In this document: one piece after another, positions 1 to 64,000 of the stretch
Layout of the letters: every line of letters begins with the position of its first letter
Numbering within the stretch: the stretch's first letter is position 1
Source: Sphaerodactylus townsendi
Taxonomy: Eukaryota
Direction of reading: 5' to 3'
Length of the DNA: 64,000 nucleotides
Assembly (NCBI RefSeq): GCF_021028975.2
Contig: NC_059433.1
Span: 88,722,001 to 88,786,000 of the forward strand
Translations under genes and position numbers: made by a program
Notes under the pieces: generated by a model
The model's database searches: none
What the model was told of the DNA's origin: nothing
The model's input: the letters and a program-made list of their open reading frames with translations, nothing else

Positions 1-103
1 CACACTCCAATCAATGGTTCTTGAGCTTGATCAGTTGCTGTCACAGAGAGAGCAAACTCCTTCTGCTTTTCTCGATCAAACCTACGAGTTGTAGTGATAA
101 CCC
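1..103 (-). CDS. Cadherin exon 10, partial (GVITTTRRFDREKQKEFALSVTATDQAQEPLIGV...)
   Basis: tttag acceptor at 104-106; DRE and ATD motifs; truncated by the window edge. Confidence 0.9.
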
Positions 104-3100
104 CTAAACAGAAACAATATTATGTAAGGAAACAGCTGAACCATCTCTGATTTTTACCACACTTTTCACAAGCCAAACATATTGATCACCTCTTACCCCA
201 CACTATTCAGGTTTACTAAAAGCTTTTCCCTCACAGACTCATAGTTTCAAAAAAGGGCTTCTTTTCCTTTCACTCCTTAGTTTTGTTTCTTTTTATGTCT
301 TAATATCTTAGAAGCAGACAAAAACTGACTACATCAGACAAAAATGTGACGAAATATAGAAAACAGTTGACTTGAAATGAATTATGGTGAGTCTTCCATT
401 AGCTGGTGTACAAGAGTGACTAGGAATATGGCTGGTAATCTCTGAGGCCTTCACTTCAATCTTATCCCAGCCACAAATTCACTTAGAGGCCTCAGGCAAG
501 CCATTTTTTCTTGGACCCAGTCTCCCACCCCCAAGGTGGAGATAATAACCATTAATTTTTTCTGGTCCAGTACAACATGGCTACTCTAAGACCCAGACTG
601 CTGGACTAGATCAATCAAGAACGGTTATTTCTACCTGAATCAGAATCTATGCTGAAACCTGGTGAAACGCCATCCCTGTGCATGAGGCCATACTTCACCT
701 CCCCATTCAATCCCAGGTCGGCATCAAAGGCTTCCACCTGCAGGACATAGGTGCCTGGCGGCTGATTTTCCAACACCCAGGTGCTGTCACTGTAGTAAGC
801 ACACTGAAAGAGAAATAATTAGCTAATAACAGGGGATAGTCACAGAAATTACTTATCAACTGATGCATGTATCCATACTTTACAGTGTAAAATATCATGG
901 GACTTAGAAGGGTGTAACTCTGTTCAGGGGGAACTGCCAGACTTCAAATTAGTCACAATGCAAAGCAAGTAGAAGAGATCAGACTTCAAAGTAATAGAGT
1001 TTGGCATATAATTACTGTTTCCCTAAAGATCTTTTTGAGGTTGGCCAAAGCTATACAATTTTGATCTGAAGAGAAACCAGAGTATAACTATACAATTTCA
1101 TATTTCCAGTCGAGGAACACCATATTCCCTACCAACCGACCAAATCGTTACGAACAATTTTACTGCAAGTAAGAAAAGTTGTGGTCTGTCAGCTTACCTC
1201 TGTGAAAACAGGCTTGTTGTTGTTAATGTCATTAATTCCCACAACCACCTCTGCAAAGCTACTGAGAGACCTTGGACCCCCAGAAGAATTGTCATCTATA
1301 GCGGAGATATTCAACACATATTGTGGACCTTTCAGTTTAGGCAAGGGATTTCTGCGGAGTCTGAGGATCCCTGGATTCAGGATGGGAGGAAAAGTGAAAT
1401 TACTGACCACAAAAAGAAAAAGCCAAAATGCTGTATTGGAACATACAGAGATATAACCAGAAGATTGGCAGAAGTTTGATTCAATATTTTTATTTAGGTT
1501 GTAGGGAATTTAACAGATAGTAGCTTTGAGTAGCAGACTTTGCCCTAGCTCTCTGACCCTTTTGGTCTAATTTCTTTGTGGCATCAGAGAGAAAGTTACC
1601 CATAGTGGTGCCAGAATGTCAGCACATCATATCCCTCTTGTTATTCTAACAGGGCAATATATCTTTGAAGGGTTATCCAGTGTTTCTTGGAATATCCTGA
1701 CAGGTTTTCACTCCTTCTTCCCCTTTGGAAGGAGGTCTCTTGATGATTTCTGTTTGCCTGTTACATTTAATCAATATGTACCATTGGCTATGTGGCAATC
1801 ATGATGATGTCATCAATATTATAAGCATGCCAGCATTTCTTTATTCTGGGCCACTGCCAACCCAGGATTTCTTAGGACGCCCAAGGAGCAGACTTGGTTA
1901 ACCAAATACCTTTTTAAGAATAAAGTCTGACTCAGCATATTGCTGTTTGGCTAAGACTCCCTTCAAATTGGTACAAATTTCTTTGTCAGTGTAAGGCCGA
2001 CTGAAGTGTGTTACACTGCAGCCCTACAGTCAAAGCTCTGCTCACAACCTGAGTTCAGTCAGTTTCAGATAGCTGGCTCAAGGCTCCCTCAGCCTTTCAA
2101 CTTTCTGAGGTCGGTAAAATGAGAATCCAGCTTGCTGGGAGTAAAGTTCAGATGACTGGGGGAGGCCGTGACAAACTACCTGTAAACATGGGCTGCCTAG
2201 TAAACATCCAGATGTGATGTCACCCCATGGGTTAGGAATGACCAAGTGCTTGCAAAGGGGACCACCTTTACCTTTATTCCACAAAAGACACAATTCTTTT
2301 GCATGTGAAGGCAGGAACTGCAAATTAAGCAGAAATCACTGATACTTTGGCCATAATCACATGCAGACTGAAAAGCACAAGAAAACTGAGATATAATTAT
2401 AAATCTGCCCTTCGTGGCTAAAAACTGAATACAAGCTGTTCTCTTGTAGCCTGCACAGCCATAGGGAACTGATTAACTTATTATGATTAACACAGTAGTA
2501 GAGAAGAGGAGTCCATTTTCCTGGATGTGCGCTCTAGCACTAAGCCAGGAAGCTACAATCTGGGCAACCATACAAGTGAATTTTTAGGAAGCCTAGAAAC
2601 TATGATTTTGGGGAGTTTGAGACCAAAAAAGGTTTCCCTTTCAAAACAGTTACAAGGAAACAGAATTGCTATGAAGGTTGCTACTTGCTAGCTCATTAAT
2701 GCAGTGCATGAACAGCTCAAAGAACATGCCCATAAAACTACAAATCCCATGGTATGTAAAATCTGTACAAAGTGGCAAAATTTTCCTACACATACACCAA
2801 TGCATATACCAAGTAAAGTGGGCATGTGACAGATTAAAGGAAGAGGCCTACCTCTATGATTCTCCAATTCAAAATTGCCTTCTTCATTACCCCCACTAAT
2901 TATGTACAACACTCCATCTCCGTCAGGATCCTTTGCATGGAGAGCAGCTACTAAAGTCCCAGGATCGGCATCTTCTGAGAGGAAAGTTCTGTAACTGATG
3001 CAGAAATCAGGAATTGCGTGGCATTTACTAGCACGGTTACCCCATGAATCAATGTTACGAAGGCTATTGTGGGTTTCTGGGCTAGCGAGACTCGAGATAC

Positions 3101-6100
3101 AGCAGTGGCCCATATTCTAAATATATTGGGTTGGGACCACAAGAGTCCTTCCACAGATGGAAGGATTTCCTCCAACAGAGTATTACTTTCTCACATCTCC
3201 ATTCCCATCCGCAGAAATGCTCACACAGATCCAAACCTCAGTATGCTTCAACCACTGCATTTAAATGACTTCCATTCCTCTGGCTCATAAAGTCATAGGA
3301 ATGTTCTGCATGAATCCAACTTCTTTTATGCACCTGCGCTGTCTCTCTTGTTTGTTGCTATCACACCTACTCCCAAGGAGCAGAGTTGCATGCATGACTC
3401 TCCATTGTTCATCCTACTGAAACAACAATCCTGTAAGATAGGTTAATATGAGAACGACTGGTCCAAAGTCACATAGCAGTTTGGATCCTAGTGCTCAAAT
3501 GTCATAATGGCTTACAGTATCTGAAGCCAGCCTAACAAAGAAAATATCTTTTTATATGTTTGTTGCTTTTTAAAAAATCACAACCAATTTGTGAAGTGCA
3601 GCTTGAAGAGGAGGAATTTGGATTTATACCCCACTTTCCTCTCCTGTAAGGAGACTCAAGGTGGCTTACAAGCTCCTTTCCTTTCCTCTCCCCACAACAG
3701 ACACCTTGTGAGGTAGGTGGGGCTGAAAGAGTTCCAAAGAACTGTGGCTAGCCCAGGGTCACCCAGCAGGAATGCAGGAGTACTGAAACACATCTAGTTC
3801 ACCAGATAAGCCTCTGCCATTCAGGTGGGGAAGTGGGGAATCAAACCCAGTTCTCCAGATTAGAATCCACCTGCTCTTAACCCAGAGGCTTACCGGGGGG
3901 AAACGGCACCTGGAGACATCTGTTCTTCAGGCGCGCGCCCCTGCTATGCCTGGGGTGAGGTCCAATCTGGCTCCCACCCCCTCCCCCTCCGAGCCAGCAG
4001 CCGGCAGCTCCTCTGTGGAGAACAGAAGCAACTGGAAGGCTCCATGCTGGGGCCTTTGCTTTTATAAACTTGAGGGTAGGCCCACACTCCCCAGAGGGGA
4101 GGACAGACGGGACTGCCGGCTCGGAGCCGGCAGCCTGGAGGGAGTGGGGCTTGGGGGAAGCCGGCAGCTGGGAGGGGGTGAGGCTGGGTGGTTCCTCTGG
4201 CTTCCTTGGCCCCGCCCATTTCAATGATGACATGGGCGGGGCCAAGGGTGCCAGAAAATGACAAGAAGACATCTTCCTGGTCACGTGGGGGGCTGATTTT
4301 GTGCCCCCACGTGACTAGCTCTGTGGCACCCTGTCCCTAGGCAAATACACCACAGTCTTAACCATTACACCACACTGGCTCTCAGCACTTGTACACCAGT
4401 ATGAGGGATGCAGGCTAATTCAGATGCAATACTTTAAGGCCAAGTCCCTATCAACCATTCTTTTGCTTCCAATGAGTACCATTAGTATGGTAAGGCTACT
4501 CAGCATATCTGCTACACAGGAGGACTATATGCTGTTGAACAAAGATCTGCACAAAAGAGGAAGCTCTGCTTACATAGCCTGGGAGAAGACCGGGGCTTCA
4601 TCATTCACATTTGCCATACGAATGCGCACCGAGGCAGTGCCTGTCCGAGGAGGATGCCCTTTGTCTACAGCAATGACCACAAATTCATACATGTGGTTTT
4701 CTCGTTCAAAGTTCAATCGCTGGCTGGAACTGACGGCACCCGTGGGCGTGACAGAAAAATCCTCATTTTGAACAAAATAGAGGACCTCCGAGTTGGAGCC
4801 AGAGTCGCAGTCAGTTGCAAGAACTACAGTCAGGAACATTTGAAAACAGAAATAATTGAGGACAGACTGGCTAGGCTGCACTATTAGATGCTCAAGGCTA
4901 GTCAACCCTCATTAAGTATAAGTGGCCTTAACATATAATCAACTGTCAAGACACACTTTTTTGCAGCAGGATTTGGAAGAGGGTTCATTGCATTCAATTC
5001 AAACTTACTGATTTCTCTCAAATAGGGGGTGGACATAAAACAGTTGAACAGTTAGCTGTTGTGGGTTTTCCGGGCTGTGTGGCCATGGTCTGGTGGATCT
5101 TGTTCCTAACATTTTGCCTGCATCTGTGGCTGGCATCTTCAGAGGTGTATCACAGAGGGAAGTCTGTTACACACTGTGTCCAGTGAGAAGGGAATGTTTT
5201 AGTGGGGTATGGGGAACCAATCAGTAAGTGTTTAAATGGAACTTGCTATGCAAATGTGTGGTTGATAGTATAGTATTGCAGGTGGGGTTTTTCAGTCCAG
5301 GGAGTGATTCACATTTAGCATTCCCTGCAGCAGCAGTATTGGTGAATGAAAATCCTGTGTTTGGGTGAAGTCCATTGTCCATGAAGTTAGCATACCCTTG
5401 ACCTTTGCTCCTGGTGTTCTTAAGTACTGATAGCCAAGCTTTATTAATTTTCAAAATATCTTCTTTCTTATTGAAGTTGTCTTGGTGTTTATGAATTTCA
5501 ATGGCCTACCTGTGCAGTCTGACATAGTAACCTTCTGAATTGTCCAGAAATTCAGTATTTTCAAATAAGATGTTTTGTCCAGTTTTGTTTAAGACATGTT
5601 CTGCAACTGCAGATTTTTTCAGGATGGTTAAGCCAACAGTGTCTTTCGTGCTCCTTAATGGAGGTCTGAATGCTGTATTTTGTGGTTCCCATGTAGACCT
5701 TTTCACAGCTGCAGGGTATAACAGTCTTTGTGTAACAGACTTCCCTCTGTGATACACCTCTGAAGATGCCATATTTCTGTCTCTTGAATGCTTACTCTCT
5801 GTCTACTGAATGCTTATTGCTTAAGATGCCCTGGGAATGTTTCCCTGTACCTGTCTGCCCTTATCTCTGCAGCTGCCGGGGGTGGGTGTGGGTGGGTGTG
5901 AAAGCTGCAGTGTTTTCATCCCCATTCTCACCGGCTGAGGAATGTGTGTACATGTGAGTGTGAAACAGTATCTTCCCGCTTCAGGGGAGCAAAGCGGGGT
6001 TATGGGCATGATGTATCTATGCTGGGGGATTTAATGCTTTGCCTGTTTTAATGTACTCAGTTCTGACAATATAAGTCAACAACTTTCCTATGCTTGCCAT

Positions 6101-9100
6101 CAATAAATGAGAATTCTCCTTTCAAAGTATTGATTCCTCCATTGATCAGGTCTGGGGTTGTGACAGTTTTACAATAGAATGTTTCCAAGGGTTACTTATG
6201 AAAATATGATTCATTATATGACTGACTGGTGCCACTATTATTTACAAGCTTACACTGTTCTGTGTATTTTTGAAATTACACTATCATATGTGCAATATGT
6301 TCTAGAGTCACCTTTATATGGCCTAAGGAACACTGTATTTGTGTACATGTCATGATACACCTATTTTTATTGTTACAACCTCTAGTACTGTTGTACTTAG
6401 TTTTGTCTTTATACAGATGTATCTTGTCCTTATCCACTAAACAAAACAGAGCAGGAGATGTTATATTCACCTTGCAATAAAGATGTGCCTACAGGGATTG
6501 ATTCAAGAATATTTTCTCGACTGTAAATAGACTGCTGAAATTCTGGAGAGCAGTCATTTTCGTCTGTGATGTGAACTATGACCTGCATGACATCGAGAGA
6601 GAGAAGGGAAAAACACACAACACAAAATACAAACAAGTAACAGAAAACGAAAAGACCATGATTGACTTCCAGTGCTTGAAAACATGTAGACTTATGCTAA
6701 GAAGAGAAAAGTAGTTTGTTTGAGAAGTGTAATCCATGGGTACCACATATGGTCTTCCATGCAAAGCAGCCTCTTGCTGCTGTCATCCCAGTCTTGGATG
6801 ACATGCCACATCTTCCTCTTTCGCCATCCTATCACTCTGTCACAGCCAAGAGCTCTCACGCTCACAGCCCAAGGGAGGATGGCAAAGGAGCATTCCCACT
6901 CTTCTTTAAACAGACTAGAGCAGGGGTCTGCAACCTGTGGCTCTCCAGATGTTCATGGACTACAATTTCCACCAGCCCCTGCCAGCATGGCCAAGTGGCA
7001 GAGCTGATGGGAACTGTAGTCCATGAACATCTGGAGAGCCGCAGGTTGTAGACCTCTGGACTAGAGTATAGGTATAAAACTCAGGCCCTCCAGATGTTCA
7101 TGGACTACAATTCCCAGCAGCACCTGCTAGCTTGGCCAATTGGCCCTGCTGGTATGGGCTGATGGGAATCGTAGTTTATGAACACCTGGAGGGCCTGAGT
7201 TTGACAACTATGGACTAGAGGATGCTCCTCCAGCTGCCAGATATTCTCTCCTTGTCAGAACTTGAGCCTGTATTAGGGCCAGAGTAGGAGACAGCCAACT
7301 CTGTCCAAGGAGAGCTTAACAACAATACTGTCCGACTTGCTCATTGATCTGAACAAAGGAGGACTTGTGTGTTCTTTGAAAGAGAATACTTTCTAATTCG
7401 TCCACCATCTTCACCTCCTTTGTCCCAATCTAACAGAACCTAGTTGTCCTTCCCCAGTCTGGGAACGGCAACATGGTCAAAGATGATCTGGTCTCTAGGC
7501 TCCAGCTAGGGGATGTTAGGAACATTTATCCCTTCATTCATGGGAAACTGTATATTTTATCCAAGTTATTAATTTGCACACAAGTCAAATAATGCTTCCT
7601 GGATCTGTTCTTGGCTGTGAAAACAGCATGGGATGAAAGCTGAAAGCCTGTTCCATGTCCGTCCATCCCCAACAATCCTGATCCAAATCAGGCCCTGATA
7701 TCATTTAGGGAATCAGTTCCCAGAAACTGAACTGGACTGATGGCAATGAGAGTTGAGACAGAGGAACCCAGAATCAACTCAGGAAAAAGGTCATTTCTAT
7801 CATTTGACCCATTGTCACTTAGCACAGAATGGATAATCTTCACTCTACCTCAGTTACACTGCTGAGAAAGCTCTCTGCTTCCACTGCTTTCACTAAAAAA
7901 TGGTAGAGGTGATGATTGTTCTCGTAGTCTACAGTATGAATGAGACTTAGCTCTCCAGTCTTTTGTTCCATGTTGAACAGACCACTGGGATTCATCAGCA
8001 AAGTATAAGAAAGAGGCTGACTCTGGAAAGAAACTGCCTCAACAACAGCCACTCTGTATAGGAGAGATTAAGTTACAAAAGTATTGATTATTTTGAGGTA
8101 GGAATAAAAGATAATGGATAAGAACCAGTTTGAATTTAGTATAATTTGTCTGTATAGATTTCATCCCACAACTCTTGCTTTAAATTTTTGAAATGAGATT
8201 TCACCCCACTCAATGGATAGATAAGGACCTTTCAGATGTAAAGTTATATCCATCAACTTTATTCAGCTGCCAGTAGAGCTCTCTGCCAGCATAATCAGAT
8301 TTTCACTGGCTTTAGAGGCTTCTGCTACTGGCAAATAACAGAGGAGAGCTCTGCCATTTGCTAAACAGAGCAGCTGGATAAACCCATTGTGATTTTGCAG
8401 GTACAAAGAGTGCTCATAAAACAAGAGAATATCAATGAAAACATAATAAATACGTAATAATTCCTGCTTATCCGTTCCCCTGTAGATCTTTACATGTTGT
8501 TCCAGATGAAAATTCTAGTCTCCTAGAACAGTTCCTTGTACAGAGGATGACAGTAGTCTAGATCTCCCAAGTTGAAAAGACACCGTCCTTTAGGAGGTTT
8601 TCTGGATTTTAAAAATCCCCTTGGGTTTCTTATCTACACAGCAGGTTTTTAAAAACAGAGCAAGACATTGGTTTATCCTCTCCCTCACACGCTTACATTT
8701 CACCTGCTGGGGTATTTTCTGGAACAAACACACTGTAGGATGTATTAGTGAACTGAGGAGGCCTGGTGCCAGACAAGATGGAGACAAACGCATAAGGGCT
8801 TTTGCTGCCATATTCATCAATGGCCAGAACAGTGACCACATACTCCTGATCAGGAGTTAAAGGCAAGCCCGTCGTCAAGATGACACCTGTGTCTGTATCA
8901 ACATCAAATCGTTCTTCACCACCTGTTGTGTAGAAAGATTAAAAGGAATTATGAAAGAGGCCATCGGATACTACATTTCCCAAATTCCTGCCATTTCTTC
9001 CAATTTTTTAGAGCATATTGTCCAGATCAGTTGTTCTCAACCTTCCTAGTGCCGCGACCCTTTAATACAGTTCCTCGTGTTGTGGTGACCCCCAACCCTA

Positions 9101-12100
9101 ACATTTATCCATTTTACAGATGGAGAACACTGATGCAGAGAGTCTTAGGCAACCCCTGGGGAAGGGTCGTTCGACCCCCAAAGGGGTCCTGACCCACAGG
9201 TTGAGAACCACTGGTCCAGATGCTTTTACTGGCACAGTCCTTATGAGAAGGAAACAGCTACCACCCTTTGTAACAGAACTGCAGAAGAGGGATTTATTAA
9301 ACACATACAGTTTTTGAAACATATTTATTGTCTATCCTGTTCTAACATAGTTTTCTCACATCCAAAGGGTTGCTCATATCAACATCTGTCTAGCATCAGC
9401 AATGGCACATCCCCAAATGTTTCCACATCAGACCCTGCATCTGGATTGAAAAGAACTTAACAATGGATTTTAAGGAGATGCAGCAGGGATGGGTTTAGCC
9501 AAGGCAATTTACAACGCAATCCCGAGAAGGTCTAAGCGAGAATCCTACTTGAAGCTATTAAATAGGCCTCACTTCCAGGAAAACGCTCTCCCGATTGTGC
9601 TGCTAATCTATGCTCCGTACTTCAAATTTCACTATCACTAGCTACCCTCGCAAAAGACTCATTAACATGTAATGTCTATATTAAAGAATGTAAGTATCTT
9701 CTCCTTAAACAAATTTTAATCTTTAAATGTAATTAATGAAGTTGATTTACATATGTCCATTTTAATTTGAACTGTTATGTTTTTGGAATCCTTTTACATA
9801 AGGGGTTTGATACCTGGCAGTGCAATAAGATGTGTCAAAGGATGAGACTTCTCAGGCGGAAAGCTACTCACCAGCAATCAGAGCATATGATATTTCAGCA
9901 CTGGAATTTTCAATGCCACTATAATGGGCCACGAGCTTGTAGACAAGAGTGCCTGCCCGAGCCTCGGGGTCGACACGTGCCAAATAGGGATATGGATACA
10001 TTTCCCAAGATATGGGTTCCTCTTCAACAGCAATAATCACCACACGGCACAAATACCAGTCAGTATCTGAAAGGATCACAGAAAAATGTAAGCTTTCTTT
10101 AAAGAAAAACAAAAAACCAGAAGCTTATGGATACAACGTTAGGGTTTTTAAAAATCAAGGATGAAATTCACAATTTATACTTTAAGGGTTTAACTAAATG
10201 TGACAGATTTATTTGAGAAAACAGAGCACTGAATCAGTAACAGAGCACCACAGCCAGTCACGGTAGACAGGACTTACACAAAAACCTTCAGATTGGGTAT
10301 AAGGCAGCTTCATATTACCACACAGAGATGAGATGGCTCACCGTTGTCCTTCTAAAACTTCCCTTCCCCTTAGGCACTTTCCCCTAAAAGCAAGTCTAAG
10401 TAGGAGAAAAATGGCACAGAGACAATTTCAGAGGAAAAATGAGGGAAGGGTGCTTACCAACTGCCTATTTTTAATCCCCCCCCCCTTTTACACTTGATCA
10501 GTACAACTCACAATTTAACATACAGGTCATGCTGCCTTCGGGTTTTTTAATTTTATATACAGCAAAAGAGACCAGATTAAACTATGCCAGTGATGGCGAA
10601 CCTTTTTGAGACCGAGTGTCCAAACTGCAACCCACTTGTTTATTGCAAAGTGCCAACATGGTAATTTAACCTGAATACTGAGGTTTTAGTTTAGAAAAAG
10701 CAGTTGGCTCCGAGGCGTGGGTTACTCAGGAGTAAGCTTGGTGGTAGTTGGTGGCTTTGGTTTGAAGCAACCGTGCAACTCTTCCAATGGGTGAATCATG
10801 ACCCTAGAAGGGTTTACTCAGAAGCAAGCCCCATTGCCAGCAACCGAGCTTACTCCCAGGTAAAGGATCACAATTTAGTTCTTTGCGTGAAAATCAGTGG
10901 GGTTTAACAGTGCTTAACAGGGTTACCTACACTGCTTCCCCAAAACTAGGTCTTAGGTTTAATGCTAATAATCGAGCCCAGTGGCCCAGGCCAGCCTAGA
11001 TGGGGGAGGGGGGGGCGAACTCTGTTTGCGCGTGGCTACTGAGAGGGCTCTGAGTGCCACCTCTAGCATCCGTGCCATAGGTTCGCCACCACTGAACTAT
11101 GCAATAATACACAAAGGGTAGCAATGAAAATTACAGAGGGGGGGGGGACTATGTGGTAAATAACACACAAAAAACCTTTCCATACCTAAAGGTAAAATAA
11201 ACCTATAAAATAAACCTATAAAATAAACCTATAAAAGCAAATTACATATATGTGCCTGTCATGAAAGAAGCGGGGGAAGAAAAGGAACTGTCCATAGTGA
11301 TGGAGAAACTATGAAATTGACCAGGCAGGGAGGGAACCACAGCAGCAGGTCTGTGGAGCAGAGACTTGATATTGGAGAGGTGAAGGTAACCAGATAACAT
11401 GATAAGTCCAAACTGGCTACAAAATGTGGGACTGAGGAGTAACTTTTTATAGCTGTGTGTTTAGGATGAAGAAGGGAAGGGTTGGCAGTGCTGGAATGTG
11501 GGCCTAAGAAATGTGCAATCTTTTGAAGAAGAGAAGGCTGAAAAGAAACCCTTTGACTATATTTTGGAGGACGGTTTTGCACTGAGAGTCTCTAAAGTGC
11601 TTCCCTGGGGACATCTGGAAGTCAGATATGTATGTACCTATGATCAGGTACTTCTCATTATTGGGGAAGGCCTGGGATCTTCTTGTCTAGTTGTTTAGAT
11701 AGGAAGGACATTTCTAGGATTGCCCATGGTTTATTGTTTTGGATCATTAGTTGACGTCCAATTATCTGGGAAGAGGCTCCAAGATCCTTGGTGGAAATGG
11801 CCCTGGAATCCTTCTTAGGGTGGTTTGCATGACTGACAGTAGAGCTGCCCTACATTCTGTTCTGCCTCTGCCATGACTCACTGCCTTTTGACAGCACTTT
11901 AATTTAGACTCCTTCTATGATTTCTAAGCCCCCACTGAGGTACACGCATACAAAATCAGGAACAAGCTGTAACAAAAATGGGGGTCAACCAGGGGCTGAG
12001 GGCCTTGCATATGGGGCAAAGAATGACAAAGTGTGGCAACACCATAACCAGCCTGTCTAATCCATAATGTGAAAATTGGCCCATAATAGGCCTTGAATTT

Positions 12101-15100
12101 ATTTATGTTTCCTAAAGTTATCTATTCTAATGACAATTTGGATGAAAAAAAAAAACCCTAGCCTTGCACAAAGCCTATTAGCATCTATAGGACAGATGGG
12201 CATCTTTGCAAATTTGGTTTGATATGCAAAATCACCTTAACTTCCAAAGTGATGTTTATATGGAGTACTCCTATGCTAGTATATGCCTGTTCGAAAAAAA
12301 ATTGCAAAAGGGTAACTCTATTGCAGCAAAATAAAACAGTCCAGTGACATCTTAAAGACTGACAAAATTTATTTCAATATTTTGTGAGTTACAGCTCACT
12401 TTTGAAGACTTACAGTTCACCTCTGAAAATCTTTAAGGTGCCACTGACTTTTGTTTTATTTCTCAAACAAGAATAGTTCATACTTCTACTTTAGTGTAAT
12501 CTTTCAAAGCAAGCATCTACAAAATCAACAACTCACGAAAACAAATGCAATGGCTTTGAAAATCCCACCTTTTGCTAACTGCCAAATTATCAGCACAATT
12601 AAAAACAAAATTGCAGCTGCCAAATTTCTCAACTTCTCAAAGAATAATTGCTCAGCAGACTGGATTTATTAATGATTTCTGCATGGGTCAATGTCAAAAC
12701 CAACCGCATCGTGCAGAGTGGTAAGCTGTAGTATTTCACTCCAAGCTTTGCCCATGACCTGAGTTCGATCCTGATGGAAGTCAGTGTGAGGTAGTTTGGA
12801 TCAAGGTTGACTTGGCCTTCCGTTCTTCCAAAGTCAATAAAATAAGAACATAAGAACATAAGAACTAGCCTGCTGGATCAGACCAGAGTCCATCTAGTCC
12901 AGCATTCTGCTACTCACAGTGGCCCACCAGGTGCCTTTGGGAGCTCACATGCAGGATGTGAAAGCAATGGCCTTCTGTTGCTGCTGCTCCTGAGGACCTG
13001 GTCTGCTAAGGCATTTGCAATATGAGATCAAGGAGGATCAAGATTGGTAGCCATAGATTGACTTCTCCTCCATAAATCGAGTAAAATGAGTACCCAGCTG
13101 GGGGTGAAGTGTAGATGACTGGGGAACGCAATGGCAAACCACCCCATAAATATAGCTGCCTAGCAAATGTCATGTGACATCTCCTCCATGAGTCAGTAAT
13201 GACCTGGTGGATGTACCTTTACCTGTACCAATGTCAAAGAGGGCTACTATAAAAGAGGGCTACTAAGAGGGATACTATAAAAACTGACAATTTATCCCTA
13301 ATCCTAAGAATTCTTCTTTAGAAGTAAGTCCCAAGAAGTTTAGTGCGACTCACATCCACATACAGGTACATGAGGATGAAATTTAAAACCCTTCCAAAAT
13401 TCCAATCTTGATCCTCTTTGATCTGAGATTGCAAATGTCTTAGCAGACCAGGTGCTTGGGAGCAGCAGCAGCAGAAGGCCATTGCTTTCACCTCCTGCGT
13501 GTGAGCTCCCAAAGGCATCTGGTGGGCCACTGCAAGTAGCAGAGTGCTGGACTAGATGGACTCTGGTCTGATCCAGCAGGCTCTTTCTTATATTATTATG
13601 TTCTTATTCAAATGAAGCTACTCTTACCGAAGGTCTTGTGATCCAAAAGCACACACCCATTTAATAGAGTAAAACACTATTCAGTATAAACTTGGAATCC
13701 ACATGATTCAGGGGCAGATGCTGCATTATAAAAGCAGTTGTGCTAGGCAGATTCTGGGGTGCTAACAAGTATACCTTAAGGTTGGTGCAACCCTAAACAA
13801 GTGAATGGTATTACACTGTGAAGAATCCCACTTGCACAATTTTTCATCTATATCTCTTATTCAATGTATGTCAATATGGGGCTGTTGGCTGTATGTTTAG
13901 CTAAAATACATCTTAGGCTCAAACCCTCAATCTTCTATTCTAGTATTTCCACATTAAATATATTACCCAGTATGGTTAATCTTTGTTTGGATTCCTACTA
14001 TGTTTGATACAACATAGTTAACTATGCTAAAGCGCTTAGCATTATCTACACATTTAGGTGACAAACAGATATTTTTTACTTTTTAAAAAGTCCATGGATT
14101 TTAAACTGGATTTAAAGCAAATGCCCTACAAGATGAGCGGTAGTGACCTTGTCCTACATGATCACTGGAATTATTTCCACCCCAAGGCCTTTAAGCTTGT
14201 CAATATGTTATTGGGCACAGGACAACAACAAAACAGAGCTCTGCTCAGGGAATCACAGTAAAGATCAGAGAGTTCTTTTGAACACCACACTGGTTGGGGT
14301 TTTATTAATTAAAAACCTGAATATTCATCATCACAAGCTGAGTGAACAAACTTGCACAAAGGCCTGGCCTGCTGCTTTTAATGGCAAATATCATTTGGGG
14401 CAATCCTAGACCCCCATTTGATTCACGCAGATTACAATTAAAGCCATCTGGAACTCTACATGGCATGCTGAGAAAAGAACTAGTTTCACCAAACAGCAAA
14501 AATGAGTTAAGAGATTTCTTGTAAATGTGAGGGTCCAATTTGTTAAGGCTCAGTAACAACCGATCTTTTGGGACAATTGGAAATATTATCTGATTAAACA
14601 GAAAAAATAAATTGATAATTAAAGGCTTTGAAGGTGAAGGATTGTTAAAATAACATCCAATAGGGAAAGAAGTGTGACTTTTATTAGCAGTAGTTCTAAA
14701 GATCCAATTTTACCTTGGTGGTTAAAGAGCAGGTCATTAAAATTTATTTTTAACTGTTAATATTTGATGCAGATGAAACCCAAAGTCCTTATGGAAAATG
14801 TACTTTGGTTTTCTGTGATTCTTTTTTGTGTCCTTTGTGATGTAAAGCTCTTTAAGTGCTAATAATTTTTTTAAAAAACAGAACTGATCCAGGATGGAAA
14901 CCAGCAGAAGATGTTGAAAAATTGTATAAGTTTTCACTTAGAAAAAAAGAATCACACTCACTATGACATAAACTATTATTTCTGAAAGTTCCCCCTCTTG
15001 GAGCAGCAGTGGTGTAGGAGGTTAAGAGCTCATGTATCTAATCTGGAGGAACCGGGTTTGATTCCCAGCTCTGCCGCCTGAGCTGTGGAGGCTTATCTGG

Positions 15101-18100
15101 TGAATTCAGATTAGCCTGTACATTCCCACACACGCCAGCTGGGTGACCTTGGGCTAGTCACAGCTCTTCTGAGCTCTCTCAGCCCCACCCACCTCACAGG
15201 GTGTTTGTTGTGAGGGGGGAAGGGCAAGGAGATTGTAAACCCCTTTGAGTCTCCTGCAGGAGAAAGGGGGNNNNNNNNNNNNNNNNNNNNNNNNNNNNNN
15301 NNNNNNNNNNNNNNNNNNNNNNNNNNNNNNNNNNNNNNNNNNNNNNNNNNNNNNNNNNNNNNNNNNNNNNNNNNNNNNNNNNNNNNNNNNNNNNNNNNNN
15401 NNNNNNNNNNNNNNNNNNNNNNNNNNNNNNNNNNNNNNNNNNNNNNNNNNNNNNNNNNNGGTAGTCGCTCCAAAATGAAACTAATCTTTCTAATATGCAT
15501 TTGCCAAGCAATAGCATGCTGGGAAACATTTTTAACTGGGCGGCCCTGGGCGACCCAACCCAGTTATTTATCTACCAAATTGGCATCCTGTCCTTTCATC
15601 AAAGGGGAGCATATTTGAGATTCTATGATTGTATCTTGATTACACTCCTATGAAGTGGACTAGACCAAGAGAGACTAAGCAGGCCAAGACGCACACTCTG
15701 TGGGCTCCACAGCAGAGGTGGGGGTTGGAACCAAGGTCTCACTACACCAGCCTGGATAAGAAATGGGAGACTTTGTTTCAAATTCTACTTTAGATTAGGG
15801 CTCATATTAATATAATTATCTCAAGCACCTGTGGTTAGACTACATAAAATATTGAACAGATGAAGGCAACAGGTTAAATCTCATTTCATTTTTAAAGGTC
15901 AACAAACTGTGGTTTTTGTGCAAAAAAGCAATGACTTCCCTTAGACTGCAATACTCCAGCAACACTTTGTTGGCCAATGATAATAAAAAGTGCACCTGAA
16001 AGCATGCTTTACTATACTTGTGAATATTTGCACCATACCTTAAGCGCCTTGCCTAGGTCTTTGAAAATGTCTTAGGCATTCAAACCAACTGCCATGTTGC
16101 AAATTGTAAAACACAAGACTGAAGAAAGTCACAGAAATCTGTTATTTTGCACCCAAATTCACATGATGTGCTGCTACATGCATCTTTGTCTCAGCCTTTT
16201 CTGCCTTTGGCAAAAAAAAACAGGAAAGGCTACAAGCAATCAGTCATAAGCCTCCCAGCTTCAGGAAAAACAACAGTTCTGGCAAAGTAGTTCATAATTG
16301 TCCATCATGTAAACTTTGCAATCTTTCTTAGGCAGAGGCCAGGTGGGGAAGGGGCTACTTACCATTTATTCTGCTCAAAGCTGCCCTCCCATGCTATTTT
16401 TCTCCACATCAGGAGAAAATATGCAAAACTGCATCTCTTTCCCTGCCCAGCACAAATACAGCTGGTGGGAGCAACCAAGGGAAAAGGATTATTCATCTCC
16501 TCCCCACCTCAAGGCTGTAGCTTCACTCAACAGCTTTTCATTTGAAAAGAAATTTGATCAAAGTTATACCACTTATACCAGGGCTCTCCAACCTATGGCC
16601 CTCCAGATGTTTATGGACTACATTCCCATCAGCTCTCCCAATTGCCCATGCTGGCAGGAGCTGATGGTAATCGCAGTCCATGAACATCAGGGGGCCATAG
16701 GTTGGAGACCCCTGACATACATTATATTTGAATCTCAATCAATGCTTATCTACGGAGCAGCTGTGCTATATATCTGAATACATTTTTAAAAATAAAATGT
16801 ATTAATTTTCCACAAAACATTTTAACAACAAAAGAAAAAAAATGCACGAAAAAAGAAAATAAGTTTAAAAAAGAAGTGTGAAAGTGGAATTGAGAAGGGG
16901 AGATAGGAAAAAAACAGAGAGGCAGATTCTAAAGCAGAAGGCCATTCACACTTACTGATCCTGGATGTTTTCAGATCTAAGATAATTCTAGCCAATGCAC
17001 CTGTTGAATTTGAAGGCCTACAGAACTTCTGGAGAGTCTAGAGGAGAGGTGTCCAACTGTGGCACTTCAGATGTTCATGGACTACAATTCTCATCAGCCA
17101 CTGATGGGAATTGTAGTTCATGAACATCTGATGCACCAGAGTTGGACCCCGCTGATCTAGAGTGAAACCCAGTCTGCACTGGTGCCAGTAAGCACCCCTT
17201 TCAGTAAAGTGCATCAGGGAGCTTCTGCAAGCTCCAACCAGTCGAATTGCCATGTTCCCCCTCTGAATCCATTTTACTGTGGTTGATCTGCATATCACCA
17301 TTTCCTCCCCAATGGGGACACAGAGCAGCTCACAGCATCACTTCCCTCTCCTCCATTTTATCTTCACAACACCCACCCTGTGAGATAGGTTAGGTTGAGA
17401 TAAAGATTGGCCCAAAGTCACCCTGCAAGCAACCATGACAAAATAGGGATTAAAACTTATGTTCTTAAACTCAAGTCTGTCAGATGCTACTCTGGCCCAT
17501 ATGTGGTAAGAGCCTACCTATGTTCAACACGCTTGTATTTACATTGACTGGCTTCTGACACCCAATTTTCCAATTATTAAATGCCTCAAACTGACATGAC
17601 AAACCATCCCCTCTAGCAAGATAAAAAGCCCTCAACCCTAAGTTTCAATTACAGGCAGCTCTGCTACAGAACTGCTTCATTTTTTTTTAAATGTCCGGCA
17701 TCCAATAACAGATCCCCTGCCTGATATTCATTTGGTGTGAGAACATCTTGCAAACTGTGTTTTAGGGGGTTTTTTTATGCCTCAGCTGACATACATGCAC
17801 ACAATTCAGGAGGATGCATGTTTGTGCATAAGTGGGCTACAATTTTTGCAAGTAATCTCTTTGGGAAGAATTGCTGCAGATTTCAGTGGGGCACTTCAGA
17901 ACCACAGCCTTGTGGCTTGCACAGTATGCAAACACAACCAACTAATTAGTCAAGCTATCAGGTTCATTAATTCTGAGGCTTGTTAGTTGTAATGGTTAGG
18001 TTTTCACGTACTATGGATTGATATTTTTGGTAGTTAGAATGTTGTGTTATTTGATGTTATGTTATTATTATGCTGTAAAATGTAAGATGCTATTGTACTG

Positions 18101-19789
18101 TTACAAATTGTTACGATGCTGTTATGCTGATATGTGTTAGTTGTTTACAAATTGTTACGATGCTGTTATACTGATATGTGTTAGTTGTTAACCTGAGATG
18201 TTGGACCAGTGTTAGGATTTGTTGTAATTGACATTGCTTTATGCCTATTGTATTGATATGCTGTTATTTACTATGTTGTACACCGCCCTGAGCCCTTTGG
18301 GGGAGGGTGGCATACAAATTAAAAGTCAAATCAAATTAAAAAAATTAGAAATGTATTGGTTTATTTAATTGTACTCTCTTTTCTCTCCAACCGAAACCAT
18401 GAGGCATTTTCGCCACCTCCATTTTATCCTAGCAGCAATAATGCTGTAAGGTAGATCAGGCTGAGGGGCCAGACAGAGAGAGTACGACTGGATCATGATC
18501 ACCCAGCAAGCTTCAGTGGCACAAGTGGGGATTTGAACCCAGATACTACTTTTCACCAGGACACCACCCTGGCTTCACAGGGCAATCCTAACGAGAGTTA
18601 GACGATTCTGACTGTAGTGAGGTTAGGTGTGCAACTCTGCGCTCTCAGACCCCCATGAGTATTGTTTTCCCGGCCCTTCCGAAGCGGCCCCATCATGCCC
18701 CCCCCCCCCAACCATACCTTGCCCGTCCACCCGGTGCACCTTGATCTTCACCTCCGTTCGACCTCCTCGCTCCAGCGGCTGGCTGAGGTAGAGCCGCCCC
18801 GAGCCTCTGTCCAGCTCCACGGGGAAGGAGCCCGCAGGGACCGGGGAGACCAGCTCGAACCAGCTGCCGCCCGCCTCCTGGTAGAGGGCGTCCGGGACGG
18901 TGAAGACCGGCTCTCCGGGCGGCGTCCCGACGGGGATGCGCACTTTGTAGAGGGGGCTGGAGGGCGGCAGCGACCGGGCTCTGCGCGGCGACGGAGCGGC
19001 TCCCTCGTGCCGAGCCTCTCGCCTCCTCTGCCTCCTGCGGACGGCCAGGTCCAGGCGCCTGGTGGGGCTGCGCAGGGGCCGGGGGACGCCGTGGTCCTGG
19101 GCTGAGACCCAGAGGCTGAGGCGGCGCAGGCCCAGCAGGGAGCCCACGGCCAGCACCTGTCCGCTGCGCGGCACCACGAAGAGCCGCTGCTGCTGCTGCT
19201 GCCCGTGGCCGGCGCCGTCGGGCCAGGCGCAGTAAGTGAGGCGCGCGTTGGCGCCTTCGTCCGGGTCCGAGGCGCGCAGCCGCGCCACCTCCGAGCCCAG
19301 CGGGGCCAGCTCGTCCACCTCCAGCGGCACGGCCGGGCACGGCGGGAAGCGAGGCCGGTGGTCGTTGCGGTCCAAGACCCGCAGGCGCAGCAGCACCGCC
19401 CGCCGGGGACCCCGCAGGGAGAGCGTGTAGCCCGGCCGCGCCTCCCTGTCCAGCCGCTCCGCCGTGCGTAAAAGCGCCGCGCCCTTGGACGGCCGCAAGT
19501 GCAGCCAGAAGCGAGAGGCGCCGTCGCCCTCCAGCGCCCACTCGCCCAGCGGCTGGCCCGGCCCGAGCAGCAGGAGCCTCGCCAGCGGCACCCTCAGCCC
19601 CCGCACCCACGTCCCCGGCGGGCTGTTCTCGGGCACCTGCCCGTGGAAGCAGAGCGTGCGGGGGGCAGCTTGGAGCCGGGGGCGGCTGCCTTCCGACGGG
19701 GGCCTCGCCCAAGCCCCTACGCCGGCCAGAAGCAAGAGGGGCAGAAGCCGTCGCCGGGCAAGAGCCAGGCCGGGCACCGAGCCCCTCAT
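1..19789 (-). CDS. Type III (non-chordate-type, DN-cadherin/Hz-cadherin-like) classical cadherin, 5' part of gene (exons 1-10; continues off the left edge)
   Basis: Exons 19789-18718, 10066-9872, 8922-8697, 8053-7849, 6582-6471, 4823-4574, 2994-2852, 1370-1198, 803-635 and 103-<1 join in frame through GT-AG sites with no stops. The product has a signal peptide and cadherin motifs (DRE, DxNDxxPxF, AxDxD). Segments SILSGTRPPQF, AVSFQSQPLSYTL, DSGSNSEVLY, NKPVFTEC and TATDQAQEPLIGVC match recalled Drosophila CadN segments (SIVGGKRAPQF, AKSFADREIRYTL, DSGSNAEIEY, NKPVFKDC, KATDQGDPSLEGVC). Confidence 0.9.
635..803 (-). CDS. Cadherin exon 9 (CAYYSDSTWVLENQPPG...FSIDSDS)
   Basis: tttcag acceptor, gtagaa donor, 169 nt, phase 0-1; this frame is not in the ORF track. 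Confidence 0.92.
1198..1370 (-). CDS. Cadherin exon 8 (GILRLRRNP...NDINNNKPVFTE)
   Basis: cag acceptor, gtaagc donor, 173 nt, phase 1-0. Confidence 0.92.
1995..2277 (+). mobile_element. Sauria-type SINE (diverged)
   Basis: Core ...CTCAGCCTTTCAACTTTCTGAGGTCGGTAAAATGAG... and CCTTTACCTTT tail; homologous to copies at 12706 and 47437. Confidence 0.75.
2852..2994 (-). CDS. Cadherin exon 7 (YRTFLSEDADPG...FELENHR)
   Basis: cag acceptor, gtaggc donor, 143 nt, phase 2-1. Confidence 0.92.
3606..4385 (-). mobile_element. tRNA-derived SINE interrupted by a DNA-transposon insertion (3883-4355)
   Basis: Homologous to copies at 15000, 42600 and 57527; the head resumes after the insertion (tcttaaccattacaccacactggc). 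Confidence 0.75.
3883..4355. mobile_element. Non-autonomous hAT-like element (CAGAGGC.TA terminus)
   Basis: 8-bp TSD TCTTAACC at 3875-3882 and 4356-4363; GC-rich interior. Confidence 0.7.
4574..4823 (-). CDS. Cadherin exon 6 (VLATDCDSGSNSEV...NVNDEAPVFSQA)
   Basis: tag acceptor, gtaagc donor, 250 nt, phase 1-2. Confidence 0.93.
5057..5771 (-). mobile_element. Penelope-like retroelement fragment (GIY-YIG endonuclease C-terminus, inverted pseudo-LTR piece)
   Basis: Minus frame KKSAVAEHVLNKTGQNILFENTEFLD...RLHR*AIEIHKHQDNFNKKE; perfect 43-bp inverted repeat at 5131-5173 and 5729-5771. Confidence 0.85.
6471..6582 (-). CDS. Cadherin exon 5 (VIVHITDENDCSPEF...GTSLLQ)
   Basis: cag acceptor, gtgaat donor, 112 nt, phase 0-1. 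Confidence 0.92.
6921..7058. mobile_element. hAT-type MITE
   Basis: TIRs CAGGGGTCTGCAACCTG / CAGGTTGTAGACCTCTG; TSD GACTAGAG at 6913-6920 and 7059-7066. Confidence 0.9.
7067..7212. mobile_element. hAT-type MITE (related subfamily)
   Basis: Long imperfect palindrome; TSD GACTAGAG at 7059-7066 and 7213-7220. Confidence 0.85.
7849..8053 (-). CDS. Cadherin exon 4 (VAVVEAVSF...VDYE...SSVTE)
   Basis: cag acceptor, gtagag donor, 205 nt, phase 2-0. Confidence 0.9.
8697..8922 (-). CDS. Cadherin exon 3 (GGEERFDVDTDTG...VPENTPAGE)
   Basis: cag acceptor, gtaagc donor, 226 nt, phase 1-2. Confidence 0.92.
9028..9213. mobile_element. SPIN-family (URR1-like) non-autonomous hAT MITE
   Basis: CAGTTGTTCTCAACCTTCCTAGTGCCGCGACCCTTTAATACAGTTCCTC...GACCCACAGGTTGAGAACCACTG matches recalled SPIN/URR1 ends; TSD GTCCAGAT on both sides. 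Confidence 0.88.
9872..10066 (-). CDS. Cadherin exon 2 (DTDWYLCRVV...EISYALIAG)
   Basis: tttcag acceptor, gtgagt donor, 195 nt, phase 1-1. Confidence 0.88.
10588..11094. mobile_element. Non-autonomous hAT element (TIR CAGTGATGGCGAACC)
   Basis: TIRs CAGTGATGGCGAACCT / AGGTTCGCCACCACTG; perfect TSD AACTATGC. Confidence 0.9.
11195..11236. repeat. 13-bp tandem repeat (AAAATAAACCTAT) x3
   Basis: Seen directly. Confidence 0.85.
12706..13225 (+). mobile_element. Sauria-type SINE split by a CR1 insertion
   Basis: Head gtgcagagtggtaagctg...gagttcgatcc; the core resumes at 13080 (gtaaaatgagtacccag) and ends in a tacctttacct tail. Confidence 0.8.
12843..13078 (-). mobile_element. CR1 LINE 3' fragment
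   Basis: (AAGAACAT)n tail on plus; near-identical to copies at 13401 and 47085. Confidence 0.8.
13401..13607 (+). mobile_element. CR1 LINE 3' fragment
   Basis: Inverse copy of 12843-13078; ends ...tttcttatattattatgttctta. Confidence 0.8.
15000..15270 (+). mobile_element. tRNA-derived SINE, tail running into the assembly gap
   Basis: A/B-box-like head gtggtgtaggaggttaag...ggtttgattccc; body shared with the other copies. Confidence 0.8.
15271..15459. other. Assembly gap (189 N)
   Basis: Run of N. Confidence 1.
16579..16714. mobile_element. hAT-type MITE (same family as 6921)
   Basis: TIRs CAGGGCTCTCCAACCTATGG / CCATAGGTTGGAGACCCCTG. Confidence 0.8.
17044..17154. mobile_element. hAT-type MITE (same family as 6921)
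   Basis: Palindromic body; TSD GTCTAGAG/ATCTAGAG. Confidence 0.8.
17985..18345 (+). mobile_element. L2-type LINE 3' UTR/tail containing a 44-bp tandem duplication (18101-18188)
   Basis: Ends caccgccctgagccctttgggggagggtggcata..., the same as the L2 3' end at ~46810. Confidence 0.65.
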
Positions 19790-20000
19790 CCTCGCGGCAG
19801 CCGCACCAACTTCTCCGGCCGCCCAACCTCTCCTGCAGCCACTACTTCGTGGCGGCAGGAGCCGACTGCACGTGGAGGGCGGCCCGGACTCAGCCTCTGT
19901 CTTTAGCCCACCAATCGGGAGAGAGCGGGAGGGGCTGACCAGGGGACCCCCGCCCCCGCAGACTCCGTCCTTCAGCCGTCCCCATTGAAAGAGGCGGCGT
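18700..20000 (-). promoter_or_regulatory. CpG island and promoter of the cadherin gene
   Basis: Very GC- and CpG-rich block over exon 1. E-box CACGTG at 19869-19874, CCAAT at 19911-19915 and a GC box near 19950 lie just upstream of the ATG. Confidence 0.75.
18718..19789 (-). CDS. Cadherin exon 1 (signal peptide MRGSVPGLALARRRLLPLLLLAGVGAWA, two cadherin repeats, furin-type RRAR site, start of next repeat)
   Basis: ATG at 19789 is followed by a hydrophobic signal; motifs LDRE, VLDRNDHRPRF, ASDPDEGAN; donor G|gtatgg at 18718 (phase 1). Confidence 0.88.
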
Positions 20001-20333
20001 GGGATGGGGATGGGTGGGAGGTTGAGCTCTGGATGTTCTGGGAGAACGTGCAGGAAGTCGGGTTGCACCAATGCAACAGCCATCGTGTTTTCTGCTTACC
20101 TTTCGCATTGCCAGGCTGCTGCGTATCCATCGTTCTGCTCTGTTTTATCCTCGCACCGGCTAAGCTCGGGTGAGAACACGACTGGCACAAGAGCAAGCCC
20201 ATGCTTTAGTTGCACCAGCACACCCACCTGCCCCAAAACAAAATTTCTGATCCTTCCGCCTTAGGATTTGCAGAGGTTGATATGCGTATCGATTATAATT
20301 TATTTTTCAAATGTGAAGACTATTATGAAGATA

Positions 20334-21647
20334 CTAGCAGTAAAGCCCATTTTAAATTAAAACAAAATGGGCTCTGGATGGGGGAGGGCAGGCAGGCTGC
20401 CAGCCCCCCTGCTGCTTCTCCCAGCACACCCCCCCCCCAACTGACCTTTTGCTTCTTCCACCAGGTAAATCTTTGCCTTTGTTGTCAAGGAGGTGGTGGG
20501 GGAATGGGGAAGGTGCTGCCTGGATGGGTGGCCAGCTACTTGCCATGGACCCACCAGCACAGCTTGGCTTTTGGGGTGGGGGGGAGACTGGGTGGGCCAG
20601 ATTTTTGTTTGGAGGGCTTGTGCAAGGCATCCTGTCTTGGGGGGTGAGTAAGCATAAGCATAAGCATTTTATTGTCATTGTGCACGCACAACGAAATTTA
20701 CAGCAGCATTCCTCGATGCACACAGTTTCAGACTCATACATCATCCTCACTTTCCCCTTCCTCCACCCATCCCTACACAGCCCCAAATACATCAATATGA
20801 AGCAGCGGAGTTTAGCATAGCCACAGCTCTAGAGTAGAAGCTGTCTCTAAACCTCTTTGTCCTAGTTCTGAGGGCCCTGTATCGTCTGCCAGATGGTAGC
20901 AGTTTAAAAAGAGAGTGTGCTGGATGAGACGGGTCCCTCAGAATATTTTGGGCTTTATTTAGGCTTCGGGCATTATAGATTTCTTCCAAGGAGGGGAGAG
21001 GGCAGCCGATAATCCTTTGTGCAGTGGTGATCACCCTTTGGAGCGCCTTCCTATTCACCACTGTGCAACTGGAGAACCATACACAGATGCAGTAGGTTAG
21101 GACACTCTCTATAGCACAGCAGTAAAAGGACACCAGGAGTTTTCCATCCAGTTGCTGCTTCCTTAAAAGTCTCAGATAGTACAGTCTTTGCTGGGCTTTC
21201 TTAACCACCGCGGCAGTCTATACTCCCCAGGTCAAATCCTCTTTAATCATAACGCCCAGAAATTTAAAACTAGGAGTAGGAGATGGGGGGGGGGAAGGGA
21301 AGACAGGCTGCTCCTGGATGCTGTGCATGCCCCACCAAGGGATGGCTTGGCCTAGGGAGAAGGTAGTCAGGAAATTTCGGAAGTCTTTGCTAGGTCTGGC
21401 GGGGCAACTTGCTGTTTGAGGGGGGAGGGGGGAATAGGGAGGTTTGAGCCAGGCTGGAAGAAGCAGTGAATGGCATGCACTGTCCCACCAGTTTGCTCGT
21501 GGGTCTGGGGAAGGTTGGCAGAGGAGTGGGTGGAATGTCGGATGACCGTTTCACCAATGGGCACACAGGGGTGAGTCCTGCTCGCCAATTGGTGTGGTAG
21601 GGTCGTCATCACAACATTCCACCCCCTTAGCAAATTATGTATCAGGA
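20334..21647 (-). mobile_element. Non-autonomous Helitron-like element (host of the nested Rex1 LINE)
   Basis: Minus strand ends in CTAG|T preceded by a perfect 10-bp hairpin (AGCCCATTTT 20344-20353 / AAAATGGGCT 20364-20373). Candidate A|TC start at 21647; no TSD. Confidence 0.55.
20651..21273 (-). mobile_element. Rex1/Babar-clade LINE, 5'-truncated, with open RT C-terminal frame
   Basis: FKFLGVMIKEDLTW...KKAQQRLYYLRLL...IESVLTYCICVWF...DPSHPAHSLFKLLPSGRRYR...FRDSFYSRAV; AATAAA plus (TGCTTA)3 tail; possible GAGTA TSD. Confidence 0.85.
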
Positions 21648-21934
21648 TTGTTATGTTTGCTTATTTTCTATCTTTTAACTTTTTTCTATATGTCTTTAGT
21701 TGGAAAAATAAAAGTTGTTTGATAAAAAAGGGAGCATCCTTTCAGAAATAGCTTCCCATCAGAAGCGGATATTTGGTTTACAATTTCCCCATGTTTGGTT
21801 AACCCAACTGCCAGCAGTTCTGTCACGGGAGGCAAGACCTGCTTCTCAAACATGCCATAGAGTCAACACATTCTGTTGTAGAACATAACGTTAAAAAAAA
21901 GACTGAATGCTGAATGAAGGTTTTTGCTTGTTTC

Positions 21935-21940
21935 TTTAAT
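21935..21940 (-). terminator. Candidate DPY19L4 poly(A) signal (ATTAAA), implying a ~2.8 kb 3' UTR
   Basis: ATTAAA on the minus strand is followed by CA sites and a T-run (A-run at ~21893-21900 on plus). The segment 21.9-24.7 kb is AT-rich and lacks recognisable TEs. An AATAAA at ~23842 is an alternative. Confidence 0.45.
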
Positions 21941-24695
21941 TAAAAATTCCCCAAGGCACATTTTCCAAATGGATTACAACATCAACAGCAGGGGGTGTGA
22001 ATGTGTCAATCTTTTGCTTAGTATTACACTCATTTCTCTTTTATCAGAAACATAAAATGTATGATAAATTTCTAACTTAGGGTGCTGCTTACAAAATTTC
22101 TACATTACAATACCTCTAAAGTCTTCAGGGAACATCAGGAAAACTGTGGTATTTGACAGAAGTGATCAAATCCCAAACACACCCTTCTCCCCCATTTCTG
22201 GCTACTCAACAGCCAGCAAAAGAGATCTGCCATGTTATATTCTGCTTCAGTTGCTCTTAAGAGACATAAATAGTAGCATTATTTCAAAAATCCTTACTCT
22301 GTAGCTAGCAACCCTGATAGGCCCATCTTTTCTCCCTCACATGAATATGTTTTCTGGAAAGTCAAACAACTCCATAATAACTCTCCAAAGCTGAACACAA
22401 CCTTGAAATCCTCCAGATTTCAGTTCTACAGCAAAAAATTAAAAAAAAATACATGAGATGCAGTCTGTAAAGATCACTACAGACATGAAGATTAAGCTCA
22501 AGCATTACACTACAGCTCAAATGAGATAAAATGGAACAACCAAACCAGGAAAAAATATTTATCTTCTGTGTGTAAAATGGTTCTCTGTGGTTCCCACATA
22601 ACTGTTATGTAAAATCTGCAAAAGACCCATATTCATCACTGAAGTAATACTAAAAAAATGAAGTCCTTTTTAGGAGCTGAAATAAATACTGGATTCTGAA
22701 AGAAGGTATAGCAAAGTCAATGACTGCTAACCCGTAAATGCAGCAGTTATGAATGAGGGACTAGAAACTGATGCACAGGGTACCAACGTATAGTTGCTAA
22801 TCACAGCAGCATGCCGCTGGGGACTCATGGAAATAAAAGGGGGGTTGCCCAGCAGAAGTTCCTGATTGATGGGGATTTTGGAGGACTAATCATAAACTGT
22901 CAAAAAGCAACCATTTACATCAGTATGCCTTACTATTATAGGTAAAAGGTTAAAATTTCCCTTACAGCACCAAAATAAACCATATCTGCTATACTTTACC
23001 ACAGCAACAAAAGCCATTCAGTGCAGAGGCAGAAACGCACTGGAATAGTCCGAAAGGTTTAGCACATAACACACACACACAGACCTTACTGAAACAAATG
23101 CATCTCAAAAGCTACTTCGGTTCTTAGGCTAATCACAACCCCACTATGATTAAAACTCTATGGAGTGTTTTGGGCTAGTCCCCATCCGACCAAAGTGGAG
23201 AGTTCTTCAAGCTCAATTTAACAACAATTAAAACAAACGATCAGACACACAACCGTGACATATTTTTTAAAATCTTGCATCCAAGTTGTTTGACCGGCAT
23301 ATACAACCACCACTGATCAGCCAACGAACACTACGTAAAAATGCATGTGATAGAAGTACACAAACTCAATTGTGTGTGTTTATGTATTTGCTATCCCTGG
23401 CTCATCTCTCCTTTATGCATGGCAGATGTGTAAAGTGAGAACAGTTGTAGTCTTTGGATAAAATGCCTTCCGCAGGTAGCCAGGGAATGTTTTCAAAGCC
23501 TCCTCTTAAAGTAAAAACCCTTCAGTTTGTTTAAGGACTACTGTAACAAGCTCAGAAGGAAAAATAAAGGTCGCACAATCAGGATAAAGGGAATAAGAAA
23601 CAGATGAAGATTCCAAATCAATATATATATATATTAAAAAAACCAAGAATGCAGTTATTAGCTTGATTTGCAGTGTGTGGATTTTAAAACCCCAATTTGC
23701 CAAAAAATATTTTAGCAAGGCTAACTGGGCAAAATAGTAAATGCCAGTAGATCTGGCTAAGCAGGCCATGAAGTTTTCCATGAAGTGGCTAAAATCAACA
23801 AAAATCTAAGCCCTCCGTTTGCTTGGAGAATGAGTTATCTATTTATTAGAACTTGCTGGTCTCCAAAAACAGACATCCAACAGAACTATTCATATAAAAA
23901 GACATTTGCCAGATGTTTCTGAGGATATTTTTATATTAAAAAGATGCATAATCTGTTTCTTTCATAGGATACAATCACACTCCATTAAAAACCCATGAGA
24001 GCTGGCAGCATCTTGAACAGCAAGTAGACCACAGCCACCAGTCATAACTATGAAAAGCTAGTATAAGAGAAGGTGTGGGCCCATCTGCTTCTACCATGAC
24101 CTCAGTTAGCATCATCCACCACCCCTATCAAAGCCAAGGAGCTTTTATATACTTCCCTAATTTTAAAAAGCAGTTTAGTGGAAGCTTGAGAGTAGTTGCA
24201 AAAAGAGACACTCCCCCCCAACACACACACAACAAAGGCCTCCAGATATATGTGCATAGTGTCAGGATCATGCCCAGTGTGTTTACATGTCACTTGTTTT
24301 GCATTGTCCAGATTAAACAAGTCTAGATAATTTGCTGTCAGTTAATTGCTGTAATATTGAAAACAGAGCAACAACTCACACAAAAATAAGATTATTACAA
24401 CAAAGGAAGTGGTAAGAGGTATTTAAAAATGTGGAAGACTGTTGTCTCTTGCAAGATTGATCAGTATTTTCCAAGGCCCTGGAGCACATTTCTCCATCTT
24501 GCTGTACTACACTCAGTCTACAGCATTCCAGTTGGGTCAACTTGTAGGCATTTGCATGTTCTCACTTGATGTGAGTGTGTCTCTATTTGCTGTACACACA
24601 ATGTAGATAAAAGAACACTTTGTAAAATGACCTCATCCTGTTTAAGAATTTTGTCCCCTAAAGTCAGTCTTCAAACAGAAGGTCTCCACGACTTC

Positions 24696-24860
24696 TCAGG
24701 ACTGGAAGGATATCACAGTGTTGATTTTATATACAAAGTAGGACCGGTTCCAGTATACTCGAGTGAAGTAATTCACGTATGGAGAATAGTTCATTTTAAT
24801 CTCCTGACAAAAACGGCCATATTTTGAATAGCCATAGCTGTCACTTTCTTCACAATACAC
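24696..24860 (-). CDS. DPY19L4: DPY19L4 exon 19 coding part to TGA
   Basis: VYCEESD...[19 protein letters not shown]; 165 nt. Confidence 0.95.
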
Positions 24861-27800
24861 CTGGCACAAAACAGAAAGAATTTGCTTGTTTGTGTGTATA
24901 TTTCACTTTGCGATTTACCTGACTTGCTCAGACTCAGAGAGGACTATAACATTTTTGAAAATGTAATAACAAATGTGTAATATATACAAACAATGCAGTA
25001 AAATTGTACTATAAAATTTCAAAAAGTTATGCAATAGTAGCAATATAATACAATGAAAATGCACTAAAATTACCTCAAATTTTACAGACAAAATTTTACA
25101 TTACAACTATATTCTACCTACCCCCTTTATGAAAATTCCCTTGTAAATTATTCTGTTTTACATGTTCTGCAGAATGACAGAATAGAGGAGCATTCTGGAG
25201 CCACAGCAGTGAATGTTCAGATTTGGTACAAAACAACTGACTGATTCTATCAGACTAAATCATGCTCCTTTCAAGAGTCAACCAAGTTATTCTGCTGATA
25301 GCCAGATTTTGCTACTCACATGCCCATTAGCAATATCCACTAGGTCTTTGATCCTGCATCCTCTCACTGGCCCAACTTCATTGCAAATTGAATCCTCTAT
25401 AACCAGGTAGGTTGCTTTGTATGATGTCAGTATCTTATAAATATCTTCAGCTGATCTTTTGGAATAGATCTGGAAAATCTGCAGATATAAATATAATAAA
25501 CATGAAAACAATGAACAATGTGGATTATTAAGCAGGTTTTTGGGGGGATGTAACATTTGATATAATTTACAGACACACACCAAGGAAACAAGAGCAGTTA
25601 GGATCACACACTTATGAAGCCTCAGACTGAAATAGACTATTGGCCTAATAAGGTCAGTATTGTCTACTACTCAAACTAGTAGCAACTCTCCAAGGCCTCC
25701 AGATCTTTCATATCACGTACTACATGATCTTTGTAACTGGAGATGCTAGGGCATGGGCGCTCAACTCTGGCGCCCCAGATGTTCATAGACTACGATTCCC
25801 ATCAGTCCCTGCCAACATGGCCAATTGAGTCTCTGCCACCAATTGGCCATGCTGGCAGAGGCTGATGGGAATTGTAGTCCATGAACATCTGGGGCACCAG
25901 AGTTGGGCCCCCCTGTGCTAAGGATTAGACCTGGGACCTTCTGTGTGCCAAGCAGATGCTACGCCACAGAGCCACAGTCCCTCCCCTTCAAAAACACAAT
26001 TATTTTATCAATTACAAAGAGCTACTTTTCATTGATGACAAACACAGGCTGAATTATGCATGCAAATACATAGTGACTGGAGCCCAGTGGCTCAGATCCA
26101 TGCAGTGAGTTACAGTTAAGCCCCACTTTAAATCAATTGAATCAAACACTTGAATGCTAAGCAACCTGTATATGGGTTCCTTTTTATTTCAATGGCACTT
26201 GCTTCCAAAACGAACATACTTGGAATCTTTCATTTTAAGATTTTTGCTATGGCCCTCCCAAGCAGCTACACTGTAGAAGGCGTCAAAAGTCCGGAAGATT
26301 TTGCCTCCCAGTGAGTCTATTACAGCATCTCTTGTGACATCTTAAAGACTAATAAAAGTATTGCCACTCAGGCTTTCATAACCAAAAGCCTATCTCATTC
26401 AAGCATTAATTGATGGATTATATATGTGGTGGGATACAAAGAGGAAAAAGAGAGAATAGGTATTGTAGAATGTGACTAAAAAGCCAAGCATTCCAATACA
26501 CTCACAGGAACCTGCCAAATTGGAATTTACTAACTTAGTATGTGCTGATTAGCTCATATAGAAAGTGAACAACCTCTTTTCAAGGAGTATATGCACTACT
26601 GAACCTGAATTAATCACCAATTTCACACTAACTCTAATTGTACTGCGGATTCTTTTGATTGAAACTTGTTTTCAACACCTTTATTTAAAGTATTCTATCC
26701 CACCTGTGTTTGGTGACTTCCAGAAATAATTAAAACACAATAAAACAGAAAACTCTATACAAGATCTGAGTTGTGCCATGTAATATACCATATCTGTATT
26801 GAGGAGTGATGGATTCTTCAGCCTCCTTGTTAGAAACAACAAACAGAAGTGTTCTCATATCTGAATGCGTGTATAGTAACTCTCTCCATTTGACAGCTAA
26901 ATGCAACACCTCATGTATCTGATGAGGATGGCTCTAGTTCATCAGGGACTGTGTGGCAATAAATTTGTTAGTCTCTAAGTTGCTTCACACTATCCTCTGA
27001 TAAATACTGCAGAATGCTCCAAAACATCAGAAATGTTTTCAAGCGGACAAGAAGACACACTCACATTCTCATTTCTTTTGTGTAGGTCTTCGTCACTGTA
27101 CACAGGCAGATTGGTCACCATCCATCCAGTGCACAGCTTGATGGCACCCATGAGCTGTGGGCTGCCAGCAAACACAGCGGCAATAGGCGCCTGCCTCCTG
27201 CAAAGAAAAACACACCCACTCACTCATGTTTTCCATACAGCTGAATTGTCTAAAACTGTGGTAAGTTCCGGTCTTCACAGCCCACATCAATCCCAGTATG
27301 AAAACTATGATCTCAGCATGGGAAATACTAGCACATTTTTGTGGTGTATTCAATTAAAACCACCCCTCAGACAACAGTATGGTTCAGATGTAACAGCAAA
27401 CCATGTATGAGCCTTGTGTTCATTCACATGGTTCTCCTTTCCCTCACGCATCATTTGGAAATGAGCTGTTTCTGGTTTTGAAGCCATGGTGTAGTGGTTA
27501 GTGTCAGACTATTTTATTTATTTTTTAAATTATTTTGGATTTATATCCCGCCCTATCCCTGAAGGGCTCTGAAATCTGGGAGGGCCTATATTTGAACTCC
27601 CATGCTGAAAGTGAAATTAATCAGGTGACTTTGGGATAGTCACCCTCTCTTCATCTTCACCTACCTCACAGGGCTGCTGTGGTGAGTATAAAATGAAGAA
27701 GGGGGAGAATGAGTTGAGTTGCTTTGGGTCCCAATTGGCGAGAAAGACAAGGCATAAATATCTAAACAAACAACCGTTTTGGGTTTTGTGGGAAGCCACT

Positions 27801-30800
27801 GTTTTGCAGTTACAACAGACATGGAATCTATCGCGTATCCCAAATCTGGGAACAAACCACAACAAGAAAAAAAAATCAGTTTGGAAGTTCAGCAAACTAT
27901 GGCTTCCCACCAAACCAGGAACAACTCTTCACCCTGTGATCTGTGAACAGAGGAGGTATTGTGGAGGCTTTACAAAACATTGGTACTAACTCCCAGAGGG
28001 CAAGATACCCAACCCAGACATCCCCCAAGGAGTTTGAACAAGCAACATACCCTACTGGCTATGTGATAAACAACTATTTAAAATCTTCAGTAAGAAGAAA
28101 TGAAGAAACAAATATTGAATGGGATACTTACTTTATCCAGGTCATGAGTCCTACTGTATCGGGGTCATAAAATTCTTGCAGTTCTGAAAGTTCAGCCATT
28201 ATCCTAGGAAAAAACTAAAAGGAAGCACCAAGGCTATGAACTGTGGGAAGACAAATCACAGAACTTTAAATCACGCAGGAAAGAGGACTAAAAAGAAAAA
28301 CCTTTCTACCTTTACCATTAGATCAAGATTTCAATGCTCAGGATCATTTCCCTGTAGTGGCCTTTATGGCTGAATACATTTTACTCTTCGTAATATATTT
28401 TAAGAGAAATGTACCCTCTGACTTAAAGCCACTCCAGTAAAAATGCTTATCAGTTTATTAAGCAAAACCTTCTGTACATATAATTGTGTTAAAGCTTAAC
28501 ATTGAGCTGAATTCAGCTTTTTGTCACAAACCAATCACAGTGTATGTCACACTCATCCACCCATGTAATACATGTAATCATGTGTCAACAGTGACCTACT
28601 CTACACTGGATAAAGGGGCCAGTCCCAATGCAGAAAAACAATCATAATAATCAGTAATCAGTGCATGATTAGAAGGCACTGTGTTGATGATGTAAAAATC
28701 ATTGTTCTCCTAAAAAAGAATTTCAAAGGGAGAATCCAATGGGAAATTGCTGCACTAAAACTCTTCATTTAATTCAACACTATCCCACCCTGGTCTTAAC
28801 AAGGACTTCACATTTCTCACTCACTGTAGACACAAATATCTTGCATCTCTCATCTCTTACAGATGTTAATTAGTTGAGCTGTAACTCTGAAACTTTCTAA
28901 TTGGATCTGCATACTACATTTTATTCTGCATTTTCCTAGATTGTTAGAGGTAGGCAATGTACATATTAACAATCTAGGAAAATGCAGAATAAAATGTAGT
29001 ATGCAGATCCAATTAGAAAGTTTCAGAGTTACAGCTCAACCTCTTCTGCTACTATAAATGCACCAGCCTAATGAATGGACACTTCATACATCTGATGAAA
29101 TTAGTTACGGCTCACAAAACCATAGGCTGACATAACTTTTTTTAATCCGTAAAGGGACAAGAGTCTCCTGTTTTGCAGTGCCATCTAGTGGCCACAATAG
29201 TTTTCTGTCATGTTTTGAGAAAATATTTTTAAGCTGGGGTACTTTGTTTTGAAATCCTACCACAAAAGGTAGCAGTACATACAATCACTTGAAAATCAAT
29301 TCTCATATTAAGACCTCTATATCCATTACTCTGAATAATACTAAATACTATTGTTTTAGAACACTACAATAATATTTAGCATTTACATAGCTCTTTTATA
29401 GTCAAGTCCCAAATACTGGGATAGGCAGAGGCGTAGCTCCAAGGGGATGGGGGTGCGCGAGGCACCAGGCAAGCGCCCCTATGGGGGCATGGTGGCAACG
29501 TTCTGGGGGGGGGCAGTGGTATTCCAGGGCGGGGGTGGAGGACGCACCAGTGCACCGGGCACTTTTCCCCCTTGCTATGCCTCTGGGTATAGGGGGTGAA
29601 AAAAGTAATACTTTATTGGGGTCTGTGGGTCAAGACACTACCAGGACATGGTCTATTTACATTATTTCAGAAAAGGTTAGGCACTTGTACCAGGCTCCAA
29701 GACAAGATCCTTGGGCTCGGTTATCAGTGTTCACAGTGACAATAATCCTCACACCAGCCCTCCAAACAGAAGCCATAACCCTCCTCATCTTGCAAACAGG
29801 GAGAGGGGCTGGGACTGAGAAGGAATGAAAGTGACTTCTCCAAGGGCCCCCTGCAGGTTTGTGGCAGAGAATCTTCCAGAGTACAATTTATTCTCTTTGC
29901 CACCATACCAGTGTGGTGGGCTGGTCAGAGCACTGGAATAAGATTGGACAGACTCACATTCAGCCTCCCCTCCACCTTGCAAGCTTTCTGGGTGACCCTG
30001 GCCCTTTTTCACACCCTCAGCCTAACCAACCTCATATGGTTGTTGTGAGAATAAGAGAGATGCAGAGGAGAACAATGTAAACCACTTTGGATCCCCATGG
30101 GGAAGAAAGGTGGTGTACAAATGAAGTACACGAATTACCAAAACTACATTAACACTTGAGGAATGTGTGTCTATGATTCCTTACCTCTTTCCACAGGCTG
30201 AAGCCTATGATAGTAGGAACAGCCATACTCAGGATTAGAGCCTAAAATATCAAACACACATAAAATCAGAAAATGTATTTGGCCTTCTGTATCTCAAATG
30301 CCTGCACTATTCTACAGTGCATCCTTTAAAACTTCACTTCAGGTTTTAATCAAAGGTATGATGCTAAGCCCATATATATGCCAGGATTTGGAACTAGAAA
30401 TTTCCTTTCCTTCCTCACACATGCACATTCACACACACACACACACAGAGTTCACTCGCTCTTCCTTCAGTCTGTGGAGGGGAGGAACCTTAGTGAGGTA
30501 CAATGCCACAGAATCCACCCTCCAAAGCACCCGTTTTCTCCAGGGAAGCTGATCTCTGTGTCGTCTGGGGATCAGATGTAATTCCAGGGGATTTCCAGCT
30601 CCACCTGATGGTCAGCAAACCTCACTGGACACCTTACTGCTTTGAGTGACTTTACTTTTTTCCTTCCCTGTTTTGACATGATATTGACATCTGGTGAGAC
30701 TTCCATTTGTCAGGTCCTGGAAAAGCCCTAGATGTTTATACTTTTGGGATGACTCCTTTTCCCAAACCTTCAATATCTCTTTTTTTTTAAAAAAATGCTT

Positions 30801-33800
30801 TTATGTAGCTTTGCATCAACATTTGACTAAAGAAAAGCCAGGAACTCACCAGCAGGATGGGGTGCACAGCTTTCAGTCGCATCCATTTGAAAAGGGTCAT
30901 CCAGAGCTCAGGAGAGCACACTCCAAATGCCGCAAGCATGCAAACGTAAGGTGTCCACAGATACTTCATTCTAGAAAATCACCACACAGATTCAACCAAG
31001 ACTATCATTATTGACAAATGATAAAATGCAACCAAGTTCACAGTTCTTTTTCTCTGAATATCCTTTCCTAGAGTTGGATAATGCCCCGCATCTGCTGTAA
31101 GGAAACCTACTGCTACTTTCCTGCATTCATCTGTGACATAGTTCTGCTAGAAGTACAATTAGCTTTCGGAGGCATTTGTCAGCAGCCTGAAGTGTTAGCA
31201 AAAGAAAACTGATAATGGCAAGAACAGAGGTCTGTAGTGCAAGACAACCCCCTACCTCTTGAAGAAAGCTTTTTGTACTAAATTAATTGTAACATAATTA
31301 AAGCTAAATTATGAGCCAACCTCTAGGAATTAGTTCTGAAGGTCTTTCCTGCTTGCAACTGTACATATGTGTATGTATATTATATGTACACACACAAAGG
31401 CAGAAACAAAGCATCTAAATACATACAGCAAGTTCCCAGCAATCCTCTGCCATTTCCAACAGACATAAATCTATCTTGAAAATCCTTACCCTTCCATCAT
31501 CATTGTTAGTGACCCCAGTGAAATTGTGTGCAGTACATGATAGACAACTTCCGGCCTTTCTCCAATCCTTCCATTCTCAAGGGTAGATGACTCACTGATC
31601 AGTTCGCTACTGCAGCAGTTGGAAGAGAAAGAGACAAACACTTGATGAACAGGAGGAATACAGTCTGTCTGACAACTAGTTATAGCGCCACAGTAGGATC
31701 TGGAAGACGGGTTCGAATCTCAATTCTGCCCTAGATGCTTGATGGGTGATTTTGGCCCAGTCATTTTTGGCCTACCCTACATCACAGGGACAAAACTGCG
31801 GTAGTGAGATGTAAGCTGCTTTAGGTCCTCATTGAGGAAGAAATCAGGATATGAAAACAAATATAAAATAAATACAAAAGCAAACTGAACGGCTTATTAG
31901 TTTTTATGTTATTCATTATGCATTATCGAGAGATACACTTTTCTTCATAAGTGACGTTGTACTTTTTGGTTTAACAACCTGCTTTAGAAATAGCTTCAAA
32001 CATGAATGCACAGTGGACTGGTGGACCAAAGCTGCAATATTGCCACAGTAACAAATACCACCATTATGTTCTTTGAGTGGAATGCTCCTAACTTATATGT
32101 ATCTTTCAATGCCATTTTTTAAGATGGAAGGACAGAAGCTACAGGGCATTCACACAAGCAAATGCGTATGTATGTACCTAAATCTCACACATTATCCCTT
32201 CTCATGCTCACCAACCCACATACAGTTTTTCCAGATTGCAAACCCCTTTCACTGCAATGGGCCAAAGAGAAATTCAGCACCGGGTCAGTAAGACAGCATT
32301 GAAACAAGTAGCCTGAGAACGTTCGGACATCAGCTTACCTACTTCTGCTAAAAATGACCTGACCTACAGAGAAAAGGCAAATGGCGAGCACTAAAACATA
32401 GAAAGGCAACAGTGAAGACTGAGTGAGCCGCAGAAAGAAGTCTTGGGACGGGGTCTGAAGCGACTCTTGACAAAGCAGCCAGTTCATTGTGAAGTTCCTA
32501 AAAAGAAGGAGGTGGGGAAAAAGAGGTCATAAACTTGCAGAGTTCAGGGTAATCACCATCCACAGCATTTTCTTCAAAGAATCAAATGGCTCTCTAAAAA
32601 TATGGGGAGATACGTTTGCTATAAAAGTGAGAAAAGATTGTCTCAGGGTGTTTCTGCACGCTTGAGGCTTCCACGCCGACAGAATTCTGCGGCGGAGGCG
32701 ATGCGTCGCCGCGATGATCGCGGACGCTCCTGAGAGTGGCAGATGGCAGGCAGCTCGCATGGAGCACTCGTTCGTTGGTTTCCGCCACGCTGCCCTCCGA
32801 CCTCCAGGGCTCTGAGGACATATGGGCTTCACCGCCAGCAGGCCACCAGACGGGACAGTGTGAGTTGACGGGTAGAAACATGAGTTCCCCGGGCGCTATT
32901 CGACCCCGCCAACGACGCTTGCTGAGGGAAAACAACTCCCTTTAAAGAAGAAGCTATGCTTCAGACGCCCTGGGGAGGGAGCGGAAGTTGGTCGGCGCTG
33001 CTGCTGCAGCAGCGCCGCCAGGCATGGCTCCCTGGGCGCGTGATTCCCGTCCCCAGGGCGCCATTAAAGGGCCGTGCGGAAACGGCCTCAGTATATTTTA
33101 TAACTAATTGGTGCTTTTGCAAAACAAAACCCCAAAAACACTGTGCATCAAGAAATGTTATATTTTGTAATCAGTATAAATTATGCAAGTCCCATGATTT
33201 TACAGTTTATTCCGTGAGTCATTAAAATGGTTGCAAAGACATGCAGGTCTCTGAAACAGGGCTTTTAGGCAACAGCTCTGTCCTGAGACTTCTTCAGGGG
33301 TATGCTTAACAGTGCTATGGATAGAGTGTCAGACTGGGTTCCTGAGAGAGCTGGTTTTGAACCTGCACTCTGCCACGGAAGCCTGCTTGGAGACTGAGGG
33401 CCAGTCATACTCTCTCAGCCCAGCCTACCTTCACAGGGCAATCATGAGAAAAGGCAGGAGAGGAAAATTAGGTTTTAGGCCACTTTGGGTCCTTAATAGG
33501 AGGAAATATGAGGTGTAAATAAATACCTAAAATACATCCTAAGTACACTTTCACCCTTTTAAAGCCACTGAAGTCAAGGACTTAGAATGGTGCAACGCTG
33601 CACAGGATACCACTGTAAAGCAGTCAAGCAACCCTTACAATCATAGGGGCTACCAACTTGAAAAAGCTGATAGGAAACTCAGTTTTCTGGCTAATACCAC
33701 ATTCTATGATTTGTCCAACTGCAGTTCACAGAGATCTGTTTCCAGGAAGCTGTACAGCAATGAATACAGAGAGGTAATATAATAGCCTTAGTGAATCAAG

Positions 33801-36800
33801 TTGGAGGTCCTAGAAAGATGCTGCCAAGTAGGACAGTAATACTCGGGCAGAATCAGCATGGCGATCATTGTCTAACTCATACAAAATTCAAAACGTTAGT
33901 ATCACTTTAAACTTACTTTGTTTTGTTTAAACCCAGTTTTATTTCAAGAACTTTAATTAAATGCTCATTTTCTTTATGAGGAACAAATGTCTGGAAAACA
34001 GATGGGAGTTTTTGTTAGCACTAATTTCAAGTTTCACACTCTTCTTTTCAGTCAATACAAGATAGTTACAAGCACATTACATCTCTAACAAAAGTCACAA
34101 TTTGTACTAGGAGGCAGCTGCATTTATATAAGAATCCTGTTCTGCAGGTTTTGTGGGGGATTGGTCCATCAGTGGCTATTTGCCATAATGACCAAAGCAG
34201 ACCTCCCCAATTCTGAGGCAATCAGTCTCTGAGTACTGCTTTTAAGAGGCAACATTGGAGGAAAGCATTGGCCTCTGTGCCCTTTTTATTGGGCCTCGAC
34301 AGCAAGTGGTTAGTCACAAAACCTGCAGGAACAGAGTAAAATTCTGTGGAGGGGGCGGACTGAAGCTCAAGGGGAAATTGAAGAACTCACCATCAGCCCT
34401 CTTGTATAAGCTGTTCTGCAAACAAAGCAAAATTTGGGCAGGGCGATTTCTGCCTATTTCTCCTTTTTGCTGCAGCCCCTTCACCACTTCTCACTCTGTT
34501 ACTATGCCCCTGTCCCGACTTCGGGTGCTTTGAGGAGTAGGGGAGGAAGAGAGCAGAAGGTTGCAGAAAAAAAAGGGAAATGTCTATTCTACCAACTCAT
34601 TTTTTTTACAGTCCACAGTTTCAATCAAATATAATTCTCTTTCATGGTGGAGACTGCCCTGGAAAATAGTTGATCTGTTCATCGGTTTAGTCCATTCTCT
34701 CTTTGCAGAATACAAAAGGATTGTGTGGTTCCCCCCTCCCCACAGAAGGCTCATTTAGCTAAGACAATCAGATGAAGCTATTATTGTGTTAAATTAAATT
34801 ACACAACTTTACCTTCACTACAAGGTTCAAAGTCACCGTTATTGTGGACACCAAATAAAAATAAAACACTTTCAGCATCCTGGAAAAAAGCGTCCCCTTT
34901 TTGGTATTCATCTGCAAAAAAACAAACAAAACATGGAAATGCCTGTGAAAAACAAAATGAAAGTCTTCCTCCTCCTACACACTCGGCTACCGCCTCCTCC
35001 AGAATCCTATAAGCTCTCTGGAGGCACAGCAGCTAATTTTGCTCTCTCACTTGTTACTCCCTTTAACATGCCTTGCCTTTCTAGAGAATACCCACCCTTC
35101 ATCAAGCCAGATTATTTTATTTAGCCTAGTTTTTTTTGCATACTTAACAAGGCCCTCCCCTACAGAAAAAGTTTATGGAAATCCCTGTCTTGCCAGCAGG
35201 TAGCCTAGTTCCGCCATTTTTGTCATTGGCACAAGCCACTCACGTGGCACTAGAAAGAGTAATCAGAGGGAAGCATTAAGGTAGACCAATAGCCAAGCTA
35301 ACAAACAAAACATGATTATTATTACCTGGAGGCATTTTGCAAGCAGTACAGCTGCTACAAGGCTCAGCAGTGGAGATACCAATAAAACTGAATTCTCAAA
35401 TTGCAAAACGTAGCCCAGGAAGATAGAAAATAAGTAGATTTTGTAAACCTCGTGGACCTGTTGAGGAGAAAGACACGTGCTAGTAACAGTCATAGCTGCA
35501 ATAAACATCAACCCTATGCATTTACAATTAAACAAAAATTAAAAGCATTTCATACTTCTATGCTTGCTCCACCACTGAGAATAATTGGTATATTATACAT
35601 ACAGTAGGTATATAGAACGTATGTATGTCATTGCAAAAAAAAAATAATAACGAAAGATAAAGCAACCATAAACAAAAATGCAATCATTCATTTCTTTTAT
35701 TCTAAGGGAGGTCAGCATATCCCATCTGCAATAAAAGTATTCAATTCTAACGTGGAGTCACAAATCCTATATGCAGCATCAATTTGAATTAATGGCTTTA
35801 CGGCTGAATTCGACAGTATACGAGCAAGTTTTCTAAGAGCCATTTTCCAGGTCCCTAATTGTGTGCCCGATGCAGTACTCTTTTTGGAAGCTGGAGAATA
35901 TCCATTGTCTACAAAAGCTTGGTTGTATGCTATAAAATTATGGCTAAAAGTGTTTGTTTTTCCAAATGCTTCTGGTTTATTGCATTATCTGTTGTTTGAA
36001 TCCTTTTCTAGCAATTGGTGGAAAGTGATTGAAAAGAAAGTCACTATGTTCGGGCTTTCACCAAACTTTTTATTGTGTTTAGGTTACGAGATGGCTCTAA
36101 AATCAATATACCAAAGATTCAAAGACATCACTTATGCAAAACTAAGAACTGGTACAGTAACTACTTGCTCTCCATTAGCTTTTGGTTTGGACTATTATGC
36201 ACCATTAAATGTAGCTAATTACATGAACAACTTAACTATAGCTCGATATAGAAACTTATTCTCCTGAACGAGATTAAATGTGTTTGAATCGGAAATGCTG
36301 TCTGGCCGTTTGAAAGGTATTCCTTACGTATATAGGCTGTGTCTGTGTAATAATAATACGATTGAATCAATCATACACATTCTGTTAGATTGGCCTTGGT
36401 ATTATTTACCTCGTAAGAAATTGCTATTCCCATGGTTAAATAATAGATTTTTCAGTTCTGAATTGTCAAAGGTTAAATACCTATTTGAGGACAGAGTTTT
36501 TAAATTAACTTTAGATGTTGCAAAGTTTTTATCTCAAGCCTCAAGAATTAGATCGACTAAGATAATGAAGTGATAATTTTGTATCATATGAAAATAGCAC
36601 TGTTTTACGCTGTCTTAAATTCCACGCAATTATAATATTACTTGTGTATTTGTTATCTGTTTTTAAAATTGTATGGAGTCTATGAACTATGAGTAAATAA
36701 AGAGAGAACGTATGTAATTCAGAACACCATCTTTTAAACTAAATTGTTACAGTTTTAAATTGTGCATTATTGTGCATTGTGTATTATTATAAGAACATAT

Positions 36801-39800
36801 GTAAATTGCTCTTATGGATTGCACCAATGGCTGGACTTCAGACACATGAAGCTGCTGTATACTGAGTCAGCCCATTGGTCTGTCAAGGTCAGTATAGTGT
36901 CTCCAGACAGGCAGTGGCCTTCCAGGTCTCAGGTGGAGGCCTTTCTCCTCACCTGCTACCTGTTCAACTGAAGATGCCAGGAATAGGATGGGAATAAAGA
37001 CTGGCCTTTGATGCCAAATGAAAAGAGAAACTGGCAACCTGCCAACTCCTTTTGAATATAAAAGCCTCTTTTGACCAAGTCAGTCCAACAGCTCATCTAA
37101 TTTAACGATGCTTGTTTTGACTGGCAGAAAGAATCTTTCCCAGCCCCAGCTACCCAAGATCCTTTAACTGCAAATGCCAGGGACAGACCTTGAGACTTTC
37201 TCCTCACAAAGAATGTTCTACCGCTGAGTGAGAGCTGTTCCTCTTCTACACACTAACACACAAATTGTCGGGGATCTGGGCCCATGTATTTAGGATCAGG
37301 ATGTCAGAGTAGTTTCATGCATATCTATCTTATGCTAAAGAACCTCTAGAGTAAGCTCCCAATATTTTTCAACAAGAAATTGAAGCAATAATTGTTTTGC
37401 TTATTGAGTGTCTATCTCAAATATTGAGTGTCTATCTCATCAGGCCAAGCTTTAGAAGGATACAGGTACATATTTAGTTAATTAGGTTTTTTTAAAATGC
37501 AAAATACCTTTTCTGTCTGCGCAAGTGCTACGGTGTCTAGCAGGAAGAGACAAACAGCCTGGATGAACAATAGATAGTGACTGTATTCCCACATCATCAT
37601 AAAAGTGTATGTTGAAGCGCTCACCAACAGGTAGGAAAATCTCTGCAGCAGAAGTAGGAAGCAAAGAGGAGTGTTGTAAAAAAACAGACACTCTAATCCC
37701 AGAGCAAATCTGAATTCAGCCCCCACCCCAACCCCCAGCCTAGAAAACTGTATGGCTAAATTGGGGTCTTAGGCTGGGGTCCAAGTCCAAAGGTTAAATT
37801 AGAAATTCTTGCCATCGCAAGAAATAAAAGTTCACATTACGGAGACCCCCAAGATTCTAACAAGAGCCCGAAGGAGTTCACGGCCACAAAGTATACATTA
37901 CTGATGCATTTGATCAATATGTGGTCCTCAAAAATACCTGCTTGTCCCATTTTTTAATTCCACCTTTCCCCACAAGGAGCTCAGAGAAGTATATGTATGT
38001 AAAATTCAAGAAGATATAGCAGGAGGGCAGAACCCCATTGAGAATAAGACTCAACTTGTCTCTGAAAAGATAGTAGGGAGAGTTCTACATTAAACTCCTG
38101 CAGAAAGGCATTCTAAAACTCTGAAACAGCAAGAGAAGAGGCCTGGTTTTCCGAGGACAACCTGGCTATAGCATATGAAGGATGGCTCAGTGAGGTTTCA
38201 ACAGTTCTTGACTGGCAAGTATTCATATGGCAGGTGACTCCTTCTAAGTTCATTAAGACTGTGCCAGTTACGGGCTTTAAAGGTTCAAACCAGAACCTGA
38301 ACTTGGGCTTGGAACTGGCAGCCACGGTAGATTTCTCAAAATAAGTATAATGCAGTGGAACCAGCTCTCATTCATCCGCAAGTGAACAGCAATACTTCAT
38401 GAGCCAAAAGTTTGTATGATAAAATATTTATCAGTACTACATTTTATACCAACATTTACAGCTTACCTCAGCAGAAGAATTGGTGCTGCTCTTTAAGTAG
38501 CCTGTAAGAGCTGCAACCTGACATGCAAAATATGGAAGTGCCCAATTTTCCCTTAATGGAATTGAGTAGTCTATTCTAGTTGTATCTGCCCTGAAAAACA
38601 AAAGCCAACAAAAAGTAACAGACACATTTACCAAGTTAGTTCTGGAAGAATAATACCGGTATTAAGGGACCAGATTTGACTACTGCTCTTAACAGAGGTG
38701 ACATATTAGTCCTTGAGTCTTCAAATAATAAGGACTTTTTGGGAACTAATCACACTTGGCATTGCTACCTAATTCAATGTACTTTATATGGCTAGGAAGC
38801 AAATTCCATTCAAAGAGATGTTTTTCCTATAATCACTTACAATGAAAAAGCAAGTTTCTCTTCAAAAAAAGAATTCAAAGCACCTTCCAAGCATTCAGAA
38901 TCATAACAAACATGGCTGGTGAATAGGCAAATATTCCTTTCATTTATTTTTCTAACATTTCCAATCACAGTATATCAATTAACAGAAACTTTCATAAAAT
39001 TCATGTACAAACAGAGCAGAGAAAGCAGAGGAAAGGAAAAAATGCTTTCGAAATAGACTAATTTATTCAGTTCAAGACAGTAAAACAGAAGACTTAAGTG
39101 ACGCATTATTTACAGTTTGCTTTACCTGTTAATAATGAACCAGGCGACTGTTAGCATTCCTGCCAGCCAAGTTCCACTCATCAGCCAGCTGGTTACAAAC
39201 AGTGCAGTGACATAAATCCCCTGCAGTCCAAAAACTATGCCAATGTAAAAGTACACTGGCTCTATAACTTCCTGAAAATGAAAGAGAAGTCTTTTCTAAA
39301 AATAGGAAACAAGTCACAAACAGGTCACACAGCTGGGAATGGAAATAAAAGCACAACAAACCTTCTGAAGGATAGAACAGGGGTCCTCACTGTGATTCTC
39401 ATGGAAAATACAGCATTCAGCAAGTATTTTTAGAAAGTGGGTGGGACCACTGGGGCTATTGGTTATTTGACTGCCTGTGCAGATTTTTAAAAGCATTGCT
39501 TCAGCTGCCACCTCAACACAAGGGTCAACATAGTATTGTTGAAGGTAAGCTGCAGCCGCCATTTTGTATCTGTGCCCACCCTGCTGTGCCAGAATATTAA
39601 AGAGGTCCACAGGCTCAGAAAGGTTAGGAATTCCTGGGGTACATTTATATATGTACGTATATTGTATATTTTACTGTAGCTCTTTTATTAATATGATTTT
39701 ATGTTATGTTGTTAAGGCCTGTAACTATACCACTTAATAAATATTTACATTTACTGTGTGTTTGTGGGACGGTATTATATCAGCAGCCTATCTACTTTGA

Positions 39801-42800
39801 GAAAAAGAGAACTTTCTGTTGTAACCAAAAAATTAACACCTCATATATTAAAGCAGAATATGGAAGAACAGAACCTCACTTATTAAAAACACAAAACAAT
39901 TCTAGCAATATAGTTTTATAAAACATTAAAAATTTAGAAATTTGTTCTCAGAGGAATTCAGTGCTTCTACAAAGATTTTGAAGTATTTGTTCATGTCCAT
40001 TTGAAAAAATTCAAAAGGATCTCACATACATTCACTCAGTAATTCTTACAATACAATGTTATTGTTTTCCCCATATTACAGATTATAACGTAGCAACTTG
40101 TCTAAAGCATGCAGTGGTAACAGTCAAGGAGGGGTCCAAATCAGAAATTTGCTGGCTCACAGCTAATTTAGCCACAAATTTTGTGTGACCCTAGCCATGC
40201 AAGAAATGGAAAGACTGCATCTCAAACCCTGAAAAAACTTCAGATTAATTAATAAAGATATGAATGACAGTGTGGTGCAGCAGTCAGAGCCTTTGAATTT
40301 GGTCTGGGGGCCCAGGTTCAAATCTACGTTCTGCAGTGGATGCTTAGTCACTCACTTGGGCTAGTCACTCACTCTCAGCCTAAACTATCTCACAAGGTTA
40401 TTGTGATGATAAAATGAGGAAGAATGATTTTCGTCACTTTGGGTTCCCATTGGGGACAAAGATGGGGTATAAATGTAAATAAAATAAATAACTATTTTTT
40501 TTTAAAAAAATAAGTTATTTTTGTTGCTACTCTAGAAGATTTCTGTTTGTGAACTACCTGCTTATCTAGGTCTATGGAGCCTTCTAATTTAATAACAGTG
40601 CCATCCACCTTCTAAGCCCACTGATTTCAACAGAAAAATGAAACTGCTCACGAGGGCACTGTTAGTTGTGCCTCTTTAACCTTGTCTCCCTACTTGGCCA
40701 AAACGTGGGTTCACAATCCAGAATGTAAAGTGAACCAGAATTTTCTGGACCCATGAAGCACTTTCATGGTACCATTCATCAGGTATTAGCTGCATCTCTA
40801 TATGCTGGGATATTATTCTGAAGTAAAAGAAGCCTCTTTCGCACACAGCCTCAAGGGAGATACCTACCTCACTGCCAGATGCTTGATATAATGCACTGGC
40901 AATCAACTCAGGATATAAAGTCATTTTCTGCACTGCATTCATGGTCTTCAGTGACAGAGTTCTGTTGTCCCGGGTAAGATCATACACACCTGAGGACAAG
41001 GAAAAGAACTGCATCATCTAAGAAACTTATCATGGTCAAGAACTATTCCACTTTGAAAACTAACTTCATGACTATACAACTTCTTTCCATGGACTGAGAT
41101 TTTAGACAATTTAAAATGTTAACAGCAACATGGTCCATAAGGAACTGCTATACGCTATCATCATATTTACGCAGAAGGCAACATTAGCCTGATTTACACC
41201 TCCTCATTGGAAGAACAAGATATTCAGGGTTTAGAAAGGATGTCCACAAACTGAAAGGAGTCCAGCAAAGAGCGACAAAGCCGGTGAGGGATTTGGTGAG
41301 GGATTATCCTCCCATGAAGATAAGCTAAAGGAGCTGGGAATCTCTACGTTGGAGGACTCTCTACATTGGAGAACAGATGCTTGTGAGGTAACATGATTGC
41401 TACTTTCTAAAACCTAAAGCAGTGACTCCCAACCTTTTTTCACTCATGCATCCCTTTGCAACCCATTTCCCTTAAGCTGTACCCCCATATTAGCAAGCCC
41501 ATTATGTAAATTTTTTTCATGCACCTCTAAACAGTCTGGCACATACCCCAGGTTGGGAACCACTGACCTAAAGGGATACCATACGGAGATGTGGCAGCTA
41601 TTTTTTCAGCTGTGTGGGATGATAGGACCTGGACTAATGGATAGCAAAAGAGGTTTCACCTAAATTTGAGGAAGAACTTCCTGAGGGTGAGGTGTGTTTG
41701 ACACTGAAACAGTCTCTTTAATGAAGTGCTAAATTCTTTGTTGTTGGAAATTTTGAAGTATCGATTAGATTACTTGTCAGCAATATTATAGTTGCAGTTC
41801 CTACACTGGCAGGGCATTGGACAACATGACCTGATGGTCCCTTCCAATTCTGAGATTAAATAAACAAAAGGTACTTCCTTTTAGGTTTTGCTATGTTTGG
41901 GATCTAAAATTACTTGTGTGTTTAGATCTCATTACTGAGAACTTAGCTCTCAGCATGCAGTAGGTACATTTGTCTTACCTCTTTCAAAGGAAGGTGCCTT
42001 TAACAATTCTTTATAAAATGAGTAATAAACAGCACTATCGCCCTGAAAGGTGATTTCTCGCTCAAGCTCCTAGGGGAAAAAAATGCCAAAAAAAGAATTA
42101 TGCTCACCATTTTTTTATTTCAGTTTTTTTTAAATAGGAGAAACTACTGAATATATTTTTAGCAAAACATGGGCAGAATGGACATCAGTCTTTCCAATTG
42201 GCTACACCAGTGTTTCCCAACCTTTTCGATGTCACGGTACCCTTGGCCTCACTCTTCATATCTCATGGTACCCCTGCCATCCCCTCCACCTTCCCCTCCC
42301 AGTGCCCCTGCTTGCCACCCGCACACTTTCACCTCCAAGGGTGAAGGGAAGCACTGGGGACGGGTTGGGAAGTGGCTGCTGACCTTGCGGCAGGCCCTGC
42401 CCCATGGGCCAGCTCCATGTCCTTGCTGGCACTGGTGGGAGATGCCACAAAAGTGAGGGGGGCTGGCAGCATTGTCGCGGTACCCCTGGGACATGCTCAT
42501 GGCACCCCAGGGTACCACGGAACCCTGGTTGAGAATCGCTGGGCTACAGCTTTCTTTTAAAGTAAAAATGCCAGGATATGAAATTGGGTCCTTCTACAAA
42601 GGAGGAGGACAGTTTGGCTTGATACTCCCCTTTCTCTCCTGTAAGGAGACTCACAGGGGCTTATAAATTTCTTTCTCTCCTTCTCTCTGCAACAGACATC
42701 TTGTGAGGAGGGTGGGAGGGGCTGAGAGAGTTTAGAGAGAACTATGACTAGTCCAAGGTCGTCCAGCAGGAATGTAGAAGTGGATAAACAAATCTGGTTA

Positions 42801-43432
42801 CCCAGATAAGAGTCTGCTGCTCCTGTGAAGGACTGAGGAATCAAACCCAGTCCTCTAGATTAGAGTCCACCTGCTCTTAACCACTGCACCATGATGGCTC
42901 TGGGCTATTGACAAAGCCCTTCGTGGCCCTGGACTCTCATATCTGCAGGATCACCTCACTTCCTATGATAACTATGATAACCTTCTAGAAGTACCCTCCA
43001 AAAGCATAAGATCAACAACTGCCGTAAATGTGCTTTCTCTGTAGTTTCCCCCACTCTGAGGAATGGCCTGCTTGAGGAGGCCAGAAAGACTCCCATGTTT
43101 GGCTTTCTGTAAGCTGTATACAACAGGATGGCAATTTTTATAAAGAAATAGGATGCATTGTAACAATATCCTTCAGTGGATGTTTCACAAGAGATATTGA
43201 GACTGTGCAATATACTATTAATATTTACTATCAACTGTTTTTATCTTGTTCTTACTGCATTATATTTTGGCAACCTTTAATTCAATTGGATATTTAAATT
43301 TAATGGCAGAGTAATGCATAAAATTGCATTTTTGTTAGAAATGAATATATGTGTCAATTGATTTTCAAAGTGAATATTGTTTTGCAACATAATTTATATG
43401 GTGATACTACATGGACAATATATGTTTTTCAA

Positions 43433-43467
<35 letters not shown>

Positions 43468-46400
43468 ATACCATTTCTTGCATTATTTAAAATGTCCTGC
43501 CTTGTTTCAAACTTCTATAAATAACATAATAAAATAAAATTTTAATGTAGTCAATGTATTGCCAAGTACATTTTGTTCTCAATGCTTCTACTTCCTTACC
43601 GGCCTGCTGGAGAACCAAAATTTGCGTTCGTGATATGTTGAAAGGTACATGGCGTACATCATGCCACTGACAATGGCTGCAATGCAGCCGAAGAAAAGTT
43701 TTGCAAACCGTGGAATTAAAACATCTGTGTAGGAAAGAAAGTGGAAGAATGTTAATAAAAGACGTTAATAAAAGACATTCAAAAACTCATCTTGCGCATA
43801 AGATCATCCTTTCAAAATCAAAGCAATGGTTCCCTTAATGTCAGTCCCCTTAATCCACCAATGATCTAGATTATGATTTACCTGCTGCCTGTAATTTCTG
43901 GTTTCTAACAATCTAATGCTTAGGGATGTGTTTTACGATGCATCCAGAACTTAAACATAATATTAATGCCAATTCACACATGTTGGTATCCCAACTTGAG
44001 GTCTGATAGATGAGTATCTGTGCTTGCACTGCTGAAACATGCTGGGTCTATACAGAAACAAATGTTCTACCTATACAAACTAGCCATGAGCCAGCAGACA
44101 TCTATAGCTGCTTCTGGTCCAACTGATTTAATCATTATCCTAAAAATGAAAAATGAAATGAAATGCTTGGTCTCTGAATGCAAACAAACTGTGGCACATC
44201 TCTTGAAATGGGCACACTTGAAAGAACTTATATTCCCATTAATATCTCCTTACAAATCGTAGGTTAAACTTGATTGTATTTCACCTGCTCCTAATTCTTC
44301 ACCCAGCTTCAATTATCTCATTCATTGCTTTTATTTATTCGATCTATGTATCCCACTGTTCTCCACAATGGGGATTCAAAAAGGCTTCCATCGTTCTCCT
44401 TTCCTCCATTTTACTTTCACAACAACCCTCAGAGGTAGGTTAGGTTGAAAGTGTATGAACTGGCCCAAGGTCACCCAGCAAGCTTCCATGGCAGAGTGGG
44501 GGATTTGAATCTCCCATGTCCTAATCTGACACTTTTAAGTATTGCTTGATCTTTCTGAGTTCAATAAAATGGACTCCGGTTTCTGCAGCTTCCTAATTTG
44601 CACTGAGACACAAACTACCCTTTACTTGCAAACAGGCATAACAAACCTATCAGGTATTGTCAAAGTCTTTCACGGCCAGAATCACTGGGGTGTTGTGGGG
44701 TTTCTGGGCTGTATGGCTACTGGAACACGGACATACAGGCTGGAAAACCCACAAAACCTCACTAACCTATCAGGTTTTAGATAAGTAACATAAATAAATA
44801 AATCATCTCAACAATACTGTGGGGTAGGTTGGACTGCAAGAGTACAAACCGACCAAACATCACCGTAAGCTTCTTGTTAATTTGAACTTAGATCTCCCTG
44901 TCTAATCAGACATAACCACTACCTTGAATGGAGGAGGGGGGGTTACCCATGTTTGTAGGCCGTCCCTCAGAGTAGGCTTACTATACTACAAATCTAAGGC
45001 AGCGTGAAGACGATCTAATTACAGGGGTATCCAGTTACGGACACCTGTTAGATGAAAGGTCCATGATCGCAGTAGTTCATTTAATAGTCCCAGAATTCTG
45101 GGGAGAAAAGTCTGGCAATCAAATCGCTCTCCAGTCACTTTACACTCAAGGGGGATATTTTGCAGCATTGCCTCGGTGGATTTCATTTGTGACAATGCTT
45201 GCCCAATCAACCACTTTTCTGCAAAGCAAATGCAAAACCAAAATCCAAGGAGACACCGCCGCTAATCATACACAATATATTGCAAACACATGCAGCTTCC
45301 AACAAAGGATTTTTGCTAATATTCCCAAAGAAGAATTGTGAGTTTTGTTACACACAGACACAGCCTTGACACATTTGCACCATTTTACTAGAAAAGAGGA
45401 GAAATGCCAAGTAGAAAAAGGACTCAACTTACATCTTGGAGATTTTTTGGGGTTCTGGCATTCTTCGTTTGCCTTTTCTGGAGCTCTATCCTCAGCTTCA
45501 GGGGCATCTGGCTTCTTCCGTTGCCTCAACTCTACAGTACCTTACAACACATTCAAAAGTTATTTATTTTATCTTTTTTCTTAAAAAAAACTATTCAGAA
45601 GTTAATTCTTAAATTTTTTACACAGTAACAGATTAGTATGGGGTTAGTATGTGGCAGATTAGTGTGGTGCAGGGACCCGGCACCGGAGGTGCCGCTCCCG
45701 GTGTGCCTCAGGGGTAGCTATTGTCCCAGCTGTTATTTAACATCTATATCTGCGACCCCTTGCTCAGCTAGTGCCGGAGCTTTGGGCTGGAGTGCCATCA
45801 GTATGCTGATGATACCCAGCTCATTCTGTCGATGGAGGGGGGAGCAGACGCCGCCCCTGCAGCTCTACAGCATTGTTTGGAGGCGGTTGCTGGTTGGTTG
45901 ATGCAGAGCAGGTTAAAACTGAATCCAGCGAGGCGGAGTCCTTTGGCTAGGTAAGCGGGGGGGGGGGGGCTTCCAGGCGCCCGGTGTGGGAGAGGGTCTC
46001 GTGGCACCGGCCCCTCAGTTCGCAGCCTGGGGGGTCCACCTGGATTCGTCTCTTTCTATGGAACCCAGGTGGCCCATGTAACGCCAATTCGCGTTTTTCC
46101 ATCTTCGCCAGGCCCGGCTGGCCCCTTCCTCTGGCGGATCAGCCACAGTGATTCCTTAGCGGTCACCTCCAGGTTAGACTATTGCAACTTCGCTCACGGA
46201 GCCTACGCCAGAGACTGATCCGGAAATTCAAACTGGTCAGTATCGCGGCTCGTCTGCTCCGCGGGTGCCTCTAGAGATCACATCGCCCGTGCTGCACCGT
46301 CTGCACTGGCTCCCAGTTAATTCGAATGCGTCTTCAAGGTATTGGTGTTAACCTTTAAGGCCTTCACAGCGGTCTGGGACCCTCGTACCTTAGGGACCGT

Positions 46401-49400
46401 CTGGCCCCTTATGTCCCACGTGGAGTCTCTGCGTTCGGCAGAGGCCAATCTACTCAGATCCCGCCCCCCCCTCTATGATGCGGCTGGCCTCCACCAGGGC
46501 CAGGGCTTTTACGACCCTAGCCCCTGCCTGATGGAATACTCTTCCTCCAGCTGTCCGAGACCCCTCGCGGGACCTACAAGAGTTCCGCGGGGCCTGTAAG
46601 ACTGAGTTATTCCGGGCTTTTAGGGAGGCGGCTGCTGATAGAGTGCCGGTAACATTAACAACTAAGATCCGGCTGTGTCCCCTCTTAGGGGAGTTGGGGA
46701 ATAATAGCTGAAACATCATCTGTTTTAATTGTTTCTGAATTAGGGCTGTTTTTAACCCAGTGAATTTTTAGTATTTTATTTGTTACCCACTTGTTGTATT
46801 ATGATGTGAACCGCCCTGAGCCCTTTGGGGGAGGGCGGTATAAAAGTGGAATAAATAATAATAATAATAATAATAATAATTATGCATGGAGTAGAAAATG
46901 AACTAGGGGGGATACACTGAAAATGCTGGGGGGAAGAATTTGGATTAATAAAAGGAAACACTTCTTCCGCAACACGTGATTGGTGTTTGGAATATGCTGC
47001 CACAGGAGGTGGTGATGGCCACTAACCTGGATAGCTTTAAAAAGGGGCTTGGACAGATTTATGGCGGAGAAGTCGATCTACGGCTACCAATCTTGATCCT
47101 CCTTGATCTGAGATTGCAAATGCCTTGGCAGACCAAGTGCTTGGGAGCACCACCAGCAGCAGAAGGCCATTGCTTTCACATCCTGCATGTGAGCTCCCAA
47201 AGGCATCTGGTGGGCCATTGCGAGTAGCAGAGTGCTGGACTAGATGGACTCTGGTCTGATCCAGCAGGCTCTTTCTTATGTTCTTAGTAACAACAACAAC
47301 AACCTTTATTAGGTATTTAAAATAGGCTCTAGAGGGTTACCAGACATTTATGAAGTACAAATCAGGAGTACATTCAAAACGCAGATAGAAAGACTGTATA
47401 TAGCAGTAATTTGAAACATGTTTAGCGTTCATTATAGAGCCCCTTGGTGCAGAGTGGTAAACTGCAGTATTGCAATTCAAGCTCTGATTACAACCTTTGT
47501 TCAGCCCCAGCAGACGTCAGTTTCAGGCAGGTAAATCAAGACTGACTCAGCCTTCCATTCTTCCAGGGTCAGTAAAATGTGTACCAGCTTGCTGGGGGTA
47601 AAGTGTAGATGACTAGGGAAGGTAATGGAAAAGCACCCCATAAACATAGTCTGCCTAGTAAACATCATGATGTTATGTCACCCCATGGGTCAGAAATGGC
47701 CCATTGCTTGCACAGGAAACTGACTACCTTCATCTTTAGTATTTATCTTGCCACAGAAGGATTTCTTGCACATGAAACCTCACTTTCTCCAATGTAGGTG
47801 TATTACATATTAACAGAATAATAGACTGTGGAAGCATCTTCAGTCCCACTAAAAGTCACAAAGCCAGTTTAGTATGATGCTTTAAGAATCATCAAAGCGA
47901 GTGCTAGCCAAAGACTTCCTTTCCACTAAGCTGGATCCAATAACTCCCATGACAAATTGTTGAAGGGAATCACCGCATGCAATCCAGTATTGGCTAAGAT
48001 ACCACTGAAGGCCCTGCATGCACTCAGATGCTTTAGTGCCAACGCAGAATTTCATGCTTGGAGCAGCTGCCTTATTCATTTTACATTTTGGAGGGCATTG
48101 TACATACATCAGGGGTTTCTCATTGTGAACACAAGGCCTTACAGAAATTGAACAGAGGACTGGAAGGATATGTCAGACTATATAAGTTCCATGAAAAAAT
48201 GCAGAGCTGCTCCTAGGGTGAAAGGAGTCACAAAACCAAACAAGCCTGACACTAGTGAAGACAGGAGTTATTTCCAAAGATGCCAGAACTACATTACTAT
48301 AAACATTATGATACTGTAAAAACAAAACAGGACTGTTTACTTTCAGCTGGGAGTATCACTGGGAGAAAGGAGGGATTTGCCTTAGTATGCAAGAATAAAA
48401 TAATTCTAAGACTTATAGCCACAGGGCTCCAGCAGTCAGGGATGGGCAGCTACCACACCACTGTACTACCTCTAGAGATTTCCAGGCAGTGCAGGAGGCG
48501 GCAAAAAGGAAAAAGCCCCAGCTGCAGGCAAAGTCCTCTATAGGGCTAACAGAGTTATGCTACCCTTTCAGGTGGCGTAAGTCCAAGCTGCACTGAGGCA
48601 TTCCCAGTTCAAAAGCCTGGGTGGAAGCAGGTTACAGTCAGCTCTACCCCCAAACATCCTGGTCTGCTCCCCCTCCCTGTGCCAGCATCCGCTCAGATAC
48701 CGGTGTAGCTCCATGGTGGCACCTACTTCTGGGTTTGGCTGCCGCTGAACTGTGGGGTGCTTGGACGTCAGCATTTTTGCTCTCTCCACCAGCATGTGAG
48801 CCCTTACAATGGCAGAGGGGGCCAACACACCAATGTAGTCCTGCACCACTTCCAGGCGCTGCTTTACATCCCCCTCTGGATTGGGCCATTAGTTTCTGAT
48901 TTTATTTTAATTGGGTTAGGGGGAACAAACGTCTGATCAAGCGTTTTCATGCATGTTCATACAAACCATGCGTATTAAAAAGTACACAATCTGGCTTCAA
49001 CCCTTCAGAGAGGTTTATTCCATTAGACAAATTTTCAACATTTGATCAAGCATACACTCTGCACCTTAACTGTGGTTAAAGTTTGCTCATGTTTTCCTAC
49101 ACAGAAATAATTTCCACATAAGCAAAAAAGTCATATAAATAGCTCAATTCAAAGGCTGAAGCAGCACGTTCTTATGTAATTTTACATCTAAACAATGTAT
49201 GCTGAGTCCACCAAAAATTAATTATTTGAACAAGGACGACCTTCCTTAGAACTAGAATATTAAACCATGTGGAAAAATGTATAAAATCGTGGTTGCTGCA
49301 CTAAATCTTATCAGTTTCAGTTTGTATATTCCTGGTTATATAGTATGATGTTTCCTAGCCTATCTTTTGAGGAAGTTTCACATCTGACCAATAATCTGCC

Positions 49401-50696
49401 AGTGTTTGACCACCATGACACATGACTCAGGAATCTCCAGGCTGAATTATTGTAATGTACTCTACTTTGAGATATATCTGAAAACAGACACAAACTTCAA
49501 GTGGAGTCTGCCCTTATGGTGGAGAGTTAATGGAAACATATAAACCCCTGTAAAGAAACCTTCAGTGGCTCCCAATTAATTTCCAAAAACAATGCAATTC
49601 AAATTGCTGGCTTTCACACTTAGCTTTAAATCCCAGCTACCAACTTGATCAGAGACTAGGGCTCATTCCGCACATGCAGAATAATGCACTTTCAAACTGC
49701 TTTCAGTGCTCTTTGAAGCTGTGCGGAATAGCAAAATCCACTTGCAAACATTTGTGAAAGTGGTTTGAAAACGCATTATTTTGTGTGTGCGGAAGGGGCC
49801 TAGGAAGACAACCACAGAAAGGAGCAGGACCTTTCCTGTAATAGCACTAAGGCTGCGGAACTTCTTTTCCAAGAAGCTTGTTAGGCCAGCTTGCCTTTGG
49901 GTTCCAGAAAATTTGAGATAGTCCATTATTAAAGCAGGTTTGAAAGTAGAAGGCTTTGCCGATCCAAGAGCTGACAAGTGACAGGACATTAAAATATATA
50001 TTTTGATCTTCTCAAGACTTCATAATGTTGATATGATGTTTATTATATCTTGCAAGTATCCCTCTTTATTGCAAATATCCCTGTTTATTATAGCAACGTT
50101 GCTTTCTTGTACTGCTGTTGTTTGCAGTCTGAGGGTCCACATAACTATAATGGCAAGGTATATCTCTTAAGCCAATTAATAAAGAAAAGAAACAAGGTGG
50201 AAGATAAAATTACTGAGCGCCATTAGGGCAACTTCATGCATTCAGTGTGAAGCGCGCAGGGGGAAGTATGAAGCCCTTCGGTGGAACTTTTACGCACCAT
50301 AATCTGCATTCTGGTGCGTTTTGCATGTGCAAAGGTCAGCCAAACTTAATAATCTCCCATAAACCGAAGCATTACTCTGGATTAAAGTGCGCGGAGAAAA
50401 CCAGCATAATACTTGCATAACGAAAACTTTGGTCCGGAGATTCCACTCCAGGACAAAAACTATGCACAGGCAGGACACTGATACTGCAAATGCCAGCGTC
50501 CCAAGGCGCCTCCCAGGTTCCCTGCTGCACACACACGCAGTGCATGGATTCCTCCGTACCTTTCGGAATCCCCCCTCCCCCTTCAACCTCCTTCCCAGCC
50601 TCTGATTCCCGAAACCTGGTAGCTGTGCTCACCTCCCAGGGATGGAGGCATTGAAAAGGTAACACAACAAGTCCCAAAAGGCTCACCTTCCTCCAT
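24696..50696 (-). CDS. DPY19L4: Probable C-mannosyltransferase DPY19L4, complete 19-exon CDS (2163 nt, 720 aa)
   Basis: All 19 exons were located with GT-AG sites and consistent phases. The translation matches recalled human DPY19L4 throughout ([78 protein letters not shown]). Confidence 0.97.
25320..25478 (-). CDS. DPY19L4: DPY19L4 exon 18
   Basis: [14 protein letters not shown]...DIANGH; 159 nt. Confidence 0.95.
25752..25915. mobile_element. hAT-type MITE nested in an older SINE-like repeat (~25610-25990)
   Basis: Palindromic body; TSD TGCTAGGG/TGCTAAGG. Confidence 0.8.
27065..27197 (-). CDS. DPY19L4: DPY19L4 exon 17
   Basis: [24 protein letters not shown]...KRNEN; 133 nt. Confidence 0.95.
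28132..28214 (-). CDS. DPY19L4: DPY19L4 exon 16
   Basis: [28 protein letters not shown]; 83 nt. Confidence 0.95.
28873..29040. repeat. Perfect inverted repeat, 74-bp arms with 20-bp spacer
   Basis: 28873-28946 is the exact reverse complement of 28967-29040. Confidence 0.95.
29176..29194 (-). promoter_or_regulatory. CTCF-binding motif
   Basis: Minus strand TGGCCACTAGATGGCACTG matches the CTCF core consensus CCASYAGRKGGCR. Confidence 0.65.
29426..29585. mobile_element. hAT-like MITE (TIR CAGAGGCGTAGC)
   Basis: Ends CAGAGGCGTAGC / GCTATGCCTCTG; TSD GGGATAGG/GGTATAGG. Confidence 0.75.
30185..30241 (-). CDS. DPY19L4: DPY19L4 exon 15
   Basis: [19 protein letters not shown]; 57 nt. Confidence 0.95.
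30850..30970 (-). CDS. DPY19L4: DPY19L4 exon 14
   Basis: [23 protein letters not shown]...HPILL; 121 nt. Confidence 0.95.
31490..31609 (-). CDS. DPY19L4: DPY19L4 exon 13
   Basis: ...[19 protein letters not shown]...MMEG; 120 nt. Confidence 0.95.
32339..32497 (-). CDS. DPY19L4: DPY19L4 exon 12
   Basis: [33 protein letters not shown]...; 159 nt. Confidence 0.95.
32646..33087. mobile_element. PIF/Harbinger-type non-autonomous element, CpG-rich
   Basis: Ends GGGTGTTTCTGCACG / CGTGCGGAAACGGCC; 3-bp TSD TCA. Confidence 0.65.
33917..33990 (-). CDS. DPY19L4: DPY19L4 exon 11
   Basis: [25 protein letters not shown]; 74 nt. Confidence 0.93.
34813..34911 (-). CDS. DPY19L4: DPY19L4 exon 10
   Basis: [11 protein letters not shown]...TLNLVVK; 99 nt. 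Confidence 0.92.
35326..35457 (-). CDS. DPY19L4: DPY19L4 exon 9
   Basis: VHEVYKIY...LLAKCLQ; 132 nt. Confidence 0.95.
35626..36704 (+). mobile_element. Non-LTR retrotransposon 3' fragment (RTE-X-like ORF2 C-terminus)
   Basis: Nearly open frame ...[22 protein letters not shown]...RLCLC...ESIIHILLD (zinc knuckle); AATAAA; 12-bp TSD AGAACGTATGTA at 35614-35625 and 36705-36716. Confidence 0.8.
37508..37642 (-). CDS. DPY19L4: DPY19L4 exon 8
   Basis: [23 protein letters not shown]...QTEK; 135 nt. Confidence 0.95.
38467..38590 (-). CDS. DPY19L4: DPY19L4 exon 7
   Basis: [21 protein letters not shown]...; 124 nt. Confidence 0.95.
39126..39271 (-). CDS. DPY19L4: DPY19L4 exon 6
   Basis: [11 protein letters not shown]...[18 protein letters not shown]; 146 nt. 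Confidence 0.95.
40868..40989 (-). CDS. DPY19L4: DPY19L4 exon 5
   Basis: GVYDLTRDN...[17 protein letters not shown]; 122 nt. Confidence 0.95.
41225..41860 (+). mobile_element. Old CR1 3' fragment interrupted by a hAT MITE
   Basis: CR1-like text (aaactgaaaggagtccagcaaagagcgac...aggaagaacttcctga...ggtcccttccaattctgagatt). Confidence 0.7.
41420..41565. mobile_element. hAT MITE
   Basis: TIRs CAGTGACTCCCAACC / GGTTGGGAACCACTG; perfect TSD ACCTAAAG. Confidence 0.88.
41979..42069 (-). CDS. DPY19L4: DPY19L4 exon 4
   Basis: [30 protein letters not shown]; 91 nt. Confidence 0.95.
42208..42541. mobile_element. hAT (Charlie-like) MITE
   Basis: Ends CAGTGTTTCCCAACC / GGTTGAGAATCGCTG; TSD GGCTACAC/GGCTACAG. 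Confidence 0.8.
42600..42900 (-). mobile_element. tRNA-derived SINE
   Basis: Homologous to the 3606 copy. Confidence 0.75.
43600..43724 (-). CDS. DPY19L4: DPY19L4 exon 3
   Basis: YVLIPRFAK...[12 protein letters not shown]; 125 nt. Confidence 0.95.
44656..44763. mobile_element. Miniature Penelope-derived insertion
   Basis: Two inverted copies of the terminus seen at 5057 (tgttgtgggg...aaacccacaa) flanked by a 12-bp direct repeat AACCTATCAGGT. Confidence 0.6.
45433..45540 (-). CDS. DPY19L4: DPY19L4 exon 2
   Basis: [11 protein letters not shown]...KKSPR; aag acceptor, gtaagt donor; 108 nt. Confidence 0.9.
45660..46880 (+). mobile_element. L2-clade LINE 3' portion (RT region) with (TAA)n tail
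   Basis: Encodes [16 protein letters not shown] and LHWLP motifs in broken frames; 3' end ccgccctgagccctttgggggagggcggtata plus (aat)n. Confidence 0.85.
46881..47286 (+). mobile_element. CR1 LINE 3' fragment abutting the L2 tail
   Basis: Same family as 12843/13401; ends ttcttatgttctta. Confidence 0.8.
47437..47735 (+). mobile_element. Sauria-type SINE
   Basis: gagccccttggtgcagagtggtaa head; gactcagccttccattcttcc...gtaaaatg core. Confidence 0.8.
49660..49800. mobile_element. Harbinger-type palindromic MITE
   Basis: Ends GGCTCATTCCGCACA / TGTGCGGAAGGGGCC; TSD TAG. Confidence 0.75.
50687..50696 (-). CDS. DPY19L4: DPY19L4 exon 1 coding part (ATG GAG GAA G)
   Basis: gaagATGGAGGAAG|gtgagc in a CpG-enriched region; phase 1 fits exon 2. 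Confidence 0.8.
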
Positions 50697-50699
50697 CTT

Positions 50700-51030
50700 C
50701 TGGCCCCGCAGCAAACCCCCTGCTAAGGGCTACAAGGTGCAACTCGGCTTCTCCAGGGCGAAAGGGGGCGGGAGGGGGTCCCTCCTTCCTTAGACTTGCT
50801 CAAACACACACCCCCAGCTGCAGGAGAAGCTGAAGCTGCCGCTCACTTCCTGTTAGCACCCCTGCGACCGATCCAGTGTCTCTTCCTTCCCTTCAAGGCT
50901 CGTGGGAACCCTTCTGTTCGAGGAACGCGGAAGCAGCCGGAAGGTGATTAGGGAGCGCACCGAGGCAATGCCAGTTCTTTCGATACAACATCCGCCCAAA
51001 TCAGCCTTAGTTGCAATACAATAAGTCACG
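50700..51030 (-). promoter_or_regulatory. DPY19L4 promoter region (CpG-enriched, tandem ETS/GABP-type sites)
   Basis: GCGGAAG at 50927-50933, CCGGAAG at 50937-50943, ACTTCC near 50845 and a GC box near 50765, all upstream of the exon-1 ATG. Confidence 0.6.
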
Positions 51031-52805
51031 CTTCTGGGATGAGAATTCATCAATGATATGTCTACATAGAAGACAAGGTTGAGCTCTTGCTCCTCATCCT
51101 GAGCTCTTGGTTAGAAATTAATCATTGGAAGCAACTGTCGTGCAAGAATTCATGGATGTCTTTTATTTTAAGGGAATGGGTCTTTAATGCTTACACTAGG
51201 ATCTGGGAGATTCAGGTTCAAACCCCCACTGTACCTTGTAAATTGCTAGAGCCAGTCACACAGACTTAGCCTAACCTACCTTAAAGGGTTGTTGTGTGAT
51301 GAAACAGAGGAAAGGTGAACAAAGGTGGGGCATAATTTAAACAAATGTGCCCCCCCCCCCTTTCAGTTCATGTATGTTATGAGGTTGGTTTTAGCCCATG
51401 AGTGTCGTGCTTCAATGTATCTGTTAGTCGTTAGTGGAATATGTTTGTGTTAATAGCCACGAAGCAGCAGATAGTTTATGCAGAACAGTCAGACAATCTG
51501 TGCTCATGGAGAATAAGACCAGATTCCAAGTTTTCTGTGCTGCGTCTCAAAGAAAGCAGACTTATATACCCTTAATTTGCTTTACATTTAAATTGCCACC
51601 ATAGTCTTTCACACACATTTTTATTCTGCTTTTCTTATGGGGATAAAAAGGCATAGTTCTTCCCTCATTTATCTTACCACAACAACCCTGTGAGATAGGC
51701 TAGGTGATTGACCCAAGGTCACCCAAGGGCCTAGTTGCATTAATACTGTTTCCCCAGTCCTGTTAAGGAGATATGGGCAGGAAATTCCCAGGTGACATTT
51801 GCATTCTCATTTATTTAGACACTCATTTGCATCAAACTATGCCATATGGAGGAGAGAGGGCGTTTTAGGGTTGTCAGTCTCCAGGTGGGGCCTAGAGATC
51901 TTTTGGCATTACAACTGAACTCATGACTATGGAGTTTGGTTGCCCTGGAGAAAATGTCTGTTTGAAAAATGTACTGTATGGCATTAAAACCAATTCTTCC
52001 CTCCACAAACCCCAAGCTCCTCAGGATCCGCCCCAAGTTTCTAGCAATTTTCCAATTCAGAAGTGACCACTTGCTTAAGACTAATCTTTGAGCCATATCT
52101 TGACCTGAAATATAATCAGGAAGTCAATATTTACCTGTTCAGGAAACTTATGTGCAACCCATCTCAAGAAAATAGTGGCTGCCCAGGGCAGTTTCTTGGC
52201 AGGAAAACAATACCACTGTGTCATATATGAATACTCATGTTCATCAGTCAGCAATGATGAGGCATATACAGTTTCATTCTGCAACCCATGGCTGCAAAAC
52301 CAAATGTGACCCAGTACAGATCCTAATATGATTGTTTAAAAGCAAGAGAAATATTTAAGTTAAGGTACTGGGATGAGATGAGAGGTAGGGGGCAAGGCAT
52401 GCTGTAATAGTTGTGGTGATGGAAAGGGACCCTGGCATCTCAGCTCAGGTGAAACGTCAGGAGAAAATACTACAGGAACATGGCCAAACAACCCAGAAAA
52501 CCCACAACATCCTAATAGTAGTAATTTCTAAGCATGCTGAGTGGGTACTACATAGGGTTGCCAATCTGCAGGTGGTGGCTGGCGATCTCTATTTAAGATG
52601 TTGTAAAGCTGCTAGGAGAGAGAGTTGTTGTGTGGAACGGAGGTGCTGACACTTAGGTCAGCATCTCAATAAAACCTTCTTTCTTATTGTACTCGCCGTG
52701 TCGTGTCTTGTTTGGGTTCCCCTGCGCTGCCGAGAGCTGGGTATTGTGGGGTTAATAAACGTTACCAGGCAGCGCGGTAACACTAAGATTACAATTGATC
52801 TCCAA

Positions 52806-52956
52806 GGCCCCTCCCACACATGCAGAATAATGCACTTTCAATCCACTTTCAATGCACTTTGCAGCTGGATTTTACTATGCGAAACAGCAAAATCCACTTG
52901 CAAACAATGGTGAAAGTGGATTGAAAGTGCATTATTCTGCATGTGTGGGAGGGGCC
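52806..52956. mobile_element. Harbinger-type palindromic MITE (family of 49660)
   Basis: ~43-bp perfect TIRs GGCCCCTCCCACACATGCAGAATAATGCACTTTCAATCCACTTTCA; flanks CAA/TAA. Confidence 0.8.
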
Positions 52957-54386
52957 TAAGTGACAGTGATCAGTTCCCCTGGAGAAAAAGGCCACTCTGG
53001 AAAGCAGACCCGATTACATTATACTCCATTGATGTCCCTCCCCACCTCCAACCCCAAATCTCCAGAACTGGCAGGCCTAGTACTACTGTACCTGCTCTGA
53101 CACTACTTGAATATTTGGACACAATTACTGCTGAGCGCCAACTATTTTTCCTAATTTGGTTAGAATTTAAGCTGCCTGCCTCAAAAAATAAAACATTAGC
53201 TTACACAAATTGTATCCATTTCCTTTTAAGGTTCAGGCCAGTGTCTGATCTATAGTTGGAAAACATTTTCATTTTCTTTCAAGCACTTGTTTTCACAAGA
53301 AACACTAACCTTTACATTCTTTTGAAACACACAACATAAACACAGTATTTGCAAGGCTGTTTACAGAACAAACCATTTTGTTCCTCCATATCAGGGGAGC
53401 CATATTTAGGCAGAGAAGAGGAGTAGTTCTTTCCCTCCCCATTTTTCAAATTACTTCTCAAGAGATCATATGCTTTTGACCAATCCGCTGCCTATACATA
53501 TGGAAGTTATTATCGCTGTAAACAACTGTAGGTCTCTTATCTACTGAACACATGCCAAACACACAAACCCCTTTGGCTCAAAACAGGCAGTGTATGTTGA
53601 GAACACTGCTGTCCTTTTTATGAGGTGTAAAAATTTAACCACACACAATAAATGTTCTTAAAATGCCCTGCTTCTCAGCAGTTTAATTCTAAATACTTCT
53701 ATAAGAGATCCCTTTCAGTCTTTCCTGAGTCTGGAGCCTGTCTTATACAGAATCCAGTGTAGCTTAACCTTGGAAATATTTTATTGTAATTGTTGTTTAG
53801 GTTATCTCATTTCACATATAACTTTGTTTAGTCTCCTATTTAAAGTAGCCGTTGGGAGGCAGAATGTTTTAACCAGTTACATATGATGGCTGCTGTCCTA
53901 TTCACATTTTCTAAGGAATGAGCTCCAAAAAAAAAAAATCAATGAATTTATTTTTGAATAAACATCCTTAGATTACACTGCACATTTTAACTGGCCAGTA
54001 AGTCTAGTTAAATGCATATTCCTATTTCTTTTAGTCATTCAATTTTCAAGTCACTAGATTTCTTTTAGTCATTTGGATTTTGGGTTTTCCTCCCCAAAAA
54101 TCTCCTTCATTTAAATTCTAGTGAGCTTTCTTCTGGGTGTGAAAGATATAATTTGTGTGTGTGTGTGCATGGATTCACTCTGTAATGCTAAAAATATTCA
54201 AGTGTGTAAATATGTTTATCCATAAGTGCTTCCATAATAAGAACATAAAGGCCAACTGCTCTGCAAGTACATTTTTACTCTCTGGTCAGTTTCACCCTCA
54301 GCTTGCATCTGACATTTTGTGTGCAGCTAAAGGGATTCTTCCTGCTGCCGTTTGCTGATTCTCCCTGCTGCCATTTGCTCTGCAGG

Positions 54387-54557
54387 CAGTGGAGTAGCAC
54401 CAACGGCGGGGGGGGGGGGGGGCACCCCAGGGCAGGGGCATTCCAGGGTGTGGCAGGGGTGTTCCAGGGGTGTTCCAAGACAGGGTGGGGGGCGCCACCA
54501 CGGCAGGGGCACAGGACATGTGCACCCCCTAGTGCAGTTTCCCCTTGCAGGCCCCTG
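54387..54557. mobile_element. hAT-like MITE (family of 29426)
   Basis: Perfect TSD TCTGCAGG; CAGTGGAGTAGC start. Confidence 0.75.
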
Positions 54558-57526
54558 TCTGCAGGCTCCGATCCTGGGTGCCTTTTCAGCCCAAAATGTA
54601 CTCAGCTGGTCCTGCCAATTCCAGCAATATATAGTTTTCCTATTTTTTTAAAAAATTGATAAGCTATCTTTATAGCTACGTAGACACAAATTAGCCGCTC
54701 AGAAGATCCATCTGCCTTCCACTGAGAAGGATTGGGTTGACCTGCCCTCCCAGGCTAAGATGCTCATGTTTGTGTCTGTGTAGCTATGGAGATAGCTCTT
54801 CAAAAATTTAAAAATTAGGAATATAGATATATACATACACAAATGTGTGTGTGTGTGTAACTGTTTACTATTGGTTTTTATTTTGAATTACGTATACAGC
54901 ATTTGGGGTGTACCATAATCTTTTCAATGCTCAGGCCCTGACTATCACTCACTAATTTATTCCCACTTTACTTTTGGCATTGGCCTGTTTTCATCTCAGT
55001 ATGCTTTCAAGTGCCCAAGTTGGGCCAGAGAGGTGGGGATGAAGCATTTAAAGAAAAAGAGAGAGGGTACTTAAAGACTAAACAAGGAAAAACTTTCTGC
55101 AGGGAAAGGGCAGGGCTTCATTCCAAGGACAAAAAGTATGTTCTGAGATAAGCTGTAGTAGAGGGAGGGGCCAACAGAACCCAGGCAAAGTTGCTGGATT
55201 GCCCTGGAGCCAAGGCACAGTCCTTCCTAAACTGCTCCTTCCAGGAAAAAAGATTCCTTTCCCAGCTACTGTTGAATGTCAAGAAGAAATTTATTCTTTC
55301 CTCAGCCCCATCTTTACTGTCAGACGTTAGTCTTGCAAAAAGCAGCAAAAGCAGAATTCCCATATCAAAAATCAAGTCTAGCCCATAAGCGTTTGTTGGG
55401 AGGTGGGGCTTTCTGGACTTGATAAAAACCCTATGGGGTTGCCATAAGTCAGCTGTGACTTGACAACACACATACACAATTCCAGACAGGTATACTCTGT
55501 TGCACATTAAGATGTTAGTGGATTGTATATTCCTCTGCCACAGAACAAAGCATGCCAGACCTTCTTTGTTGTGCATTGCTCTGCCTGAGTCCGATCCATT
55601 TGAAAGCTTGAAAGTAAAAAAATACATTTTGGCATAAATGTTCTTGTATCAAAGCACCATGTTCAAGAATGGTTTTGACAAAGGCAGTGCATTAAATGAA
55701 TGATAATTCTCATATTCGCTCAGGACTATATTCTAATGTGGAAGCATACAACTTCCTCAAGTGCTGCATCTCAACTGACTGACTATCATCTTTCTGTGTT
55801 AATCTACTGTTGCCAACCTTCTGGTTAACCAGACTAGAACCTTCTTGCTGCATTTTCCACCTTTGACCACTAGTGGGTGGTGGTGGTGCACAGGCCAAAT
55901 CCTGGTCCGTCAGGCAGGTCCTGGGTTCAATACAGTATGGGCTCAAACAGCTATAGAGAGCTGGGAAGGAGGCTGTAGTTGAGATTCGGTTAGATTGTCA
56001 TGACAACCCTTTGTATGCAATACTGTCATCATAAAGTGACCTAATTTTAATGTAGCTGAGCAATACTTTTCCAGTATGGGCTGGTTTGATGGGATCAGAG
56101 CCTGAAAATGTGCTGAAAGTTCACAGTATGTGATTAATCTCAGATCTCACCATACTGAAGAAGGCAAATTTACCAGAAATGTTGACCATATAATTAAGAC
56201 GGGTACAAATCAGAAGTGTTGAACAGGCAGGAAGGCATGGCATCAATATTTTAGCTAAGTTTCCTGTAATAAACATCCCCACTGAACCTTGCCATGTGTC
56301 ACCTATTGCTCACACATCATTTGAAAACATTACTATCTCTCAACCCAAAATATTGCCTTCCAACAGGCAGTGCACCAGGTACACTTTCCATAATGTTATT
56401 AAGGATGCAGACGCCCAGTTCTCAGGCATCTTTGGAAATCTCAAACGTAATTTCCAAGCAATAGAAGTGGGGCAAGGAGTCATCAAGAAACAGAGGTGTG
56501 GCTGTGGGAACACTGGAGGACGTCAGGACTTGTTCTTTCACATACTCTGAATCAACGGTTGGCATGGCATTGTATGGCTTTGACGTCAAATCATGCTGGA
56601 GATTATTGTTGTTGTTATCGTTTCCTTTGGCTCCAGTGTTCTGCTGGCCAACTTCTTTCAAAAGAGGCTGAAGCTGCCAATGGGGAAACCACAGGTACAA
56701 ACAGCTGTCTTTTGTAGACGTTGGGTTGGACCCAGTCGATTTCTGTGCCAGCCCAAGGAGGCGACAGGCCCACTTTTGATCTGCAAAAATACCATGCTGG
56801 GGATGAAGGGACCTGCGTGGACAAAAAGCTGTTCATTTCGGGTTCTGCAGTTTGGAGGAGAATCAAATGAAATCAACCCCCTCCTCCCTCTTATGCCATG
56901 TTGTGAACCTTGCTACAGTGATGTAGAACCACCCTGTTGCATAAAAACCCTTTCCGGAGAACTCTCCAGCATCCCTTGCCTATCGTGTACAGGCTTGCCA
57001 GGGAGGTAATTCATGATATTTTTGCTTCCTGTTTCTTGTGCCATATACAGTTTCTGTCAGGTTATGACAGTGAATCCTGTAACAATTACCAGTGGAGAGT
57101 AATTTAGATGTATGACACAAATTCTGACAGGTTAATAAGTTTAAAGAAAGCATACTTAACATGCCAGCTAAGAAATATGCAGAGACAGCATCTGCTTCCC
57201 ATGTTATGATAACAGACAATATATAAATGTTCGGTGTTCTCAAAGCTGATGAGGGCCACCATTGCTGATGAGGGTAGGCCATTGCTGAGAACAAGTGTGG
57301 TATAGCAGTTCCAGCCCAGAGCTGGCATCCCTAGCAGCAATGCCTTTAGCTTTAAGAAACAAATGCCCACTTAGTGGCTATTATGGGTATTGCCAGACTT
57401 CAAGCCTTAGTTTCTGTCAGTAAAAGGAAGCGGGGGAGGGGTGCTGGGCTCATTCGAGAGCTGTTTTGGCCTTTAAGGAAGGACTCGTCAGGGTCCGGCC
57501 TGCCCATAGCCACCATGTAACTTGCT

Positions 57527-57820
57527 ACCAGAGTGGTGCAGTAGTTAAGCGTGGTGGATTCTAATCTGGTGAACCAAGTTTGTTTCCCTGCTCCTCCACA
57601 TGAGCAATGGACTGTCGTCTGGTGAACCAAGTTTGTTTCCCTGCTTCTCCATATGAAGACCGCTGAGTGACTTTGGACTAGTCACGATTTTCACAGAACT
57701 CTCTAAGCCCCATCTGCCTCACAAGGTGTCTGTTGTGGGAGAAGAAGGGAAGGAGTTTGTAAGCTGTTTTGAGACTTCTTATGATTGAGAAAAGTGGGAT
57801 ATAAATCCTGACTCTTCTTC
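57527..57820 (+). mobile_element. tRNA-derived SINE with duplicated head segment
   Basis: TCTGGTGAACCAAGTTTGTTTCCCTGCT occurs twice; (ctt) tail. Confidence 0.75.
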
Positions 57821-60800
57821 TACTACATGACTTGCATGAATGACCCGTAACTGCCTGCTTGCTACTGTTCACCTGGAGTCCACAAAAGACAGTGGACTCC
57901 AGGTCCACTGCAGTCCACAAAAGACAGTGTGGAATAGTGGTTAGAATCTCAGATTAGGGTCTGGGGTGACCTTAGCCCGTCACACATTCTCAGTGTAACT
58001 TATCATGCACAATTGTTGTGAGGGTAACATGGAGGAGAGGAAAATGCTGTAAACGATTTTGGGTTCCCATTGTAGAGAAAGGCCGGATATAAATGAAGAA
58101 ATACATAATAAAATTTGGTGAAGATTAGGGCAGATAGAGGTTTGGAGGGAAGATGAAAGGAAAGAGAAAAGTACAGATATGAGGGCTACCAGGAGGAGGA
58201 AAAGGAGCAATAGTATGGAGAGGGGGATACAAGGGAAAGTAAGGTACTACCTGCAAGTCCTTGCAGCTTCCATATCATGATTAGCATCTGGAACTTTTCA
58301 GAGTTTCTTCCAGGAAGAGGCTGCCAGAGGGAAGGAACCGGGTTACCAGCTGTGGGCTGGGAAATACCCGGAGATTTTTGAGATGGTGCCTAAAGAGGGA
58401 TGGGTTTAGGGAGTGGAGGGTCTAAAATGGAGTATAAAGCCATAGAGTCCACCTTCTAAAGTGGCAATTTTCTCCAGGTGAACTGATCTCTGTTACCTGG
58501 AATCAGTTGTAATAGTGGAAGATCTCCAGCCATCACCTGCAGGTTAGAAACCCTAGAAAGAAAGGGGGATATGCAAAGGTAGGTTAGCTGATATATGGGA
58601 AAGGGAAAAAGAAACAGGAAGTGTGGTGAAGCTATGGGAGTTTTCAGGGAAGGGAAGTGGAAATCATGTGGAAGTGCAAAATGAAATGTCCTCCTGAAGC
58701 CTTTGCAGGTACCCTTTTTGTCATATACCTAATTCCCACGATGATGCCATGGTCCAGATCAAAAATCTTCACATTGGGTCACCCACAGATAGCAGGGATG
58801 CTTCTGAAAGTCATGGAAAATTCCAGGTTTACAGAAACATCCAAAACCTTAAAAAGGTTTGTGTGTGCGTGAAAAATCCCCAATTTATAAGAACAATGTC
58901 TGTACCCAGCACAGACATCACAGCTTTAAAAAACAACAACACAAAACATAGCAACTGCAAGATCTTGACAGTATTTTGGAGCCTCTAGGCAACTCCAATG
59001 ATGGCTGAGATCTCAGCAACATGTTGCAAGATTTCACTGGGTTCATGTTGAATTTGCTGAAGTCAGAACTGGAGGGAAAGAAGAGACAGGGGCCACAGTG
59101 TGGGAGGAGGGTGAGCTAAAAGCGGATAGGATGGAAAAGTGAGAACCAGTAAGGAGTGAGTGGTGCTTCTTCTCCCCTGCACATTGAAAACTAAAGTATC
59201 CATTTGTTTGTTGTTAAAACACACTTGAGATTCCTGCATGTTTAGGGGAGATGCGATGGGTTGTGGTGGGGAATAGCATGCAATTACTTTGCCAGGGGGG
59301 TTCTGAAAAGTACAATGGGTAAGCTTAATGTTTGGCCCACTTCAGAAAATTTGAACAGCACCATCTTGCACAGCTAATTTAGAGGGTGTTGGTCATTCCT
59401 ATGATGTCTTTGGAAATCCTTTCTAATAAGATAAGCAAATCAAACAGTAATAGATGCTATGCAAATTCTGTGAGCTGAATGAAGGGTGTTATTATGCCAC
59501 TACTGCACATTCATTATGCAAGTGCCAAATATTTACAGTGTTACTAGGACAAAGAAAACCTTGAGATCACGCTTTGAGATAATGTTCAGTTGCCTGTGCT
59601 CCTTTTTCCTGGATACATCCACCTCAGAGAATAGGTTCAGGCATGTTCTCAGCCCTCCCATGTTTACATAGCTTTGCATTCATATTGTAACAGATTGGGC
59701 CTGTCCTAAAGAATGTAACCTGTTCAGCTACTGAAATTTACATATTTATATGGAATTAACGAAAATGCTAAGTTTAACCCTTGAGAGTAGTGTAATGTAG
59801 TAGCTAGCTGGAGTGTTACACTGGGATTTGAACGTCCAGGCTCAAACCTTCACTCAGCCATGAAAGCTTTCTGGGTGACCTTAGGTGTGTTACACTGGCC
59901 CATTCCACACAACACAAATAAAACTGTATTGTGATAAATATATAAAACCTTTCCAGCTGGAATTCTGCACAGCTTTTTTTCTTCCAAATGTTTGGAAGAC
60001 TTTTTTAAAAAATTATTACTCAAAAGTGTTTTATTCCGAAAACTCTGAATAGCATTTCTTTTTGCCTCCACCATTTTCAGAACATTCCCTGCTTGCTGTG
60101 CAGAAAGCAGGGAACATTTTATTTTTCCGGCCTAGCTTTTAAAGTGCTCCCAGTTTCATTTTCGCTGCTTGCACCTGCCATTTTGTTTGCAGACATTCTC
60201 TGTGCCTACATCCATTTGGTGAAAGTTTCCCATGGAGGTCTCCTCTGCTAGCAGCTCATTCACTTGCTATTTCTGTTTTAAAAGTACATGAATCAAGGTA
60301 GTTTTCCCTTGTGATTCTGCACACACACACACATATATATTTGCTTGATTTGATTAAGGTGTCTTCGAAGCTATGACAGCACAATATGAGAATCGCAGTC
60401 CCTTGGAAGGCTAATCTACCTCCCATTAAAAAGCAATGGGTAGACCTGACCTCTGCCCATTACTTTTACTCATGCATAGACCTGCTGTCCTGAGGTTTTA
60501 ATTCCTTTCTGCAGAATTGACCATTGTCTCACCCTTACATACCTCTCAGGATGGCTGTTGTAAAATTTAATCAGAGGAGACAATAGCAATATTGTAATTT
60601 GGTTTGGGTCCCGATTGGGGAGAAAAGTTGGCTATAATAAAGTTAATAAATATAAAATATGGTAGAAGAGAAGTGTAGCTTTAAAGAATCTCCACCAAGG
60701 AGTAGAACTTGCAGTTCTGAGGGTTGGTGTTTTTTTCTTTTACATTTTACAAAGGAAATTAGGGGCATAGAGAGGGACTGAGAGACCTACTTTTAGCCCC

Positions 60801-62827
60801 TAACACATTGTACTAAGAGCTGTTGGAAATAGCCTGTCCTCCTAGTGTTTGTGCAAATTTGCAAGACAAATAAATATAGCAAAGTATAGGTCAGAGTTGT
60901 ATCTTGGACAGTAGAGGCCCATAACTTTGACCCACTACATCTAATATAGGATCCTGCCATTGGTACTGTTTCTGCCACATTTACAGTAGAAATTATGGAA
61001 AGATGGCAACATTTTTGTACTCCTGTTTATACCATTTCTTTGGGCAGTCTTTCAATACATTCACGAGGATCAACCAAAAATATATGGATTGCTTTAGAAA
61101 ACAAATACAGGTATTTAAACATACCTTTTTTAAAAAAAAATCCATCCACTTCTCAAATAGTTATTTGATGACCAACAAGACTAGATTTGATGACCAAGAT
61201 TTGATGACCAACAAGGAACTCGCTTTTTAAAAATAAAGAGTGTGAAGAAGTTAGAACTGGGACAGTAATTATCAGGGAGCACATAAGTACACAAAAATAT
61301 TTATGCAGAAGTACTTCTGTGCCGATCCAAATCAAGCAGGTTTGTTTGTACACTACCAGTCACCAAATAATTAGAATGTGCGGATTAAAGAATTAAAATC
61401 ATTCAACAATCAAACACATGGTTTGCTGATATAAGGTGCAATCTTGACATTAAAGGTTGTAATCCAACACAGAGAGAAGTACAGAATGAAATGAACCACA
61501 GCATAGTTAATTCTGTTTTGGAATATGGCAGACTTCTATACAGTCTGTCTCTACACAGTATGAACACTATCCAGAAAATGAAAAAGCTGGGGGAAATGGC
61601 ATGCCCAGAGATGCTTACAAAGAGCAAATTGTTCAGTTCATAAACTGAATGCCAGCCTGGTGACCATATTGGTTCAAAATGTTCATACCACTTGAACTGT
61701 TTCCAGTGCAAAATTATCCTGAATTCCATGGCAAACCCATACCTGACTGGCGGTGGGGGGTGGAATAAACAATGTTTCAGCTAATATTTAAAGGCTTTTT
61801 TACCCAGCAGAACTGGCTTGCACACAACCCCTAACATGTTGACAGGGTGGTGTTGCTGCTAGGCAACTCTACACAGTTGCCTGGGGCAGCACATTTAGTT
61901 CACCAACCAGTGAAGGAACATTCCCTTCCCAGCATCTCCTTGATGCCTGTACTTTCCCTGCTTAAGAACAGGCAAGGGAGAAATTAGAGTTTTCATCTAC
62001 TACTGCTATTGTGTGAGAGGGGGAAAGGGCCAGTAGCAAGCAAGAGTCTGTATGAACTGCAGGAGGAGATCTATGAGAAACCAGTGGGCATCTTAGGGAA
62101 AATGCAACTGCTCATTTGGAACTTGCACATGAGCTCCCTAAAGATTGCTGTGCAGGGAGAGGTGAGCCAGGAATGCAGCAACATCATTTCAGGGTGCCAT
62201 GAAAGGAGAGTCCAGAATTGTTCCTTAGCTCCTGGGTTTCAGATATAAGGGGAATAAAGAAGGCCTGCCAGGAGAGACTGAAACTAAAAATCAGACAAAT
62301 GATCAATACATATAGAGAAAGCCTGTGGCATGCTTTGGCATGCCGGTGAGGGATCACATGTTTGAATGCTTCTCCTTGGGGAGAAACTCCTTGAAGTAAC
62401 AAAACAAACCCATAAGGCGAGGTCTCCATGTCTCTCCTTTTTATGCTAGTTATCCATGATCACAATATTTTGGACAGCGGAAGAATGTTCACAGTGTCCT
62501 CCATTCTGAAAAGATACAGTCCCAGACTGATTCTGCAACGTGTTCTTTCCTGAATGTTTGGCTTGGCCTTTAGCATTAGGGCAGAATGCAGCAGATGAGT
62601 AGAATTATAATGTATCTGGGTAGAATTATAATGCATCTGCCATGTTTAAATTAGCATCACAGCGCTTGGGCTTATACAGTTGCTGTATAAAGACTCTGAT
62701 CCATCAAGCTGAGTATTGTCTACTTTGACAGGGTCTCCAGGGTCCCAGGTCTTTCCAGCACCTCCTATCTCCATTAACTTAAAACACCAGATCCTGGGGC
62801 CTTCTGCATGTTCACCACAGGGACCTA

Positions 62828-63063
62828 GGCCCTTTCCCCACTCACCTTTGCCCGAGGGTTGCTGCGGGGTTGTCGAGGGTTGCTGCGGGGTCGTCGAAAG
62901 GCGCCATTTGAAAAGGCGCCAGAAATTCCACGAGTCAAGGGGGCGCGAGAGAAGCAGCGTCGGGGCGGCTGCGTTCTCGCCGCCCCTGAAGTGGGGAGGG
63001 CAGCTGAACCCCGCGCTACTTTAGGAGAGTAGCGCGGGGCTTAAGGAAAGTGGGGAAAGGGCC
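62828..63063. mobile_element. Harbinger-type MITE, CpG-rich (young)
   Basis: Perfect 15-bp TIRs GGCCCTTTCCCCACT / AGTGGGGAAAGGGCC; TSD CTA; internal 21-bp tandem repeat. Confidence 0.85.
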
Positions 63064-63445
63064 CTAGTCCTGGTAAAGAGAAGCACACCATGGGAGTGGG
63101 GGAACAGAGTATGGCTTCCTCCAGCACTTTTACCCCTTTTCAAGGTTCACCGCTGCTAAAGCACAACCGGGCTTGGATTGGGTGGCCGGATTGGGGAGAG
63201 AAAAGGACTGCCAACTGCTGTGTAAGCCCCACCCACAAATCATTGGCTGGAGGCAGAAAGCACCTGCAGCAGCATTCCCTACAACAGCAGCCTTTGCAAA
63301 GCCTGATGGGAAGTGTAGTCCTTGCCCCTCCAGGAGGAGCTGGAATCTGGGCCCTCCAGGATGGCAGAGGACTAAACTTCCCAGCAGTCTTTGTTTTTTC
63401 TGGTTTGTCGTTGGAAACACACTGCTCAATTATATAGTAAGATTG

Positions 63446-64000
63446 ATTTTATTGAAAGTAAATGTTGTAAACTGCTCAGTGGTCTAGAAATCTAATAAAT
63501 AAATAAATAGATAAATAGATAACAACTTGAGATAACCAAGATAACTGAAACAACTTGAGATAACCAAGCCTGGGGGTGAGGGTGAGGGTGAGGGTGGGGG
63601 GGGGGATGAGAAAGCAAGCAACTCCACACCCAGTTTGGTAGCACTTCTTAGAACTGATTGTGACAACATTTTTGCGGTAGGGTGTAATTCTTCATTCTGC
63701 CCTTTACATTACAACATAAAGACAATGTACCTCACCCAAACTTCCTTAAAGAACATTTGTTTACAGTGACCGTTGTGAACATAAAAAAGGACACTGTTGC
63801 AATTTTGTTCAAATGAATAACCCACAAGGAATCACTGCAAGATAACTGATACAACTGGATGAGATTTCAAGTATAACTTCTGAATAATACTAAAGTCACT
63901 TAGTCGACCACCTATTTACTTCTAAAACTAATGCTATTGTCAAGGATTTTTTTAAATGGTGATGGTATTCACCAATGCTGAATATTGGCTTTTGGGGAGG
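63446..64000 (-). other. Possible 3' UTR end and poly(A) signal of the upstream gene (ESRP1 by recalled ESRP1-DPY19L4-INTS8 synteny)
   Basis: AATAAA on the minus strand at ~63446-63451 bounds an AT-rich, TE-free block about 12.5 kb upstream of DPY19L4. No coding exon is visible, so identity is inferred only. Confidence 0.3.

What the first reader, a model, noticed from the sequence alone, without database searches (positions are those of the whole stretch)
1..19789. Intact invertebrate-style (type III) giant classical cadherin in a reptile genome
Seen: ten exons join in frame with no disablement, behind a CpG-island promoter. Recalled: the repeats align motif-for-motif with Drosophila DN-cadherin rather than vertebrate type I/II cadherins or protocadherins, including the atypical Ca-linker-less junction SILSGTRPPQF. 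Established: type III cadherins survive in fish and birds (chicken Hz-cadherin, retinal horizontal cells) and are absent from placental mammals. Inference: this is a working squamate member, either the Hz-cadherin orthologue or a little-studied paralogue, at a position (after DPY19L4) where I recall no coding gene in human.
Basis: partly seen in the sequence, partly recalled or inferred. Interest (0 to 1): 0.75.

Follow-up and report, generated by a model that had tools for sequence, protein, structure and literature searches.

The report
Gecko orthologue of chicken Hz-cadherin
Ten in-frame exons encode the front end of a gecko's copy of Hz-cadherin, a giant invertebrate-style cell-adhesion protein already annotated in lizards, birds, frogs and fish, which likely glues retinal nerve cells together; the gene is ordinary, though this vertebrate branch lacks the calcium-binding motifs at two neighbouring joints near its tip.

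Summary
Observation confirmed. Ten GT-AG exons on the minus strand join to 882 residues without a stop, under a CpG island. The protein runs collinear with Drosophila DN-cadherin, including the Ca-free EC2-EC3 joint. It sits among geckos in a species-tree-shaped clade (100/99), apart from a second vertebrate paralogue (AU p 1e-44) and from Fat, Dachsous and Cadherin-23. Full-length orthologues are already annotated in several geckos and other lizards. 'Intact' is shown only for the front: the NC, EGF, LamG and catenin-binding exons lie outside the window, the gene's own database model stops at the NC domain, and no RNA run was available. Side findings: the Hz clade has also lost the Ca-binding motifs at EC1-EC2 (DxND 0 of 113 aligned), unlike the paralogue and invertebrates; platypus keeps a fast-evolving copy with a degenerate catenin tail; no snake orthologue turned up (weak). 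Known gene, low interest.

The parts
18500..20250 (.). CpG island over exon 1 and the likely promoter
   Evidence: GC 0.62-0.77, CpG o/e 0.68-0.90 against 0.29 window-wide; promoter role inferred
18718..19789 (-). Exon 1 (aa 1-357): signal peptide, two prodomain cadherin repeats, RxxR site, most of the degenerate EC1
   Evidence: Pfam Cadherin aa 157-243; most hydrophobic 11-mer at aa 15-25; EC1 folds as a cadherin domain and aligns to DN-cadherin EC1
18974..18985 (-). RRAR (aa 269-272), predicted furin-type cleavage site that would release the prodomain
   Evidence: RxxR just before EC1 in 88 of 99 aligned orthologues; DN-cadherin is cut at the same junction (PMC8325961); cleavage here is inferred
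9872..10066 (-). Exon 2 (aa 358-422): end of EC1, EC1-EC2 linker, start of EC2
   Evidence: alignment
10005..10031 (-). EC1-EC2 linker (aa 370-378) without the DxND calcium motif, a trait of the Hz clade
8697..8922 (-). Exon 3 (aa 423-497): rest of EC2 and the Ca-free EC2-EC3 linker SILSGTRPPQF (8750-8782)
   Evidence: motif in 119 of 120 relatives
7849..8053 (-). Exon 4 (aa 498-566), EC3; the database model P0001 uses an internal acceptor and lacks its first 23 codons
   Evidence: orthologues carry the full exon
6471..6582 (-). Exon 5 (aa 567-603), EC3-EC4 linker with its calcium motif
4574..4823 (-). Exon 6 (aa 604-686), EC4
   Evidence: Pfam E 3.7e-10
2852..2994 (-). Exon 7 (aa 687-734), EC5
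1198..1370 (-). Exon 8 (aa 735-792), EC5 and EC5-EC6 linker
635..803 (-). Exon 9 (aa 793-848), EC6
1..103 (-). Exon 10 (aa 849-882), EC6, cut by the window edge
   Evidence: continues in P0001

Best explanation
These ten exons are the front third of the gecko orthologue of chicken Hz-cadherin, a type III classical cadherin that likely works as a calcium-dependent, like-to-like adhesion protein, probably on retinal horizontal cells as in chick. Shown: the exon chain, the collinear match to DN-cadherin and the orthology. Inferred from DN-cadherin and cHz-cadherin: a signal peptide sends the precursor to the surface; a furin-type protease cuts at RRAR272 and removes a two-repeat prodomain; the mature chain of about 15 repeats binds its own kind on the facing cell through its N-terminal repeats, folding at calcium-free joints to fit the cleft; downstream NC, EGF and LamG domains, a membrane span and a tail that binds p120 and beta-catenin (seen in gecko orthologues, outside this window) tie it to actin. 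In this clade EC1-EC2 as well as EC2-EC3 lacks calcium motifs, so the tip is predicted to be more flexible than in DN-cadherin.
For: Chain of 882 aa, 0 stops. Best single aligned stretch in the PDB is DN-cadherin: exon 3, 27.1 bits against 17.0 for CELSR1; gecko orthologue P0002, 160.9 bits over residues 3-295 against 64.6. The AlphaFold model of aa 273-498 aligns to DN-cadherin residues 438-647 at Z 15.3-15.9 (rmsd 10.6-13.3, 185-189 aligned), next entry Z 13.4. Chicken cHz-cadherin is 78% identical over aa 358-882, paralogue B 53-58%. Tree: window with three geckos 100/99, Hz clade 100/99; AU test rejects grouping with paralogue B, p 1e-44. Gecko orthologues carry NC (PF24811), EGF, two LamG and the cytoplasmic PF01049. 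[quoted passage not shown] DN-cadherin prodomain removal, adhesive unit EC1-EC11 and bending sites (PMC8325961).
Against: The C-terminal exons were not seen for this genome: none is held, P0001 ends at the start of the NC domain with a tail unlike its relatives, and no C-terminal half attributable to it was among 117 hits. Three relatives are flagged LOW QUALITY PROTEIN (Euleptes, Elgaria, Rhinatrema). By whole-sequence E-value CELSR1 outranks DN-cadherin, because scores are summed over repeats. Exon 1 differences in two related organisms are 4 synonymous and 5 non-synonymous codons each, too few to show strong constraint. The in vivo role of cHz-cadherin is undetermined, and expression in geckos is untested.
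Confidence: 0.85

Rival explanations
1. It is the Hz-cadherin orthologue, but in this species it is broken or truncated further downstream, so it makes a secreted fragment or nothing.
For: The own model P0001 ends at aa 1941 at the NC start and lacks a 22-aa block present in relatives. No matching C-terminal half was found. The gecko Euleptes model is flagged LOW QUALITY.
Against: P0001's end looks like read-through into an intron (inference), and the same model mis-splices exon 4, where the window shows an intact exon. Split models also occur in species whose relatives are full-length (Varanus, Lerista against Tiliqua). Four other geckos are full-length. No stop or frameshift in the listed coding differences of related organisms.
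Confidence: 0.1
2. It is the second, little-studied vertebrate type III paralogue and not the Hz-cadherin orthologue.
For: A second paralogue exists in turkey and frogs.
Against: 53-58% identity to it against 78% to cHz-cadherin; separate clades at 100/99; AU p 1e-44; it keeps the EC1-EC2 calcium motifs that the window lacks.
Confidence: 0.02
3. It is a Fat, Dachsous, CELSR or Cadherin-23-like gene that resembles DN-cadherin only through shared repeats.
For: Fat-sized and similar long cadherins fill most of the 150 best library hits by summed score; CELSR1 tops the PDB lists by summed score.
Against: Best single alignments of aa 358-882: 394-558 bits for the 6 type III-like representatives, 305 for a Trichoplax cadherin, 211 or less for the other 143. 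The 9 Fat-, Dachsous- or Cadherin-23-like and unnamed rows are split from type III at 100/99. No CELSR row was in the tree.
Confidence: 0.01

Closest known systems
Chicken cHz-cadherin (XP_046766540.1; Tanabe et al. 2004, seen only as cited in PMC3216324)
   Same: Orthologue by tree; 78% identical over aa 358-882; same Ca-free EC2-EC3 linker and same loss of EC1-EC2 calcium motifs.
   Different: The prodomain is more divergent in chicken. Expression in horizontal cells is known for chick, untested in gecko.
Squamate 'neural-cadherin-like' models (Heteronotia XP_060100312.1, Paroedura XP_077207979.1, Gekko japonicus XP_015265307.1, Eublepharis P0008) and fish si:dkey-22o22.2-named proteins
   Same: Same gene: the three gecko models aligned are 87-88% identical over aa 358-882; all four gecko models carry the full type III domain order.
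   Different: Nothing of substance; these are automatic annotations without functional study in the papers I could search.
Drosophila DN-cadherin (PDB 3UBF, 3UBG, 3UBH)
   Same: Two-repeat prodomain with a basic cleavage site, collinear EC1-EC4, Ca-free EC2-EC3 linker.
   Different: DN-cadherin keeps DxND and DxD at EC1-EC2 (alignment); the Hz clade has lost them.
Second vertebrate type III paralogue (Discoglossus KAM4614092.1, Rana XP_040185436.1, turkey P0004)
   Same: Same architecture (Discoglossus) and same Ca-free EC2-EC3 linker.
   Different: Separate clade; 53-58% identical; keeps LDRE, DxND and DxD at EC1-EC2.

Membership tests
Type III classical cadherin | 14 to 17 cadherin repeats (definition from PMC5473995) | tested here: met
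   The window holds two prodomain repeats and EC1 to part of EC6; the gene's own model P0001 has 15 Pfam cadherin stretches. The later repeats rest on that model, not on window DNA.
Type III classical cadherin | NC (non-chordate classical cadherin) domain after the repeats | tested here: inconclusive
   P0001 ends where NC begins; PF24811 is present in four gecko orthologues.
Type III classical cadherin | Three EGF-like and two laminin-G domains | not testable with these tools
   Outside the window and no genome held; EGF and two LamG are present in gecko orthologues.
Type III classical cadherin | Single membrane span and catenin-binding cytoplasmic tail | not testable with these tools
   Outside the window; PF01049 scores 63-73 bits in four gecko orthologues, tail alignment.
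Type III classical cadherin | Collinear homology with DN-cadherin, including the Ca-free EC2-EC3 linker | tested here: met
   linker motif in 119 of 120 relatives.
Type III classical cadherin | Groups with amphioxus, hemichordate and lamprey type III cadherins | tested here: met
   99/99 for the 14 type III rows. Full-length DN-cadherin was not in the tree.
cHz-cadherin orthologues | One clade with chicken cHz-cadherin that follows the species tree | tested here: met
cHz-cadherin orthologues | Expression in retinal horizontal cells | not testable with these tools
   No RNA holder listed.
Type I/II classical cadherins | Five cadherin repeats | tested here: not met
   At least 8 repeats in the window and 15 Pfam stretches in P0001.
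Fat, Dachsous, Cadherin-23 | Collinear repeat-by-repeat homology and grouping with these families | tested here: not met
   Best single alignments 211 bits or less against 394-558 for type III; split at 100/99.
CELSR/Flamingo | Nine repeats and a seven-pass membrane domain (definition recalled) | tested here: not met
   15 Pfam cadherin stretches in P0001; orthologues end in a classical cadherin tail. No CELSR row was in the tree.

The most novel reading that the evidence does not exclude
On the jawed-vertebrate stem, Hz-cadherin lost the calcium sites at EC1-EC2 next to the ancient Ca-free EC2-EC3 joint, giving a double hinge at the adhesive tip that DN-cadherin and the second vertebrate paralogue lack. 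The gene then decayed in lineages that simplified the outer retina: fast evolution and a degenerate catenin tail in platypus, loss in therian mammals and, independently, in snakes. It would be a wiring molecule for horizontal-cell circuits that mammals and snakes gave up. The motif loss is well supported (about 0.85); loss in snakes and the link to retinal wiring are not.
Probability: 0.2. Interest if true: 0.55.

Novelty: already known. Interest (0 to 1): 0.2.

Why it matters
As a gene call it adds little: it is one more squamate copy of an annotated gene. The family is poorly studied, though. The in vivo role of cHz-cadherin was undetermined in the 2011 review, and vertebrate type III cadherins are the surviving ancestral form of classical cadherins. 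Three side results give testable leads: a second calcium-free joint peculiar to the Hz clade, which bears on how giant cadherins fold into a cell-cell cleft; a platypus copy, which contradicts 'nonmammalian only' and would place the mammalian loss after the monotreme split; and a possible parallel loss in snakes.

Tried and rejected
No whole genome is held, so the left-hand exons could not be read. No RNA holder listed; this says nothing on expression. A search for a separate C-terminal half gave no long high-identity gecko piece among 117 hits; unnamed short pieces at 84-94% cover 8-10% of the query each and cannot be tied to this genome. Bending at EC1-EC2 from AlphaFold: the window model differs from straight two-repeat structures (rmsd mostly 11-13), but a control model of the paralogue, which keeps its calcium motifs, differs almost as much (mostly 10-12), so the models do not test flexibility. 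P0013 (sturgeon) and P0059 (sparrow) first looked like the paralogue from low identity: the tree puts P0013 in the Hz clade, and P0059 is 72% identical over the window region. The ESM Atlas gave only 'cadherin' and 'Dpy19 family'. No Pfam hit in 105 of the 186 ORFs of 45 aa or more beyond position 46000 (all 93 minus-strand, 12 of 93 plus-strand), so no further neighbour was named. Snake absence is weak: none is named among the best 120 of 1631 hits, the 117 hits or the 44 listed members of ten squamate clusters; but platypus too was missing because its cluster representative is a poorer model. The same limit holds for the lack of marsupial or placental hits. Three look-ups in earlier findings returned nothing. 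Jin et al. 2012 and Hulpiau and van Roy 2011 are not held.
Full report
Observation. The ten exons are real. With boundaries 19789-18718, 10066-9872, 8922-8697, 8053-7849, 6582-6471, 4823-4574, 2994-2852, 1370-1198, 803-635 and 103-1 on the minus strand, all nine introns are GT-AG and the product is 882 residues without a stop. A first guess at four boundaries gave 18 stops, and 0 of 20,000 random chains were stop-free. Seven of the ten exons hit Pfam Cadherin. A CpG island covers exon 1 and about 450 bases upstream. A DPY19-family gene lies upstream on the same strand (9 of 13 candidate ORFs); which DPY19 paralogue it is, and what lies at the human locus, I could not test. Contigs of four DNA runs (three organisms, two studies; X1 and X3 may be the source itself) cover exon 1: its only listed indel is in frame, while indels of 1, 2, 2, 10 and 17 bases lie outside it. 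The listed coding differences give 6 synonymous and 6 non-synonymous codons in X4, 5 and 6 in X5, and no stop. Outside exon 1 only 40 of about 1000 differences were shown, so this is a partial count.

What it is. The protein has a hydrophobic leader (aa 15-25), two prodomain repeats, RRAR at 269-272, then EC1 to part of EC6 in DN-cadherin numbering. DN-cadherin gives the best single aligned stretch in the PDB, both for window exon 3 (27.1 against 17.0 bits) and for the gecko orthologue P0002 (160.9 against 64.6); CELSR1 ranks first only by summed score. SILSGTRPPQF aligns to the DN-cadherin EC2-EC3 joint, described as calcium-free in PMC8325961. An AlphaFold model of aa 273-498 (pLDDT 84, pTM 0.59) shows two beta-sandwich domains and aligns best to DN-cadherin residues 438-647 (Z 15.3-15.9, next 13.4). 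EC1, which Pfam misses, is therefore a degenerate cadherin repeat.

Which gene. The best 120 of 1631 hits run from geckos (83-85%) through lizards, turtles, birds, amphibians and fish, and include chicken cHz-cadherin at 75%. A 29-row tree of aa 358-882 (10 of 39 prepared rows left out: seven Hz-clade rows to save time, the poorer platypus model and two Fat-like rows) puts the window with three geckos (100/99) in a clade that follows the species tree and holds cHz-cadherin (100/99). A second vertebrate paralogue (turkey, two frogs) is its sister; lamprey, amphioxus and hemichordate lie outside. A 24-row tree splits nine Fat-, Dachsous- or Cadherin-23-like and unnamed rows from type III at 100/99 and rejects grouping the window with the paralogue (p 1e-44). 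Both trees used LG+G4 without the mixture model.

Is it intact? For the window, yes. Beyond it I have only the database model P0001: 1941 aa, stop-free, 15 Pfam cadherin stretches, collinear with full-length geckos except for gaps of 23 and 22 residues, ending where the NC domain starts. The 23-residue gap is an internal acceptor in exon 4; the window and all orthologues shown have the full exon. The odd end is likely read-through into an intron (inference). Four gecko orthologues carry NC, EGF, two LamG and the catenin-binding tail. No genome and no RNA run were available, so the C-terminal exons and expression remain untested.

How it likely works. From DN-cadherin (PMC8325961, passages and section 15): the prodomain is cut off at a furin-type site, EC1-EC11 form a calcium-dependent homophilic adhesive unit, and bends let the long chain fit a junction. 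RxxR precedes EC1 in 88 of 99 aligned orthologues. From chick (PMC3216324, passages and section 4): cHz-cadherin is expressed in retinal horizontal cells and aggregates cultured cells; its role in vivo was undetermined. Transfer of both to the gecko gene is inference.

Side finding 1, a second calcium-free joint. Of 120 proteins (119 plus platypus), 113 aligned at both sites, one of them to a wrong repeat; none has DxND at the EC1-EC2 linker, and the following DxD survives in three sharks only. EC1's D[RYF]E motif is absent in all 99 aligned, and PE/SE remains in 21. The next three linkers keep their motifs in 117, 118 and 114 of 120. Among 11 paralogue and outgroup proteins, DxND is present in 8 of 8 and DxD in 10 of 10 that aligned, LDRE in 4 of 4 shown, and DN-cadherin keeps DxND and DxD. 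This is one ancient event, not 113. The AlphaFold control could not show added bending. I found no mention in the passages of the four papers I read among the eight that hold 'type III cadherin' or 'Hz-cadherin'. Jin et al. 2012, which predicted such linkers widely, is not held, so it may be in print.

Side finding 2, mammals and snakes. Platypus has an annotated orthologue (XP_039767908.1), sister to sauropsids at 98/98 on a branch of 0.41. It keeps NC, EGF and LamG, but its tail scores 18.5 bits on PF01049, below the cut-off of 24 and far below the geckos' 63-73. The review's 'nonmammalian vertebrates' is thus too narrow; searches found no paper with all the terms. No therian or snake orthologue was named, but absence from these lists is weak (see Tried and rejected). 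Snakes, geckos, crocodilians and mammals share losses of light-related genes (bioRxiv 10.1101/127654, passages; it does not mention cadherins). Geckos and alligator keep Hz-cadherin, which argues against a simple link to night life. PMC13005343 (passages) has no 'cadherin' in its main text. Four supplementary files of the chick retina atlas PMC7837701 hold none of five names for the gene; its main text and full expression tables were not seen. PMC5473995 (passages) gave the family definition and PMC4949263 (passages) only a citation.

Verdict. Interest 0.2. The boldest reading, a double-hinged Hz-cadherin lost in parallel in therians and snakes, has probability about 0.2 and would deserve about 0.55.

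Noticed in passing
window 10005-10031 and relatives P0007-P0124: The Hz clade lacks the LDRE, DxND and (except three sharks) DxD calcium motifs at EC1-EC2, which the paralogue, lamprey, amphioxus and hemichordate keep.
   Followed up: yes
P0294 (platypus XP_039767908.1): A mammal keeps an Hz-cadherin orthologue on a long branch with a degenerate catenin-binding tail; the model lacks the N-terminus.
   Followed up: partly
hit lists: No snake-named orthologue although many lizards are present and a snake protein of another family appears; a possible loss in snakes, weakly supported.
   Followed up: partly
window 8053-7985: The database model P0001 uses an internal in-frame acceptor and drops 23 residues of EC3; annotation error or alternative splicing.
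   Followed up: partly
window 24700-41000, minus strand: DPY19-family gene upstream of the cadherin on the same strand; ORFs near 45270-45540 may hold further exons. Paralogue identity untested.
   Followed up: partly
window 19185-19202: Short poly-glutamine run in the prodomain, one codon longer in runs X1 and X3 than in the window.
   Followed up: partly
window 20792-21217 (-), 35788-36573 (+), 5221-5802 (-): ORFs that look like ends of retroelement proteins (recalled likeness); the first hits Pfam ALKBH8_N at E 2e-12, likely a repeat-derived match, the others nothing.
   Followed up: partly
window 15271-15459: Assembly gap of 189 N in intron 1, beside a high-copy repeat; no exon is missing across it.
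   Followed up: yes
P0128, P0132, P0004: A second vertebrate type III paralogue in frogs and turkey; Rana temporaria and Lithobates have several models on one chromosome. Whether geckos keep it was not examined.
   Followed up: partly
P0225 (Trichoplax XP_002112057.1): A placozoan cadherin aligns over 498 residues at 305 bits and branches next to the type III clade.
   Followed up: no
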